Below, one piece after another: positions 1-51,437 of a stretch of 51,437 bases of DNA. Numbering within the stretch: the stretch's first letter is position 1; each line of letters opens with the position of its first letter. Source of the stretch: a virus; the IMG/VR virus record IMGVR_UViG_3300018017_000002, positions 1 to 51,437 of that record; one strand, given 5' to 3'. The translations under genes and the position numbers were made by a program. The notes below the pieces were generated by a model that did not search any database, was not told where the DNA came from, and saw nothing but the letters and a program-made list of their open reading frames with translations.

Positions 1-123
1 ATTCTCGCATACAAATCTTTCCTGAATAGATTCTTATCAACCATTTCTCTTATATTGCGATTAGTTGCACACACAAACCTACATGAAATCTCTTTTTCAT
101 CTGCTGCACCGACAGGACGAATG
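1..123. repeat. terminal overlap identical to 51315..51437 (circular closure of the assembly)
   Basis: Direct comparison of the first 123 nt with the last 123 nt shows identity; an ORF reads through the join. Confidence 0.95.
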
Positions 124-680
124 TATCTTTTGCCATCAATAGGTTGTAATACATTAAGCAACTTAGCTTGTGTTGACAATGGCAAGTCGCCAATCTCATC
201 AAGAAACATTACTCCATCTTGGGCAGATAGTATTAGTCCTTTCTTACTGCTAGTTGCACCAGTAAATGCACCAGCAGTATGGCCAAACAGTTCTGACTCC
301 ACTAACTCTGCTGGCATAGCCGCGCAATTAATACGAGCAAATGTTCCTTGTCTATCACCTATCATTGCTCTAGCTATTAGCTCTTTACCAGTTCCAGTTT
401 CACCAGTAATAAGAACTTCATCATCAACTTTAGCTAGCTTCATAGCATCAGCTTTCATGGCTAGGGTATCTTCATCTTCGGTTATAAACTTCTTCAACCA
501 CAAAGCTGCTCCTGTAACCATATCTACTAACTGTCCATTCTCAATTCTAAACTTTAACTCAGGAGTAATATCTAGTAACTGTTGTACAGCTTCTACTTGT
601 CCAACAGCTAACAGAGAACGCAGAGTAGATTCTGTTGGAGCTATTCTATCAGGTGTGTTAGGTTTTTGTATTGATATCAT
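1..680 (-). CDS. sigma54-dependent transcriptional activator (bEBP, AAA+ core), 5' two-thirds; continues through the circular junction into 51314..51083 (303 aa when joined)
   Basis: Own reverse translation from ATG at 680: MISIQKPNTPDR...DDEVLITGETGTGKELIARA (Walker A)...ELFGHTAGAFTGATSS (GAFTGA loop)...DGVMFLDEIGDLPL (Walker B)...CATNRNIREMV. The + strand track ORF 55..714 is its shadow. Confidence 0.9.
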   Translation of the reverse strand, partial: MISIQKPNTPDRIAPTESTLRSLLAVGQVEAVQQLLDITPELKFRIENGQLVDMVTGAALWLKKFITEDEDTLAMKADAMKLAKVDDEVLITGETGTGKELIARAMIGDRQGTFARINCAAMPAELVESELFGHTAGAFTGATSSKKGLILSAQDGVMFLDEIGDLPLSTQAKLLNVLQPIDGKRYIRPVGAADEKEISCRFVCATNRNIREMVDKNLFRKDLYAR

Positions 681-838
681 AATCCAACTTTCTCAAAAGC
701 GTCCGCCATCTTAGTTAAGTCATCCTGAACTTCTGTTCCTTGTGTTCCTCTTTCCCTATCGATTTGATTTATCCATTTTACTAGAAGTCTTAACTTCACT
801 GATGGCACTAAATCTTTAGAGTCTAATTTAACTTTCAT
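677..838 (-). CDS. hypothetical small protein (53 aa)
   Basis: ORF below the track cutoff. Its ATG overlaps the stop of 835..1056 (ATGA) and its TGA overlaps the bEBP ATG (ATGA). Confidence 0.35.
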   Translation of the reverse strand: MKVKLDSKDLVPSVKLRLLVKWINQIDRERGTQGTEVQDDLTKMADAFEKVGL

Positions 839-1056
839 ATAATTTTCCTATCTTTCGGTTGTACTTTAATTCCCCATCTATACTGAAATTGCCCAGGTCG
901 TATATTGTATGACTTATTTATTCTACCTGCAAACTCAAAGTTCATACTATCATACAATGACCTAAGAGCTAACGACACTACAGGCGGAACTGTAACAGGT
1001 GCTATAGGCCTAAGCCCCAATGTTAACTGGTTGTTCTGACTCGTTATAGTTTTCAT
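835..1056 (-). CDS. hypothetical protein (73 aa)
   Basis: Track ORF with ATG start, in the same-strand gene chain; no motif recognised. Confidence 0.4.
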   Translation of the reverse strand: MKTITSQNNQLTLGLRPIAPVTVPPVVSLALRSLYDSMNFEFAGRINKSYNIRPGQFQYRWGIKVQPKDRKII

Positions 1057-1168
1057 CTTCTTCCATTACAGACAGACCATGTTCTTCAGCATCACGACGA
1101 CGCTGTTCTTTCTCATAGTCCTCAACTAAGAATTGGTATTCTTCACTTGCTAGTTTAAGTCCAATCAT
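1010..1168 (-). CDS. hypothetical acidic small protein (52 aa)
   Basis: MIGLKLASEEYQFLVEDYEKEQRRRDAEEHG...; ATG overlaps the stop of 1165..1437 (ATGA). It overlaps 835..1056 by 47 nt, so one of the two calls may be wrong. Confidence 0.3.
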   Translation of the reverse strand: MIGLKLASEEYQFLVEDYEKEQRRRDAEEHGLSVMEEDENYNESEQPVNIGA

Positions 1169-1437
1169 ACAACCTTATCTCCCTCTCTAAGTTCTTCATG
1201 TTGTTCTTCATCCTCATGCAACTCATGCACAATGGGGACTATATCGTCAGTTGGTACATGAACGAAGGATGGATTGGTTCTGGTAACTTTGATTTCACTT
1301 ATAAGAACCCTATAACATATTTGAAAGGGTTCAAGATAAAGAGCAACAGCATTGCACAACTGTTCATTTTCTAATGGAGCTTTGCCCTGTACTGAATCAG
1401 GAATCTCTACTTGTAGTTCTATTACTTTAGTTGTCAT
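1165..1437 (-). CDS. hypothetical protein (90 aa)
   Basis: Track ORF; ATG overlaps the ligase stop (ATGA). Confidence 0.55.
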   Translation of the reverse strand: MTTKVIELQVEIPDSVQGKAPLENEQLCNAVALYLEPFQICYRVLISEIKVTRTNPSFVHVPTDDIVPIVHELHEDEEQHEELREGDKVV

Positions 1438-2357
1438 ATAATATCTATTTCCTTTCTCGGCCCACAGTCTATTGGACTTCTTGGCTTAATCTTTTGACCA
1501 TGAGGCTTGAATTTAATTACTCTCGTTGTTCCAATATACTTATCTTGATTGAGCCAAATCTCTTTTCGTTTAGCATCTGTTAGACCAACACCAGTGCCAA
1601 CATTAAATTCTTGGCCAGTAACTAATGAGCGAACATGAAATCCGCCCATAGTTCCCTTGCCATATAAGTTAGATTTGCATGATGACCTGTCCATTTTGCC
1701 AACAGCATTATAGTTAGTAGGATTGGCATTTTCCATTTGCTCATAAATATCCAGCACTAATACTTCTTGTCTTACATAGCGAGCTAGTTTAATAAGATAT
1801 TGTTCTTCTATAGTAGAGCGTCCTTGTTTGTACGGCGAGTTAGGTGTACGAAAACATATACCTTCTCCATGTTCCTGTTCAAAAATCTTAAATGTTCTAA
1901 ATAAAGTTTCAGCATCTTGACATGGAAAAGGATATTGGTATTCAGTATCTTTCCAGTCATAGTGACGTATATTAATGATTGCTTGATTGTATCTTGTTTG
2001 ATATGGAAGTTCACCAAACCAGTCCAGTATATGAAACTGTATTAAATCCGACCTCTCATGCTCCTTGGACATAACTATAGATTCTATCTCATCATAATTA
2101 AGCTCAGGATTCCATAATTCCATATCAAATCCTGCTGGCAATTTCATTGCTCTAGCCCTTATGGAATAGTTAGGTATTAGTTTAAGTGTACGGCTATACA
2201 AATCGTTTAACTTAATAGCCCTTATGCCATCCTTCTTTAGTGTGGCTAGTACAGGATACCTTAGCTTCTGCATAGCCGCTAGTATGTTCTCATTAGTATG
2301 CTCTTGGTCAGGTCGCAAGAGGGAGGCAGCTAGCATAGGTTTCTTGAAGTTTAGCAT
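1434..2357 (-). CDS. ATP-dependent DNA ligase (minimal phage type)
   Basis: 307 aa; KxDG adenylation motif in ...LATLKKDGIRAIKL...; size typical of minimal phage ligases. Confidence 0.85.
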   Translation of the reverse strand: MLNFKKPMLAASLLRPDQEHTNENILAAMQKLRYPVLATLKKDGIRAIKLNDLYSRTLKLIPNYSIRARAMKLPAGFDMELWNPELNYDEIESIVMSKEHERSDLIQFHILDWFGELPYQTRYNQAIINIRHYDWKDTEYQYPFPCQDAETLFRTFKIFEQEHGEGICFRTPNSPYKQGRSTIEEQYLIKLARYVRQEVLVLDIYEQMENANPTNYNAVGKMDRSSCKSNLYGKGTMGGFHVRSLVTGQEFNVGTGVGLTDAKRKEIWLNQDKYIGTTRVIKFKPHGQKIKPRSPIDCGPRKEIDII

Positions 2358-2554
2358 ACAGTCTCATATCCATTAAAAGTGCCTTCTTCTATGAGAAGCT
2401 TTACATTTTTTGGCAAATCAACATTACCTTTTAAAATAGATTTTGCTAACTTAGCCACCCTTTTATTTACCAAATCTGGTTTAATAATACTATCCCAAGT
2501 AGAAACTCCATACTCCCTTGGGTCAATACACATCGTAATTGTTATTCTATACAT
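2351..2554 (-). CDS. hypothetical protein (67 aa)
   Basis: Track ORF 2351..2620 trimmed to the ATG at 2554 (MYRITITMCID...), which lies 1 nt after the helicase stop. Confidence 0.5.
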   Translation of the reverse strand: MYRITITMCIDPREYGVSTWDSIIKPDLVNKRVAKLAKSILKGNVDLPKNVKLLIEEGTFNGYETVC

Positions 2555-2555
2555 A

Positions 2556-4817
2556 TTATTCCTCACTTTCTTCTCCACCAAGTTCATGTTGTTCTTCATC
2601 AGTATCAGGTGGTGGCCCATTCTCTACTAATGCTCTTGCTAACTCTTTTGCTTTGTGATAGTTAGTAATAAGGTCTTGCCAATTCTCATGCTGTCTTACA
2701 ACTTTAGATAGACACTTAAGTCTATGTGTAACTACGAAAGCCTGTTCTTCTTCTACTGTTCCACGATAGTATAGGAAGTTTTGTATAGTATCTGATAGAC
2801 TGGTTAGTCTAGGTACACGACCGCAACCCTGGACGAGTTCGATAGGACTCCAAGTTGGGCCAACAGTTGCTTTACGAGGTCTTGTGGGTACATTTGCAAT
2901 ATCCTCAACAACTGCATACCCGTTCTTTTGTCTACGAACTTTGTAGGTAGTTTGTTCATCGGTATGATGCAAGGATAGGCCAACACCCCCCGCTTTGTAC
3001 GTGTAAATACAATACAAACTCTTACCTGATTGGAATCTATCGATTTCATGTTGTCTTTGCTCCTTTGATTGATTGCCTAGTCGTAATTCTTTTGGTAAAT
3101 CTTCAAGAACTCTATCGTCAACCTCATCAAGCATCATATCTTCCATTGTTACCCCTGCTTCTTGAAATGTTTTTAAGTTAGCAGTAACTTTAGCCTTCAA
3201 TTTCTGCTTGGCTGTTAGCTGTGTTTGCCCGCCACCCCATATAAGTGATATATTATTACGGTCAATGCCATACTTATCATGCAGTATCTTAGTAACTGCT
3301 ATGATAGTTTTCTTAAACTTACAAGCTAGTACAGCAGCATAACCTTCTTGAACATCATGATACATTCTAGCCGCAAAAATATAACGCTTACAGTATTCAG
3401 CAGCAGCTAAGAATATACCTAGTTCTACTAGAGCTTGAAATCTAGGATTGTCAGTAATAGATTCTTCTAGCTTGGCTTTCCTTATCAGATACTTCTCCCA
3501 TGCTTCGTCATATTCTTTACGAGTTTCAGGTGAGTCAAAATCTATTATTTCTACACTATTAATAGCATTGAACTGCCATCTTACACCTTTGACTCGTACA
3601 ATATAGTCATCCAAATCTTTCATTAGCCTCTCTACGGCAGCCTCATTATACTCATCAGGTGGTGAGGGTGACGAAATAGCTGCTGCATAAGTGGGCCAAG
3701 TACTCTCAGACAATCTAGTTCCATGTGGAAATCCTAGATGAGATATGTCTTTCTTAGTTGCAATAGCGAAAGCCTTGGCTTCACTTACACGAGTAAAAGG
3801 AGTAGCTGATAAGAATATTTGTGTGGTTGGTGTATCAATAGCTGAATATTTAATAGCTATCTTATGTTGTATAGATGTATCATTCTTCAATGTTTGACAT
3901 TCATCCCAGAATATAACACAAGGATTGATTAGTTTCTTCCACTCATACACTTCTCTTTCTTCCCCATCAACAATAATATTCTTACACATTATCCATAGCT
4001 GTCCAGCCCTAGCTCTTAGCTGTTCAATGTTAATAACTTCTGTGTCAGATGGATGCTTAATTCCGAAAAACTTAGCATTAACTCTCTTAGTCTGCTCAAC
4101 AACTGATGAACGAGTTATAGATAGATAGTTAACATGACCCCATGTTTTATCAGCTTCAAACTTTCTATCTTTAAGTCGTCTATCTATTGCAGCACAAATA
4201 AATGTTTTACCTGTTCCAGTAGATGCAATGATTAGTATAGCTGGTTTCTTATCATCACACACTTTATCCAATGCTTCCTTCGTAGCTTTCTTTTGAAACC
4301 AGAATAGAAAACCTTTCTCTAAAGCAGATGGTGCTAGACCATAGTCATTACTATTATTGAATCCAGATTCGTCTAACGAGCTAACGGCTTGGCTGGTTTG
4401 AAAGTGTGGAACAGCATCTTGTACTTTGTTTTCGGCAATGCTAGGTAATAAGGATTGGGGAGATTCTTGTTTTGTATCGGCAACTGGATTGGCAACTGGT
4501 GTAGGAACAGTACTTTTATTTTCAGTTTCATATTTCCTTTCTTTCAGTTTGTTTTCCAAATCATCGGACAGTTTAGTACACCAGGCTTTTAGTTGTACTA
4601 TGTCTATAGGTTTGTCACACTGTTCTTGTGTAAAGTTAGCCAATATGTAGGCATCATCGTAGCCGGTAACATGGTAACAGTCTCTCCATGTTTTGATATT
4701 ACCAAAGGAGAACTGTGACTTTAGTTTATTAGTTATACCTAGTATAACTTGCCTTTGCTGTCGTTCAGCTTTGGCTATAGCTTTGATTGCTTGTTGTTCT
4801 TTTGTATCGGTTGACAT
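2556..4817 (-). CDS. SNF2/DEAD-like superfamily-2 helicase
   Basis: 753 aa; Walker A ...IIASTGTGKTFI..., DExQ box ...VIFWDECQTL..., C-terminal lobe ...YKAGGVGLSLHH... Confidence 0.8.
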   Translation of the reverse strand: MSTDTKEQQAIKAIAKAERQQRQVILGITNKLKSQFSFGNIKTWRDCYHVTGYDDAYILANFTQEQCDKPIDIVQLKAWCTKLSDDLENKLKERKYETENKSTVPTPVANPVADTKQESPQSLLPSIAENKVQDAVPHFQTSQAVSSLDESGFNNSNDYGLAPSALEKGFLFWFQKKATKEALDKVCDDKKPAILIIASTGTGKTFICAAIDRRLKDRKFEADKTWGHVNYLSITRSSVVEQTKRVNAKFFGIKHPSDTEVINIEQLRARAGQLWIMCKNIIVDGEEREVYEWKKLINPCVIFWDECQTLKNDTSIQHKIAIKYSAIDTPTTQIFLSATPFTRVSEAKAFAIATKKDISHLGFPHGTRLSESTWPTYAAAISSPSPPDEYNEAAVERLMKDLDDYIVRVKGVRWQFNAINSVEIIDFDSPETRKEYDEAWEKYLIRKAKLEESITDNPRFQALVELGIFLAAAEYCKRYIFAARMYHDVQEGYAAVLACKFKKTIIAVTKILHDKYGIDRNNISLIWGGGQTQLTAKQKLKAKVTANLKTFQEAGVTMEDMMLDEVDDRVLEDLPKELRLGNQSKEQRQHEIDRFQSGKSLYCIYTYKAGGVGLSLHHTDEQTTYKVRRQKNGYAVVEDIANVPTRPRKATVGPTWSPIELVQGCGRVPRLTSLSDTIQNFLYYRGTVEEEQAFVVTHRLKCLSKVVRQHENWQDLITNYHKAKELARALVENGPPPDTDEEQHELGGEESEE

Positions 4818-4882
4818 AAATTAGTCAGGCTCAGCGCAAATTATTGCCCATGCAGGTAAAGTAGATAATGTTGGCTGTTGTT

Positions 4883-5335
4883 TCATAATTCCTCCTCTTT
4901 AGTTATAATTTTCTTTAGTCCTAAATAATCCAACACATCTTTATTACCTTTACCAAACACTCTAGCAGCTATTGGCCTAGCTTGTTCTATTGACATTTTG
5001 GTTTCTTTGGCTATTGCTCTAGCTAAGTCATCAATATTCCTATCCTTAATCCACCTAGCTATACGTTCTTTGTGTGCATGTAATTTTTGTCTTGTGTAAG
5101 TATCATTAGAAGCTTTCCATTCAGAGTATCTCCACAAGAGAGGATATTCTAGTGGTTCGCCATCTTTGTCATTGAACTCTACCTTCCATTTAGTAGAGTC
5201 CTTTAGTTTGATAGATAGTATCGTGCCTGTCAAGGGAGTTATTCTGGCACACATTATACCATTAGAATCATCACCTAATATATTCCAGATTAAATCTTGT
5301 AAAGGCAGGCTAGTTAAGTCATCATTAGATTTCAT
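4883..5335 (-). CDS. hypothetical protein (150 aa)
   Basis: Track ORF with ATG start; AT-rich backbone composition. Confidence 0.55.
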   Translation of the reverse strand: MKSNDDLTSLPLQDLIWNILGDDSNGIMCARITPLTGTILSIKLKDSTKWKVEFNDKDGEPLEYPLLWRYSEWKASNDTYTRQKLHAHKERIARWIKDRNIDDLARAIAKETKMSIEQARPIAARVFGKGNKDVLDYLGLKKIITKEEEL

Positions 5336-5374
5336 CTATTACTCTGGCAACTCCTTTCGTTCCTTTGCGTCGGC

Positions 5375-5435
5375 GAGGATTTCTTTTGAAATCCTCATCA
5401 GGCATGGTTAAACCATGCGACGGGCCGAAGCCCGT
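5375..5435 (-). terminator. three consecutive hairpins at the left edge of GC island 1
   Basis: GAGGATTTC-TTTT-GAAATCCTC (5375-5396), GCATGG-TTAAA-CCATGC (5402-5418), ACGGGC-CGAA-GCCCGT (5420-5435). They sit directly after the stop of the Gly-X repeat gene. Confidence 0.5.
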
Positions 5436-5441
5436 TTCGGA

Positions 5442-5747
5442 TTAAGAGCCGTAGCCGTCGCCGGAGCCGTCGCCGTCGCCGTAGCCGTAGCCGTAGCCGT
5501 AGCCGTAGCCGGAGCCGGAGCCGGAGCCGTCGCCGTAGCCGTAGCCGTCGCCGTCGCCGGAGCCGGAGCCGTAGCCGTCGCCGTCGCCGTAGCCGTAGCC
5601 GTAGCCGTGGCCGTAGCCGTAGCCGTAGCCGTTGCCGGAGCCGTAGCCGGAGCCGCGGCCGTAGCCGTAGCCGGAGCCGTGGCCGGAGCCGGAGCCGACA
5701 TGCTGTGAATCCTCAAAGTTCACAGCCGCACTGGATGGTGTTACCAT
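5442..5747 (-). CDS. (Gly-X)n low-complexity protein, Gly/Tyr/Ser/Asp-rich (101 aa)
   Basis: In this frame every repeat codon ends in C (GGC, TAC, TCC, GAC, CAC, AAC, CGC). The ATG at 5747 overlaps the TAA of the upstream gene (ATGGTAA). The other two repeat-spanning frames look like shadows. Confidence 0.6.
   Translation of the reverse strand: MVTPSSAAVNFEDSQHVGSGSGHGSGYGYGRGSGYGSGNGYGYGYGHGYGYGYGDGDGYGSGSGDGDGYGYGDGSGSGSGYGYGYGYGYGDGDGSGDGYGS
5448..5699. repeat. imperfect tandem hexanucleotide repeat (GCCGTA/GCCGGA/GCCGTC)n
   Basis: Read directly; about 40 units with variation confined to two positions per unit. Confidence 0.9.
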
Positions 5748-6190
5748 TTGGATTGATTGACGGTTATGGTGTGGACGACTGTCAACCAGTCGAATTCCAC
5801 CACTCCGTCACATTTGTCCAGCACGGTGGACTTGGTTGCGCCATTGACCAGCTCTGCCAATCCGTTTTTGGTGCCCCATTGACGGATGCATGATGCGTTG
5901 TGCAGTTTGCAGTCGTTGCCGGTGCGCTCAAATCGGCCCACATAAACCCAGCCGCGCTGGAGCACTACTATTTTTATGTCTCCAGTGTGCTCGACGCCTT
6001 TCACTGAGTCCTTGCGGACATATTTGACGCCGTTGATTTCCACCTCATTGATGTCTGTCTTGTCTATCATGTTGTTTTCTTTCTTTTGCTGCCATAAACG
6101 GCAGAATCCGCAGCCATGTTTTGCAAGGCTGCGTTGTTCTGCTGATGGTTTTACATGCAGATTGCGATTTTGTGCAGTCTGGGCGGGCAT
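5741..6190 (-). CDS. hypothetical protein (149 aa; alternative ATG at 6070 gives 109 aa)
   Basis: GC-rich ORF coupled to the Gly-X gene. The internal start MIDKTDINEV... is preceded by a purine-rich stretch. Confidence 0.6.
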   Translation of the reverse strand: MPAQTAQNRNLHVKPSAEQRSLAKHGCGFCRLWQQKKENNMIDKTDINEVEINGVKYVRKDSVKGVEHTGDIKIVVLQRGWVYVGRFERTGNDCKLHNASCIRQWGTKNGLAELVNGATKSTVLDKCDGVVEFDWLTVVHTITVNQSKW

Positions 6191-6284
6191 TCAAAACACT
6201 CAGCGGGAGCGGCGACAATGCGACCAATTTCACGACTTATGGCATCCGTCTCCGGTGTTTTTGATTCATTCATAAATTAAAGAG

Positions 6285-6372
6285 TGAGCGCGGCAGGATT
6301 TGAACCTGCATGACCGCATAAGTCAGGGGCTTCTATGCTCACCCTTGCGTCTTTTCATTCCGCCACGCGCTC
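6285..6372 (-). tRNA. class-II (Leu-like) tRNA-like element with an aberrant anticodon arm and D-loop
   Basis: Acceptor GAGCGCG/CGCGCTC; D-arm TGGCGGAATGAAAAGACGC (Leu-like but lacks GG); T-arm GCAGG-TTCAAAT-CCTGC; long variable arm GAC-TTATGCG-GTC. The anticodon region AGGGT-GAGCATAGAAG-CCCCT gives only 4 bp and an 11-13 nt loop. No CCA is encoded. Confidence 0.5.
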
Positions 6373-6382
6373 ATAAATAAGT

Positions 6383-6501
6383 TGGCCTAAGCAGGACTTG
6401 AACCTGCATGATAAACATGTCTGTTTCTCTCGGCTGTTAACTAGCCTAGCGTCTCTGCCTATCGTTGCCCACTGGGGTCGTACAGTTTTCGCCATTAGAC
6501 C
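6383..6501 (-). tRNA. second tRNA-like element: good class-II 3' half, irregular 5' half (119 nt if the acceptor is GGTCTAA/TTAGGCC)
   Basis: T-arm GCAGG-TTCAAGT-CCTGC, acceptor 3' strand TTAGGCC, variable hairpin AAACA-GACA-TGTTT, anticodon-like hairpin GGCT-AGTTAAC-AGCC. About 30 extra nt lie between the D region and the anticodon arm. Confidence 0.3.
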
Positions 6502-6620
6502 AACCAAAATTACACCACCCGGTCTTACATAAGCTTGCCGAGTTATTCGACCTGCCTTTGTTAATGTTATGTCGTTGACTTTCATGTTGCCCACTAACAC
6601 TGTAAGCTGGCTGGGTGGTG

Positions 6621-6785
6621 TTAAATTAGCTGAGGTTTATTTGTTCTGTTATAAAAGTTTTTACATTTTTTGCACCAACGAAAGCCATGTAACATTGGTT
6701 CAAGCACACAATGAATTGGTCGAGTAACTGTCATATTATGCCTACCACATAAGCAAAGGAATCTACCTGAATAGTTAATGTGCAT
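6621..6785 (-). CDS. hypothetical small Cys-rich protein (54 aa)
   Basis: MHINYSGRFLCLCGRHNMTVTRPIHCVLEPMLHGFRWCKKCKNF...; below the track cutoff, in the AT-rich spacer inside island 1. Confidence 0.3.
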   Translation of the reverse strand: MHINYSGRFLCLCGRHNMTVTRPIHCVLEPMLHGFRWCKKCKNFYNRTNKPQLI

Positions 6786-6853
6786 TACAAATAGCATACT
6801 ACTCCTTCAAAACTCCACATGGTTTCCATGTCAAGCCGTGGTCAAGGGAGTGT

Positions 6854-7747
6854 TCATTTTTCCTCCTTTCCCTCAGCCTTGTGCTTCTTCTTGAGCGCCA
6901 GTTTGACTGCCCGCGTCTCGCACGGCTTCATGGCGTCACGAATCCGCTTGGACAGTGATGGGAACATGTTGACCAGAAACTCCCGGCCACCATCGCAGTC
7001 CTGAACCTTCTTGGCCTCGTTGCCATCGTAGAAGTTCTTGAGGCACTGTGCCAGTATGCGGCTGGCCTTCTCCTGCCCGCCGCTGTTATGGGACTGCTCC
7101 ATGTATTTGACATAGGCCCGAGCCTGTGTGGACATGTTCTCCAATGAGGATATTTGATTGGCGAACGCCCTTGCCTTCTCCTGCTCCCCGTGGTGGAACA
7201 TGGCCAGCGGCCCGACCACATAGCCCTTTCGCCGTGTCTGCCCCACAACACAGTCGATTACAGCCTCGATGTCCTTCCCCCACAGCTCATGGATGAGCAT
7301 GGAATTGGTCGTGGAGAGCCTTCTGGCTCCGCCCGAAGGATAGACCAGCATGGCTATGCAACGGCACGCAGCCGCCGTCAGAACGCCATTCTTGATGCCG
7401 TGAAGCTGCATCTGCTGTCCGGTCTGCCGGAATCGCCCACGGTCAATCGTGTCCATCGAATTCAGCTCGATGCCGTTCTTGTTCTCCTGCACCGGAATGT
7501 CGTATGTGACTAGCGACTCGATTGACTTGCCGCTGAACACGACGGCCCATAGCCGGTGCTGTCCGTCGCAGAGATTGCCGTCGGTGTCGAAGGCTATTCC
7601 CTGATGATTCAACACCCAGCGCCCGTTTCGCATGTCGGCGGCATACGCCTGAACGGTGTTCTCCGACACCTTGCGGTTGCGCGGGTTGTGCTTCTCCAGA
7701 ACGTCAATGGCCCATTCGGGAGTTATTGTCTCAACTTTTACTCGCAT
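6854..7747 (-). CDS. ParB/Srx-fold (ParB-like nuclease domain) protein
   Basis: 297 aa; ...NHQGIAFDTDGNLCDGQHRLWAVV... matches the DGQHR box of ParB N-terminal domains. GC-rich. Confidence 0.7.
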   Translation of the reverse strand: MRVKVETITPEWAIDVLEKHNPRNRKVSENTVQAYAADMRNGRWVLNHQGIAFDTDGNLCDGQHRLWAVVFSGKSIESLVTYDIPVQENKNGIELNSMDTIDRGRFRQTGQQMQLHGIKNGVLTAAACRCIAMLVYPSGGARRLSTTNSMLIHELWGKDIEAVIDCVVGQTRRKGYVVGPLAMFHHGEQEKARAFANQISSLENMSTQARAYVKYMEQSHNSGGQEKASRILAQCLKNFYDGNEAKKVQDCDGGREFLVNMFPSLSKRIRDAMKPCETRAVKLALKKKHKAEGKEEK

Positions 7748-7897
7748 TTGTCAGTCCTTTCTTTTGAATGACGGTCGGGTTTGATGCGATAGCGCCTTTT
7801 TGTTTCATTCTCATTCATAATTATTTTATTTGTTGTTCAATATTTAGAAACTAATTGCCGCCCTCAGTTTATACAAAGAGCGGACTTAGTTACTAAC

Positions 7898-8506
7898 TTA
7901 CTCAGGAGATGTGGTCTCTGTGGCGGCTTCCTTCGAGCGACGCGCTTTGCGCTCTTCAAAGTCAGCCTTCAAGCTATTCAATGTAGCAGTCATAGTGGCC
8001 ATCTTAGCCTTTGCATTGGCAATGGCAACGGCATCCCCGGATTCAAATGCCGCAATAAGAGTGACAGAAGTGAACTCCTTATACTCATTAACAGCAGCTT
8101 GATAGGCCTCATTAAGCTCAGACAGACGCATTGCAGAGGACTTGAGATTCGTCCAGAAGCCCAAGAACTTCTCCAATGAGAAGATACCATTCTTCAACCC
8201 GCCAGCCTTTTCAGACTCTTCGTCGCCAGTAGCATCCTCAACAAAATCTTGGCCATACCGACGGCCAATAGTATTGAGGGCATTTTTGACATTAGTTTTT
8301 CCCCACCATGCCAAGTCAGCCAAAAAGATTGGGTCAGCGGCAGGCAAAGAGTCAGTACCATCAGTTTCAATCTGTGCAGCTTGGTAAGGCTTATCTTTCC
8401 AAGCATCACGTTTGCCTGTACAGATGGTTAGAATCTTTTCAACGCCATTACGCACTACTTTGTGAGCAGTAGCCAGTGGATTGTGTGTATGTTGTGTTTC
8501 ACTCAT
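7898..8506 (-). CDS. hypothetical protein (202 aa)
   Basis: Track ORF with ATG start. Confidence 0.6.
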   Translation of the reverse strand: MSETQHTHNPLATAHKVVRNGVEKILTICTGKRDAWKDKPYQAAQIETDGTDSLPAADPIFLADLAWWGKTNVKNALNTIGRRYGQDFVEDATGDEESEKAGGLKNGIFSLEKFLGFWTNLKSSAMRLSELNEAYQAAVNEYKEFTSVTLIAAFESGDAVAIANAKAKMATMTATLNSLKADFEERKARRSKEAATETTSPE

Positions 8507-8586
8507 ATATGTTATGTTTGTTTTGTTTTTGTTTGTTTCTTGCTAATACTAAATGCAATCAATTGATTTGCACTTAATAAATTGTG

Positions 8587-8790
8587 TTATTCATAAGATT
8601 CTAAGAATTTTCTTTGTTGTTCAATTTCTTGTGGAGTTGAAGGTTGGTATGAACCTAAGTCAAGTGAGCCTCTAGATTTACATTGCTTACACTTTGCCTC
8701 ACAGTAAGCATCTGTTAAGTTAGAAGTATCTTTTGGTTCAGTTCCAACTTGTTCATGACCACATTCTTGACAAGTTCTTATCCAAATCAT
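8587..8790 (-). CDS. zinc-ribbon protein (67 aa; an upstream ATG at 8847 is also possible)
   Basis: CQEC...CKQC pair. The longer start at 8847 lies inside the -12 element of promoter P5, so the internal ATG at 8790 is preferred. Confidence 0.5.
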   Translation of the reverse strand: MIWIRTCQECGHEQVGTEPKDTSNLTDAYCEAKCKQCKSRGSLDLGSYQPSTPQEIEQQRKFLESYE

Positions 8791-8842
8791 ATTGGTTTGT
8801 TGTTCTATTTGTTGTTCTATTGTAATCAGGCAAGGACAGTAT

Positions 8843-8858
8843 AGCATTTATCATGCCA
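8843..8858 (-). promoter_or_regulatory. sigma54-type -24/-12 promoter P5
   Basis: Minus strand reads TGGCAT-GATAA-ATGCT followed by ATA; intergenic, pointing into 8587..8790. Confidence 0.65.
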
Positions 8859-8907
8859 CACAAAGATTAGATACTAAATGGATGTTAGAAAGTATATTAG
8901 TCAATGA

Positions 8908-9300
8908 CTAGAAAAAAATTTTCTCCAAAAGAATAACTCCAACACAAGCAACTGTTCCTTTTGGAGCTAGCATACGAATATTCTTATTACGATTGTGCCA
9001 AAAGGCTTTAATATTTTCGGCATTAATAATATTAAAGTCTTCTGCATCAGCAATGTATCTAATTCTCACAGCAGAGATAAGTTGAGCTTTCCAAACTTCA
9101 TGTAAAGCTTCAAACTGAAAAGCAAATGCATGCTCTTTTGTGGAAAAAGCCAATAGTTTAGTATTAGCTAATTTTGGTAAGGTTAATTCGTTTGGTATGT
9201 AATCAACGGTAAAAGCACGATGTTCTGGATTATCGCTAAGACCAAAATTAGCACTCCTTAGTGTGCCATTGTTATTCATTACTACTTTATATCCAATCAT
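8908..9300 (-). CDS. hypothetical protein (130 aa)
   Basis: Track ORF 8908..9402 trimmed to the ATG at 9300 (MIGYKVVMNNNG...) to remove the overlap with 9314..9523. Confidence 0.55.
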   Translation of the reverse strand: MIGYKVVMNNNGTLRSANFGLSDNPEHRAFTVDYIPNELTLPKLANTKLLAFSTKEHAFAFQFEALHEVWKAQLISAVRIRYIADAEDFNIINAENIKAFWHNRNKNIRMLAPKGTVACVGVILLEKIFF

Positions 9301-9313
9301 ATTGTTGTTCTTT

Positions 9314-9523
9314 CTAGTTATTCTTTCCACGGTGTAAATCACGTTTAGACGGAGCCTTATTACTAACAGCTTGTCCACCTTCTTGTATAACTTTGCCAAC
9401 AAGATAATAAGATGGAATGTTCCTAGTTACCTTTTCAGGTTTGGCTTTCCAAGGATGTTTGACATGGAAAGTGTGTTTAACTGTTCCTATTGCTTTTATT
9501 GCTAGTGTGTTGGGTGATGCCAT
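9314..9523 (-). CDS. hypothetical basic protein (69 aa), directly downstream of the tmRNA
   Basis: Track ORF with ATG start, Lys/His-rich. Confidence 0.45.
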   Translation of the reverse strand: MASPNTLAIKAIGTVKHTFHVKHPWKAKPEKVTRNIPSYYLVGKVIQEGGQAVSNKAPSKRDLHRGKNN

Positions 9524-9550
9524 AGTTTTATTTTGGTTAACTAGTTAAAT

Positions 9551-9844
9551 TGGTGGAGCAGACGGGAATTGAACCCGTGTCCAATAATTATTTCTCACTA
9601 ATGAATTACAAGTTTATACTAACGGGGCGACTGATTTCAGTCACCATCCACCATTGGTCAGTTAAACTGTGACCAAACCAGCATCCACATAGCCGTAATG
9701 TGCAAGCACGGCATCAGCTTGTGCAACAGACATTGCGTAGTCTTGGTTAGCATTTGTTTTGCCTAGAGAGTTTTAAGTGGCCAACTAGACATCCACTACT
9801 TGCATTAGTTTTGATTTAATTACTGTCGAAACCATTACTGCCCC
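9551..9844 (-). ncRNA. ssrA: tmRNA (transfer-messenger RNA), 294 nt
   Basis: Minus strand: 5' GGGGCAGTAATGGTTTCGACAG...3' GGACACGGGTTCAATTCCCGTCTGCTCCACCA. The 7-bp acceptor stem has G3:U70, the T-arm is ACGGG-TTCAATT-CCCGT, CCA is encoded, and there is an internal tag ORF. Confidence 0.9.
9662..9763 (-). other. tmRNA tag reading frame: (A)GKTNANQDYAMSVAQADAVLAHYGYVDAGLVTV, then TAA
   Basis: Resume codon GGC follows a CTCTAG/pseudoknot-like region. The GKTN start resembles known GKTN-type tags. 33 codons, then TAA. Confidence 0.6.
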
Positions 9845-9860
9845 GTTATTAAAATTGTTT

Positions 9861-9922
9861 CCATACTAACATACTGCCTGCACAAAGTGTTTAATCCACT
9901 TGGGGCTAGAGGGTTAGTATGG
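9861..9922 (-). other. 10-bp perfect-stem hairpin in the tmRNA leader
   Basis: CCATACTAAC (9861-9870) pairs with GTTAGTATGG (9913-9922), about 17 nt upstream of the tmRNA 5' end. Confidence 0.5.
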
Positions 9923-10055
9923 AATATGTTTTGATACAGTTACATTGTCTGCATCTTTTACAAATTAGTCCTGCCATCATATACTAGCCTTGTGCATCTT
10001 ATAGTTGCTGATACACTAAGGGCCGACGTATGATTCTACATTGACATATTCTTAT

Positions 10056-10071
10056 AGCAACTTCTATGCCA
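10056..10071 (-). promoter_or_regulatory. sigma54-type -24/-12 promoter P4 (upstream of the tmRNA)
   Basis: Minus strand reads TGGCAT-AGAAG-TTGCT followed by ATA; about 200 nt upstream of the tmRNA 5' end. Confidence 0.7.
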
Positions 10072-10143
10072 TTGTATATCATCACTAATTCAACCAAGAT
10101 TTTAGCTCTTGGATTGGCTTTGAAATTTAGGTTGGTGAGGGTT

Positions 10144-10164
10144 GGAAGCTATGCACTAGAATAA
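10144..10164 (-). terminator. hairpin after 10188..10616
   Basis: CACTAGA-ATAAGAG-TCTAGTG; no U-run follows. Confidence 0.3.
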
Positions 10165-10187
10165 GAGTCTAGTGGATAGCATGTTAG

Positions 10188-10616
10188 TTATAACTTAAAC
10201 ATGGAACGGATTAGGTCACATTGCCACTTTCTTTCAGCAGCAACAGCATCAGCAACAGCAGCAACAGCATAAGCAGCAACAGCATAAGCAGCAACATTAG
10301 CAGCATAAGCAGCAACATTAGCAGCATTAGCAACAGCATAAGCATAAGCATAAGCATAAGCAGCAGCATTAGCAGCATTTCTACTATTAAAGTTGTTAAG
10401 ATGTTTAACATGGTCAGCAAACTGTTTTGCTAAGACAGCAAAAAGCTGTTTATCACAATATTCAACATTAAGTAAAAACCATAGCATCCATGATGTGTTG
10501 TTGCATGTATTCCATGCTTTACGAAATGAACCACAAGATTTAATAAAGGCCATTGCTTCTTTGCAAGGGTTGAATGTCTTGAGTTCTTTGACAGATTGAC
10601 ATTTTATTGTTTGCAT
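10188..10616 (-). CDS. hypothetical protein with a C-terminal Ala/Tyr/Asn/Val repeat region
   Basis: The track start at 10625 is TTG; the first ATG is at 10616 (MQTIKCQ...). Repeat: ...NAANAAAYAYAYAYAVANAANVAAYAANVAAYAVAAYAVAAVADAVAAERKW... Confidence 0.55.
   Translation of the reverse strand: MQTIKCQSVKELKTFNPCKEAMAFIKSCGSFRKAWNTCNNTSWMLWFLLNVEYCDKQLFAVLAKQFADHVKHLNNFNSRNAANAAAYAYAYAYAVANAANVAAYAANVAAYAVAAYAVAAVADAVAAERKWQCDLIRSMFKL
10236..10379. repeat. imperfect tandem tri/hexanucleotide repeat (GCAGCA/ACAGCA/TAAGCA/TTAGCA)n
   Basis: Read directly; it encodes the Ala/Tyr repeats on the minus strand. Confidence 0.85.
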
Positions 10617-10952
10617 AGCTGCCAACCCACACTTATTTACAGTCCAAGAGAGTCTGAAGACTTACCTTCAGTTTGGTCTCTTGACTAGCTTTGCCAGATA
10701 CGTCTTGCGTCTCACAGGCATTGCTTTATGGCCTAACAATCTTTCGATTCTTAGTTAGGTTAGAATCATAAACATACACGGATATGTTCTAAATGGTGCA
10801 ATCTTAATGCAGTTCTTATAGGCGATACCACTGCTTTCAGCTTGTCTTTCTAGCTTTTAAGGCTAGTGCCCGAAGCTATCAGATTGCACCAGTTAAAACA
10901 CATTCTGGACATAGAATCTAAATTGACAGGATAGACATTGTGTTTGATTGGA

Positions 10953-11546
10953 TTACTTGTGACTTGCAAGTGCCGTTTGAAGCAATTCAACAGCGTGCTG
11001 TTGAGCTTTCAGTTCCTCACGACTGAATTTACCAACATTATCCAGCATGAAGTCCATTCGGGCTTGTGCAGCAGACAAGCCGAATGTATCGCACAGTTTG
11101 AACTCATTCGGTTGCGGATTATACACTGATACCATTTTGTCAGTCTTGCTACGCACTAACTTGTCACCCTTGCCAATGCGGGTCATCAAGATGCCATGGC
11201 GAGTAGTCACTTTAGCATCATTGGCGATAGCCGTGTTAGCTATGACAATAGCCTGATTCCGCCAGAATGATTCGACAGCTTCCTTGCACTTGTTGAATAT
11301 GTCATCTGGCAGTTTCGTTGGCTTGTTTTGCTCGTCAAACTTGGCAATGCCAAGTAAAGAGCGAACATCATCAATCACACACAGTAGCAGGCTAACCTTG
11401 CCTTTGGTGCTACTGAATTGTGCGCCATTGTCGGACTTGCGTTTAGCATTGACTTTTACACGTTCGACATAGTCAATGTCAGACGGTGAACTGATAGCTG
11501 CTTTGTTAGACGGTGGCTGTTGTTCCAATGTTTTCGATTCGTTCAT
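10953..11546 (-). CDS. hypothetical protein, first gene of the leftward arm
   Basis: The track start at 11561 is TTG; the first ATG is at 11546 (MNESKTLEQ...). Confidence 0.6.
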   Translation of the reverse strand: MNESKTLEQQPPSNKAAISSPSDIDYVERVKVNAKRKSDNGAQFSSTKGKVSLLLCVIDDVRSLLGIAKFDEQNKPTKLPDDIFNKCKEAVESFWRNQAIVIANTAIANDAKVTTRHGILMTRIGKGDKLVRSKTDKMVSVYNPQPNEFKLCDTFGLSAAQARMDFMLDNVGKFSREELKAQQHAVELLQTALASHK

Positions 11547-11581
11547 TGTTTGTTTGCCCAAAACTTCCTTAGTGGTTCAAT

Positions 11582-11612
11582 AGTGTTAGACTGTCAAAAG
11601 ACAGTGTTAGTC
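11582..11612. promoter_or_regulatory. operator-like repeat/palindrome with an embedded TTGACA (minus strand)
   Basis: AGTGTTAGAC and AGTGTTAGTC are direct repeats 21 bp apart. They flank the palindrome ACTGTC-AAAA-GACAGT. The minus strand reads TTGACA at 11597..11592, but the best -10 (CACTAA) is poor. Confidence 0.3.
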
Positions 11613-11704
11613 TATTTAAGTCATGGGAAATTGGCACAATGCTATCCCGTCAATTTAGACTCTATTCTCTTTTCAGGATTTATTCTGCTATTATTGTTTG
11701 CTCT

Positions 11705-11720
11705 TGGCACACACTATGCT
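11705..11720 (+). promoter_or_regulatory. sigma54-type -24/-12 promoter P1
   Basis: TGGCAC-ACACT-ATGCT in the divergent intergenic region, pointing right toward the AT-rich block. Confidence 0.65.
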
Positions 11721-12057
11721 TTTCACCCATAGACCTACGCTGTTAAATACTACACACCAGCCCGGACTTTCATGTGACTCGTTGACCGTGCTTAACCACC
11801 GCTACCAGTTACTAGTCTAAACGAGCAAGTGATAGCGTAGCAGTGTGCGTGCCAACTTTGTAAGTAGTTGATAATCAAACGTTACTTAAAACACACCTAG
11901 TAAAGTTATATCGTTACCGTGTTTCTTTTTATACACTACCACACTTAAGTCATTGTATATTAGCACTTTACAAACTGTCTATTTTTGCTCACAGCGGTCA
12001 ATTCCTGTGTCTCAAAAAAGTGTCCTGTACTTACATTAGTATCTCTTATTCTCCCCT

Positions 12058-12215
12058 GTATATTATGCCTAGTATAATGTATGGTTATATTAAATGTAAT
12101 GTATAAGATATAAATATATTATATTATATTTATATTATATTTTTTAATATACTTTCTAACATTTTAAATATTTATGTATATTAATGTTATATTATTTCAA
12201 ATAATATATCCTACC
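12058..12215. other. extremely AT-rich low-complexity block (candidate DNA-unwinding element / replication origin)
   Basis: About 160 bp of ATATTATATT-type repeats with almost no G/C, at the divergence point of the two arms. Confidence 0.4.
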
Positions 12216-12467
12216 TTTATACTCTCCAAAGTATATCGGCTAATATAGGTGCTATTCATTAGTGATGCTTATGCACTAATACGTCATAATAGCATCTAAT
12301 CATACCTATGCTAGGTTAGCTAGTCTAATGGTTCAGGATGGCTAGACGAAACCAGAAAGAGAAACACGAAACTGAACTATGACTCTCTCTTGATACGAAC
12401 ATTTTGAAATCCAGCTAAATGATACAGATAGGCTAATATGAAGGGAGAATTAGCTAGTAATATATGA

Positions 12468-12483
12468 TGGCACAGAAAATGCT
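12468..12483 (+). promoter_or_regulatory. sigma54-type -24/-12 promoter P2 (start of the rightward arm)
   Basis: TGGCAC-AGAAA-ATGCT followed by ATA. The predicted start site falls within a few nt of the ATG at 12496. Confidence 0.7.
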
Positions 12484-12495
12484 ATAGATGCATAT

Positions 12496-12699
12496 ATGAG
12501 TAGTAAAGAGTATGCTAAGTTAACTGTTCAGAGAGATACTATAAGTAGGTTACTTAAAGGGCCAACTTTGAAAATACACAGAGTTAGCCTTGAGAAACAG
12601 TTGAGCGAGATAAGAGACAGAATACGTTTAGCACATAGGGAACAATTTTATGGAATTGAAAGACAACCAACAGGTTCAACCTTCGACTATACTGAGTAA
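12496..12699 (+). CDS. hypothetical protein (67 aa)
   Basis: Track ORF with ATG start; first ORF of the rightward arm. Confidence 0.5.
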   Translation: MSSKEYAKLTVQRDTISRLLKGPTLKIHRVSLEKQLSEIRDRIRLAHREQFYGIERQPTGSTFDYTE

Positions 12700-12819
12700 A
12701 GAGTGTGGATTTGCTAGTAGTCTTAGTGGGAAACAGACTATTAAAACTATCAGCATTAGTGAATGGGAAGTCGAAAAGGCCGCCATAATTCCTGTAACTC
12801 AAACTGAACATCCATTGCC

Positions 12820-13062
12820 ATGAAAACTATACGAATGGACAATAAGTCAGAAGCAAAAGAGTATCTGACTAATCCACCAGAGAAAACTCATACTAAAGAA
12901 GAACTAGAACAACTTCATGCTTGTATTCATTATACACACATATTCAAACATGACGAATCAATGGAGAAAATGAATGAGGAAGAGATTGTTGAGAGACAAA
13001 TGCCAGGTTCTACTAGACAGCTAGATAGACTAAAGAAACTTGGTATAGGAAGATTTAAGTAG
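12820..13062 (+). CDS. hypothetical protein (80 aa)
   Basis: Track ORF with ATG start. Confidence 0.5.
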   Translation: MKTIRMDNKSEAKEYLTNPPEKTHTKEELEQLHACIHYTHIFKHDESMEKMNEEEIVERQMPGSTRQLDRLKKLGIGRFK

Positions 13063-13063
13063 T

Positions 13064-13510
13064 ATGTCAGCGGAATTAAATGCAATCAAAACTGCCTATG
13101 AGGAAGAAGGTTTAACGCCTGACTTTATAGCAGAAGATAGAGGTTTAGACTTGGCTGCTGTAAAGGCGGCCCTGATGCAGTCATCTTCTAAATACCGTAA
13201 AGATTGTGGTATAGAAGATGAGAAATCAGACTCTATTAATTTTTCTAAAGATGAACAAGAACGAGTTAAGAATGTCATACTTGACATTGCATTAGGTGCA
13301 GATGACGACCACCTAAGATTCAAAGCAGCCGCATTTATACGTGATGATGCAAAAGGCCGCCGTGATGTTGTACGAAACATGGCTGGCAACAGTTTTAATG
13401 TACTATTTCTTAACCAGCAGTTAGCTAAGGTTGGCAAGATAGCTGATGGACTTAAGCAAGCTGTTTTGGGTAATGGGCATACAGACAGAAAGGCTATTGT
13501 TGATGTCTGA
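13064..13510 (+). CDS. hypothetical protein; candidate small terminase subunit by position only
   Basis: 148 aa, immediately upstream of and overlapping the large terminase start (ATGTCTGA). Confidence 0.4.
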   Translation: MSAELNAIKTAYEEEGLTPDFIAEDRGLDLAAVKAALMQSSSKYRKDCGIEDEKSDSINFSKDEQERVKNVILDIALGADDDHLRFKAAAFIRDDAKGRRDVVRNMAGNSFNVLFLNQQLAKVGKIADGLKQAVLGNGHTDRKAIVDV

Positions 13511-15341
13511 CAACGATTTAGAAATTGAGCAATTACTGCAGAAAGTTAATTCCTCTTCCGAGGAACAGACTACTCACAGAGTTGTTCCTGATGAGAAGTT
13601 AAAGATGGAGCCTTCTACTGCCGTTCCACCTGTTCCTCTATCTAACCCTCTAGCCCCAAGTTCCGAAGTTATTCATACAATAGATACACCTGCTACTTTT
13701 GATGGCTTAGCTATAAAAGACCCTGTTGACTTGCTAGTATTGCTAGACGAGAACATACAGAATGGAACTATTAAGCTTCATCCTTGGCAAATTCAATTTA
13801 TGCTTGACTTTGCTAACCCTAATCACACTAAGGAGCAGCCTTTTCAAGCAGCAGTTCAATCATGTAATAGTTCAGGTAAAGATAAATATGTAATAGCTGC
13901 CTGTGCTGTATGGCTAGCTATGCGGTATCAAGGTGTAGAGATACCAATTACTTCATCTTCTGGTACACAACTTGACAGTCAGACTTGTGCACACATTGAC
14001 CGCCTTTGTAACCGTTCTAATGCTATTTTGGGCCCAATGTGGAAGTTAAACTACCGTTATTATGAGTTCAAGCATATTGGCAGTTTAGGAGAACCTAACC
14101 CATCCACTATTAAGTGTTTTGCAACTGATGAAGCTGGCAAAGCAGAAGGATACCATCCATCTGATGCTGGGAGAAAAATGGCAATATTTACATCAGAAAC
14201 TAAGTCTATACCAGATGATATAACTGATGCACTAGAGAGATGCACTGGATTTACTCATAGAGTGGACGCATCATCACCTGGATTAGCAGCAGGGTACTTT
14301 TATAATACTTGTTCATCTGCTATTCCAAGAGAAGAAATAGATGATATATGCTCTCTTACTTCTGTCCAGACTGTCTTGTATAAGATAACAGCTTACCAGT
14401 GCCCACACATAACTGAATCAGAAATTAATCGTATAGCTTCTAAACTTCCTGGGGGGAAGAATAATCAAGTATTTAAGTCATCAGTCGAAGCCGAATTTGG
14501 TTCTACATCTGAAATGGTAGTTATACCATCCAACTTTGTATGGGGAGCAGTGTCAGACTTACCTAAAAGGAAAGTGCCATTTAATATAACTTGGATTCAA
14601 GAGCCGCATAACACAGCAGGGTTAGACTTATCTGATGGCGGCGCTGAGACTGTATTAGCTATTAGGAATGGTAATAAGCTACTCGGTATTGAGGCATTTA
14701 GACTGGAAGATACCGAAGATACGCTAGACTATCTTACTGAAACTTTATTTCCAAAATGGAATCTCAAGCACAAAGATGCGTTGATATTTGGTGACTATTG
14801 TGGTATGGGTGGCCCAATGCTTAGGGCACTAAAGAGACGTAAATGGTCTAATGTAAGGTTTGTGGATAGCCGTAACAAGGCTTCTGAGCCTAAGACGTAC
14901 GCCAATAGAGGTACAGAATTATTCTTCAATGTAAGACATTTGTTAGCTGGAAAAGAACTTATACTATACTATGATAAGTTGCTTATCGACCAGTTATGCA
15001 CTAGATACTATAAATTGAGAGATGGCGTGATACATCAATTGCTTTCTAAAGTAGAACAGAAGGCTAAGGGATTTCCTTCACCTGACCGTGCTGATGGTGT
15101 TAACCTCTGTTTCTGGAATTATAAATCTACTAGAGTATCAGAAGAAGATGAAGAACCATTTGAGAAAGAGAAAGAAGATGATAAAGATAGGCAAGTAGTA
15201 GTTAATGATTTTGACCAGAAAGTATGGGCAGAAACAGGATGTAAGAAATACAATCCTGAACATGTGGAGGCAGACAAGTCTGATTTACAGGAAGAAATAG
15301 AACAATACAACAAACAAAGAACACAACTAATTGGAGTATAA
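13503..15341 (+). CDS. terminase large subunit (alternative upstream ATG at 13446)
   Basis: 612 aa from the ATG at 13503; P-loop-like ...SCNSSGKDKYVIAA...; acidic nuclease-type segment ...AGLDLSDGGAETVLAI...; lies upstream of the portal-sized gene. Confidence 0.7.
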   Translation: MSDNDLEIEQLLQKVNSSSEEQTTHRVVPDEKLKMEPSTAVPPVPLSNPLAPSSEVIHTIDTPATFDGLAIKDPVDLLVLLDENIQNGTIKLHPWQIQFMLDFANPNHTKEQPFQAAVQSCNSSGKDKYVIAACAVWLAMRYQGVEIPITSSSGTQLDSQTCAHIDRLCNRSNAILGPMWKLNYRYYEFKHIGSLGEPNPSTIKCFATDEAGKAEGYHPSDAGRKMAIFTSETKSIPDDITDALERCTGFTHRVDASSPGLAAGYFYNTCSSAIPREEIDDICSLTSVQTVLYKITAYQCPHITESEINRIASKLPGGKNNQVFKSSVEAEFGSTSEMVVIPSNFVWGAVSDLPKRKVPFNITWIQEPHNTAGLDLSDGGAETVLAIRNGNKLLGIEAFRLEDTEDTLDYLTETLFPKWNLKHKDALIFGDYCGMGGPMLRALKRRKWSNVRFVDSRNKASEPKTYANRGTELFFNVRHLLAGKELILYYDKLLIDQLCTRYYKLRDGVIHQLLSKVEQKAKGFPSPDRADGVNLCFWNYKSTRVSEEDEEPFEKEKEDDKDRQVVVNDFDQKVWAETGCKKYNPEHVEADKSDLQEEIEQYNKQRTQLIGV

Positions 15342-15344
15342 CTT

Positions 15345-15683
15345 ATGCCAGAAACATACGACGTGCAGAAAAGAAGCTTTATTAAGAAACCAGAAACTAA
15401 GTTCTGTATAACTTGTGGTCAACCTTTGCCATCTGATGTTAAACCAATGACTAATGAAATGAACAACTATCTTAATCCTATATCTAACAGAGTAGTCTGT
15501 ATGAATAGTAGTGAGGATATTGTAGAAGTTCAAGGAGTTAAACTGTACAAAGTTACAGGCAATAAAGAAGGTAAGCCAATTTCTAAACACATTCCTGTCG
15601 AACCACAAGCAGAAATTGGAAGTCCAAAAACTGAAAGCAAATCTATGAAGCTTGTTGATGGTAAACTCGTTCCCGCAAACTAA
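15345..15683 (+). CDS. hypothetical protein (112 aa)
   Basis: Track ORF with ATG start. Confidence 0.5.
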   Translation: MPETYDVQKRSFIKKPETKFCITCGQPLPSDVKPMTNEMNNYLNPISNRVVCMNSSEDIVEVQGVKLYKVTGNKEGKPISKHIPVEPQAEIGSPKTESKSMKLVDGKLVPAN

Positions 15684-15705
15684 ACAATCAAACTAAAATT
15701 AAATT

Positions 15706-15930
15706 ATGCCAACTGATAATGATGCTAAGAATGTAACTGACTCACAGAAACAAACTGCTGACCTTGCTAGTGTTAAGCAAGTAGTTCCTCAACATAACGA
15801 TGCTCTTGTTGCACACAATAAAGTTCTTGCTGACGAGCAGGATATTCAAGCTAGGAGAGCCGCTGGTAGCAAGACTGTTAGACAAGATAAGCCTATTGCT
15901 GTTAAGAAAGTTGAGGAAGTTAAGAAGTAA
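15706..15930 (+). CDS. hypothetical protein (74 aa)
   Basis: Track ORF with ATG start. Confidence 0.5.
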   Translation: MPTDNDAKNVTDSQKQTADLASVKQVVPQHNDALVAHNKVLADEQDIQARRAAGSKTVRQDKPIAVKKVEEVKK

Positions 15931-16202
15931 TGTCTAACCCAACTGACCAACCAAACGATGAACCTTCTGGTCGTAATATGACAGATGCTCCAGAGGGAGT
16001 TGTTATTCCAGAGGAGTTTCAACAGGCTGTTCATGGTGTGCTAAAGAAAGCTACTACTAAGCATCATCTTAATCATATCAGGGATAGAGTATATGCCAAG
16101 GAAGATGAGATGAGAAAGGCCGAAGAAGCTAAGAAAAGTAAGGGTAGTAAGAAGGGCGAAGGAGTTAATTTCTCAACTGACACTCCAGGTTCACCTATTT
16201 AA
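15930..16202 (+). CDS. hypothetical protein (90 aa)
   Basis: Track ORF; TAATG overlap with the upstream ORF. Confidence 0.5.
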   Translation: MSNPTDQPNDEPSGRNMTDAPEGVVIPEEFQQAVHGVLKKATTKHHLNHIRDRVYAKEDEMRKAEEAKKSKGSKKGEGVNFSTDTPGSPI

Positions 16203-16214
16203 GGAGACAATCAC

Positions 16215-18137
16215 ATGCCAGACGCCAGTTCAGACAAGTCAATAGACTATATAAATAGTACGGACTATAAAAAGTTGGTTAGTAAGTTGAATAACTTGAA
16301 GGATATTACTTTCGACTTGACTAACAAAACTCTGGCATCTAGGCGACTTCGATATGCAGAAATTGATATTGAAGTTGAAAGAAAAGCTGGGAGGATTGCG
16401 CCGGACGAAATTTACGTACCTCAACACATAATAGACACGAACATTCGCCGTGAGCAATCCTCCTACATTCAATATATAACTCAGTCACCAAGAGCAGTTA
16501 TACTTAAAGATAGAGTTGACCCATCTTTTGACTTGTCTTTGCTTGAAGTTGACTTGACAGAGAAGCTACGTTTTGATGGTTGGCAACTGTCAACCTACGC
16601 TAACATTGATGCATTCCAAGCTAATGGATATGGTATAATGGAAACAGTACAGGACTTAAATAATCCTGGAGATATTGGCAGAGAGCATGTTCAGTATGGC
16701 GATTTTGCATTTATAGCTGATACTCGTGATTTGCAGAAAGCTGAGTTCTTGGGGCGGTCATATTACTTTACTAAGTCTAAGTTACTGGCCCTTACTAGGT
16801 CTGAAAGTGAGAATGATAGATGGGATAAAGAGCAAGTTGATAAGTTACTTAAAATGGAGCCTAATGACGAGCAGGCTCAAATATACTCTGGTACATCTAC
16901 CATAAATAGGTCACTATACAAGATTATTAAAGTAATGTTTAGGGTAAAAGGTGTTGTACATGTAGCATGGTGTGCTCCTGTATTTTGTGATGATTGGTTG
17001 AGAAGTCCTAGAGAATTATATCTAGGTAGAAGAAAACTCAATCAAGAAGCTGCCAAAGCTGCACCAATGATAGCTAAGATTCCACCAATGTTGGAAAAAA
17101 TAGCAATATCATTATTTAAGAAGCGTAATCCATCTTTAACTGATGCACACATACAACAGATAAAGAATGGAGTGCCACCCTCTGATGAAGAATATGAGAC
17201 TCAGTATCCATACTTCATATATCCCTATCTTATCTCAGAAAATGACACAATAGCTAACCTTAAAGGTAGAGTGTTTCTTGACCAAGATACTCAAAATGCT
17301 GCTTCTAGTTTACTGTCTAGCTTATTAACTAAAGCTCGCAGGTCAGCAGGACTATACTTTTCTAAAGATGTTTCTGACCCAAATGATGACTTCTTATTGC
17401 AAAAGAATGTATATTTCAAGCAGGGAGCCTTGCTCAATGGCAAGATTAAAGAATTTAAGTTAGATGCACCTGACGCGCAATTGTTTACTGCATTAACAAC
17501 TCTTGTGTCAGCTAACCAGCAAGAGACCTCACAGGTTAACTTTGCAGAGAATAATAGACAGGCTGATAGTAGAAAGACTGCCACAGCTATTAAGGCAGCC
17601 ACGGCACAACAACAGCAACTAAGCGGGGTTCAGGTTACATTATTTTCTGTTGCAACTAAGAATCAATACACCTACGAGTGTGACATTATCAAGTCAAGAG
17701 TGTTGGCTGGACTCATTAAAGTATCACCCATACTAGCTCAATTGTATGCTCGTTCGTGGACTGTTAAACCATCTGGTGATACAGATGTTATCGAAAAACA
17801 GAAGATGATTGAGACTATGCAACAGGCTTGGCCAGTAGTGCAGAATACTGGTGCTGCTTCTTTATTCTTAACTGACTTGCTAGAGAAAATGTTTCCCGAC
17901 AATTCTGCTAAGTATGTCAAGGCTATACAAGACCAGCAGCAACAGCAGCAAGGACAACAAGCCCAGCAACAACAAGCATTTATGTCTAAAGTTAAACAAC
18001 TAGCTGACCAAGTTGTAAGTCTGTCTAAACATAGAGAAATGTTTTCTGAGACTGGATTAGTAAATGCTTTACCAGCAGTTCAAGCTGCTGCTCAACAAAT
18101 AGAACAAATGCAACAACAAGCAAAAGGACAACAATGA
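16215..18137 (+). CDS. portal protein (by size and position)
   Basis: 640 aa; AAGGAG 8 nt upstream of the ATG; downstream of terminase and upstream of scaffold/capsid; Gln-rich C-terminus. Confidence 0.65.
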   Translation: MPDASSDKSIDYINSTDYKKLVSKLNNLKDITFDLTNKTLASRRLRYAEIDIEVERKAGRIAPDEIYVPQHIIDTNIRREQSSYIQYITQSPRAVILKDRVDPSFDLSLLEVDLTEKLRFDGWQLSTYANIDAFQANGYGIMETVQDLNNPGDIGREHVQYGDFAFIADTRDLQKAEFLGRSYYFTKSKLLALTRSESENDRWDKEQVDKLLKMEPNDEQAQIYSGTSTINRSLYKIIKVMFRVKGVVHVAWCAPVFCDDWLRSPRELYLGRRKLNQEAAKAAPMIAKIPPMLEKIAISLFKKRNPSLTDAHIQQIKNGVPPSDEEYETQYPYFIYPYLISENDTIANLKGRVFLDQDTQNAASSLLSSLLTKARRSAGLYFSKDVSDPNDDFLLQKNVYFKQGALLNGKIKEFKLDAPDAQLFTALTTLVSANQQETSQVNFAENNRQADSRKTATAIKAATAQQQQLSGVQVTLFSVATKNQYTYECDIIKSRVLAGLIKVSPILAQLYARSWTVKPSGDTDVIEKQKMIETMQQAWPVVQNTGAASLFLTDLLEKMFPDNSAKYVKAIQDQQQQQQGQQAQQQQAFMSKVKQLADQVVSLSKHREMFSETGLVNALPAVQAAAQQIEQMQQQAKGQQ

Positions 18138-18376
18138 ATTGTATAGTTATCGAGGGATATCCTGACAGAAAACATATTAAGAAATTTAGACCCTCTAGAT
18201 GGACAAGGTTTGTTAGAGATGGATTTTTTCTATCTAGGTTTGACAGATTTATAAATTGGTATAATCTTCAAAAGAACATTATAGATAGAAAAAGGGAGTA
18301 TAAGATTTTCGTGGCATTAGGGTTAAAGGAGTTTCATCTCCCAGATAGTCTTGGAATAAGAAAGGATTTGCGATGA
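18134..18376 (+). CDS. hypothetical protein (80 aa)
   Basis: Track ORF; ATGA overlap with the portal stop. Confidence 0.45.
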   Translation: MNCIVIEGYPDRKHIKKFRPSRWTRFVRDGFFLSRFDRFINWYNLQKNIIDRKREYKIFVALGLKEFHLPDSLGIRKDLR

Positions 18377-18627
18377 ACATCACACCTGAAAATGCATTAT
18401 CTTATCAACATGCTGAATGGTTAAATCATCCTGTTACAAAACAAATGCTTAGCATACTAGAAAAACAGAAACAGCATATTATTAATTCTGGTTGTTCCTC
18501 TGCTGGTGTACAAGGTATTGACCCTTTTTGGTTTCAGTTACAATTTAGTAATGTAAAAACTATTGATGTTATTAAGAACTGGATTACTAACACAGAACAA
18601 TTTATTCAACAATTAAACAAACAATAA
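18373..18627 (+). CDS. hypothetical protein (84 aa)
   Basis: Track ORF; ATGA overlap. Confidence 0.5.
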   Translation: MNITPENALSYQHAEWLNHPVTKQMLSILEKQKQHIINSGCSSAGVQGIDPFWFQLQFSNVKTIDVIKNWITNTEQFIQQLNKQ

Positions 18628-18633
18628 ACTACT

Positions 18634-19887
18634 ATGGCCAACGAACAACTTAAACCTGCTCCTGATGCTGGTAAAATACCAACACCTGTAATGCCTTCTG
18701 AACCTCCAAAAGAGGTTAAGGAAATGACATTCTCTATCAATCCAGAAGTATTAGGTCAATCTGGTGATTCTACTATTAAGATTGATGGTAAAGATGTTAA
18801 GACTGATGTAGCAGCAATTAAACAAGATGCACCAAAGAAAGATGAACCTGTTCTTAAAGCTCCTAAAGAGGAGATAGCTAAAGTCGAATCCAAAGTTCCG
18901 GCTGACACACCCAAAGATGAAGTTAAGAAGGAAGAACCAAAATCTATTCTTAAGCCACCAACTACAGAGGTTAAGGTTGATACAAGCAAGAAAGAGGAAC
19001 CTAAAGCTACAGACAAGAAACCTGAACTTATTACGCCTGTTAAACCAGATGGGCACGATGCTTTTGATTATTCTTCGTTTAATCCACAAGAACAAATTAA
19101 TCTTAAGAACATGTCTCGTCAGTCTAGGGAGTATACAGCTAACTTAATACGAGAGAACAAACAGTTAGCTGCCCTGAAAGACTCAACATACCTTCAACAC
19201 GAACAAGGATATACTCTTTCACCTGAATATCAAGAGATACAACAGAGAAATTATTTTGCTCAGACAGAGGCCAAATGTTGGGAGAGAGCTTTGCTTAATA
19301 TAAAGGCTGGAAAGAACTTTCAAAATATTGTAGGGTTTGACCAGAAAACAGGTCAACCAATTATGAGTCAAGAACAAGACCCAACTGACCAAGATGAAAT
19401 TCGTATATCTAACAACTTAACTTTGTGTTCTCAGCATATTGGTCAGTACAATAATGCTTTGCAAGTGTATCCTCAACGATTTCGTCAGCAAGTCCAGTCT
19501 GACTTACAAGCTATTGAACAGACACAGAAAGAACGATTTGCTTGGGTAGCCGACCCTAAATTGTTAGAATATTCTATTAATGTAGATGGAGAGGACAAGA
19601 AAGTTAGAGATATTAAAGAAGATTTTAAGAATATTCTTCCTATCTATAGGCGTAATGATATTTTGGCCGATGTAGCTTCTAATTTGTTTGTAGCTATGGT
19701 TATTCAAGGAGCAGAACTTAAAGAGGCCAGAAATGGTCAACAGATAGCTGAAATTAAGAAACAGGAAGCTACAAGAGCTGAGCCTACTTCTGACAATGTA
19801 GATAATGTTGTTAAGAAAACAGAGATTAATGGGAAGACTATACCTTCTATGTTTAGCTTAGAAGGTGCTCCTTTTGAAAGGAGATAG
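18634..19887 (+). CDS. scaffolding-like protein (by position and composition)
   Basis: 417 aa; Lys/Glu/Pro-rich N-terminal half, helical-looking C-terminal half; directly upstream of the capsid gene. Confidence 0.5.
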   Translation: MANEQLKPAPDAGKIPTPVMPSEPPKEVKEMTFSINPEVLGQSGDSTIKIDGKDVKTDVAAIKQDAPKKDEPVLKAPKEEIAKVESKVPADTPKDEVKKEEPKSILKPPTTEVKVDTSKKEEPKATDKKPELITPVKPDGHDAFDYSSFNPQEQINLKNMSRQSREYTANLIRENKQLAALKDSTYLQHEQGYTLSPEYQEIQQRNYFAQTEAKCWERALLNIKAGKNFQNIVGFDQKTGQPIMSQEQDPTDQDEIRISNNLTLCSQHIGQYNNALQVYPQRFRQQVQSDLQAIEQTQKERFAWVADPKLLEYSINVDGEDKKVRDIKEDFKNILPIYRRNDILADVASNLFVAMVIQGAELKEARNGQQIAEIKKQEATRAEPTSDNVDNVVKKTEINGKTIPSMFSLEGAPFERR

Positions 19888-19901
19888 TAGATAATTCTAG
19901 T

Positions 19902-19917
19902 TGGCATGAAAATTGCT
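19902..19917 (+). promoter_or_regulatory. sigma54-type -24/-12 promoter P3 (upstream of the major capsid gene)
   Basis: TGGCAT-GAAAA-TTGCT, a full match to the canonical TGGCAC-N5-TTGCW spacing; 150 nt upstream of the ATG at 20069. Confidence 0.8.
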
Positions 19918-19941
19918 GTATAAGTATTCAGCGAGTAGTTA

Positions 19942-20000
19942 TTAGCCTCTAATAATCCAAAGGGCATTGGAGTTAGCCTCTAATAGTTGTTGAAGGGCAT
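19942..20000 (+). repeat. two imperfect ~31-33 nt direct repeats in the capsid-gene leader
   Basis: TTAGCCTCTAATA at 19942 and 19973, each followed by AGGGCAT (19961, 19994). The first copy sits in the palindrome TTATTAG-CCT-CTAATAA. Confidence 0.7.
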
Positions 20001-20068
20001 CAACTCGGTTGCAAGTTACGTTTAACTTGTCATTGAGTCAGTCAACAATTTAATTGAAAGGTTAACAG

Positions 20069-21403
20069 ATGCCGTCATATTACAGTCAGCCAGGTTCATT
20101 CGCTAATGCAATCATTCAGCCGAATAACTTGTTCGCTCAACTTCCTTTCTACCTTGTTCATAATGAGGTAGAACAATACTGTAACTGGAATGAATTTGAC
20201 CAAATGTATGGGTCAATTCCGTGGCAGGAAAATATGGGTTCTGTCATGGAAGCAGTTACTCCACAGCGTTCACCTGTAGGTCGTTCGTTCTTCTTTCCTA
20301 ATCCTATTACTACAGCCAGTAATAAGGACATCTATCAGGTTACAGAATCAAATGAACAGGCTGTGTTGTACAAACACAAGTATGGTTCATTTGTGTTTAA
20401 CTTCATTCCTTCATTCCAAGTATTTTGGGATAAGTACATTAAGTTTAACTCTGATGATATTGTTAAACAAATTGCTGTAAGCAATAACCAGTTCATCGAA
20501 ACACAGATGTGGCAGAATGCTACTTATGTGTATATTTGTGGTGTTGGTCTTAGCGCTGGTGCTCCTACTGGTGCGATGAACTCGACTCTTAATGCAGCCA
20601 ACTCTAAGTCTGCTGCATGGCTAGTTGCCCTTGCTCAAGGCACAGCAGCTAATCCTGGCCCACTTCAAAATCTTCGTATTCGTGATGCATACCGTGCAGT
20701 AATGAATCTGCAAGATGATTTGGGTGCTCCTTCATTTAATGGTGCTAAGAACATGCCGAAAGACAATGAGGGTCTTAAGGGCCGTTATGCACTGTTCTGT
20801 GGTTCTGAGGATTACTTTAACTTTACCTTTGACCCTGATGTTAATGGTGTTGTTGGTACACAAGGTATGTTAAAGTCTGTTAATCTTGACTTGCTGTTTA
20901 ATGACTTCAAAGGTTCCTTGTTTGGTACATTGACATGCAAGATTAAGAAGTATCCTATTCGTTATAGTACACAGAACATTGTTGATGGTGCTGGTACTGT
21001 TCTTTGGGCGGCTGGATTTCCTATTGACCCTGAAATCTTCGACCCAACTGATAACAAGTGGAAACCTAATCCTTATTACACATCACTTGTGTCTGCTCCA
21101 TACTCTATTGCCTGGCTACTTGGTGATAACTTCTGTAAGACACTCAAGGTTGGCCCTCCACCTAAAGAGTTTGCTACAAAGAATATGTCAGGTGAGAAAT
21201 TCTACTCACTGCGATGGAATGGTGAGGTTCGTTTAACTGACCAGATTCTTATTACTAACTCTGATGGTTCGATTGAACTTAACGACTATGGTGAAAACTT
21301 GCAGCTTAAGTCTCAACTAACTCATGGATTGATTATGACAGAAAGACGTTTTGCGTTTCCAATTATAATTGCACGTTCTCGTCCAGCAATTACTTCTGTC
21401 TAA
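20069..21403 (+). CDS. major capsid protein (by position, size and expression signals)
   Basis: 444 aa; follows the scaffold-like gene; has its own strong promoter-like site and a long leader. Confidence 0.65.
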   Translation: MPSYYSQPGSFANAIIQPNNLFAQLPFYLVHNEVEQYCNWNEFDQMYGSIPWQENMGSVMEAVTPQRSPVGRSFFFPNPITTASNKDIYQVTESNEQAVLYKHKYGSFVFNFIPSFQVFWDKYIKFNSDDIVKQIAVSNNQFIETQMWQNATYVYICGVGLSAGAPTGAMNSTLNAANSKSAAWLVALAQGTAANPGPLQNLRIRDAYRAVMNLQDDLGAPSFNGAKNMPKDNEGLKGRYALFCGSEDYFNFTFDPDVNGVVGTQGMLKSVNLDLLFNDFKGSLFGTLTCKIKKYPIRYSTQNIVDGAGTVLWAAGFPIDPEIFDPTDNKWKPNPYYTSLVSAPYSIAWLLGDNFCKTLKVGPPPKEFATKNMSGEKFYSLRWNGEVRLTDQILITNSDGSIELNDYGENLQLKSQLTHGLIMTERRFAFPIIIARSRPAITSV

Positions 21404-21430
21404 CATATAATAACAATAAATAATACGAAT

Positions 21431-21937
21431 ATGAATAAATATTTCAAACTTGCTGCTATTGGATTGCTGTTGGCTAGTTCTAGTGCAATGGCATCCTTTA
21501 CACAAACTACTACGGTAACTGGTAACGCTATGGTAAATCTATTGACCCTTGTCAATGGTTCTGCCAAAGTTAGTCAAGTTACTATTCAAGCATCCACTGC
21601 AACTAATACAGCAGTTATGCTGTATGATTGCCCTACTAATGCACTAACATATGTTAATCCTGCTTATACAAATAGGACAGCGTATGCTACTAACCTAATT
21701 ACAGGGCCATTGACTAATTATTATGGCGTTGTATTCTATCAAACTAATATGGCATTGGTCGATGTAACTAACAATGTTGTTGCTTCTACTACCAACAGTT
21801 ATAATTCGTTTGGTTTTTCAGCAACTGCTAGTACATCAACAACCTATAGTTCTCTTAACTTGTATTTCGAACATGGATTGTGGGTGACTAATACAACTGC
21901 TGGTACTGCTGTATTTACTATTGTTTACGTTCAATAA
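21431..21937 (+). CDS. signal-peptide protein (168 aa), co-transcribed with the capsid gene
   Basis: N-terminus MNKYFKLAAIGLLLASSSAMA-SF (n-h-c region with AxA); Thr/Asn-rich mature part; followed by a strong terminator. Confidence 0.55.
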   Translation: MNKYFKLAAIGLLLASSSAMASFTQTTTVTGNAMVNLLTLVNGSAKVSQVTIQASTATNTAVMLYDCPTNALTYVNPAYTNRTAYATNLITGPLTNYYGVVFYQTNMALVDVTNNVVASTTNSYNSFGFSATASTSTTYSSLNLYFEHGLWVTNTTAGTAVFTIVYVQ

Positions 21938-21953
21938 TTAATAAAAGAAAGGG

Positions 21954-21988
21954 GGTGAGACTAGTGTAACAGCTAGTCTCACCTTTTC
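21954..21988 (+). terminator. rho-independent terminator
   Basis: GGTGAGACTAG-TGTAACAG-CTAGTCTCACC, an 11-bp perfect stem followed by TTTTC. Confidence 0.85.
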
Positions 21989-21994
21989 AAATTT

Positions 21995-22378
21995 ATGCCA
22001 CTTCGAGTAACAAATGCAGTAGAGAAGAATACATCTTGTGACCCTATAGTGCCAATAGTTGTGGCTGACAGTAAAGCTGTGACTGTATTGCCAGACATTA
22101 GTACATCAAAAGGCGAATGGCTAGGACGTTATATTCAGAATGTAGGAGCTAATGATTGCTATTATGCAATAGGTCATGACTGTGACCAAACTAATTTCAA
22201 TGGTATCTTATCTAAGCCTGCTTCTACTAATTCTGATTCATTTGGTTCTGGACAACAATTTGATGCATCTAACACAGGTCAGAAAATTTCAGTATTTTCT
22301 CGTGGTGGAACAACTATTGCTGTTACATCTATACGTCGAAATGATAATGCTCAAGGACAAGGCAACATACTGAAATAA
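21995..22378 (+). CDS. hypothetical protein (127 aa)
   Basis: Track ORF with ATG start. Confidence 0.55.
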   Translation: MPLRVTNAVEKNTSCDPIVPIVVADSKAVTVLPDISTSKGEWLGRYIQNVGANDCYYAIGHDCDQTNFNGILSKPASTNSDSFGSGQQFDASNTGQKISVFSRGGTTIAVTSIRRNDNAQGQGNILK

Positions 22379-23598
22379 TGAAAAGATTATTTGTAGTCTT
22401 ATTGGTTGGATGTACATTATCTGTATATGGTATTGGTGGATTAGTTAGTCCGACTATAAGTGCTAATGGTGGCGGGATTCCGTCCTCGGTTCAGTTCTCC
22501 GCGCTGGCGACGAATGCGATGAATGGTGTTCCTGGTGGCAATATCGTTACGAACAATCCCTATGCCGGTTTGTTCCTGATGGCGAACGCATTGACCAACC
22601 TGTATTATCCGGGGATTGTGTTCGTTTCCACCAATGGGAATGATACTAATGGTGGTGCTGGTTATTTGACCAATGCCTTTTTGACAGTTACCGGGGCTTG
22701 GACGCACATGGGCAACGGCTACGCCTATCATGTTGGGCCGGGCATGTTTAAGGTTTATACAAACGGAGTTTTCACCCATTGGATACAGGCACCCGCAAAC
22801 ATGGTTCTGGATGGAGAGGGAGCAAACACTGTTCTTTGGGCACCTTATGACCCCAATGCTGCCACCGGAATTGCGGTCACGACGAATCAAACTTTTCAAA
22901 ATCTTACGTGCAGTAATTTGGTGTTCTTCACTCCACTTGCTGCTGCTCTTTCGGGGACGTTAACTTCTGCCACAAACGTAAGCTGGCTGAATCTTTCGAT
23001 TCAAAACTCAAATGTAATTGACACGTGGTATGCCGATGGTGGCGATGCCAGTGGAGGGGGAGACGGATATCATTTTTGCATGGTGTCAAACTGTACAGTT
23101 GTCGGGTACTTTGATTTGGCTATGGGATTCTACAACTCCACCTTTGCATACGATAACATCTTGTTAGCTGCTACAAATAACGCTATAGCATTCGGTGGAA
23201 ACACTGACCCAATTTTCCTCTATGGCGGGAACTTCACTTTTATCGGCGGGACTTATACGCAGCAGCATGCGTCTGGTGGTTCGAGTGGCTACACTTCGAC
23301 GATTCAAGATGACGAAACCGGAATGGATACAAACACATTCATCGGCACAATTCAATGGTACATTCCCGGCACACTGGTAACGAACATGAGCGGAGGGACA
23401 ACTCACAGTGCCGGGGGAGTTTTTCCAGTCAATAGTTTTAGTGGAAATTTTTCTGGCAACGGCTCCGGGCTGACGAACGTCTCGTCGGCGTCTATTTCGG
23501 TTGTGACCAACTCCGCGCCGACGAATGCTGTCACTCCGCTCTTTTGGATTGGAATTACAAACGGCACATCGGTCTATAAAGTGCCGCTCTACCGATGA
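22378..23598 (+). CDS. lipoprotein-signal, beta-helix-like (pectate-lyase-like) protein; candidate tailspike or envelope-acting enzyme
   Basis: MKRLFVVLLVGC (lipobox LVGC); ...VLDGEGANTVLWAPYD...TFQNLTCSNLVF...; C-terminal ...GNFSGNGSGLTNVS... fibre-like motif. Composition switches from AT-rich to GC-rich at about nt 22465 within the ORF. Confidence 0.55.
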   Translation: MKRLFVVLLVGCTLSVYGIGGLVSPTISANGGGIPSSVQFSALATNAMNGVPGGNIVTNNPYAGLFLMANALTNLYYPGIVFVSTNGNDTNGGAGYLTNAFLTVTGAWTHMGNGYAYHVGPGMFKVYTNGVFTHWIQAPANMVLDGEGANTVLWAPYDPNAATGIAVTTNQTFQNLTCSNLVFFTPLAAALSGTLTSATNVSWLNLSIQNSNVIDTWYADGGDASGGGDGYHFCMVSNCTVVGYFDLAMGFYNSTFAYDNILLAATNNAIAFGGNTDPIFLYGGNFTFIGGTYTQQHASGGSSGYTSTIQDDETGMDTNTFIGTIQWYIPGTLVTNMSGGTTHSAGGVFPVNSFSGNFSGNGSGLTNVSSASISVVTNSAPTNAVTPLFWIGITNGTSVYKVPLYR

Positions 23599-24275
23599 AA
23601 GTCTGGCTCCTCATTTTGTTTTTGGTTGCACGTACTGCAACCGCTCAACAGGAGGTTGCAGTCCGGCAGGATACGCTGGCGCACTTCGTTGCAGACACGA
23701 TTTCAAACAACATCACGACGCTCACTCAGACCGTAACGCTGAACGTGACGAACACGGTGACGGTCAACAGCACCAACACCGTTTTGCAGACCAACATCGT
23801 GACGGTGAACCTGACCAACACGACGCTGCTCACCAATGCCGTAACGGTCTATTCGACCAACGCAACAACGACGCTGGCCACAAACTTCTACTCGGTGACG
23901 AACATCACCTACACCACGAACCTGACACTAACGACGAACATTTTCAACGTCACAAACACCGTGCTGCAAACGAACGTCATCAATGGCGGGGTGGCAACAT
24001 CCGGCTGGCCGACGCAGTGGCCGCTGTCGGCCATCACGAACGCAGGGACAGCGGCGGGAACGGCCACAAGTGCGTATGACGCTTCCGGTACTGCCACAAC
24101 AGCCGCGCAGCAGGCAACGAACGGAATCACCTACACGCTGCTCAAAGGCTGGCTTGGGTTCACGCCGGCGACGAACAATCCAAATGCGTGGACAGGAACA
24201 ATAACCAATCTTTACACATCATCACTGTCTAATCATATCCAAGTGTCATCTGGTGTTATCACAAACAAATTATGA
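23595..24275 (+). CDS. signal-peptide protein with Thr/Asn/Val-rich repeats dense in N-x-T
   Basis: MKVWLLILFLVARTATA-QQ; ...NITTLTQTVTLNVTNTVTVNSTNTVLQTNIVTVNLTNTTLLTN...; ATGA overlap with the upstream gene. Confidence 0.55.
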   Translation: MKVWLLILFLVARTATAQQEVAVRQDTLAHFVADTISNNITTLTQTVTLNVTNTVTVNSTNTVLQTNIVTVNLTNTTLLTNAVTVYSTNATTTLATNFYSVTNITYTTNLTLTTNIFNVTNTVLQTNVINGGVATSGWPTQWPLSAITNAGTAAGTATSAYDASGTATTAAQQATNGITYTLLKGWLGFTPATNNPNAWTGTITNLYTSSLSNHIQVSSGVITNKL

Positions 24276-24679
24276 ACCGCCGCGACAAAATAGGTCTGTG
24301 GACTTGTCTCGCGCTGCTCATCGCGTCGGCGATTGTGTTCATGGTCTGCACGGCGAGCGGCCAGACCTTGCCACCGATTCCGCAGGCTACATCCGTCAAC
24401 AAGACGAACCGGACAGTCGTGCATGAGACGAACGGGAGCACGGTCATAACCAGCAACGGTCGCTCGGTCACGAACTGGCCCGCGCCGGTGCCCACGGTGC
24501 AGTCATTTGAAGTGGACGTTACGGTAAAGGGGATTTTCACTGTCACGAACGTTCCGTATCCGTTTTACGTCCGTGTATATTCAAACGATTTGCAATGGTC
24601 AAGCAGCCCGCTGTTTCCGAAAACGAACACGATTAAAATGGGCACGCTGACAACCAGCATGACCTACACGAACGCATGA
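24272..24679 (+). CDS. membrane-anchored/secreted hypothetical protein (135 aa)
   Basis: N-terminal hydrophobic segment LWTCLALLIASAIVFMVC; ATGA overlap. Confidence 0.5.
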   Translation: MNRRDKIGLWTCLALLIASAIVFMVCTASGQTLPPIPQATSVNKTNRTVVHETNGSTVITSNGRSVTNWPAPVPTVQSFEVDVTVKGIFTVTNVPYPFYVRVYSNDLQWSSSPLFPKTNTIKMGTLTTSMTYTNA

Positions 24680-24687
24680 AAGGGTGA

Positions 24688-24924
24688 ATGGACAAGATGG
24701 AAACACTATCTATTACACTAATGGTAGGCGGAGTAGTGCTTGTCGGCACGGCAATAGGAGTGCCAGACCTTGGCTGGATTAGTGCGGCGGCTGTTGCTGT
24801 CATTTGGCTAGACCAAAAGTTCTCCCGAATAGACAAAAAGATAGACCGCTTGCCTTGTGTTCGCGGGAAGCATTGCGGTTTTGGATTGGAAGACCGCGAC
24901 AAAGAAGAATCTTCAACGATATGA
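24688..24924 (+). CDS. holin-like protein (two transmembrane segments, charged C-terminus)
   Basis: LSITLMVGGVVLVGTAIGV and LGWISAAAVAVIWL followed by a Lys/Arg/Asp/Glu-rich tail; immediately upstream of the putative endolysin. Confidence 0.5.
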   Translation: MDKMETLSITLMVGGVVLVGTAIGVPDLGWISAAAVAVIWLDQKFSRIDKKIDRLPCVRGKHCGFGLEDRDKEESSTI

Positions 24925-25385
24925 ACTTCCCCGACGACCTTCTACTCGGCGACGTGCTGCTCTACAACTTGCCGCATGATTTGCCGGATGATGTGATTGA
25001 CGTTTTCACCGACAGCGATGTTGCCCATGCTGAAATTTATTGGGGCAACGGCTTGTCTATTGCTGCCCGCGCTCAGGGCGTTAATGTATATGACTTCCGA
25101 TTGGACGGCCTGATGTATGTGCGCCGCCCTGTTGCCCCGTTTAATCGTTCGCTGGCCGAAGCATGGTTTAACAACGGCATTCGCGGATTGCCCTACGGGT
25201 GGGAAGGACTGCTCACGTTCGCCGGAATTGACCTGCCAAGCAAAGGTCTGATTTGCTCCGTAACTGTTGCGCTGTTGCTTAAGGTCGGTCAATGCCCATG
25301 CTTTGCAGATGATTACCCAATCCACAAAATCTCACCACGGGACTTGAAACTGCCCCGCGAGCTAACCACAATATACACAGCATGA
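24921..25385 (+). CDS. permuted papain-like (NlpC/P60 or YiiX-type) cysteine peptidase; candidate endolysin
   Basis: The ATG at 24921 overlaps the holin stop (ATGA). His-before-Cys order: ...SDVAHAEIYWGNG... then ...GLICSVTVALLL... Confidence 0.45.
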   Translation: MNFPDDLLLGDVLLYNLPHDLPDDVIDVFTDSDVAHAEIYWGNGLSIAARAQGVNVYDFRLDGLMYVRRPVAPFNRSLAEAWFNNGIRGLPYGWEGLLTFAGIDLPSKGLICSVTVALLLKVGQCPCFADDYPIHKISPRDLKLPRELTTIYTA

Positions 25386-25570
25386 AAACACTCATCATCC
25401 TCATCAAACGAAGGCTATGCGGCCTGATTTTCAGCCATAGGCCATTGCATCCTACCGATAGTGGGTGGGTTGTTGGAAGTAAAATGGTTGACCGATTCTG
25501 TAATAGATGTGGTCACATTGTGAGAATGCCAATGGCGGAAGACCCTCGCTATGACAAAACTACCCGCTGA
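25382..25570 (+). CDS. hypothetical protein (62 aa)
   Basis: Track ORF; ATGA overlap; CNRCGH motif. Confidence 0.4.
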   Translation: MKTLIILIKRRLCGLIFSHRPLHPTDSGWVVGSKMVDRFCNRCGHIVRMPMAEDPRYDKTTR

Positions 25571-25600
25571 AACTGAGCGGGTTCAACCCGTAGGAAAATT

Positions 25601-25960
25601 ATGGACACAAACTCAATACCAATCCTGACTCAAATCGGTAACGCAATGCCATCGGCCATTCAACTGCACTGGCCGGCCATCGCCATCCTCATCACTTACA
25701 TTACGCACGTCAACTGGACTACCGTGCAGAATTATTGTGATGCGCGGACTGGCGGCGTAATCCCGTGGCTGTTCCGGCTACTCGTCGGAACGCCAGCAAC
25801 TCAACCCGCCGCGCCTGCGGCACAAATGCGTCCTGTCACCAGTCCCGAAGGCACAGTCAAACCAATTATACAACCTGCTGCGATTGTACCACAACCAGCG
25901 ACGACTGACCCTTTTGGTCATGTGACAAATGACCCTTTGGGGTATCATACAATAACATAA
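25601..25960 (+). CDS. membrane protein with a Pro/Ala/Gln-rich C-terminal part (possible spanin-like component)
   Basis: Hydrophobic segment WPAIAILITYITHV; extended ...TQPAAPAAQMRPVTSPEGTVKPIIQPAAIVPQPATT... Confidence 0.4.
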   Translation: MDTNSIPILTQIGNAMPSAIQLHWPAIAILITYITHVNWTTVQNYCDARTGGVIPWLFRLLVGTPATQPAAPAAQMRPVTSPEGTVKPIIQPAAIVPQPATTDPFGHVTNDPLGYHTIT

Positions 25961-25962
25961 AA

Positions 25963-26127
25963 ATGAAGCGACTTATGACAAAAGAAATGTCCGACAAAAT
26001 TAGGGCACAAAGGCTCGCGATGCCCCGTGTAACTCTTGCCGAAGCACAGGCGCAAGCAAAACGTGTGATGGCTGGAAGAATGCGCCACAACCAACAACCA
26101 AACCAACAACACCAAAAAACACCATGA
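25963..26127 (+). CDS. hypothetical small basic protein (54 aa)
   Basis: Below the track cutoff; MKRLMTKEMSDKIRAQRLAMPRV...; its TGA overlaps the next ATG (ATGA). Confidence 0.35.
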   Translation: MKRLMTKEMSDKIRAQRLAMPRVTLAEAQAQAKRVMAGRMRHNQQPNQQHQKTP

Positions 26128-26696
26128 AAAAACTCACGACCACAATCCTGTTCGCAGCAACCATCGGCCTGCTCGCTCTGGCGGTCAGCGCAAGGGCGCA
26201 AACATCAACCAATCCTCCGGCATTAACCACTGCCCAAGCTCTCACTATTGCCGGAACAAATGCTCTGAATGGCTTGGAGTCTCTAAGTCTCACTCCGGGT
26301 TTTGTCGGTTCGGCATTTGCTGGCAACATTAGCGGCAATTCATTCGCCGGGGTTGCCATAAATACGCTTCCAACAAACAACATCAGTGCCGGCGTGTTCA
26401 TCGCGGACTTTTACAAGCACAACAAATCCGATGTGTTTGAAGGAAATGTGAGTGTGGCCTACAACGCCACAGCCACCTTGCCAATCGTCGGCGAGTTGCC
26501 GTGCGTGATTACCGAAGGGCCAGCCACAGACATCAGCAACGCCAAAACGGTGTATAATGAAAACACGCTGCTCACGGGTAAGACGTGGGTGTTCAACAAA
26601 AACGTCACACTGGCTGTGAACGGGGGTGGGGTCTATCTAACCAAATATCACAACCCCGGCTGGATGGCGACGGCGAATCTGGTTTGGAGATTCTAA
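26124..26696 (+). CDS. small outer-membrane beta-barrel-like protein (Lom/Ail/OmpX-like by architecture)
   Basis: Signal peptide MKKLTTTILFAATIGLLALAVSARA-Q; 190 aa; C-terminal ...TANLVWRF with terminal Phe and alternating hydrophobics (OMP beta-signal). Confidence 0.5.
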   Translation: MKKLTTTILFAATIGLLALAVSARAQTSTNPPALTTAQALTIAGTNALNGLESLSLTPGFVGSAFAGNISGNSFAGVAINTLPTNNISAGVFIADFYKHNKSDVFEGNVSVAYNATATLPIVGELPCVITEGPATDISNAKTVYNENTLLTGKTWVFNKNVTLAVNGGGVYLTKYHNPGWMATANLVWRF

Positions 26697-26708
26697 TAAT
26701 GTGTTCAC

Positions 26709-26737
26709 TGAGAGTTGATATAATACATTAACTCTCA
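26709..26737 (+). terminator. hairpin at the right edge of island 2
   Basis: TGAGAGTT-(13 nt)-AACTCTCA; no clear U-run. Confidence 0.35.
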
Positions 26738-26753
26738 CTAAACAAATTATACT

Positions 26754-27593
26754 ATGAGTTATCCTTTAGTTCCACCACCATTAAATGATACAGGAGCTTG
26801 GCAAATACCAAGAACCTTACAAAGATGGTTAGACATTAATCCTATTACTCACTTAACTAGAACTCAGGCATATATTACCTTGCCAGCATTCAATGTAAAT
26901 GTTAATTGGTTAGGATATTCTGATATAGTTGCGTCATTTAACTATGAAGGGCCAAATAACTTTAGTTTGATTGGTTTTAATATTGAACCTAGTTCTACTC
27001 CTAATTATTTGTTATGTATAATGTGGAAAGATAGTAAAGATAATGTAAATCGCTATAAGTTGTGGTCTGGTGTTGGCGAAATATTATATTTCAATATACC
27101 AGTATATGCAGGACAAAAAATAGGAAAGAATTTTAGACTTGAGATTTGGTCAACTAATAATACACCAGCAATACAAACAAACAATATACAGGTGTACACT
27201 TCTGTTCTTGGCAAGCAGGACTATAGATGGGGAACCGATTTTACACTAGTTGGTAGCGATACTATTTGTACTAATTTTAGTGAACCTTCTAATACAATAG
27301 AGTTGGCAATGGGAAAACAGTATGTCGTACCCTATAGTGGCAATTACTATATAATTATAGCAATACCAGCAGGACTTTATGCGCAGACTTTTGTATACAC
27401 ACAGGGTAATGATACTGGATTGTTTGAAAATGACCACACAACTCCTGTTCCTGCCGGCCCCTTTATAGCTATAGATGCTATATATTTTCTTGAAGGGCCT
27501 CATTTTGTAGCATCAACGTCGTCAGTAAGTATCTCTAATGTATTTGCAGTACCAATAGCATTTCCGCCTAACTCATATCCACAACCAAATTAA
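26754..27593 (+). CDS. virion structural protein, function unknown (279 aa)
   Basis: Track ORF in the tail/fibre block. Confidence 0.55.
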   Translation: MSYPLVPPPLNDTGAWQIPRTLQRWLDINPITHLTRTQAYITLPAFNVNVNWLGYSDIVASFNYEGPNNFSLIGFNIEPSSTPNYLLCIMWKDSKDNVNRYKLWSGVGEILYFNIPVYAGQKIGKNFRLEIWSTNNTPAIQTNNIQVYTSVLGKQDYRWGTDFTLVGSDTICTNFSEPSNTIELAMGKQYVVPYSGNYYIIIAIPAGLYAQTFVYTQGNDTGLFENDHTTPVPAGPFIAIDAIYFLEGPHFVASTSSVSISNVFAVPIAFPPNSYPQPN

Positions 27594-27598
27594 TATAT

Positions 27599-28984
27599 AT
27601 GCCACAACCTTCATCTATAGATTTCATTGCTCCATTCGACCCAACTGGTTATACATCAATAACTGGCGCCCAACTACTTCAATTAGTGTCTGGATTATAT
27701 CCTAATACTGATACTGGACTAACTTTAATTACTGCTGATATAGCTGGAATTCCACAAGTACCTGATGCTTCCACTACAACCAAGTGGGAAAACTATATAT
27801 GGATTAGACAGTCAGCTACCTATGTAACTGCTTATGTATGGAATCCTAATGGAGCCACTGATGCTACATATCTTAATTGGGTAACTATAGCTTCTGCTTC
27901 TATTGGAGCAGGAACTATCCAAGGCTACATGATAGCTCCTAATACTATTCCAGCATCAGCCATAATTAGTATATCAGCTACCCAAATATCTGGTTCTGTT
28001 GTTCCAGCATGGCTAGCACAGCTTAATATATCTGGAACAGCATATTCAACTAATGGATTAATGAATAATAATTCACCTGTATTTGGTGTACTTAATGGTG
28101 CTGGCTCTACAGTTGGAATACCTGTATTCGGTACTCAAGTAATACCTTCTACTGCATACGGATTACAAACTATTGGAGGAAGCACAGTAGCATTAGCTAG
28201 CCCTATTGTTGATAATAGTATTACTACTAGACAGCTACTATCGAATGGCGGCACAGCTACCGCAGCAGCAACTATTGCAGCAGTCGACCCAAAAACTAAT
28301 ATAATTGTACCAACTACATCTATTCCTGGAATACCTAGCAATACTTCTGTTCCACAAGCTTCTGCTATAGGTGATATTCTTGGAATAGGATATAATGCGA
28401 ATGCAGCACAGTTAGGTTTTGTTACTATTAGCAGAGCATTGTTAAATTTAGATGACCCTGCTAGTGTAGCAGGACAAGTTCAGATTCCAATTGTAAAAGC
28501 AGCAGCTACTGCATATTCGTATGCTAATTTTGGCAACTTAACATTGCAAAAAATAAACGCACAATATTCAACAGCTACCGATTGTACAGGTTCAGTCAGC
28601 ATGACTGATAGTGTAGTTGGCATGACCACAAAAGGTACATCACGTTCTAGTGGAGTGGCTGTTACAATCACTCCTTTAGCTGGAACTTCTGGCTCTAAAG
28701 TAATTGTTACTGCTCATGTTCCTGTATATTTGAATATAAGTGGCGGGGGAGCCTTATGGTTAGGCTTATATGATTCTGTTTCTGCTTTATTTATAGCTTT
28801 TGCTAGATTTGGAGGAACAAATATTTCCAATGTTATTACTCTAAAAGGAACAACTGCTGCACTAACAGTGAATACTGCAAGAACATTTACTATTTATATT
28901 GGAACCACATCAGGGACAGCAGCTAATGCACAAACTAACTATTATTCTGAAGGTGCATTTATAACAGCAGAAGAAGTTCTATAA
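27599..28984 (+). CDS. tail-fibre-like protein (461 aa)
   Basis: Ala/Thr/Ser/Gly/Ile-rich with repeated I-x-x-x-I periodicity (...TIQGYMIAPNTIPASAIISISATQISGS...); position in the tail block. Confidence 0.5.
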   Translation: MPQPSSIDFIAPFDPTGYTSITGAQLLQLVSGLYPNTDTGLTLITADIAGIPQVPDASTTTKWENYIWIRQSATYVTAYVWNPNGATDATYLNWVTIASASIGAGTIQGYMIAPNTIPASAIISISATQISGSVVPAWLAQLNISGTAYSTNGLMNNNSPVFGVLNGAGSTVGIPVFGTQVIPSTAYGLQTIGGSTVALASPIVDNSITTRQLLSNGGTATAAATIAAVDPKTNIIVPTTSIPGIPSNTSVPQASAIGDILGIGYNANAAQLGFVTISRALLNLDDPASVAGQVQIPIVKAAATAYSYANFGNLTLQKINAQYSTATDCTGSVSMTDSVVGMTTKGTSRSSGVAVTITPLAGTSGSKVIVTAHVPVYLNISGGGALWLGLYDSVSALFIAFARFGGTNISNVITLKGTTAALTVNTARTFTIYIGTTSGTAANAQTNYYSEGAFITAEEVL

Positions 28985-28985
28985 T

Positions 28986-30800
28986 ATGGCTGAGTACAAA
29001 CAAAATTCATTCTCTGGTGGATTTAATCTTCTACTTGATGATACTAGACTTCCTGTATCATTTAAGTACAAAGAGGGAGATACTCCTTATGATATTACAT
29101 ACAATCAATATCGACTTGGAATTAATACACGCACACGCTTCGATGTATGTTCTTCTATAAATTCATCAACTGTAGATTTATTAGCACCGGCAGGAATAAA
29201 ACAAGCCCTAATAGCTTTTGGTAATTATATTATCTTATTCGTATCTGGCACAGCATGGTATCAGTTAAATGGTACACAAGGATGGATTCAGATAAATGGA
29301 TTCTCGATGGATAAAGTTGCCCCAAGATATTGGACATGTGCAGTTCCACTAACAACAACAAATTATGGCCGCCTTGCAAATCCTGTAAGTGGAACAGTTG
29401 CCCTTCCAAATGCAAATGGTGGAATTAATCAAGTTCAAACTAATATAGTAGCTGGTGAATTTGGAAACACACCAGGACTGTTAGTTCAAGACGGAATTAA
29501 TCAGTCACAGTTTATTTATGTTGATAACAACAATAATGTACAGTGTCGAACAACGCAAACGTATGATGAATGGTCATATCCACTGGACAATACAACATTA
29601 AAGCTAACAGGGCCTGACAATAGAGAGTATGTTCCTGTTGGAACCTTTATGGAATGGTACAATGGAATACTATTTATAGTTGACACCAATTTTGAATATA
29701 TTTATCGTTCAGTGTCTGGCAGGCCATTAGATTTTGTTGTTAATGTTGATATGTATGGACAAAAAGGTGGCGACGCTTCTACAACATCATATTCTGTTGG
29801 TGTATCAGGTATTACTGCTATGAGAGCTATGCCAGGAAATAGTTTATTTGTAGCTGCGGGTGGTGCATCAACATTTTTAATTACACTTAATCAGACACCG
29901 AATGCTCCTACTATATTTGGAGAATACACTTTTAACAGACAAGTATTGTTTAATTCTAATTGTATAACTGAAAGAGGCATTATTGATATATCTGGCTCAC
30001 CTAACTCATCTAATGCCGGTGATACAGTATTTATTGATGCTAATGGTTTGCGTTCATTTAATGCAATTTTATCATTACAGAATGAAGGTCGTAATAGTAT
30101 TTTTTCAGCTACCATTTCTGGATTATTTGCTGGAATAATAAATTCAACTACTATAACTGCATCTACAGGTTCTGGTTGGGCATCTGCTATAATGTTTGAT
30201 AACTATGCAATATTTTCTGTAAACACAGTATTTGGATACGTATTAGTAGTGTATGATACTATTAACAATGTGTATCAAAGTATAGATACACTGCAAGTTG
30301 GTAATCATGCTGTTAAACAATTTGCGGCTATTACTATAACAACATTATCTTTATTTGCAATAACTGATGATGATAGAGTTGTTAAACTTTACTCATCTCC
30401 TACTTTTGATTCTTCTACTATTCGATTAGGCGCAGTTAGTGCACAAGACCCTAAAAAAGAATTGAAAGTTATAAATGTTCGTGCTATATTTTCTAATATA
30501 ACTACTAATAGTACATTTACATGTAAATTGTTTGTAAACAATAGACTAGAACAAACTGTAACAGAAAAGCTAGAATATGTCAATCCTGTTACTCCTTATA
30601 ATGGTGTTCCTATTGGAACTGATATTGATACACAAACTAACAATACATTATTTTCATTTCCAAACTCGTCACAAGGATGGAAAGCTTTTGTAGTATTAAC
30701 ATGGACAGGAAGTGCATCACTTACATCTACGTCAATCACTACTATAGATGAAACTCCAATGCAACCAATTCGTACTCAAGCTGTTATTCAGCAAACATAA
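28986..30800 (+). CDS. virion structural protein (604 aa), possibly a tail tube or nozzle component
   Basis: Size and position only. Confidence 0.5.
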   Translation: MAEYKQNSFSGGFNLLLDDTRLPVSFKYKEGDTPYDITYNQYRLGINTRTRFDVCSSINSSTVDLLAPAGIKQALIAFGNYIILFVSGTAWYQLNGTQGWIQINGFSMDKVAPRYWTCAVPLTTTNYGRLANPVSGTVALPNANGGINQVQTNIVAGEFGNTPGLLVQDGINQSQFIYVDNNNNVQCRTTQTYDEWSYPLDNTTLKLTGPDNREYVPVGTFMEWYNGILFIVDTNFEYIYRSVSGRPLDFVVNVDMYGQKGGDASTTSYSVGVSGITAMRAMPGNSLFVAAGGASTFLITLNQTPNAPTIFGEYTFNRQVLFNSNCITERGIIDISGSPNSSNAGDTVFIDANGLRSFNAILSLQNEGRNSIFSATISGLFAGIINSTTITASTGSGWASAIMFDNYAIFSVNTVFGYVLVVYDTINNVYQSIDTLQVGNHAVKQFAAITITTLSLFAITDDDRVVKLYSSPTFDSSTIRLGAVSAQDPKKELKVINVRAIFSNITTNSTFTCKLFVNNRLEQTVTEKLEYVNPVTPYNGVPIGTDIDTQTNNTLFSFPNSSQGWKAFVVLTWTGSASLTSTSITTIDETPMQPIRTQAVIQQT

Positions 30801-30802
30801 AT

Positions 30803-31774
30803 ATGTTATCTTATGTATTACAACAAATTGGCTATAAAGTAGGACTGAATCCTGCTGACAGTGGCCAGAGAGCAGTTCTATTACGCTTCGCTAATACTGC
30901 TGCTAAAGAGTTATACAGTATCTCTGATATGTCAGGTTGTTTAGAAGAACAGTATTTCAAGATTAATGCTGACCAAACTATATCCTTGCCAGAGTATGTA
31001 GGACAAATAAGAGCAATGAGGGAATCTTGGTCACATATAGCTATTAAGCTATCACAAATGCGACCAAGGTATAATCAGTTTAACTGGACACAAGAATGGC
31101 GGAATTGGAGAATAAAAGGACTACAGACACTACAAACATCCTTGCAAAATCAATCTAAATTAATAGTGTCTGCGACTACTATAGAATCGACACCAGCTAT
31201 TATTAACATTTCAGGGCCGTCAATAGGTTCTACTAATGTGTCCGAAACTATTACACTGTCAAGCACTCCAATTCAAACTTCTAATACATATCTTGATGTG
31301 TCTGCTTTTACTAGAAATACTGTTGGCCAATATGATATTATTCTATCTGATATAGATGGTAATCAAATATCATACATACCTAACAATAAACTTAAAGCAC
31401 AATTTCAGATAATTGATATTTCTACATCACCTTGGTTTCCACCTAATGTTAATCCATTGTTAGGTTGGGTTGAAGTTCTATACAAGAAATCATTACCTTG
31501 GTTTCAAAATGATAATGATGAGTTTCCTGTTCCTGGATATGACGAAGTATGGATTAATAAATGCTTGCAATTATGGTATGAAGAAGCAAAAGATATACAA
31601 ACAGCAACAGCCTATTATCAGAAAGCTATAGCATTGTTAGCACAGATACATGAGGATGCTAATAGAGGAACAGCGGATGAGGTTGCATTTGTAGAAAATC
31701 CTCATGATAGAATAAATCATCGTACAGGATTTGGAAGAGACTGGCAATATGCTTATAGAATTACAGGAAGATAA
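30803..31774 (+). CDS. virion structural protein (323 aa)
   Basis: Position only. Confidence 0.5.
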   Translation: MLSYVLQQIGYKVGLNPADSGQRAVLLRFANTAAKELYSISDMSGCLEEQYFKINADQTISLPEYVGQIRAMRESWSHIAIKLSQMRPRYNQFNWTQEWRNWRIKGLQTLQTSLQNQSKLIVSATTIESTPAIINISGPSIGSTNVSETITLSSTPIQTSNTYLDVSAFTRNTVGQYDIILSDIDGNQISYIPNNKLKAQFQIIDISTSPWFPPNVNPLLGWVEVLYKKSLPWFQNDNDEFPVPGYDEVWINKCLQLWYEEAKDIQTATAYYQKAIALLAQIHEDANRGTADEVAFVENPHDRINHRTGFGRDWQYAYRITGR

Positions 31775-31794
31775 CAAATTTGATACATTAATTT

Positions 31795-32970
31795 ATGGCT
31801 AAATCATCTGCACTAACTGGTTCTCCACTGCCCCTCGATAGTAAACAGGCAAAACTGTGGAATACTTATGCTACATATCTTCCGCAGATAATGAATATAA
31901 CAAATGCACAGGAAACTCCTGCTGCATTAGCTCAATTAGGTGCAACACAAGCTACATTACCTGGATATAATGCACTTAATTTACAACAACTATTACAATA
32001 TGGTTTACCAACAGCACAAGCTGGTCAACAAATTCAGAGTTCAAATGCTTTAGCTGGTTCACAAACACTACTTGACCAACTTCAAGGGCCGGGTGGACAA
32101 GCTGCTATTTATGGTACTGCTCTTAATAATGCTCTTAATCCAGCACAAGCTGCTGCTAATGGTCAAGCTGCTAATCTGGTTAACAGTATTAACCTCAATG
32201 GCTTATCTGGCGGTGAGCAAGCAGCAGTTGAACGCTCACTAAACCAATCTAATTATGCCACTGGAAACCTAGGATTAGATAATGCTACCAATGCTGTATC
32301 AAACGCTATGCAATTTGGTAATGCATTACAAGCTAAACGTGCTGCTTTGGGGTCGGCCCTTGGGACTGCCACAGGGGTTGCTTCTTCTCAGAACCAGCAG
32401 ATAAATCCATTTGCTGCTGCTATTGGCCAGCCTAGTCCAGCTACACAATCTAACTTTGGTACTAATACATTCTCTCCAACTAGTCCAAATTCTCTTGGTT
32501 CTAATACATCTAATATATTTGGATTTGGTTCAGGTTTGCTAGGAAATCAAACGTCAATGCAGAATACTAATACATCTGCTGGCGCGCAACTTGGAGTGGC
32601 TAGTGCAATACCAGCATATATTGGTTCTGTATGTTGCTTTATTATGTTGGAAGCATATCATGGAACTATGCCAACGCATGTTAGAAAAAGTAGAGATAAA
32701 TACTACAAGTATTCAACAGATATGGCTGCTGGATATAGGAGAGTAGCATACTACATAGTGCCATTAATGAAAAAATCAAGTGCCGTTCGCTCTATAGTTT
32801 GGCATCTTATGGTACATCCAATAACTAAACATCTTGGATTCGTACATGGAATAGAAGATTATTCATGGCTTAATAAAAAGATTTGTAGATTTTGGCTCAG
32901 AACGTGGACTATTCTAGGCAGAAACAAGAATGAGTCTGCATATAATAAGGAATTTACTTATGCCTTTTGA
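31795..32970 (+). CDS. Ala/Gln/Asn/Gly-rich protein with a distinct Cys-Cys-containing C-terminal domain (391 aa)
   Basis: Low-complexity N-terminal 270 aa, then ...GSVCCFIMLEAYHGTMPTHVRKSRDKYYKY... Confidence 0.55.
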   Translation: MAKSSALTGSPLPLDSKQAKLWNTYATYLPQIMNITNAQETPAALAQLGATQATLPGYNALNLQQLLQYGLPTAQAGQQIQSSNALAGSQTLLDQLQGPGGQAAIYGTALNNALNPAQAAANGQAANLVNSINLNGLSGGEQAAVERSLNQSNYATGNLGLDNATNAVSNAMQFGNALQAKRAALGSALGTATGVASSQNQQINPFAAAIGQPSPATQSNFGTNTFSPTSPNSLGSNTSNIFGFGSGLLGNQTSMQNTNTSAGAQLGVASAIPAYIGSVCCFIMLEAYHGTMPTHVRKSRDKYYKYSTDMAAGYRRVAYYIVPLMKKSSAVRSIVWHLMVHPITKHLGFVHGIEDYSWLNKKICRFWLRTWTILGRNKNESAYNKEFTYAF

Positions 32971-33292
32971 TTGGAGTAATTTTGGAAATGTATTTATGCC
33001 ACAAGCACAAGATGTGTTAATGAATAGATTAGCGCAATCACCTATTGGTGGAGCGTATAATACAGCAGCACCCATATTCGGAGCACCTTCTTTAATTGGT
33101 CAATCTTCCTCACAATATTCTCAAAATCAACAACCACAACAGCCACAAACTAATCCACAAGATGCTGTTTTGAATCATTGGCAGCAACAAAATCAACAAA
33201 CTGCCTCCGAAGGGCCACCTATACAGCAAGTTAGTACGCCAAAAGGAAAAGGTGACCAAGTAGCAGGTGCTTTAATCGGAGCATTATTATAA
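32960..33292 (+). CDS. Gln/Pro-rich small protein (110 aa)
   Basis: Track ORF 32930..33292 trimmed to the ATG at 32960 (MPFDWSNFGN...). Confidence 0.45.
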   Translation: MPFDWSNFGNVFMPQAQDVLMNRLAQSPIGGAYNTAAPIFGAPSLIGQSSSQYSQNQQPQQPQTNPQDAVLNHWQQQNQQTASEGPPIQQVSTPKGKGDQVAGALIGALL

Positions 33293-33299
33293 TAACATT

Positions 33300-34739
33300 A
33301 TGCCATTAGCACAAGTATTAGGAGATATATTAGGGGATGTAGGCAATGCAGCTTACAATCCACAGCCTAACCCTGCGTATGGAGCAGTTAAAGTTAGTCC
33401 TGATGACTATGTAAAGCATCTTAAAGCAGCAGGTATTAATTTGCCTGACAACTATCAGCCGCCACAATCTAATATGTGGCTATCACCAGATGGTAAGGAC
33501 GTTACTGACCACGTTAATCAAGGGTTATCACCCAATGACCCATTTATAAAACCCGGCTTTTGGACTAAACTAGTGTCCTCTAATGCAAGAGGAATAGCTG
33601 CTGAGAATGCACAAGCAGAGGTTAATCCTGCTATGCAAAACTCTTTTGTCCAGGCTAAAGCATTTGGAGCGACAGGAAATCCAATGATAACTGGTACTCT
33701 TGCTGGTCAATCTGGCATCAATGAGGCACACAGAATGCTAGAACAATCTAAAACTGCTCTTAATCGTTCCCCTATTGTAGAAGCTACTAATGATGCTGAG
33801 GCTTCTAATAGATTAGCGGTTACAACTGGTTCAGACCCATTGGCAATCCGACACCAAATTAATCAACTTCGCACACAACTTGGTCAAGACCCGACAGAAG
33901 CTCAAATACTAGACAATATTAATCAAATTAAATTAGGCACAACTGGACAAGAAAGAACAGATTTACCAACTACAATGGGCACAATAGCTGGTGAAGATGC
34001 ACAAAGAAATTTAGCTGCAAATTATTTTTCTGACCCATTAGCGAGCATACCATATCTTGATAGATATATTCCAGGTAAAGGCATACAAACATCTGGTGGT
34101 AACTTAGCCTTAGGGTATAGGTCTCCTAAGTGGTTAGAAATGCAAACACTCTCCAGGGGTATGCCAACTGGTGGAGCACCAACTCCTACTTCAACCGGTA
34201 ACGCTTTTATCAAAACAAATGTGGGTGGTGATATAATTTCACCTACTATTGGCAATGTCGGACAGCAAGGACAGCAATCTTCAAGCGGGCCGGATTGGTT
34301 AAATAATCCAGATGCCAAGATGGTAATGCTTGACAAGTATCCAGAAATAACTGTTGATAAAAATAGCGGACGAATTTATACCAAGGATGGGCATGATATT
34401 ACAAATGACCCAAGAATAGAACCTATTAAACAAGCGGCTATTCAACAATTCCAAGAGGAAGAACAAAATAGAAAAGATTTAGTACATGATGCTGCTAAAT
34501 CTACTATTGCTACAAAAATGGCAGTTTTGAAGGAACAACAAAAACGATTACAAGTCGCACATAACGCTTCTGGATGGCTACCTGCTGCTGCACAGGCATA
34601 TAAAACTGGTTCTCCAGACAATCCATTAGGTGTTCAAATGATAGGTAAACCTGCAGAATGGGCTGGAATTGCTACAAGTAATTATCATCCTATCAATAAA
34701 CTTAAATCTTGGATAAACAATGATTTAATTGGATACTAA
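33300..34739 (+). CDS. internal-virion/ejection-like protein (479 aa)
   Basis: Position upstream of the giant gene; Gln/Asn/Gly-rich. Confidence 0.5.
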   Translation: MPLAQVLGDILGDVGNAAYNPQPNPAYGAVKVSPDDYVKHLKAAGINLPDNYQPPQSNMWLSPDGKDVTDHVNQGLSPNDPFIKPGFWTKLVSSNARGIAAENAQAEVNPAMQNSFVQAKAFGATGNPMITGTLAGQSGINEAHRMLEQSKTALNRSPIVEATNDAEASNRLAVTTGSDPLAIRHQINQLRTQLGQDPTEAQILDNINQIKLGTTGQERTDLPTTMGTIAGEDAQRNLAANYFSDPLASIPYLDRYIPGKGIQTSGGNLALGYRSPKWLEMQTLSRGMPTGGAPTPTSTGNAFIKTNVGGDIISPTIGNVGQQGQQSSSGPDWLNNPDAKMVMLDKYPEITVDKNSGRIYTKDGHDITNDPRIEPIKQAAIQQFQEEEQNRKDLVHDAAKSTIATKMAVLKEQQKRLQVAHNASGWLPAAAQAYKTGSPDNPLGVQMIGKPAEWAGIATSNYHPINKLKSWINNDLIGY

Positions 34740-34742
34740 TTT

Positions 34743-37700
34743 ATGCCAGTAACTCCACAAGAAGCCGCTGACTTAAAAGCACAGGGTTGGACAGACCAAG
34801 AAATAGCTGGTGCTATTCCTGCTCCTAATCAACAATCTAGTAATGGACAAATATCTGGCCCACAAACTGTAGGTCGTACACTAGTAGCGCATGGTGGTGG
34901 TATATTGGGTGGCGGTCTTGGAGCTATTGGTGGTGGAGCATTAGCTGGAACAATGGTAGAACCAGGATTAGGAACCATTGCTGGTGGCATTATAGGTGCA
35001 TTAGCTGGTGGTTATGCTGGTCAAAAAGGCCAGCAAGCTATTGAATCACCTGAGACATATGAAGCTCAACAGTTGGCTGCACAACAAGCTGCTGAACAAC
35101 ATCCTAATATAGCAGAAGGAACTGACATAACTGCTGGTGCTTTGGCATCTGGTGGTATGTTCTCTCCTACAACTGCTGCAAAAGGTATTGGCGGAATTAT
35201 TGGTAAACTTACTGGAAGGGGAGCAGGAGCTTTAATAGCCGAACAAAAAGGATTAATAGGTCAAGCTGCTAAAGCTATGGCTAGTGGAAGTCAAGAGGAC
35301 ATTAATGCCATTGTCAGTAGATTAGGTACAGTAAGTAAAGCACTTCCTTCTGCGCTTGAACAAAGCAAAGCAGCACAACAAGTCCTACTACAGTCGGCCC
35401 TGAACCCTGCTATATCTACTGGATTGAGTTTAGCACAAGGACAAGGCATGCCATCAGCTAGTGAGTTAGGCAAGCAAGCTCTTGGTGGAGCTATGTTTGC
35501 TAAGTCTTGGATGCCCCATGGTAGGTTAGGTGAGCCAAATCCAGAAGTTAATAATGGCGAGTTAGCTAATGATGGCAGCCAAGAGCCGACGAGCAAACCT
35601 TGGGTATCGCCATTTACTGCTGTAGATGATGCCGGGGATTATAAGATTGGGAATAAACAAATACAAAGTTTGTTTAAGAAGAAAGACTCAGGATTCTTAC
35701 AACCTGTTCCCAAGGATGCAGATGCTATTACTAAAGCATATATCAATACGGCAAATGAGAAGTTAGCTGCATTGCCAGTTGACCAGATGCGAGAGATGTT
35801 ACACCAGAAAGCTATGGGTGAGAAGGCTAATGATATTGCAGGAGTGACAGAACCAGAAGCAGGGTTAAGGAGTGAAGAAGAACCAACAGAAGAAGAAACA
35901 CCTATTACTAGAGCTTTAATGGGGTTAGAACCTAGAGGGGAAATTAATGACAATACTAAGATTCCAACAGAAGATACTAGTGCAACTAAACCAGTATTTA
36001 CTACAGAAGTATTGCAAAAGATAATTGATAAGGGAGCAACTAAACCAGTATCAGTACAGAGAATATTTCCAAAACTTAATCTATCTATTCCAGAAGCAAC
36101 AGAGGCTTTACGTCAGGCTGACCTATTGGCTGAGTTGCATGAGAATAGACCTGAACCAGAAAGTGAGACACAAAATGCCACTGGAATACGAGAAAACACG
36201 GGACAGCCTAGTAAAACAGGGCAAGTCGCTCAAAGCAGCCAAGTCAGAAGCAGCAGCAATATGGTGGAGCAGACACCCAGGAGCGCAGAATCCATTTCAC
36301 AGGAAATCAGCAGCAAGTTACCAAAAAGCCAGGAGTATAAAGGGATAGTTCAGTCAGCTCCACAACATTCAGAGTCGGATTTCATTTCTAATGCTGCATA
36401 CATGATTCAGCATCCAGAAGAAATGGGTCTGTATAAAAATCAACAAGGAGCATTTAATGGGACACAGTTGTTAGGTACTATTAAGAATAAGATTCCATCT
36501 CTTGAATGGGAGATGCTAAAGGCTGCTGGAATAGAAAAGGCTTTTGAGGGGAGAAAGATTTCAGGAGAAGATGCGGCTAGGTGGATACAAGAGAATGAGC
36601 CGAAGGTGAAGGTGAGGAAGTTTGGGGAGGGTGGAATACAGAGAAGTCCTGAACAAGCTGAATACTCACAACTCCATCATAGTTTTTGGGATAGTTTGAA
36701 TGACTCTGATGCACGTGCTTTGAAACAAAAGTTTCTTAAAGGAGAACCTATTGGTAAATATGATGCTCCTTTGTTTGGACACCCGTTAGATGAACAGTTT
36801 ATTAAAACAGCAAATCGTTATAATGAACTAGCTCGAAAGTCTATTGATGAAGGGTGGATACAAAAGGAAAAAGCTGGTCAATCCCACTGGCAATCCATCG
36901 CACCCAAGTCCGAGAAAGACATGCCGGAGTATGCTGAGTTAGGTCTTTTAACTGATGGAAACAAAGACCTTTTCCAACCGCATCGTTTACCTCCCTATTT
37001 TAGTCGTGGACATTTAGAAGTTTTGCCTGATGGAACTCATGTTTGGGAAGTTCATGAGGTTCAGCAAGATGTAATTAAAAAGGTTAGTGATAACGAATAT
37101 AGAATTAGTCCAACAATAGCCGGAAGGGGCAAGACTGATTATTCTGAAATTACTTTTAATTCCTTTAACGAAGCAGCTAAGTTTGTCACAGAAAAAATTG
37201 ACCCTTTGTTTCCTCATTGGGAACGCTTGATGGTTAAAGCAAACATTGACCACGCTAATGAGTTGTTTGATAGACTTGGTGTTCCTAAAGAAAAGCGACG
37301 TGTTGGATTCGACGACGCAGAATCAGCGATGATGACGGAGGGGCATGATAGGCAAGCAATAAGGCTAGGACGTGATATAATATACCCAGGAGAGCCTGAC
37401 TACAAAGTCACCCAAGAACCCGGTATGCGTCTCCACTACGACCGCACTCTCCCAAAGATAGCAGAGGAGTTTACGGGGAGTAAGGGTGAGAAGGTTAGTT
37501 TTGGGGAGCATAAGAATGCAGTGCAAGTAGGTATGCATCTAGTGGATAATCTGAACACTAAAGACGAAGCAATAGCTGACATGAAGGCTACTGGTAGAAA
37601 TGAAAATGAAGTAACCATAAAACAATATGGCCCTAATAACTGGGGATATGAAAGAAATGTAGGACACAGAAAAGACCTAATCTTCCGCAACCCTGATGGC

Positions 37701-40700
37701 ACACCAAAGACGGACGTGACTGCTCGTGTATATGACATATCTAAGATACCAGAACGTCCACCTAAACTATTTGGCAAGAATTATTCTCCTCTCTCCGACT
37801 ACAATCGTTATCAAGAGCTAGATAGACAGCGTATAGCGATGGAGTCTAAGATTACTGACCCTGAGGAATTGATGGCTAATCCAGAACACCAAGCTATTAG
37901 CAAAGAACTAGAAGCTATTAAGAATAAGTATCAAGGTCAAGTTCCACCACAGTTTCCAGAGAATCATGTCTTAATGCCTATTCAATTACAGTCACACATA
38001 CTCAATGGCAAGGCTACTACTGGTAGCATACTACATGGATTAGCTAATACTCCTGACCATCCATTACAAGAGTTAGCTAGTGGACTTCTTAAAGCTTCTG
38101 ATGCTAAGTCTCTACAAGTTAAATGGAATCACGACCCCTCATTAGACTCGTCTCTTGCTGGTGCTAAACGCTCACACTATGACCCAATAACTGATAGAGT
38201 TAATATTGGTACCGGCTCAGCTGGTGATGCTAGAGTTGTTATGGAAGAAGCTGTACATAGTTTAACATCTAAGAAGATACCATTCTTCAAAGGTCAAGGT
38301 GAAGAACACTACAATAGGCTAAATACTTATCTTAAGACTGGTTCTAATGAGCATGTTAAGGATTTGATTAGGTCATATTTTGAGACGGCTAAGGCTCTTG
38401 GGATACATCCAGAATTATTTAAGGATACTGAAATGCCTCTACATCCTAAAGGTGCAGCAGGAAATCCAGATGAAGCTGTTAGTCAAATACATGGTTATGG
38501 AGCTACAACCAAATATGCAATGGGCAACCTTGACGAGTTCATTGCTCAAGCTATTAAAGACCCTGAGTTCCAACGAGTATTAAATGGCATTAAGACAACT
38601 GACAATCGTACAGTTTGGCAAACAATAGTTGATGCTGTGCGAAATTTACTTGGCCTAGATGCTAAAGCTGGTTCTATGTTAGATAGAGTACTCAGAACTT
38701 CTGGTGAGTTAATTAGTCAAGAGAGACCAGAAGGATTGACTAGCATTAAGGATAGAGTTAATGCCCCACCAAAAGAAGGTGAACATGTAACACCAGAACT
38801 CAAACCCTTCTTTGGTCGTGCTGGTAGATTTTTTCAGAATGCTATAGAAAGGGCTAGAACAGTAGCACCAGAAGTGTCTGATGCATACCATAGATTCTAC
38901 AATGCCCGCTCTGAGATATTTGGTAAGGTTTATGGTAATGTAAAGAATGTAATGAATCGAACTGGATTTACTACAGAAGATGGAAAACGATTAATAGAAG
39001 CTCAACGACAAGAAGAATTAACTGGCAAGCCTATAGCTACAACATTCTTTAAGAATAATGCTCAGCGACAAGTTTGGAATGAGTATAAGTTACGATACAA
39101 AGAACAAGGTGAAGAAGCCGTCAAAGACAAGCAGCCAGTGTATGACTACAATCAGCATCAGTTTCGCATTAGACAACTGTCAGATACATCTCACCCTATG
39201 ATGCTTAATCCTAAAATTGGGGAGATACTACGAGCTAACACTGACACAGAGAAAGTCGACCAACTTAAACAGGATTTCCTAGATAATCAGAAAGCTCATG
39301 GTGTCAGTTTGACTGATGCTCAAGAGAACTTAGCAACTGAACTTAAAGCCATGCAAGGTACTGCCTCCAATACTGGTTCAGGAAGTATGGCACATTTTAA
39401 TGCTAATAGACGTGCTCAAGGGATACCTCTCCCACCCTCTTGGCAGAGAGATAACTTCGAACAGAACTTAAGAGCATATGCCTCTCGTAATGCTGGTGAC
39501 AGAGCACACTATAAATACATCGAGTCTAATCCATCTGTTATGGCTCAGTTAGGAGAAACTCATGATGCATGGGGTCGTCCTATTCCGCCAACAAATAAGC
39601 CAGTTGTTGCTGGCAATCAGTTTGTTAAATCATTAATCAATGAATCAAAAGGAGAAGTTGGCCCACAAGGATTCTATACTGAACGTGCTGGTTCATCAAC
39701 TGCAACTGCTCTGTTCATATCTTCTCCTGCTTTGTCTGCTGTTCATGTACCTATATCTAATATATCTGGTATTGTCGGGCTAACTAGAAATCCTATTGAG
39801 ACAGGTAGAACTCTGTTAGCTGGACTAAAAGGCATGTATAGTGGAGTAGCAACTGCTAATAAGAATGGACTGGTTATTCCAATGGCTAGACCAGTATCAG
39901 ACATATGGGATTCTTCTTTAACTACTGCCGAGCACTTTCAAGCTATGTCCTCTTTAGTTCGCAGATTTGGTTCTCTTAATGATATAGTTACAAAAGGTAA
40001 TATTGGATATATGCAGTCGGCCATGGAATTCTTAGTACCTAAAAGGCTCGCTCAAGCTAACCATGGTGAGGGTGTTGGTAGCAAAACATCTCAACAATGG
40101 TTACGTAAGTTAGACCCTGACTTTACTATTGGCAAGCAATACTCACCAGATGAAATACAACAATTAGCATCTAGGGCCGTTGGCTATCTACATGGTACTA
40201 ATGACCCACGTTCAATGCCAGAATGGATGATGCGTGACAGTGAGATTTCAGGCTTCTTTTCTATTGCTCATTGGTCAGTTGCTCAGACAGATAGATTTAT
40301 GCGTGATATATGGACACCAGCAACTAAGGGAGACTTAACTCCACTAGTCGCATCTATGTTTGGTGCGACACTAGGTGGATATATTATCAAAGAATTGAGA
40401 GAACAAATATCTGGCAAGCATTCTCCAATACCCTCTTTGCAAGAGATAGCCGCATCAGATAGGCAGTTCAAAGGTAACGCTGGCCCATTAGCATATAACA
40501 TGATTTCTGCATTACAGTATGCAGGATTTGGCGGAGTGTTTAGTCAAATTGCCAAGTGGCCATTTGATGTTGCATACAAAAATATTCCACAAGCCGCTGC
40601 ATTTCCATTGGATGAAGAAATAACAGATATAGGTGGTACTATATCTAATGTAGCATCTGCTCTGGCAAATGACCCGAACATCAACTATGTTGACTTAGCT

Positions 40701-41210
40701 AAGAATGTAATGGCTCATGTACTTACATCTGACTTTAGGTTAGCTAGAGAAGGGTATAATCAGTTAATTAACAATGGGATGATTACTGGAACTCTTGCTG
40801 AGAAGAAAGTATTATCAGATAAGATGGGTCAACTTAGACGATTTGAACAGGTTGAAGGATTGCCATTCAATGCACAAGATGCTAGTAATGCAAATCCATA
40901 CATGAATATTGAGCAGAAACAATTTAAGATGGAACAGAATCCACAGAAAGCAATGGCTATGTTGCCAGGATTGATTAGTAATATTATACAGAACTATTCT
41001 AATACTCCCGATGTAATGATGAGTAAGTTAAAAGCTCTAAAAGAGAACTCTTATGAAACTTTCCCATCAATGGAAGAAATGCCTCTGTCCTTCTTTAAAT
41101 ATATTGGGTACTTGAATAGAGAAGAAGGGCCAGAGGCAGCGAATAAAGAGTTACAAGACTATATGAAACGGAGGGTTATTAATGAGGCCAAGTCGAGTGT
41201 CATACCTTGA
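34743..41210 (+). CDS. giant virion protein (2155 aa), likely an internal core/ejection protein
   Basis: Uninterrupted 6.5-kb ORF; N-terminal glycine-zipper segment ...GGGILGGGLGAIGGGALAGT...GTIAGGIIGALAGGYAG...; last gene of the structural arm. Confidence 0.7.
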   Translation: MPVTPQEAADLKAQGWTDQEIAGAIPAPNQQSSNGQISGPQTVGRTLVAHGGGILGGGLGAIGGGALAGTMVEPGLGTIAGGIIGALAGGYAGQKGQQAIESPETYEAQQLAAQQAAEQHPNIAEGTDITAGALASGGMFSPTTAAKGIGGIIGKLTGRGAGALIAEQKGLIGQAAKAMASGSQEDINAIVSRLGTVSKALPSALEQSKAAQQVLLQSALNPAISTGLSLAQGQGMPSASELGKQALGGAMFAKSWMPHGRLGEPNPEVNNGELANDGSQEPTSKPWVSPFTAVDDAGDYKIGNKQIQSLFKKKDSGFLQPVPKDADAITKAYINTANEKLAALPVDQMREMLHQKAMGEKANDIAGVTEPEAGLRSEEEPTEEETPITRALMGLEPRGEINDNTKIPTEDTSATKPVFTTEVLQKIIDKGATKPVSVQRIFPKLNLSIPEATEALRQADLLAELHENRPEPESETQNATGIRENTGQPSKTGQVAQSSQVRSSSNMVEQTPRSAESISQEISSKLPKSQEYKGIVQSAPQHSESDFISNAAYMIQHPEEMGLYKNQQGAFNGTQLLGTIKNKIPSLEWEMLKAAGIEKAFEGRKISGEDAARWIQENEPKVKVRKFGEGGIQRSPEQAEYSQLHHSFWDSLNDSDARALKQKFLKGEPIGKYDAPLFGHPLDEQFIKTANRYNELARKSIDEGWIQKEKAGQSHWQSIAPKSEKDMPEYAELGLLTDGNKDLFQPHRLPPYFSRGHLEVLPDGTHVWEVHEVQQDVIKKVSDNEYRISPTIAGRGKTDYSEITFNSFNEAAKFVTEKIDPLFPHWERLMVKANIDHANELFDRLGVPKEKRRVGFDDAESAMMTEGHDRQAIRLGRDIIYPGEPDYKVTQEPGMRLHYDRTLPKIAEEFTGSKGEKVSFGEHKNAVQVGMHLVDNLNTKDEAIADMKATGRNENEVTIKQYGPNNWGYERNVGHRKDLIFRNPDGTPKTDVTARVYDISKIPERPPKLFGKNYSPLSDYNRYQELDRQRIAMESKITDPEELMANPEHQAISKELEAIKNKYQGQVPPQFPENHVLMPIQLQSHILNGKATTGSILHGLANTPDHPLQELASGLLKASDAKSLQVKWNHDPSLDSSLAGAKRSHYDPITDRVNIGTGSAGDARVVMEEAVHSLTSKKIPFFKGQGEEHYNRLNTYLKTGSNEHVKDLIRSYFETAKALGIHPELFKDTEMPLHPKGAAGNPDEAVSQIHGYGATTKYAMGNLDEFIAQAIKDPEFQRVLNGIKTTDNRTVWQTIVDAVRNLLGLDAKAGSMLDRVLRTSGELISQERPEGLTSIKDRVNAPPKEGEHVTPELKPFFGRAGRFFQNAIERARTVAPEVSDAYHRFYNARSEIFGKVYGNVKNVMNRTGFTTEDGKRLIEAQRQEELTGKPIATTFFKNNAQRQVWNEYKLRYKEQGEEAVKDKQPVYDYNQHQFRIRQLSDTSHPMMLNPKIGEILRANTDTEKVDQLKQDFLDNQKAHGVSLTDAQENLATELKAMQGTASNTGSGSMAHFNANRRAQGIPLPPSWQRDNFEQNLRAYASRNAGDRAHYKYIESNPSVMAQLGETHDAWGRPIPPTNKPVVAGNQFVKSLINESKGEVGPQGFYTERAGSSTATALFISSPALSAVHVPISNISGIVGLTRNPIETGRTLLAGLKGMYSGVATANKNGLVIPMARPVSDIWDSSLTTAEHFQAMSSLVRRFGSLNDIVTKGNIGYMQSAMEFLVPKRLAQANHGEGVGSKTSQQWLRKLDPDFTIGKQYSPDEIQQLASRAVGYLHGTNDPRSMPEWMMRDSEISGFFSIAHWSVAQTDRFMRDIWTPATKGDLTPLVASMFGATLGGYIIKELREQISGKHSPIPSLQEIAASDRQFKGNAGPLAYNMISALQYAGFGGVFSQIAKWPFDVAYKNIPQAAAFPLDEEITDIGGTISNVASALANDPNINYVDLAKNVMAHVLTSDFRLAREGYNQLINNGMITGTLAEKKVLSDKMGQLRRFEQVEGLPFNAQDASNANPYMNIEQKQFKMEQNPQKAMAMLPGLISNIIQNYSNTPDVMMSKLKALKENSYETFPSMEEMPLSFFKYIGYLNREEGPEAANKELQDYMKRRVINEAKSSVIP

Positions 41211-41213
41211 AAT

Positions 41214-41387
41214 TTATACATTTTGTCTTTCTTTTTCTTGTGCCATAGTATCTAAAAATATTTTTAAGTGTTCTGGTTCCTTATCATGTGTAACCTTACA
41301 TATAACTTTAAGTCCAACCATTGATAAGGTCTTTACTACTAGATAACTTTTATCATCAGATAAACTAATAATCACATTTTCATTCAT
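41214..41387 (-). CDS. hypothetical small protein (57 aa)
   Basis: Below the track cutoff; MNENVIISLSDDKSYLVVK...; ATG overlaps the MazG stop. Confidence 0.35.
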   Translation of the reverse strand: MNENVIISLSDDKSYLVVKTLSMVGLKVICKVTHDKEPEHLKIFLDTMAQEKERQNV

Positions 41388-41704
41388 ACTTTCCCATCCT
41401 TCTTATTTTTAGTCCAATCTCTTTTCTTGACTTCTTCCCAAGTGTTCGATACTGCCATACTTAAGTCAATATCATTCTGTTCACAATAGTCAGCTAGATA
41501 TATTACAATATCACCTATTGCATCTATCTTAGACATAGTATGCTCAATATCCATACCTCTAATACCTTGCTCTGCTTTCAAATGAGCATGACATAGTTCA
41601 CCAACTTCTTCTGACACACCAAGCAATGGTTGATGTTTCTGTTTATTAGGAAAGTTCTTAGCAGACCATTCTGCTACTTCAATTTGTAATTTTGTTAAGT
41701 TCAT
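41384..41704 (-). CDS. MazG-like nucleoside triphosphate pyrophosphohydrolase
   Basis: 106 aa; ...LLGVSEEVGELCHAHLKAEQG...IGDIVIYLADYC... typical all-alpha MazG motifs. Confidence 0.7.
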   Translation of the reverse strand: MNLTKLQIEVAEWSAKNFPNKQKHQPLLGVSEEVGELCHAHLKAEQGIRGMDIEHTMSKIDAIGDIVIYLADYCEQNDIDLSMAVSNTWEEVKKRDWTKNKKDGKV

Positions 41705-43086
41705 ATTGCTTTGTATATCATGTATGTTTTATGTGTAATTTTATCCTCAGCAGAATCCTCTATTATCTTACCAGTTCCTATCAAATGTCCTAGAACATCC
41801 TCTGCTGATTTCTTACCTTGTGGTAATGATTTCCAGAACTCCATCACTATATCAACCATTGTTGTTGTATGCCTTTCGCCAATATAGTGAAATATCCTGT
41901 CTGTCACTTTAGCTAAAGGATTATCAGTCTCAGACTGCAAAGCTAAATGCATGGTAGGTTCTTCTTTGTCTAATATCTCTATAGCTCGTTTAACTTCATC
42001 TATGCCAATAGTCATATTATTATTCTGAATACCACCATAATCATTCTCAGAAAAGTGTTCAGCCATAGCTACTTTCTTAACCATTATTAGTTTTCTAGTA
42101 TAATAATGTATTAACTTTGGCGAGCTATTAATTCGATTTTTAGGGTTAGAATCAAATTCTATCCACCAATCATCTAAGTATTTAGCAGCTTCAGGAGTAA
42201 ATTTAACCTGACCATATAACTTAGCTAGATTCTTTATATGAGCTAACAACTCTGCTCTATATCTAGCTTGTTCAGGAGTTGGTTCTGGTATATCTGACAC
42301 TGACTTACGATTCTTAGTTGCACAGATAAATAAACATCTAGCAGCAAATCCAGTACCTATTAACTTGTCATTTGATATTTCTTCCATGAAGTCAGGAGTA
42401 GTTCCAGCTAAGAAATTAAGGCATCCTCTACGCACTCTGTCCTCTCCATTATTCTTAGTTTTGTATTCATAGTCTAAAGGGCAGCCATGAAGTCCATTTA
42501 TGTAATGGATTACACTGTCAGCTTTCTTTCTAAAAAGACTACCTAGCTCGTCAAGACAAAAGAACATTGAGCAATGATAGTATATGTCCATCTTAGGTTC
42601 GCCAGAACCATTCATGTATGTAAAGTTAATTCTTCTACCAGCCTTGGACATGCTATCTACTAACGCTTCGTATGTAGTAGCATCAGGTGCATAAGGGAAT
42701 AGAGTAGCATCCACTTTCTCACCACCACGTTTAAGCTTCATAGTAGATGCTTCTGCATCCTCAAGGTTAGCCTGCTCTACTTTCTCTATTACTAATTTCT
42801 CTTGTTCAGAGGATTTATCATGAACGGTATTGAAGTCTTTTTTCTTGTGATATTTTAGGAACTCCATCACGCGAGTTAGCACTAATGATTTGCCAGTCCC
42901 TGGCGGGCCATATAGAATGCCATACATATTGCCAAATAATGGATTAGTACCATTCTTAGGGTCAGCACCAAATGCCACTCTACGTTGTAATGATGCGGCC
43001 ACAATGAATCGCCAGCCCCATTGGACGTATCTATCAGGGCTAGGCAGAGCATCATTGTAGGCCATCCATTTGTCAAAGTTGGTCAT
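41701..43086 (-). CDS. AAA+/P-loop ATPase, candidate replicative helicase or loader
   Basis: 461 aa; Walker A ...GILYGPPGTGKSLVL..., Walker B ...MFFCLDELGSLF...; adjacent to the polymerase. Confidence 0.6.
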   Translation of the reverse strand: MTNFDKWMAYNDALPSPDRYVQWGWRFIVAASLQRRVAFGADPKNGTNPLFGNMYGILYGPPGTGKSLVLTRVMEFLKYHKKKDFNTVHDKSSEQEKLVIEKVEQANLEDAEASTMKLKRGGEKVDATLFPYAPDATTYEALVDSMSKAGRRINFTYMNGSGEPKMDIYYHCSMFFCLDELGSLFRKKADSVIHYINGLHGCPLDYEYKTKNNGEDRVRRGCLNFLAGTTPDFMEEISNDKLIGTGFAARCLFICATKNRKSVSDIPEPTPEQARYRAELLAHIKNLAKLYGQVKFTPEAAKYLDDWWIEFDSNPKNRINSSPKLIHYYTRKLIMVKKVAMAEHFSENDYGGIQNNNMTIGIDEVKRAIEILDKEEPTMHLALQSETDNPLAKVTDRIFHYIGERHTTTMVDIVMEFWKSLPQGKKSAEDVLGHLIGTGKIIEDSAEDKITHKTYMIYKAI

Positions 43087-43235
43087 ACTTTATTAGGAAA
43101 GAAATACTTTCTAGTAGCATGTAACCTCTTTTGTTTTCTAATCCATCCTGATTTCTTTTGATATGACCATCTTAATTCTTTTTTAAGATAGTGTGCTGCT
43201 AAATAAATAGCTAGAAATTCATATTTATCTTTCAT
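43083..43235 (-). CDS. hypothetical small basic protein (50 aa)
   Basis: Below the track cutoff; ATGA overlaps at both ends link it to the polymerase C-part and the ATPase. Confidence 0.35.
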   Translation of the reverse strand: MKDKYEFLAIYLAAHYLKKELRWSYQKKSGWIRKQKRLHATRKYFFPNKV

Positions 43236-44287
43236 ATAGCTAAAGTTTTCAGTCCCATCGGATTATCTTTCTCTTTGAATGGTGCCCAATTAAGGCCCAC
43301 TTGAGTCTCAGATTTCATATTGAATACTACTCCATCAACAGGTGATGTAAACTCCTGTTCAATAAATTCTTTCTGTTTTCTTCCGCACTGCATTGCTTCT
43401 TCTATAGGACATTGAGATACTATGCTGTCATGGCCATTAAGTAACAAGTCCCAATCAAGATGATTAGTCTCTATGTATTCCTGCATTGCACAGTATGCTC
43501 TGTTAGTTATCTCACCTACCGTTGATTGCGGAGTCCATGCATAGAATGATTTATAGTCTTGTTCCGATGGACTATGCTGACTAAGATAATAAGGAGCTCC
43601 AAAGAAGTTATAAAGTATTCTTGTCTTTTCAGCTTGATAACGAACTCGCCTATTACGTTCAGGAATTTCAGGAAATAACGAACGATGTATTACTAGAAAT
43701 CTAGTGGCTTCGTCCATTGGGAGAGATATTTTTCCGCCAGATTTCTCCAAAACATTCATTCTAAATGCTTGTGCTTGTACATCATAGTTAGCACTAAGAT
43801 TAGTTTGTTTGCCAAAATAATAATATCGTTTAGATGATGGCCAGTTGTCAGTCTCTTTTATTAGATGCGACAAATCTTTCCAGTATGGATTAGATTTTAG
43901 TGCTTGTATAGGCGTCTTTAGTACATCTTGTATATCAAATCCTGGTACATCTTTCATTTCTTTTTGCCATACATAAGGAAACAAATGAGCACTAACATAC
44001 ACATGAGAATGTACTCCATGAATGAATAGCTGTCTATATGGGCCAGCTTCACAATCATATCCCATGATAAGAGCTTCGGCTCCGGCTTGGTCAGTCTGAA
44101 CCAAAATCTTACCATCATCAGGTACATATATCTGACGCATTGATTTCTCAATGTTTTGTAAGTTACCACCAAAACCTATCTTCTTCAACTTGCCATTGAT
44201 ATACTGTTTCTTAGGCATAATTTGCCTAGAACGCAGACGAAAAGATTCTGCGCCAGCTACATGCCACATACAGGAATCTCTAATCAT
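43232..44287 (-). CDS. family-A DNA polymerase, C-terminal part (palm/fingers)
   Basis: 351 aa; ...FGGNLQNIEK..., motif A ...VQTDQAGAEALIMGY..., motif B-like ...KRYYYFGKQTNLSANYD..., motif C ...LLNGHDSIVSQ... Confidence 0.8.
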   Translation of the reverse strand: MIRDSCMWHVAGAESFRLRSRQIMPKKQYINGKLKKIGFGGNLQNIEKSMRQIYVPDDGKILVQTDQAGAEALIMGYDCEAGPYRQLFIHGVHSHVYVSAHLFPYVWQKEMKDVPGFDIQDVLKTPIQALKSNPYWKDLSHLIKETDNWPSSKRYYYFGKQTNLSANYDVQAQAFRMNVLEKSGGKISLPMDEATRFLVIHRSLFPEIPERNRRVRYQAEKTRILYNFFGAPYYLSQHSPSEQDYKSFYAWTPQSTVGEITNRAYCAMQEYIETNHLDWDLLLNGHDSIVSQCPIEEAMQCGRKQKEFIEQEFTSPVDGVVFNMKSETQVGLNWAPFKEKDNPMGLKTLAI

Positions 44288-44433
44288 TTTATGTATCTTA
44301 GATACGAGCCTGTAATTACTTTTGAGTTAAAGCTAGATGTAGGAGGCACCCATTCTATACCTAGTTTCTTAAACCATTTCTTTTGTGCTTCAGTTGGTGG
44401 AAGTTGACACACTATTCGTGGTTGTGCTTTCAT
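44284..44433 (-). CDS. small ORF (49 aa) bridging the two polymerase parts
   Basis: MKAQPRIVCQLPPTEAQKKWFKKLGIEWVPPTSSFNSKVITGSYLRYIK. It starts inside the 3' end of the N-part in another frame. Its TGA overlaps the ATG of the C-part (ATGA). Confidence 0.3.
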   Translation of the reverse strand: MKAQPRIVCQLPPTEAQKKWFKKLGIEWVPPTSSFNSKVITGSYLRYIK

Positions 44434-45952
44434 TTGTATTAATCCAAGGAATAAACCTAAGACGACTTGTTTCTTTCCTTGTTTGTCTATAAATATTTAC
44501 TAATGTTAATACAGGATTGTTATACTTGAGTGCTAGTTTGTACAACGACTTCTTACCTAATGATGGCTGTCCAGTATCCTTAGACCGAAACATAACAGGA
44601 TAACCTAACAACTCATGGAAGTAAGTGCAGCATTGTTTAGTCGAACCAGCAAACATGCCAACCTTTCTTGTTCCTCTTATATCTTTCATGCCTTGCTCAC
44701 CAATCAAAATCTCAATCATTCTATTGTACTGTACCATCAATCTATCATTCTCATTACACATAGAATTTATTTTCGCCTCGTCCGTTTTGATGCCTTGTAA
44801 CGTGGAGGTAAGATAAGGACGAATACACCGCATAGCAGCCATAATACTTTCAGATAAACCGGGAATCGTTCTAGCATATGATTCAATAGCGTTGTAAACT
44901 AGATACATAGTGTACACATCTTTACCACAATAGCGTAACCTGTCCATCATTTGTTCATGTGTTCTGTATGCCATTGAGTTCTCATCTTTATGAAATTTCT
45001 CCCATGTCCAGTATGATACACAATGACCAAGAGACTTTTCAATGTCAGGAAAGCATCTATGCATAGCTATCATAGTATCATATGTCTTAACTATTGGTAT
45101 ATGATACTTCCACGCTAAAATAAAGAAATCAAATGTTTGACCATTGTGGGCAACTAAAGTATTGTCTCTAATAGCAATTGCCAAAGCTCGTAAAATACAG
45201 TGTAGATTAGTATAAGCCCACTTATAGTTATAATCAAGAACAGGTACAGAATAAATAGTAGAGCCATCAAAAGAGAAGCTAAAGCATTGCCAATTGCATT
45301 CTTCAATGTCTGTCTCTTTGTCATAAAATAATAGTTTGTTCTTGTTATCTTGTAAACACTCTATCACTTCTTTAGCTGATGGATAGATAATGTATTTTGG
45401 TTTTCCAACCACTGGACTGTAGTCAGCGAGTATCTTCTTACACTTGGATACATCAGCTTTGAGCCAAAAAGCATAGTTAGCCCTCTTGGTTCTGCCATGT
45501 CTCTTAACATCGCCCTCGTCCTCATCTTCATCTGAACCTGATACCTCAGAGTCTGTAGAATAGTCTTTAGCATATGGATTATTTTCTCCTTCATAGTTAC
45601 GAGGGTCAACTGCATCTTGCGGAAGATAGGATGCTATTGCAGGAATACCTTTGTGATACATCAGGGAACCTCTCATTTCATTGAGTGAGTTCCCTAATGT
45701 TTCAGGAAGGAATTTATGCATTGCTGATTCTCCAAGTAGTAATATACACTTGGTATCGGGGAGTAGCGGTGCAGTTTCATCCCTTAATCTCACGTCACAT
45801 TGCATACTATTATATTCAGGGCGTAGACAATGGTTGTCAAAAAGCAATCCTCCATTTGCACTTAGTAACCTTAGAGAATCAAATCTGCTTGGATTACTCA
45901 TGACTACTGTCAATCCTGAATACTTAAACTTTGGTTTGTTTCTTAATAACAT
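44390..45952 (-). CDS. family-A DNA polymerase, N-terminal part (about 200-aa extension, 3'-5' exonuclease, thumb)
   Basis: 520 aa; Exo I ...LFYDKETDIE..., Exo II ...LVAHNGQTFDFFIL..., Exo III ...RYCGKDVYTMYLVY... Confidence 0.8.
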   Translation of the reverse strand: MLLRNKPKFKYSGLTVVMSNPSRFDSLRLLSANGGLLFDNHCLRPEYNSMQCDVRLRDETAPLLPDTKCILLLGESAMHKFLPETLGNSLNEMRGSLMYHKGIPAIASYLPQDAVDPRNYEGENNPYAKDYSTDSEVSGSDEDEDEGDVKRHGRTKRANYAFWLKADVSKCKKILADYSPVVGKPKYIIYPSAKEVIECLQDNKNKLLFYDKETDIEECNWQCFSFSFDGSTIYSVPVLDYNYKWAYTNLHCILRALAIAIRDNTLVAHNGQTFDFFILAWKYHIPIVKTYDTMIAMHRCFPDIEKSLGHCVSYWTWEKFHKDENSMAYRTHEQMMDRLRYCGKDVYTMYLVYNAIESYARTIPGLSESIMAAMRCIRPYLTSTLQGIKTDEAKINSMCNENDRLMVQYNRMIEILIGEQGMKDIRGTRKVGMFAGSTKQCCTYFHELLGYPVMFRSKDTGQPSLGKKSLYKLALKYNNPVLTLVNIYRQTRKETSRLRFIPWINTNESTTTNSVSTSTN

Positions 45953-46124
45953 TTGAATCGTGTGATGCTAGTTCTGCCATTATAGCAATACCAATAGATT
46001 TTATATAATCTATATGACGAGCAATTATCTTTGTCTCTATGTCATTAGCTAATACTGAAATCTTAACTCCATAAGTTCTTATTTCCCCATTAGTTACTAT
46101 ATTATCCTCAATTCCTATTTGCAT
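45924..46124 (-). CDS. hypothetical protein (66 aa)
   Basis: Track ORF with ATG start; overlaps the polymerase start by 29 nt. Confidence 0.4.
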   Translation of the reverse strand: MQIGIEDNIVTNGEIRTYGVKISVLANDIETKIIARHIDYIKSIGIAIMAELASHDSNVIKKQTKV

Positions 46125-46163
46125 AAATTAAATAAAAGCCGATACTATTTATACTCCCTCGGC
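46125..46163 (-). terminator. candidate rho-independent terminator after 46181..46717
   Basis: Minus strand: GCCGA-(16 nt)-TCGGC followed by TTTTATTTAATTT. An alternative CTCCC/GGGAG stem overlaps it. Confidence 0.5.
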
Positions 46164-46180
46164 AAACGGGAGGCGATTAT

Positions 46181-46717
46181 TTAGTAAGGTTTAGAACTAT
46201 CAGTGGGCGCTAGTGCAAAGATTTGAACTATCTTAGGATAGTTAGTCTTGAGTTCTTTCTCAGTGATAGGATGTTTCAATACATCACCCTCTTTAATCCC
46301 CTTAGCCAGCTGTTCTTTGGTTGGAGATTTGCGTTTAGCTTTCTGGTCATTATCTAGTTCAGCATATACAACCTTACCTTTGAATCCCATTGGAGGATTC
46401 TCAGGATTAAAGTTATCTTCATCAACAGGAATTTCGCATGCTTTGTAAAGAGCGAGCAAGCGTTTCTTGTTGTCTGCTGTCTTTTCAATATCAACTTGAC
46501 CATCTACTAATGTTTGTACATTCTGATAATACTTAATAGGTATTCCAGCAATGTTATATTCTTCTCCTGCTACTTCCATTGATTCGGGAGAAACAATTTC
46601 TAATCCAAGAGTAAACATTGGATTTTCCTTGCTAGAAGGAGCAAACTTTTCGTCTACGAATCTAAGAATATAGTTTGATTGATGTTCAAACACTACATCC
46701 ATGTTCCATTTCTTCAT
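46181..46717 (-). CDS. hypothetical protein (178 aa); possible ssDNA-binding protein by position only
   Basis: Lies between the recombination genes and the polymerase; no verifiable motif. Confidence 0.5.
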   Translation of the reverse strand: MKKWNMDVVFEHQSNYILRFVDEKFAPSSKENPMFTLGLEIVSPESMEVAGEEYNIAGIPIKYYQNVQTLVDGQVDIEKTADNKKRLLALYKACEIPVDEDNFNPENPPMGFKGKVVYAELDNDQKAKRKSPTKEQLAKGIKEGDVLKHPITEKELKTNYPKIVQIFALAPTDSSKPY

Positions 46718-46784
46718 TGTTAATTGGCAGTAGGATGCCAGCCTATGTTTTGTTTATCCTCTTAGATGTTATATCCAAGAGAAA

Positions 46785-46955
46785 TTACTTACCAGCAGCC
46801 TTGGTAGGTTGTGGTGGTTTAGCGAACTCTGTTTCAAGTTCATGCAGGTTAGTCAATACTTCAGCAAAGGTAGCATAGAATAATGCTGACTGACCTTTGG
46901 TTGAAGATACGGATACTAACCATCCATTCATTATCTTATTGATTGTTATGTTCAT
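46785..46955 (-). CDS. hypothetical small protein (56 aa)
   Basis: Below the track cutoff; MNITINKIMNGWLVSVSSTKGQ...; ATGA overlap with the upstream stop. Confidence 0.35.
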   Translation of the reverse strand: MNITINKIMNGWLVSVSSTKGQSALFYATFAEVLTNLHELETEFAKPPQPTKAAGK

Positions 46956-47239
46956 ATTTCAATTTTAGGAAAGAGTTCAGTAATGATTTTATTGAATTGT
47001 TCTTTACGTCGTTCGGCCAATGCTAGTTCATCTAGCTTATCAATGATAGTATCATAGTTAAGTTCTTTAACCGAACATGCTTCATTAACTTCTTTCTCCA
47101 ATGTTGCACAACGCTCCTCAAGTTTAGCGACTTCAAGTTCGGCTTTTAATTGTTGTGATTTAGAACGAACAGGTGCAAGAGTTTTATCAACTGCATCCTT
47201 CGTCATTGTTATTAGTTTTTGATATGGTGTTAGTTTCAT
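46952..47239 (-). CDS. hypothetical coiled-coil-like protein (95 aa)
   Basis: Track ORF; heptad-like Lys/Glu/Leu-rich sequence. Confidence 0.5.
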   Translation of the reverse strand: MKLTPYQKLITMTKDAVDKTLAPVRSKSQQLKAELEVAKLEERCATLEKEVNEACSVKELNYDTIIDKLDELALAERRKEQFNKIITELFPKIEI

Positions 47240-47445
47240 ACTTTGTTAGTTAGTAATAATAGTTTCTTGTTTATTATTTTCTCTACTGGTTGTGTAGATT
47301 GTTGTGGCCATCCACCTAATGGTTGCATTGCTGCCATTTCTCCCATCTGTGATTGTTGCATCATTCTATATTGCATTTCTCTTTGTCTTTGTCTTTCTTG
47401 CATTCTATAATATTCTTCTATAGAATTATTTGTGAGTCCATTCAT
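47236..47445 (-). CDS. hypothetical Gln/Met-rich protein (69 aa)
   Basis: Track ORF; ATGA overlap. Confidence 0.45.
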   Translation of the reverse strand: MNGLTNNSIEEYYRMQERQRQREMQYRMMQQSQMGEMAAMQPLGGWPQQSTQPVEKIINKKLLLLTNKV

Positions 47446-47446
47446 A

Positions 47447-48304
47447 TTAAACCTTTCTCATGTACTTACTAAAGGATTCCCAATTGGCAGGGATGAATTT
47501 TGGTTGATTAACTAATGAGCCAGACTTGGCATTAAACAAATCATCACCTATTGTTTGCCAATAGTATATTGCTGGCCCAACAAATGTATCACACATTGCC
47601 TTGAACTCTTTAACATCTTTCATTCCCCATGCGGCCAATGACTCTGGTTTGATACTACTATAATCAGTTGGCTTAGCTGCAACATGCTGTCTGAACCAGT
47701 CTGTGTAGTCTTTGATTATGGTATCACCAGACTTGCCAGACAACACAGGACGTATCTTACCTGTGTACTGTCCCGGCTGTCCAACTGTTGTTGGTTTGTC
47801 AGGTCGCTCTGACTCATGGCAGAGTAACATAACATCACACTTAAGTGACAATAGTATAAATGAAATCTCATTTATATACTTCTCTTTTATCTGCCACTCC
47901 ATAAATTCATTGACTCTACCAGTCTTAGAAATAGCTACTTCCATTTCATTGGCTTTAAACCAAATATGATATGCATTTTCAATATCAGATAGTCCATCAA
48001 GTATTAAAGTTTGTTCACTAGATAATTTTGGTGACTCTTTCTCTAACCATTGTACAAACTTATCTTTAACTTCTTCTCTCTTGCCACCTACTTCTGATTT
48101 GTAGAATGGTACTTCATGAACGTCAGCCCTTCCTTGATGTGCACCTAGACCTCTATTTAGGTTAGCAACTATAGGATGTTGAAATGTAAGGGCCGCCCAT
48201 GTCTTTCCAGTGTTTGGGAAGCCTTGAATACCTAGTCGGATTTGTTGTCTGCCTACTATCTTGTCTAATGAATTGCAGTTAGGTGGAATATAAATGTTAC
48301 TCAT
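47447..48304 (-). CDS. Sak4-like / AAA_24-type P-loop ATPase (recombination-associated)
   Basis: 285 aa; Walker A ...LGIQGFPNTGKTWAALTF... near the N-terminus; next to the PD-(D/E)XK nuclease. Confidence 0.65.
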   Translation of the reverse strand: MSNIYIPPNCNSLDKIVGRQQIRLGIQGFPNTGKTWAALTFQHPIVANLNRGLGAHQGRADVHEVPFYKSEVGGKREEVKDKFVQWLEKESPKLSSEQTLILDGLSDIENAYHIWFKANEMEVAISKTGRVNEFMEWQIKEKYINEISFILLSLKCDVMLLCHESERPDKPTTVGQPGQYTGKIRPVLSGKSGDTIIKDYTDWFRQHVAAKPTDYSSIKPESLAAWGMKDVKEFKAMCDTFVGPAIYYWQTIGDDLFNAKSGSLVNQPKFIPANWESFSKYMRKV

Positions 48305-48318
48305 TGTTGTTCTTTCTA

Positions 48319-48594
48319 TCAGTTACCTGTGTTCTCTAAATACTTATGTCGTTCTATATTGGCATCTGGTATTATACCCTTCTGAATCTTTACTCCACCA
48401 ATCTCTATGTTCAAATGGTTTTGTTCAACAGTTGTTGTAGAAGGGCCAAGAGTTAATAAGGGATATGCTCTGTTAAAAGCCTGTAACAAAGACTTACCAG
48501 ATGTATGTTCTATTACCAGAGCTAGTAAGAACACTCCATCTTTGTCTTTAATATGTATTGAGATTGTTTTTGGTTCGGTCATAAAATGTTTCAT
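48319..48594 (-). CDS. hypothetical protein (91 aa)
   Basis: Track ORF. Confidence 0.5.
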   Translation of the reverse strand: MKHFMTEPKTISIHIKDKDGVFLLALVIEHTSGKSLLQAFNRAYPLLTLGPSTTTVEQNHLNIEIGGVKIQKGIIPDANIERHKYLENTGN

Positions 48595-49640
48595 ATTTCA
48601 TTATATTTTAGAGGATTAAATATACGTTTTTTGAAATCTCTCTCTAATAAAATCTCAGATACATTTTCTTCTGAATTACAAACACACCAAAATTTGCAAC
48701 GTCCCCACTCACCTATACACGACCCGTTAATTAACCCTTCTTGTGGTAAGTAACCAGTCTTAATAGCTTGTGATAGTCTCTTACATTGGTCATCAAGTGT
48801 AAGTCTAAATGCATCAAGCTCAGCATCTCTGTATGTAAACACTGATGACCTACCATACGATGTCTCATTCATAGCAGGCTTGATAAAGATAGCATCTATA
48901 AATGCACCAGTATTAGTCTTACCTATCTGTCCAAGTATAGAGTTAGGTTCAAGGGCCGCCATTAGTTTTAATGCAACAGTATAAATGCGTAGCTGTCTAG
49001 CTCTATCATATTTAGAAAAGTATTCTTTCTTATTCCAAGTTGAGGTTGTTTTGAAATCTCGGATAGCATAACAGCCACCCTTAATCCTGCCTAAACCATC
49101 TATTGTTCCACACAGATAGATTCGTACTGTATCATCTTCGTAATATAGAATACGGAAGGTTACTTCGGATGCGGGTTGTAAGAATGATTTGGCTCCATTA
49201 CAGACTGGACACTCTGATACAGTTAAAATGACTTTATCACCTTCCATTCTAAGACTAGAAGTATCTGCAAAAGTTCCACTCCCCTTACACTTCCAACAAG
49301 GCAAGTTAAGTTCTACTAACTCAAACTCTTGGTCAGGCTTAATATACATTTCCCATGTGTTAAAGGCTACACCTATCATATGGTTCTTGTCCATAAGATG
49401 CGGTGATTTACCTTTGAAGTCAACCTTAGGTGCAGAGAAAGCTAATTCAGCTTCGGCCCTAGCTGTTGGTATGTGCCCTTTAGTCTTGTACATCATGTCC
49501 CAATACTTATGACATGCTACACCATAAGTTAGTTTGCAATCTTGCACTGGTTCTGTATATCCATCTACAACAGTTCTGTGTAAATTAAGAATACATCCAG
49601 ATGCTCCAAGAGCAGTTGAGTCTAAGTTAATATCAATCAT
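48591..49640 (-). CDS. PD-(D/E)XK (RecB/Cas4-like) exonuclease with an inserted CxxCxGxG zinc finger and a C-terminal Cys cluster
   Basis: ...YLCGTIDGLGRIKGGCYAIRDFKTTS... (D...D-x-K), ...RQLRIY... (QxxxY), CWKCKGSG...CPVCNGAK, C-terminal ...CIGEWGRCKFWCVC... Confidence 0.7.
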   Translation of the reverse strand: MIDINLDSTALGASGCILNLHRTVVDGYTEPVQDCKLTYGVACHKYWDMMYKTKGHIPTARAEAELAFSAPKVDFKGKSPHLMDKNHMIGVAFNTWEMYIKPDQEFELVELNLPCWKCKGSGTFADTSSLRMEGDKVILTVSECPVCNGAKSFLQPASEVTFRILYYEDDTVRIYLCGTIDGLGRIKGGCYAIRDFKTTSTWNKKEYFSKYDRARQLRIYTVALKLMAALEPNSILGQIGKTNTGAFIDAIFIKPAMNETSYGRSSVFTYRDAELDAFRLTLDDQCKRLSQAIKTGYLPQEGLINGSCIGEWGRCKFWCVCNSEENVSEILLERDFKKRIFNPLKYNEI

Positions 49641-49876
49641 CTTTTCTTATATGTTAGTAAACTCACATCTACCTCAATCCCAAGATTCTTAGCTAGGGCT
49701 AAGCCTTTAGCTAGGTTAGGATTGGCAGACATAAGTTGTTGCTCTTTGCGTTTAGCTGGTGTTGCCATTTCAGGACGGGTCTCTGGAAAGTATTGAGCGA
49801 AATGAATCCTAAGTTCTTCATCAGACATCTTTTCCAAAGTAGCTGCATCACAAGCTATTAGTTCCTCAATGGTCAT
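49637..49876 (-). CDS. hypothetical protein (79 aa)
   Basis: Track ORF; ATGA overlap. Confidence 0.5.
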   Translation of the reverse strand: MTIEELIACDAATLEKMSDEELRIHFAQYFPETRPEMATPAKRKEQQLMSANPNLAKGLALAKNLGIEVDVSLLTYKKR

Positions 49877-50030
49877 ATAAGGATGCTAAGTCAGCTAGCA
49901 CAAATTGCGGTTCTTTATCTGGAATAAATACTGTTACATTTTTCTTTGTTTTCTTTATTGACTGTATATTATGGCCACCAGAAATTCTATGTGTTGACAT
50001 ACCCACATATCTGAACTTATTCTTCTTCAT
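49866..50030 (-). CDS. hypothetical small basic protein (54 aa)
   Basis: Below the track cutoff; MKKNKFRYVGMSTHRISGGHN...; ATGA overlap with the upstream stop. Confidence 0.3.
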   Translation of the reverse strand: MKKNKFRYVGMSTHRISGGHNIQSIKKTKKNVTVFIPDKEPQFVLADLASLYDH

Positions 50031-50650
50031 GACTTAATAATCTTAACCTCTCTTGTTGATACAGAAAATATAATGTTAGTTAACCCATCTAACTCCATGT
50101 TAAGTTGTTCAACTTGTTCAGGAGTCAATAGCAATCCATCCTTATGAAAAGGCTCGGTGGCTTGTGGGTTGTCTAACCATTCTTCCATGTTACGTTTCCA
50201 TATAGGATTATCTTCTTCTGCTATACAGACTTCTGCTTTAGGTGAGTCGCCTTCTAATACATCATCAAACTTCATTGCTACTCCTACACCATCTATCATA
50301 GAAATAGTAATTTCTTCTCTAAACTTTTTGTATATGCCTTGTTCATCCATATTGTTCTCTACATCCAATAGATAACGAAAGGCTTGATTAACTCGTAAGT
50401 ATAACGAACGAACACTGACATTAGGCCACAAATCTTTTCTATATGTTCGTGGCTGTCTGTCCTTAATCATTTCGTCTATGTCTCTTTTCAACCATTCAGC
50501 ATAACGACGTTTGTAGTATGTAGCATACGATTTACGACTCCAACCATGAGGACGTTTCTTAACAACTAAATTTACAACTTGTTGCATAGTACGACCGTCA
50601 TTGAAAGTTACTGTAACAGGCTTGGATTGTTGTTCTATTGGTTCAGACAT
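50027..50650 (-). CDS. hypothetical protein (207 aa), first gene of the replication module
   Basis: Track ORF with ATG start. Confidence 0.6.
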   Translation of the reverse strand: MSEPIEQQSKPVTVTFNDGRTMQQVVNLVVKKRPHGWSRKSYATYYKRRYAEWLKRDIDEMIKDRQPRTYRKDLWPNVSVRSLYLRVNQAFRYLLDVENNMDEQGIYKKFREEITISMIDGVGVAMKFDDVLEGDSPKAEVCIAEEDNPIWKRNMEEWLDNPQATEPFHKDGLLLTPEQVEQLNMELDGLTNIIFSVSTREVKIIKS

Positions 50651-50707
50651 ACAGATTAAATCAAATGTCCAGTTTTATGTGGTTACTGGACAGGTTTATG
50701 AATAACC

Positions 50708-50723
50708 AGCAAAAGCCTAACCA
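50708..50723 (-). promoter_or_regulatory. weaker sigma54-like site P7
   Basis: Minus strand reads TGGTTA-GGCTT-TTGCT (GG and TTGCT at correct spacing, -24 flank degenerate); about 47 nt upstream of the ATG at 50650. Confidence 0.35.
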
Positions 50724-51042
50724 AATGCCGCCACAATACCTTAAATTGTTTAGGCAAAGGGTGGCTCGTGAAAACCACAACACTGTTAAGTATTACTTTC
50801 AACGCCCGATGCCTTCAAACAGCTAACGTCTAATTCCGTTTACTGTGTATTGTCAGAGTGCCATGTTATAGACATTCACTCATTGTCTATACTATTACTT
50901 ATGTCACAGTTAATCGATGGAGCTTGTGAACAAGGTATCGTCAACCAGTTTAATAATAGCTTCTGTCTTTATTCAGAATGTCAAGCGCATATTTTATGTC
51001 TATCGCCCAGACAAAATTAACATCTAATTGCTCAATACTATA

Positions 51043-51058
51043 AGCATTTTCTATGCCA
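51043..51058 (-). promoter_or_regulatory. sigma54-type -24/-12 promoter P6 (25 nt downstream of the bEBP stop)
   Basis: Minus strand reads TGGCAT-AGAAA-ATGCT followed by TATA; points into the replication module. Confidence 0.7.
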
Positions 51059-51082
51059 AGTCAGATTAGTGTATAACTAATG

Positions 51083-51437
51083 TTAGAAAGTATATCGTAT
51101 CTTTCCTAATACATTATATCTTTTCAATGCTTGTTCAAGTGACCTTACATTCAATGACAAATCAATCTTATCATTCATTATAGCTTCTTCATATTGAGCT
51201 AGAAATTCTTTTGCTTTGACTGGCAACTTAAGTAAATCTCCAAGAGCTATTACTATTGGAACTATATCTCTCTTACGTTCCCTCAATGGTTTAATGTGCA
51301 ATTCAAATGTACTTATTCTCGCATACAAATCTTTCCTGAATAGATTCTTATCAACCATTTCTCTTATATTGCGATTAGTTGCACACACAAACCTACATGA
51401 AATCTCTTTTTCATCTGCTGCACCGACAGGACGAATG
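51083..51437 (-). CDS. sigma54-dependent activator, 3' third (same gene as 1..680; 51315..51437 duplicates 1..123)
   Basis: ...CATNRNIREMVDKNLFRKDLYARISTFELHIKPLRERKRDIVPIV...LNVRSLEQALKRY..., then a stop 14 aa later. No C-terminal HTH. Confidence 0.9.
   Translation of the reverse strand, partial: IRPVGAADEKEISCRFVCATNRNIREMVDKNLFRKDLYARISTFELHIKPLRERKRDIVPIVIALGDLLKLPVKAKEFLAQYEEAIMNDKIDLSLNVRSLEQALKRYNVLGKIRYTF

What the first reader, a model, noticed from the sequence alone, without database searches (positions are those of the whole stretch)
50708..51058. Activator gene followed directly by sigma54 promoter(s) for the replication module
P6 begins 25 nt after the activator stop codon. A weaker site (TGGTTA-GGCTT-TTGCT, 50723..50708) lies about 47 nt upstream of the first replication-module gene. 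About 330 nt with no ORF separates the two sites. Downstream, the genes from 50650 to 41214 are mostly linked by ATGA-type overlaps: nuclease, Sak4-like ATPase, polymerase, ATPase, MazG. The layout suggests a cascade in which the activator is made first and then switches on DNA replication genes and a possible leader RNA.
Basis: partly seen in the sequence, partly recalled or inferred. Interest (0 to 1): 0.7.

Follow-up and report, generated by a model that had tools for sequence, protein, structure and literature searches.

The report
Phage sigma-54 promoter driving structured leader RNA
An uncultivated ~51-kb phage carries its own minimal sigma-54 activator gene, followed 24 nt later by a conserved sigma-54 promoter whose transcript starts with a ~380-nt, covariation-supported structured RNA of no known family and then runs into the DNA-replication genes; the second, "weaker" promoter is just part of one hairpin of that RNA.

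Summary
P6 (51043-51058, minus strand; TGGCATAGAAAATGCT) is real. It is one of 7 strong, correctly oriented -24/-12 sites (8 pattern matches against 0.69 expected). It starts 24 nt after the stop codon of a genuine GAFTGA bEBP. An equivalent site lies between the activator and the same downstream gene in 15 relatives.

The "weak site" (50708-50723) is not supported. It ranks 1176th with the phage's own promoter matrix and is absent from the two closest relatives. It forms the loop and 3' strand of an RNA hairpin whose stem shows compensatory changes.

The ~320-nt "no ORF" stretch is the main result. The 382-nt leader (about 51032-50651) belongs to a modular structured RNA family with no Rfam match. 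For 50739-50896, 98.9% of cells pair, 28 of 38 pairs show double compensatory changes, and 0 of 500 shuffles reach this. The leader is 89% identical to a close relative, against 66% at third codon positions of the adjacent gene. Relatives add a pseudoknotted module and tRNA genes in the same gap.

The activator has no C-terminal DNA-binding domain and is translationally coupled into an upstream operon. The layout therefore looks like a feed-forward or autoregulatory sigma-54 circuit, not a simple "activator first" cascade. RNA function, host and transcription start sites remain inferred.

The parts
51083..51437 (-). 3' part of the phage bEBP (sigma-54 activator) gene; stop codon TAA at 51085-51083
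   Evidence: The protein is 303 aa. Pfam Sigma54_activat gives E=1.8e-54. Residues 65-296 align to the central AAA+ domains of NtrC4, FleQ and PspF. No HTH_8 domain is present.
1..680 (-). 5' part of the same activator gene. The genome is circular or terminally redundant: 1-123 repeats 51315-51437. The ATG at 680 overlaps the stop of ORF 838-677 (ATGA).
51080..51095 (-). Upstream element ATATACTTTCTAACAT, 21 nt before P6. It overlaps the last four codons and the stop of the activator. Exact copies lie at 8882-8897(-), 23 nt before sigma-54 site 8843-8858, and at 12147-12162(+).
   Evidence: A related TATAAC..CTAACA element sits upstream of P6 orthologues and is non-coding in L020.
51043..51058 (-). 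P6: sigma-54 -24/-12 promoter TGGCATAGAAAATGCT (GG-N10-GC). The predicted start site is ~51032.
   Evidence: 17.8 bits, leave-one-out. Orthologous sites are found in 15 relatives and in the distant L003-L006 group.
50651..51032 (-). 382-nt untranslated leader, a structured RNA of a modular family with no Rfam match
51013..51031 (-). Conserved 5' motif GCAATTAGATGTTAATTTT (family consensus GCAATAGTTAATTT), starting at about +2
   Evidence: In L016 the motif stays with the RNA, not with the promoter, when an HNH ORF is inserted between them.
50892..50959 (-). Helix H_a (50959-50953 pairs with 50898-50892). It encloses the conserved strands AAACTG and TGTGACATAA and hairpin H_b (50945-50937 / 50918-50909).
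   Evidence: 49 of 49 cells pair in 7 genomes by motif-anchored extraction, and all 7 pairs show at least 2 pair types. L028 has a paired 1-nt deletion on both strands.
50739..50896 (-). 3' domain, made of four elements. Hairpin 3: 50891-50885 / 50873-50867. Hairpin X: within 50848-50819. Long-range helix: 50815-50805 / 50761-50752. That helix encloses hairpins 50795-50778 and 50778-50761.
   Evidence: With 5 sequences, 98.9% of cells pair and 28 of 38 pairs show double changes. No shuffle out of 500 reaches this, and slid controls give 28-49%. Conserved G-U pairs fix the strand.
50707..50730 (-). Hairpin CGGCA / UGCUG.
   Evidence: The stem reads CGGUG/CACUG in L009 and CGGCG/CGCUG in L028. 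The loop is shortened to 8 nt in both, which removes the GG element; rank 1176.
50665..50693 (-). Hairpin CTGTCCAGT-N11-ACTGGACAT. The loop is identical in L009 and L028.
50027..50650 (-). First gene after the leader: a 207-aa protein of unknown function that always follows the RNA
   Evidence: The AlphaFold model (pLDDT 82) has no PDB match (best E=0.16); the weak hits are mostly winged-helix proteins.
41214..50026 (-). Rest of the replication block: PD-(D/E)XK nuclease, AAA_24 (Sak4-like), family-A polymerase exo and pol halves, DUF3987 ATPase and MazG. 10 of 17 junctions are ATGA overlaps.

Best explanation
P6 is a functional sigma-54-dependent promoter of an uncultivated ~51.3-kb phage.

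Proposed steps (all inferred unless marked otherwise):
1. Host RNA polymerase carrying host sigma-54 sits on TGGCAT-N6-TGCT as a closed complex.
2. The phage's 303-aa bEBP opens that complex using ATP. The protein has a 64-aa N-terminal domain and an AAA+ core with a GAFTGA loop, and lacks a C-terminal helix-turn-helix. It most likely acts from solution, or through the conserved TATAC/TATAAC..CTAACA element ~21 nt upstream of the -24 box.
3. Transcription starts near 51032. It first produces a ~380-nt highly structured RNA and then continues, with no predicted terminator, into the 18-gene replication block (50650-41214).
4. The structured RNA is a selected element in its own right, not a spacer. 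I commit to the view that it is a co-transcribed non-coding RNA module, probably released by processing. In several relatives, tRNA genes lie between it and the mRNA, which would force RNase P/Z cleavage.
5. Its synthesis is thereby locked to the sigma-54/bEBP switch that also turns up the replication genes.

The "weak second promoter" is not a promoter. It is the loop and 3' strand of one hairpin of this RNA.

Shown here: motif statistics, orthologous conservation, the domain content of the activator, RNA covariation, and purifying selection on the leader.
Inferred: use of host sigma-54, the start site, activation by this bEBP, RNA processing and RNA function.
For: Promoter:
- 8 matches against 0.69 expected.
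- P6 scores 17.8 bits, rank 7, with a leave-one-out matrix.
- All 7 strong sites point toward the adjacent genes or RNA genes and share flanks.
- The same motif lies between the activator and the homologue of the 207-aa gene in 15 relatives. In these the boxes are invariant and the spacer varies. It sits 7-44 nt after the stop codon, or ~190-260 nt after it when a small ORF intervenes.
- In the distant L003-L006 group it is the only match in 9-13 kb and lies downstream of the activator gene.

Activator:
-.
- At least 120 clusters of 280-330-aa homologues cover 94-99% of the query. None has HTH_8, and many sit on 36-53-kb contigs.
- No sigma-54 gene was detected among the window ORFs that were scanned.

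RNA:
- Leader identity to L009 is 89.4%, against 82% for the adjacent coding DNA and 66% at third codon positions.
- Window vs L009: 59 pairs, none broken, 5 double-compensatory; 0 of 200 column shuffles reach 5.
- Adding L028: 16 compensatory pairs, against a maximum of 6 in 200 shuffles.
- Covariance model R3 finds the domain in L022 (89 bits) and L023 (69 bits). The 5-sequence alignment gives 98.9% of cells paired and 28 of 38 pairs with double changes.
- Helix H_a: 49 of 49 cells pair.
- In relatives, a pseudoknotted 3' module gives 92.7% paired and 13 of 21 covarying pairs, including a pseudoknot helix that the model did not use for alignment.
- tRNAs lie in the same gap in L011, L014, L024 and L025.

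Weak site.
Against: - There are no transcript data, so the start site, sigma-54 dependence and RNA stability are untested.
- The host is unknown. No prophage copy was found in 185,579 reference genomes, so the presence of rpoN in the host is assumed.
- No terminator-like site separates the activator from P6. The replication genes could be expressed largely by read-through, with P6 serving mainly the RNA.
- The window lacks the pseudoknotted module M3 of many relatives, so the family is heterogeneous.
- Alignments made by a covariance model lean towards its structure, although the slid and shuffled controls and the MAFFT-based analyses agree.
- The whole-leader folding z-score is only -1.5.
Confidence: 0.75

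Rival explanations
1. The structured leader acts in cis on the replication operon. It could work as a processive antitermination element (like HK022 put or EAR), as a stability element, or as a riboswitch-like control of translation or elongation. On this view it is not a stand-alone RNA.
For: - It always lies on the sense strand between P6 and the first gene of a long, tightly overlapped operon.
- In L002, L016, L019, L020 and L021 the pseudoknotted module ends 10-30 nt before the start codon.
- Alternative pairings involving the GACUUC element and the GUGAAG loop were seen by eye in relatives.
- A similar 5' motif (TATTSAGC..AGTAGTTAWT) begins the transcript from sigma-54 site 19902, ahead of a 444-aa gene of unknown function (no PHROG match) in the plus-strand block that holds the terminase.
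Against: - The distance to the start codon is not conserved (15 to more than 200 nt). L028 has ~215 extra nt after the last shared hairpin.
- tRNA genes lie between the RNA and the gene in L011, L014, L024 and L025, so processing would sever the RNA from the mRNA.
- There is no terminator-like hairpin in the leader and no excess of terminators in the operon.
- There is no Rfam riboswitch match.
Confidence: 0.3
2. The region is the origin of replication. The P6 transcript would form an R-loop or primer (as at T4 oriF/oriG, or ColE1 RNA II), or the 207-aa tandem winged-helix-like protein would bind here. sigma-54 activation would then license replication.
For: - The region lies immediately upstream of the replication module.
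- The RNA and the 207-aa gene are always adjacent.
- Weak fold hits for that protein are mostly winged-helix DNA binders.
- The structured RNA precedes genes for a family-A polymerase.
Against: - Leader G+C is 37%, close to the genome's 40%. There are no iterons and no AT-rich unwinding element.
- A much better origin-like region, with AT-rich tandem repeats, lies at 12040-12240 between the divergent gene blocks.
- Fold matches are not significant (best E=0.16).
- Covariation argues for selection on RNA folding, which primers need only partly.
Confidence: 0.1
3. Both sites are promoters. P6 would make a leader or non-coding RNA, and the weak site at 50708-50723 would be a second sigma-54 promoter for the replication genes.
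For: The GG-N10-GC spacing is correct and the TTGCT -12 box is good. The position is ~47 nt upstream of the ATG.
Against: - It ranks 1176th, at -8.7 bits, with the phage's own matrix.
- The pattern class is expected ~16 times by chance.
- In L009 a 6-nt deletion removes TGGTTA and GC becomes AC, although the flanks are ~90% conserved.
- L028 and L029 also lack it.
- The TTGCT box is the 3' strand of a stem that changes in a compensatory way.
Confidence: 0.05

Closest known systems
Bacterial enhancer-binding proteins with sigma-54 -24/-12 promoters (NtrC, PspF, FleQ class)
   Same: The activator has an AAA+ core with the GAFTGA loop, Walker A (GETGTGKE) and Walker B (FLDEIG). It aligns to the NtrC4, FleQ and PspF central domains at E of 1e-35 to 1e-45. 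The promoters have the TGGCAY-N6-TGCT geometry.
   Different: The activator is encoded by a phage and is 303 aa long. It has no receiver, GAF or PAS input domain and no C-terminal Fis-type HTH. The promoter sits 24 nt after the activator's own stop codon, and no classical inverted-repeat enhancer was found at -80 to -150. Five full-text searches found no described natural phage system of this kind, although the library is incomplete.
bEBPs that lack a DNA-binding domain and activate from solution (Helicobacter FlgR, Chlamydia CtcC; from my own knowledge, not tested here)
   Same: The protein ends at the AAA+ lid (sensor II, NVRSLEQAL), so it has no C-terminal DNA-binding domain.
   Different: Those proteins carry a phosphorylatable receiver domain. 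This one has an uncharacterised 64-aa N-terminal domain that is conserved across the phage family.
Phage transcription cascades in which a phage product redirects host RNA polymerase (T4 MotA/AsiA middle and gp55/gp33/gp45 late promoters; the T4 oriF/oriG middle-promoter R-loop)
   Same: A phage-encoded factor is needed for a dedicated class of promoters in front of replication and late genes.
   Different: This phage uses the host's alternative sigma-54 together with an ATP-driven AAA+ remodeller, not sigma appropriation or a phage sigma. The activator itself lies downstream of sigma-54 sites, which suggests positive feedback.
Large ornate phage-associated non-coding RNAs next to tRNA genes (GOLLD, ROOL)
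   Same: The RNA is several hundred nucleotides long, multi-helix and modular. It is encoded in phage genomes and often lies next to tRNA genes. Its function is unknown.
   Different: cmscan against all 4227 Rfam families found no match at E<=1. The RNA is smaller in this window (~380 nt). It always lies downstream of a sigma-54 promoter and upstream of one particular gene.
Cis-acting leader RNAs of long operons (HK022 put, lambda nut, EAR)
   Same: A structured RNA lies immediately after a promoter, at the head of a long phage operon.
   Different: This RNA is much larger, its modules vary, tRNAs are embedded in relatives, and no terminators were predicted for it to overcome.

Membership tests
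sigma-54-dependent promoter (P6, 51043-51058) | GG and GC doublets exactly 10 nt apart, within TGGCAC / TTGCW-like boxes | tested here: met
   TGGCATAGAAAATGCT.
sigma-54-dependent promoter (P6, 51043-51058) | More frequent than chance, oriented toward genes, and conserved at the orthologous position | tested here: met
   8 matches against 0.69 expected. Rank 7 with the leave-one-out matrix. Present in 15 relatives plus the L003-L006 group.
sigma-54-dependent promoter (P6, 51043-51058) | Transcription depends on sigma-54 holoenzyme and on ATP hydrolysis by a bEBP | not testable with these tools
   This needs an rpoN or bEBP mutant, or in vitro transcription. The host is unknown.
sigma-54-dependent promoter (weak site, 50708-50723) | Match to the -24 box, and conservation in relatives | tested here: not met
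   TGGTTA lacks the CA of TGGCA. It ranks 1176th at -8.7 bits. It is deleted or changed in L009, L028 and L029. It lies within a covarying hairpin.
Bacterial enhancer-binding protein (AAA+ sigma-54 activator) | Sigma54_activat domain above the curated cut-off, with the GAFTGA loop and Walker A/B motifs | tested here: met
   184.4 bits against a cut-off of 20.2. HTAGAFTGA, GETGTGKE and FLDEIG are present.
Bacterial enhancer-binding protein (AAA+ sigma-54 activator) | C-terminal Fis-type HTH that binds an upstream enhancer (typical of the family but not universal) | tested here: not met
   The protein ends 7 residues after the AAA+ alignment. There is no HTH_8 in Pfam for it or for 120 homologues. 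No shared inverted repeat lies upstream of the 7 promoters.
Any described RNA family (Rfam 15, including GOLLD, ROOL, riboswitches, ribozymes, tmRNA and RNase P) | Covariance-model match | tested here: not met
   There is no relevant match at E<=1 in the window region or in the leaders of 15 relatives. Only tRNAs were found in some relatives.
Structured RNA under selection (generic) | Compensatory base-pair changes beyond the shuffled and slid controls; conservation above the neutral rate | tested here: met
   (28 of 38 pairs, 0 of 500 shuffles).. Leader identity is 89% against 66% at third codon positions.
Pseudoknotted 3' module M3 of the relatives' leaders | Match to covariance models R1 and R2 (hairpin with GAAUAGUAA loop plus an H-type pseudoknot with an A-rich loop) | tested here: not met
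   M3 is found in L002, L011, L012, L015, L016, L017, L019, L020, L021, L024 and L025. It is not found in the window or L009.
Intrinsic terminator or attenuator in the leader | G+C-rich hairpin followed by a run of T | tested here: not met
   No terminator-like site in 50000-51437. Hairpin 50665-50693 has an 11-nt loop and only an interrupted U tract.

The most novel reading that the evidence does not exclude
A widespread clade of ~50-kb uncultivated phages runs most of its transcription through host sigma-54, using a minimal phage bEBP that lacks a DNA-binding domain. The conserved structured RNA made from the activator-adjacent promoter would be a new class of functional phage RNA. It could work with the invariably adjacent 207-aa (possibly tandem winged-helix) protein, for example as a ribonucleoprotein or primer that couples sigma-54 activation to the start of DNA replication. 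Alternatively it could be a polymerase-modifying leader.
Probability: 0.2. Interest if true: 0.85.

Novelty: new variant of a known kind. Interest (0 to 1): 0.72.

Why it matters
Sigma-54 transcription is usually described as a cellular stress and nutrient device with strictly activator-gated, "zero-leak" promoters. A phage family that brings its own stripped-down activator, and places sigma-54 promoters in front of several of its gene blocks (replication genes, the block that holds the terminase) and its RNA genes, would be a new way for a virus to take over host transcription. It would also be a natural source of compact, orthogonal activator-promoter pairs.

The leader adds a new multi-helix RNA family with unusually clear covariation. 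The family includes a pseudoknotted module and embedded tRNAs. Its fixed position, between the activator gene and the replication genes, makes its function directly testable.

Tried and rejected
- **Close phage relatives.** Megablast of 41000-51437 against 50,697 phage records gave no match. The activator, searched by tblastn, hits mostly mis-binned bacterial contigs. The terminase resembles only Akkermansia phages, at 25-28% identity.
- **Host identification.** A scan of 185,579 reference genomes found no prophage copy.
- **Small ORFs in the leader.** Only ORFs of 40 aa or less are present, they are not conserved, and they are frameshifted in L009.
- **sigma-70-type promoters and terminators.** Both occur at chance level in 50000-51437, 41000-50700 and 1-13000.
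- **Whole-leader thermodynamics.** The signal is weak, with z-scores of -1.5 and -1.9.
- **Plain MAFFT alignments of the leaders.** These were out of register and under-counted pairs. I replaced them with motif-anchored extraction and covariance-model alignments.
- **Module M3 in the window.** Absent.
- **A classical enhancer.** A k-mer search upstream of the 7 promoters found none. It found only the 16-mer shared by P6 and site 8843.
- **Function of the 207-aa protein.** No Pfam or PHROG family and no significant PDB fold match.
- **Literature on phage-encoded bEBPs.** Five searches found nothing relevant.
- **L021 promoter spacing.** The GG-N11-GC spacing was set aside as a probable indel error. 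This rests on my reading of the contig label "np1212" as marking a nanopore assembly, and on the frameshifted HNH ORF in the same gap.

Full report
**Context.**
The window has an exact 123-bp terminal direct repeat, so it represents a circular or terminally redundant genome of 51,314 bp with 39.7% G+C. It carries a large terminase, a 2155-aa protein, a tmRNA and replication genes, and it has no near relative among 50,697 deposited phage records. Minus-strand genes run from ~11.8 kb leftwards through position 1 and on to 41214. Plus-strand genes run from 12.5 kb to 41.2 kb.

**The observation.**
- On the minus strand the activator ORF ends with TAA at 51085-51083. TGGCATAGAAAATGCT occupies 51058-51043, 24 nt later.
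- TGGCA-N7-TGCT occurs 8 times in the window against 0.69 expected; no shuffle out of 100 reaches 8.
- Seven of these sites (8843-, 10056-, 11705+, 11839-, 12468+, 19902+, 51043-) lie outside the long ORFs, point toward the adjacent genes or RNA genes, and share extended similarity (TGGCAYR..A.TGCTATA).
- A matrix built without P6 scores it at 17.8 bits, rank 7 of ~102,600 positions. The next non-training site scores 11.8.
However, the loose pattern it fits is expected 16 times by chance, and it ranks 1176th at -8.7 bits.
- The 319 nt between the sites hold only ORFs of 40 aa or less on the sense strand.
- 10 of the 17 junctions in the 50650-41214 block are ATGA overlaps.
- The gene identities are confirmed: PD-(D/E)XK nuclease, AAA_24, family-A polymerase exonuclease and polymerase halves, DUF3987 ATPase and MazG.

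**The activator.**
- Joined across the terminal repeat, the gene encodes 303 aa. Pfam Sigma54_activat scores 184 bits, and the GAFTGA, Walker A and Walker B motifs are present.
- Residues 65-296 align with the central domains of NtrC4, FleQ, NtrC1 and PspF. The protein ends 7 residues later, so there is no Fis-type DNA-binding domain. The first 64 residues match no known family.
- At least 120 sequence clusters of 280-330-aa homologues cover 94-99% of the query and none has HTH_8. Many sit on contigs of 36-53 kb, so this is a diverse phage clade.
- The start codon overlaps the stop of the preceding ORF (ATGA). Upstream and co-directional lie small ORFs, an ATP-dependent DNA ligase and an SF2 helicase.
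- That block lies downstream of the sigma-54 sites at 8843, 10056 and 11839. No sigma-54 gene was detected among the window ORFs that were scanned.
- The activator is therefore embedded in DNA-metabolism genes and probably sits within sigma-54-driven transcription. This suggests positive feedback more than a linear "activator first" cascade. Where the first transcription comes from is unknown.

**Conservation of the arrangement.**
- I collected relatives through the activator and through the 207-aa first gene.
- In every locus with enough upstream sequence the order is the same: activator, sometimes one small ORF, a gene-free gap of 300-1220 nt, the 207-aa homologue, then the nuclease and AAA_24 genes.
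- A TGGCA-N7-TGCT site lies in that gap in 15 distinct relatives. The boxes are invariant and the spacer varies. The site is 7-44 nt after the activator stop, or ~190-260 nt after it when a small ORF intervenes.
- L021 has GG-N11-GC in what I read from the contig label as a nanopore assembly, so this is probably an indel error.
- In a distant group (L003-L006, activators 44% identical) the only match in 9-13 kb again lies just after the activator gene.
- An upstream element is also conserved. In the window it reads ATATACTTTCTAACAT, ends 21 nt before P6 and overlaps the activator's last codons. Exact copies lie 23 nt before site 8843 and inside the AT-rich region at 12147. In L020 the related element is non-coding, so its conservation does not come from the protein.

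**The weak site.**
- L009, whose 207-aa protein is 90% identical, has a 6-nt deletion that removes TGGTTA, and its GC is changed to AC. The surrounding leader is ~89% identical. L028 and L029 also lack the site.
- RNAalifold places the region in a hairpin that reads CGGCA/UGCUG in the window, CGGUG/CACUG in L009 and CGGCG/CGCUG in L028. The loops differ in length.
- The apparent -12 box is therefore one strand of an RNA stem, and the -24 box is a lineage-specific insertion in the loop.

**The leader RNA.**
- The predicted start (~51032) is followed at about +2 by a family-wide motif (GCAATAGTTAATTT). In L016 this motif stays with the RNA when an HNH endonuclease ORF is inserted after the promoter.
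- The leader is more conserved than the gene it precedes. Identity to L009 is 89.4%, against 82% for the coding DNA and 66% at third codon positions.
- Window versus L009: 59 predicted pairs, none broken, 5 with double compensatory changes. No column shuffle out of 200 reaches 5.
- With L028 added: 16 compensatory pairs, against a maximum of 6 in 200 shuffles.
- A covariance model of 50739-50896 finds the same domain in L022 (89 bits) and L023 (69 bits). On the 5-sequence alignment 98.9% of cells pair and 28 of 38 pairs carry changes on both sides. No shuffle out of 500 reaches this, and slid controls give 28-49%.
- Invariant G-U pairs show that the folded strand is the one transcribed from P6.
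- Further 5', helix H_a (50959-50953 with 50898-50892) was extracted using only invariant sequence anchors. It pairs in 49 of 49 cells across 7 genomes, and every position varies. L028 shortens it by a matched 1-nt deletion on each strand.
- Many relatives carry a different 3' module: a hairpin with a GAAUAGUAA loop plus an H-type pseudoknot with an A-rich loop. It gives 92.7% of cells paired and 13 of 21 covarying pairs, including the pseudoknot helix that the model did not use for alignment. The window lacks this module.
- Several relatives have tRNA genes, some with 25-40-nt insertions, at the 3' end of the gap.
- Nothing in Rfam 15 matches the RNA at E<=1.

**Mechanism.**
- Best reading: host sigma-54 holoenzyme binds P6, and the phage bEBP, which has no DNA-binding domain, opens the complex. 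The transcript starts with the structured RNA and continues into the replication block.
- No terminator-like site is predicted between the activator and P6 or within the leader. In the block, terminator-like sites are no more frequent than chance (3 found against 4.5 expected).
- Three features favour a co-transcribed, probably processed, non-coding RNA module over a translational riboswitch: the RNA is modular, its distance to the start codon varies, and it can be separated from the mRNA by tRNA genes.
- A co-transcriptional cis role, such as antitermination or stability, remains a serious rival.
- An origin or primer role is less likely. The leader is not AT-rich and has no iterons, and a far more origin-like AT-rich repeat region lies at 12040-12240.
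- The adjacent 207-aa protein gives a confident model (pLDDT 82) with no significant PDB match. Its weak hits are mostly winged-helix proteins, which is only a lead.

**Comparison and novelty.**
- The promoter and activator are members of the sigma-54/bEBP system by every feature testable here, except that the activator lacks the usual DNA-binding domain. Helicobacter FlgR and Chlamydia CtcC share that exception (my own knowledge, not tested here).
- Five full-text searches found no described phage with its own bEBP and a set of sigma-54 promoters. The library is incomplete, so this is not proof of absence.
- The RNA resembles GOLLD and ROOL in being a large, ornate, phage-borne RNA next to tRNA genes, but it fails the membership test.
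- I rate the whole as a new variant of a known kind: interest 0.72, and confidence 0.75 in the composite explanation. The weak second promoter is rejected (0.05).

Noticed in passing
window 9551-9844 (-), with sigma-54 site 10056-10071 (-): The phage encodes a tmRNA (Rfam RF00023, 112 bits, E=3e-43; ARAGORN predicts an unusual 29-residue tag). It lies 212 nt downstream of a strong sigma-54 site, so sigma-54 promoters here also appear to drive RNA genes.
   Followed up: partly
window 8882-8897 (-), 51080-51095 (-), 12147-12162 (+): There are three exact copies of the 16-mer ATATACTTTCTAACAT. Two end 21-23 nt upstream of sigma-54 -24 boxes (site 8843 and P6). The third lies inside the AT-rich repeat region. 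A related TATAAC..CTAACA element precedes P6 orthologues in most relatives. It may be an enhancer, a bending site, or a marker of a temporal promoter class.
   Followed up: partly
window 12040-12240: An extremely AT-rich stretch of short tandem repeats (tatattatatt...) lies between the divergent gene blocks. It is the best origin-of-replication or early-promoter candidate in the genome.
   Followed up: no
window 11705-11720 (+) and 11839-11854 (-): Two strong sigma-54 sites face each other ~120 nt apart. Their transcripts would overlap in antisense over ~110 nt at their 5' ends.
   Followed up: no
window 19918-20068 (+): The leader from sigma-54 site 19902 runs ahead of a 444-aa gene of unknown function. 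It begins with a sequence similar to the start of the P6 leader (TATTCAGCGAGTAGTTATTAG against TATTGAGCAATTAGATGTTAATTTT). It also contains a repeated TTAGCCTCTAATA.
   Followed up: no
window 6285-6372 (-): A tRNA-like gene was found by Rfam (36 bits, 88 nt, so probably with an insertion) but not by ARAGORN.
   Followed up: no
window 43232-45952 (-): The family-A DNA polymerase is split into an exonuclease-domain ORF (44390-45952) and a polymerase-domain ORF (43232-44287). A 49-aa ORF (44284-44433) bridges them.
   Followed up: no
L024 2206-2303, L025 2352-2460, L011 1839-1918, L014 248-323: tRNA genes lie at the 3' end of the relatives' leaders. Two carry 25-40-nt insertions, and one has a 4-nt anticodon by ARAGORN. 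All are followed by CCAATTTA-like sequence.
   Followed up: partly
L016 562-1023; L021 ~1320-2000: A free-standing HNH/AP2-like homing-endonuclease ORF (153 aa) is inserted between the sigma-54 promoter and the RNA in L016. L021, which I read from the contig label as a nanopore assembly, has a frameshifted copy at the same place.
   Followed up: no
window 1-123 and 51315-51437: A 123-bp exact terminal direct repeat is present. The window is a complete circular or terminally redundant genome, and the repeat falls inside the activator gene.
   Followed up: yes
window-wide (gene starts, e.g. 50651-50670; L015, L025, L027 gene starts): Genes lack Shine-Dalgarno sequences and are preceded by A/C-rich tracts (caacaacaaaca...). 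This hints at a host with SD-independent initiation, such as Bacteroidota. The host could not be established.
   Followed up: no

What the first reader, a model, noticed from the sequence alone, without database searches (positions are those of the whole stretch)
51083..51437. Phage-encoded minimal sigma54 enhancer-binding protein that spans the circular junction
Joining 680..1 with 51314..51083 gives a 303-aa protein. It carries every hallmark of the sigma54-interaction AAA+ domain in order: GETGTGKE, GAFTGA, FLDEIGDL, ATNRN...FRKDLYxR, LRERKxDI and an NVRxLE-like sensor II. It has only about 85 aa upstream, with no receiver or sensor domain recognisable. It stops 14 aa after the last AAA+ motif, so there is no Fis-type HTH. 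No rpoN, sigma factor or phage RNA polymerase is visible elsewhere in the genome. The phage therefore appears to bring only the activator and to depend on host sigma54-RNAP. A DNA-binding-domain-less activator could act from solution on any -24/-12 promoter, host ones included. I do not know of a described phage developmental programme built on this arrangement.
Basis: partly seen in the sequence, partly recalled or inferred. Interest (0 to 1): 0.9.

Follow-up and report, generated by a model that had tools for sequence, protein, structure and literature searches.

The report
Phage-encoded minimal sigma-54 activator
An uncultured tailed phage carries its own stripped-down sigma-54 activator ATPase, and conserved sigma-54 promoters sit in front of its replication, packaging and capsid genes, so it appears to run most of its gene programme through the host's alternative sigma-54 RNA polymerase, an arrangement I could not find described for any virus.

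Summary
The window is a circularly closed 51,314-bp genome with an exact 123-bp end overlap. Joining 680..1 to 51314..51083 gives a 303-aa ORF, and the same gene is contiguous in independent relatives.

The protein is a bacterial enhancer-binding protein (bEBP) AAA+ domain: Pfam Sigma54_activat E=1.8e-54, AlphaFold pLDDT 91.6, best structural matches FleQ/NtrC1/FlrC/PspF. Walker A/B, the GAFTGA loop, the arginine fingers and sensor II are conserved in 45 family members. It has no HTH and no receiver domain. The roughly 65-aa N-terminus looks like a single ankyrin repeat.

New here: canonical -24/-12 promoters (TGGCAY-N5-TTGCT) occur 7 times against 0.3 expected, and all are intergenic. Three positions are conserved in relatives:
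- directly after the bEBP stop codon (12/12 loci);
- at the start of the packaging block;
- upstream of an HK97-fold capsid gene (18/18 loci).

No sigma factor or RNA polymerase was detected. The clade holds hundreds of roughly 50-kb metagenomic genomes. A second lineage has a 260-aa version.

The closest precedent is Pseudomonas phage YuA, which depends on host sigma-54 but encodes no bEBP. Action from solution, the host identity and the early promoter remain inferred.

The parts
1..680 (-). 5' part of the bEBP gene (codons 1-226 and the first two bases of codon 227). ATG at 680-678. Ankyrin-like N-terminal extension = 680..486. Walker A GETGTGKE = 404..381. GAFTGA = 272..255.
51083..51314 (-). 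3' part of the bEBP gene (last base of codon 227, codons 228-303 and the stop TAA at 51085..51083). Includes LRERKRDI and sensor II NVRSL. There is no HTH after the AAA+ lid helix.
51315..51437 (.). Exact copy of bases 1..123. This is the terminal overlap of a circularly closed or permuted assembly and lies inside the bEBP gene.
51043..51058 (-). -24/-12 promoter TGGCATAGAAAATGCT, starting 25 nt after the bEBP stop codon. A ~390-nt leader follows, then the 207-aa ORF (50650..50027) and the replication/recombination block down to about 41214.
   Evidence: the same position is conserved in 12/12 relatives
41214..50650 (-). Replication/recombination genes downstream of that promoter: exonuclease-like 48591-49640, Sak4/AAA_24-like 47447-48304, split PolA 44390-45952 + 43232-44287, primase 41701-43086.
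12468..12483 (+). -24/-12 promoter TGGCACAGAAAATGCT at the head of the + strand packaging/head block. The first ORF's ATG (12496) lies 12 nt after the motif, so the mRNA is leaderless or nearly so.
19902..19917 (+). -24/-12 promoter TGGCATGAAAATTGCT, 151 nt upstream of the major capsid gene.
   Evidence: conserved in 17/17 IMG/VR relatives and in L027. Only TGGCA and TGCT are invariant in otherwise divergent DNA.
20069..21403 (+). Major capsid protein (HK97 fold).
   Evidence: AF2 model pLDDT 61, pTM 0.65. The Foldseek top 50 are all phage capsid proteins; best matches are Moo19, N4 and DEV, E=1.5e-8.
8843..8858 (-). -24/-12 motif TGGCATGATAAATGCT inside the leftward block, upstream of the genes that lead to the bEBP gene. 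It could provide positive feedback.
10056..10071 (-). -24/-12 motif TGGCATAGAAGTTGCT, about 210 nt upstream of the phage tmRNA gene (9844..9551).
11839..11854 (-). -24/-12 motif TGGCACGCACACTGCT at the head of the leftward block, in the divergent intergenic region.
   Evidence: minus-strand motifs occur at the equivalent place in L008, L009, L015, L019 and L023
11705..11720 (+). -24/-12 motif TGGCACACACTATGCT, convergent with the 11839 motif and forming an inverted repeat with it. Its role is unclear.

Best explanation
The gene encodes a phage bEBP reduced to its sigma-54-remodelling AAA+ motor plus a ~65-aa ankyrin-like N-terminal repeat. It has no sensor or receiver domain and no DNA-binding domain.

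Proposed mechanism:
1. The gene sits at the end of the leftward early block and is first transcribed without the activator. This probably happens from ordinary host-type promoters in the AT-rich divergent region around 11950-12330 (inferred).
2. Once made, the protein assembles into an ATP-hydrolysing ring. Having no DNA-binding domain, it contacts host sigma-54 holoenzyme directly from solution through its GAFTGA loops (inferred).
3. The holoenzyme is already parked in closed complexes at the phage's -24/-12 promoters (inferred).
4. This opens the promoter directly downstream of the activator's own gene (replication/recombination genes), the promoter heading the packaging block, and the capsid promoter.
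5. Further -24/-12 sites upstream of the bEBP gene would feed back positively.

So the phage supplies only the activator, borrows host sigma-54 RNA polymerase, and times its middle and late genes by activator accumulation. Host sigma-54 promoters would probably be switched on too.

Shown: protein family and fold, catalytic-motif conservation, absence of the other domains, promoter enrichment and positional conservation, and viral identity. Inferred: ATPase activity, sigma-54 contact, action without an enhancer, temporal order, and the host.
For: Protein:
- Pfam Sigma54_activat E=1.8e-54 over residues 66-232; nothing else but generic AAA families.
- NCBIfam matches only the central domains of NorR, RtcR, NifA, NtrC and PspF.
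- A profile of 45 family members hits FleQ, NtrC1, ZraR and PspF AAA+ domains at E=1e-52 to 1e-69, with coverage reaching profile position 290 of 293.
- AF2 pLDDT is 91.6. Foldseek top hits are all bEBP AAA+ domains, with target TM about 0.8.
- G96/G98/K99/E100, T140, D161/E162, R220/R226 and N282/R284 are invariant in the 45 sequences. The GAFTGA loop is conserved; the variants seen are GAYTGA, GSFTGA and a single GAFTDA.

Promoters:
- The strict motif TGGCA[CT]N5[ACT]TGCT occurs 7 times against 0.31 expected (maximum 3 in 300 simulations), and all 7 are intergenic. The looser motif gives 10 hits against 2.2.
- The capsid-gene promoter is present in 17/17 IMG/VR relatives and in L027, at -142 to -175 from the ATG. 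The spacer varies and the flanks are unconserved.
- A -24/-12 site follows the bEBP stop codon in 12/12 loci. These include a distant lineage whose 260-aa bEBP is only 44% identical.
- A promoter at the head of the + strand block recurs in 9 relatives.
- No shared upstream motif exceeds chance, and promoters abut the preceding gene by 15-36 nt, leaving no dedicated enhancer space.

Context:
- The capsid protein has the HK97 fold.
- No sigma factor or RNA polymerase domain was found.
- At least 10 contigs of 40-54 kb appear in both the bEBP and the capsid hit lists with identical lengths, so the gene is core to the clade.

Precedents:
- AAA+-only DctD acts promiscuously from solution (abstract of PMC3844500).
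- Phage YuA depends on host sigma-54.
Against: - There is no experimental data of any kind.
- The host is unknown, so the presence of rpoN in it is unverified.
- No activator-independent promoter for the bEBP gene was identified. Sigma-70-like sites are not enriched (36 against 32 expected) and a Bacteroidota-type motif is not enriched (13 against 9.3).
- The conserved N-terminal ankyrin-like repeat could tether the protein to a DNA-bound or polymerase-bound partner, so 'free in solution' may be too simple.
- Enhancers inside upstream coding sequence cannot be excluded.
- The convergent pair of motifs at 11705/11839 is not explained by the model.
- A gut-phage 304-aa homologue (MT121960) has GAFTGA but no clear -24/-12 sites in its 41-kb record.
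Confidence: 0.8

Rival explanations
1. The activator is tethered rather than free. The ankyrin-like N-terminal repeat binds a host or phage partner, for example a DNA-bound protein, RNA polymerase or sigma-54 itself. That partner replaces the missing DNA-binding domain, or acts as a regulator in the way PspA acts on PspF or FleN on FleQ. The sigma-54 mechanism is otherwise as in the best explanation.
For: The N-terminal 65 aa is conserved across the family and folds confidently as helix-helix-hairpin-helix. It matches individual repeats of a 2103-aa ankyrin protein: E=4e-19 over 6 stretches, 27-32% identity per repeat. Ankyrin repeats are protein-protein interaction modules (established knowledge).
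Against: A single repeat is atypical for ankyrin domains. A weaker match to a TPR protein suggests part of the signal is generic helical-repeat composition. The second lineage's 260-aa protein has a shorter, different N-terminus. The gene immediately upstream is not conserved, so no candidate partner is linked there.
Confidence: 0.25
2. The main target is the host. The activator exists to force on the host sigma-54 regulon (for example RNA repair, envelope stress or nitrogen assimilation) for the phage's benefit, and the phage promoters are served mainly by host activators.
For: An activator without a DNA-binding domain should be promiscuous (PMC3844500). YuA's -24/-12 promoters are annotated in its GenBank record as showing high promoter activity, and YuA has no phage bEBP (no Pseudomonas phage hit). 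My recollection is that this activity was measured in a promoter trap in uninfected cells.
Against: A -24/-12 site sits directly after the bEBP stop codon in 12/12 loci, and the gene co-occurs with conserved phage promoters across lineages. This points to a dedicated activator-promoter pair. Host activators normally need their own enhancers, and no conserved upstream sites were found.
Confidence: 0.1
3. The protein is an antagonist or decoy. It titrates or locks sigma-54 to shut down host sigma-54 transcription, or it has been recruited to a function unrelated to transcription.
For: Some bEBP relatives repress or act without sigma-54 (TyrR, VpsR and NtrX appear among the hits). The MT121960 homologue has a degenerate Walker A (GETGTDKE) and no nearby -24/-12 sites.
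Against: In this family all ATPase residues and the GAFTGA loop are conserved. That is not expected for a passive decoy. Sigma-54-independent relatives typically lack GAFTGA (established knowledge). The phage's own -24/-12 promoters would be self-defeating under this model.
Confidence: 0.04
4. Assembly artefact: a host bEBP fragment was stitched to the contig ends, or the ends were joined falsely.
For: The gene spans the contig ends, and the overlap is only 123 bp.
Against: Independent, non-identical assemblies carry the intact gene mid-contig with the same neighbours. More than 100 protein clusters of 281-329 aa end at the same point.
Confidence: 0.01

Closest known systems
Cellular bEBPs that lack a DNA-binding domain: Helicobacter pylori FlgR, Chlamydia CtcC, Rhodobacter sphaeroides FleT (from my own knowledge), and engineered AAA+-only DctD250 and PspF(1-275)
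   Same: A GAFTGA-bearing sigma-54 AAA+ domain without a C-terminal HTH. Such proteins activate sigma-54 holoenzyme from solution, and DctD250 is promiscuous and constitutive (PMC3844500). PspF 1-275 is among the structural matches.
   Different: Those proteins are chromosomal or engineered. FlgR and CtcC keep a receiver domain. FleT works with a DNA-binding partner, FleQ. This protein is virus-encoded, has neither receiver nor HTH, carries an ankyrin-like N-terminal repeat, and is genetically coupled to its own promoter set.
Pseudomonas aeruginosa phage YuA (Yuavirus), the sigma-54-dependent structural-gene promoters of Ceyssens et al. 2008
   Same: A tailed phage without its own RNA polymerase whose development depends on host sigma-54 (PMC5053324; PMC10914365). 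Three -24/-12 promoters are annotated in the structural/lysis region of AM749441.
   Different: YuA encodes no bEBP homologue: there is no Pseudomonas phage among the tblastn hits and none is annotated. So it must rely on host activators or an unknown factor. There is no sequence relationship to this phage. Here -24/-12 promoters also head the replication block.
Phage-encoded activators and appropriators of host RNA polymerase for late genes: T4 gp55/gp33/gp45, N4 SSB, P2 Ogr, Mu C (from my own knowledge)
   Same: The logic is the same. A phage product made early redirects host RNA polymerase to middle and late phage promoters. The capsid protein's nearest structural relatives are N4-like podoviruses.
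   Different: The mechanism is entirely different. Those systems act on sigma-70 holoenzyme or replace sigma. This one would use ATP hydrolysis to remodel the unrelated sigma-54 holoenzyme.
PHROG phrog_7998 (unknown function)
   Same: It matches residues 71-294 at E=9.7e-37, so related AAA+ proteins already sit unannotated in phage and prophage gene catalogues.
   Different: The profile is 339 positions long and the match stops at position 232, so its members extend further at the C-terminus. No function is assigned, and I could not inspect its membership.

Membership tests
bEBP / sigma-54 interaction AAA+ domain (Pfam PF00158) | Significant match to the Sigma54_activat profile across the whole domain | tested here: met
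   E=1.8e-54, 184 bits against a 20.2-bit cutoff; profile positions 2-167 of 168
bEBP / sigma-54 interaction AAA+ domain (Pfam PF00158) | GAFTGA L1 loop, the sigma-54 contact that distinguishes bEBPs from other AAA+ proteins | tested here: met
   GAFTGA at residues 137-142. T140 is invariant in 45 relatives; G137, G141 and A142 are invariant or nearly so. Variants seen are GAYTGA, GSFTGA and a single GAFTDA.
bEBP / sigma-54 interaction AAA+ domain (Pfam PF00158) | Intact ATPase site: Walker A GxxGxGKE, Walker B DE, arginine fingers, sensor II | tested here: met
   G96/G98/K99/E100, D161/E162, R220/R226 and N282/R284 are invariant
bEBP / sigma-54 interaction AAA+ domain (Pfam PF00158) | bEBP-type AAA+ fold | tested here: met
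   AF2 pLDDT 91.6. Foldseek top 50 are FleQ, NtrC1, FlrC, LuxO, PspF and ZraR, with E down to 9e-23.
bEBP / sigma-54 interaction AAA+ domain (Pfam PF00158) | ATP-dependent remodelling of the sigma-54 holoenzyme closed complex; hexamer formation | not testable with these tools
   Needs biochemistry
Canonical three-domain bEBP (NtrC/NifA type) | C-terminal Fis-type HTH (HTH_8) that binds an upstream enhancer | tested here: not met
   No HTH_8 even at E<=1. The protein ends at the AAA+ lid helix, and all 45 relatives end at the same point.
Canonical three-domain bEBP (NtrC/NifA type) | N-terminal regulatory domain (receiver, GAF, PAS, V4R, CARF) | tested here: not met
   No such Pfam hit. Only about 65 aa precede the AAA+ domain, and they resemble a single ankyrin repeat. 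PADLOC matches only the AAA+ part of RtcR/PspF models.
Sigma-54-dependent (-24/-12) promoter | GG and GC doublets exactly 10 nt apart in the TGGCAC-N5-TTGCW context | tested here: met
   Seven sites match TGGCA[CT]N5[ACT]TGCT against 0.31 expected
Sigma-54-dependent (-24/-12) promoter | Intergenic, co-oriented with the downstream genes, and conserved while flanks diverge | tested here: met
   All 7 are intergenic. 18/18 lie upstream of the capsid gene and 12/12 follow the bEBP gene. Only TGGCA and TGCT are invariant. One of the seven (11705+) faces another motif and has no obvious gene.
Sigma-54-dependent (-24/-12) promoter | Transcription start about 12 nt downstream; dependence on rpoN and on an activator | not testable with these tools
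   No transcript data and no known host
Sigma-54-dependent phage programme (YuA type) | -24/-12 promoters drive virion genes; no phage RNA polymerase | tested here: met
   Promoters at 12468 and 19902 head the packaging and capsid genes. No RNA polymerase or sigma domain was found in the ~30 largest ORFs. The 2155-aa ORF has no DxDxD motif and only a weak match to an 'internal virion protein'.
Caudoviricetes (tailed phage) | HK97-fold major capsid protein | tested here: met
   Foldseek top 50 are all phage capsids, E=1.5e-8, probability 1.0. The model is only of moderate confidence: pLDDT 61, pTM 0.65.
Caudoviricetes (tailed phage) | Terminase large subunit and portal protein | tested here: inconclusive
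   The 631-aa and 640-aa ORFs have no PHROG, Pfam or PDB sequence hit, even as profiles. The 631-aa family has invariant SGKDKY, FATDE and GLDLSDGG motifs that resemble Walker A, Walker B and nuclease motifs. That reading is my own inference.

The most novel reading that the evidence does not exclude
This is the first recognised virus-encoded enhancer-binding protein, and it is the master switch of a large, structurally 'dark' clade of soil phages. A sensor-less activator with no DNA-binding domain is made early. It then fires every sigma-54 closed complex in the cell. These include its own upstream promoters (self-amplifying commitment), the replication, packaging and capsid operons, a phage tmRNA, and collaterally the entire host sigma-54 regulon. 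Essentially all post-early viral transcription would then run on the host's alternative holoenzyme, while sigma-70 transcription can be ignored or shut off.
Probability: 0.55. Interest if true: 0.88.

Novelty: new variant of a known kind. Interest (0 to 1): 0.82.

Why it matters
Sigma-54 transcription is the one bacterial initiation pathway that is completely silent until an ATPase fires it. That makes it an ideal orthogonal channel for a virus. Only one phage, YuA, is known to need host sigma-54, and how its promoters are activated is unclear.

This finding offers a self-contained viral solution: a 303-aa activator plus 16-bp promoters, conserved across hundreds of metagenomic genomes and at least two lineages.

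- It would add a new class to the list of phage strategies for taking over RNA polymerase.
- It supplies a natural minimal, constitutive bEBP for mechanistic and synthetic-biology work.
- It predicts that infection globally induces host sigma-54 regulons.
- It gives a sequence signature (minimal bEBP plus TGGCAY-N5-TTGCT) for assigning such phages to rpoN-bearing hosts and for annotating their otherwise unrecognisable genomes.

Tried and rejected
- **Enhancer search.** No 9-mer (1 mismatch allowed, either strand) is shared by the 250 nt upstream of the seven promoters beyond what shuffles give. The alignment upstream of the capsid promoter shows no conservation.
- **Early promoter for the bEBP gene.** Sigma-70 consensus sites are not enriched (36 against 32). 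There is only a suggestive minus-strand cluster at 11950-12330. A Bacteroidota -33/-7 pattern is not enriched (13 against 9.3).
- **Host.**
  - There is no nucleotide similarity to GenBank phages.
  - The capsid protein is absent from 185k GTDB species genomes.
  - A profile search found one 4.6-kb contig binned in a 'Terracidiphilus' MAG. Its GC is 41%, so it is probably mis-binned.
  - Few genes have Shine-Dalgarno sequences. That is only a weak hint towards Bacteroidota-like hosts.
- **Phage RNA polymerase.** The 2155-aa ORF has no PHROG or Pfam hit and no DxDxD motif. Its only PDB match is a marginal one to an 'internal virion protein'.
- **Structural genes.** No PHROG family matched any of the 14 largest + strand ORFs, and Pfam gave no hit above its gathering cutoff. 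Profile searches against PDB sequences gave nothing credible.
- **Viral structure library.** BFVD returned only generic AAA+ proteins at 13-17% identity.
- **GenBank 'phage' tblastn hits.** These are almost all bacterial contigs mislabelled as phage.
- **Literature.** Nine full-text searches found no description of a phage-encoded bEBP. The YuA paper itself was not held. The jumbo-phage survey PMC7824862 does not mention sigma-54 or NtrC. A 'sigma-54-like' gp2 in Pectobacterium phage Q19 rests on a weak HHpred hit (E=0.67) and concerns sigma, not an activator.
- **Defence-system reading.** Rejected: PADLOC matches only the AAA+ part of RtcR/PspF models.

Full report
**1. The observation**

The first 123 bases of the window are identical to the last 123, so the unit genome is 51,314 bp with 39.7% GC. 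Joining the reverse complement of 1..680 to that of 51083..51314 gives a 912-nt ORF of 303 codons plus TAA.

The join is not an assembly artefact. IMG/VR contig UViG_3300037843_000033 is a ~97% identical but mosaic relative. It runs straight through the junction and encodes a 100% identical protein. Homologues of 281-307 aa lie in the middle of 8-53 kb contigs from other samples, with the same neighbours: helicase, ligase, small genes, the activator, a 300-700-nt gap, a ~200-aa gene, PD-(D/E)XK nuclease, AAA_24, PolA, primase. Because relatives are cut at different places, the window ends are an arbitrary cut of a circular or permuted genome.

**2. What the protein is**

- Pfam gives Sigma54_activat at E=1.8e-54 over residues 66-232, plus only generic AAA families. 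No HTH_8 or Response_reg appears even at E<=1.
- NCBIfam matches only the central domains of NorR, RtcR, NifA, NtrC and PspF, far below their full-length cutoffs.
- A 45-member family alignment (A1) keeps T140 and all ATPase residues invariant: G96/G98/K99/E100, D161/E162, R220/R226 and N282/R284. The GAFTGA loop is conserved, with GAYTGA, GSFTGA and a single GAFTDA as the variants seen. All members end within a few residues of the same point.
- The family profile hits FleQ, NtrC1, ZraR and PspF AAA+ domains at E=1e-52 to 1e-69, out to profile position 290 of 293.
- The AlphaFold model has pLDDT 91.6, and its best PDB matches are all bEBP AAA+ domains.

The ~65 residues before the AAA+ domain fold as helix-helix-hairpin-helix. 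A search of 1.8 billion representative proteins with residues 1-68 found family members and a 2103-aa ankyrin-repeat protein, matched repeat by repeat. I read the N-terminus as a single ankyrin-like repeat. It is roughly neutral in charge and has no HTH signature. So the protein is a bEBP motor with no sensor and no DNA-binding domain.

**3. The surroundings: a set of sigma-54 promoters**

The canonical -24/-12 pattern is strongly over-represented: 10 loose matches against 2.2 expected, and 7 strict matches (TGGCA[CT]N5[ACT]TGCT) against 0.31 expected. All seven strict sites are intergenic. Three positions are conserved in relatives.

- **Upstream of the 444-aa gene at 20069.** The motif is present in 17/17 IMG/VR relatives and in L027, whose proteins are down to 55% identical. 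It lies 142-175 nt before the ATG, with variable spacer bases. In the alignment only TGGCA and TGCT are invariant.
- **Directly after the activator's stop codon.** It is present in 12/12 loci with DNA, 25-45 nt after the stop in the close clade and 83-182 nt in a distant lineage.
- **At the head of the + strand block (12468).** The first small ORF starts 11-24 nt after the motif, which implies a leaderless or very short-leader mRNA.

Minus-strand sites at 11839, 10056 and 8843 lie upstream of the activator gene in its own transcription direction. No upstream element is shared by the promoters beyond chance. The promoters abut the preceding genes, which fits an activator that needs no enhancer.

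**4. It is a tailed phage without its own transcription machinery**

The minus-strand block encodes ligase, helicase, primase, a split PolA, a Sak4-like protein and an exonuclease. No PHROG family matched any of the 14 largest + strand ORFs, and Pfam gave no hit above its gathering cutoff.

A model of the 444-aa protein (pLDDT 61, pTM 0.65) nevertheless matches only phage HK97-fold capsid proteins in its top 50. The best are Moo19, N4 and DEV at E=1.5e-8. A weak SU10-adaptor hit supports a podovirus-like virion.

No sigma-70 or sigma-54 family protein, or RNA polymerase, was detected. The 2155-aa ORF lacks a DxDxD motif and only marginally resembles an 'internal virion protein'.

The capsid family comprises 387 clusters at 90% identity. 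At least ten contigs of 40-54 kb appear with identical lengths in both the activator and the capsid hit lists. The activator is therefore a core gene of a sizeable uncultured clade. A second lineage (L003-L006, 35-47 kb contigs) has a 260-aa version with GAYTGA, again followed by a -24/-12 site.

**5. Mechanism**

Shown:
- the protein's identity and fold;
- conserved catalytic and sigma-54-contact residues;
- absence of the other domains;
- enrichment and positional conservation of the promoters;
- viral identity.

Inferred:
- The gene is first expressed from activator-independent promoters. A cluster of sigma-70-like sites lies in the AT-rich region 11950-12330, but this is weak evidence.
- The protein oligomerises and, from solution, remodels sigma-54 holoenzyme parked at the phage promoters.
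- That turns on the replication genes just downstream of its own gene, then the packaging and capsid operons.
- The upstream sites provide positive feedback.
- Host sigma-54 promoters would be co-activated. The basis is that AAA+-only DctD is promiscuous and constitutive in Salmonella (PMC3844500). From my own knowledge, H. pylori FlgR, Chlamydia CtcC and R. sphaeroides FleT work without DNA-binding domains.

The main uncertainty within this model is whether the ankyrin-like repeat tethers or regulates the motor.

**6. Comparison with what is known**

Dependence of a phage on host sigma-54 is 'rare but not unprecedented'. P. aeruginosa phage YuA strictly needs it (PMC5053324; PMC10914365), and its GenBank record annotates three -24/-12 promoters in the structural region. 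YuA has no bEBP homologue: no Pseudomonas phage appears among the tblastn hits.

None of the 50,697 GenBank phage records holds a match covering 80% or more of the protein. Most hits are bacterial contigs. BFVD contains no bEBP-like viral structure. PHROG 7998 ('unknown function') matches, so relatives exist unannotated. Nine literature searches found no description of a phage-encoded bEBP.

I therefore class this as a new variant of known kinds (the sigma-54/bEBP system and phage takeover of host RNA polymerase), not as a new category.

**7. Verdict**

Confidence in the sigma-54 activator programme is about 0.8. Novelty is real as far as the held literature shows. Interest is high (0.82).

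Noticed in passing
window 9551-9844 (-): The phage carries a tmRNA gene: Rfam RF00023, 112 bits, E=3e-43, with an intact acceptor and T arm and an encoded CCA. ARAGORN reads an unusually long tag, ANQDYAMSVAQADAVLAHYGYVDAGLVTV*, without the usual ...LAA ending. A -24/-12 motif (10056-10071) lies about 210 nt upstream.
   Followed up: partly
window 6285-6372 (-): An 88-nt tRNA-like element, called by Rfam (36 bits against a 29-bit cutoff) but not by ARAGORN.
   Followed up: no
window 19956-19971 and 19989-20004 (+): The capsid-gene 5' leader has two hairpins with the loop AGGGCA(U). The second shows compensatory changes at 5 of 5 stem pairs across 13 relatives. Two of the genome's three AGGGCAT copies lie here (6.2 expected genome-wide). 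This is a candidate RNA regulatory element.
   Followed up: partly
window 8882-8897 (-), 51080-51095 (-), 12147-12162 (+): Three exact copies of the 16-mer ATATACTTTCTAACAT. Two lie 21-23 nt upstream of -24/-12 promoters, and those two promoters also share CTAATCT just before TGGCAT. One copy overlaps the bEBP stop codon and encodes ...YTF*. The function is unknown, and exact copies occur only in the ~97% relative.
   Followed up: partly
window 12496-41210 (+): The whole virion block, including the presumed terminase (631 aa), portal (640 aa) and a 2155-aa protein with a glycine-rich N-terminus, has no significant PHROG or Pfam match and no credible PDB sequence similarity. Only structure prediction revealed the capsid protein.
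   Followed up: partly
window 11704-11720 (+) and 11839-11855 (-): Two -24/-12 motifs face each other as the arms of a 17-nt inverted repeat 118 nt apart, in the divergent intergenic region. Convergent promoters, or a different kind of site.
   Followed up: no
window 12484-12498 (+); L009, L013, L015, L019: The first ORF of the + strand block starts 11-24 nt after the promoter motif in relatives. That implies a leaderless or very short-leader mRNA from a sigma-54 promoter.
   Followed up: partly
window 50651-51042 (-): A ~390-nt untranslated stretch (300-725 nt in relatives) lies between the post-bEBP promoter and the conserved ~200-aa gene. It may be a long leader or an unannotated RNA.
   Followed up: no
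window 43232-44287 and 44390-45952 (-): A family-A DNA polymerase is split into two ORFs (exonuclease/N-terminal part and polymerase part). The same split is seen in relative L024.
   Followed up: no
L004 9917-10699 (IMG/VR UViG_3300030098_002480) and L003, L005, L006: A second viral lineage (46% GC) has an even smaller 260-aa bEBP with GAYTGA, next to a MoxR-like ATPase. It is followed by TGGCATGATTCCTGCT.
   Followed up: partly
L032 3770-4684 (GenBank MT121960.1, human-gut 'Phage DP SC_2_H4_2017'): An unannotated 304-aa bEBP-like ORF with GAFTGA but a degenerate Walker A (GETGTDKE), next to a primase. No clear -24/-12 sites occur in the 41-kb record.
   Followed up: partly
L027 (CAZVYV010000274.1): A 4.6-kb contig of this phage clade (41% GC, with the capsid promoter and leader hairpins) is binned in an 'uncultured Terracidiphilus sp.' MAG. 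It is probably a binning error rather than a host clue.
   Followed up: partly
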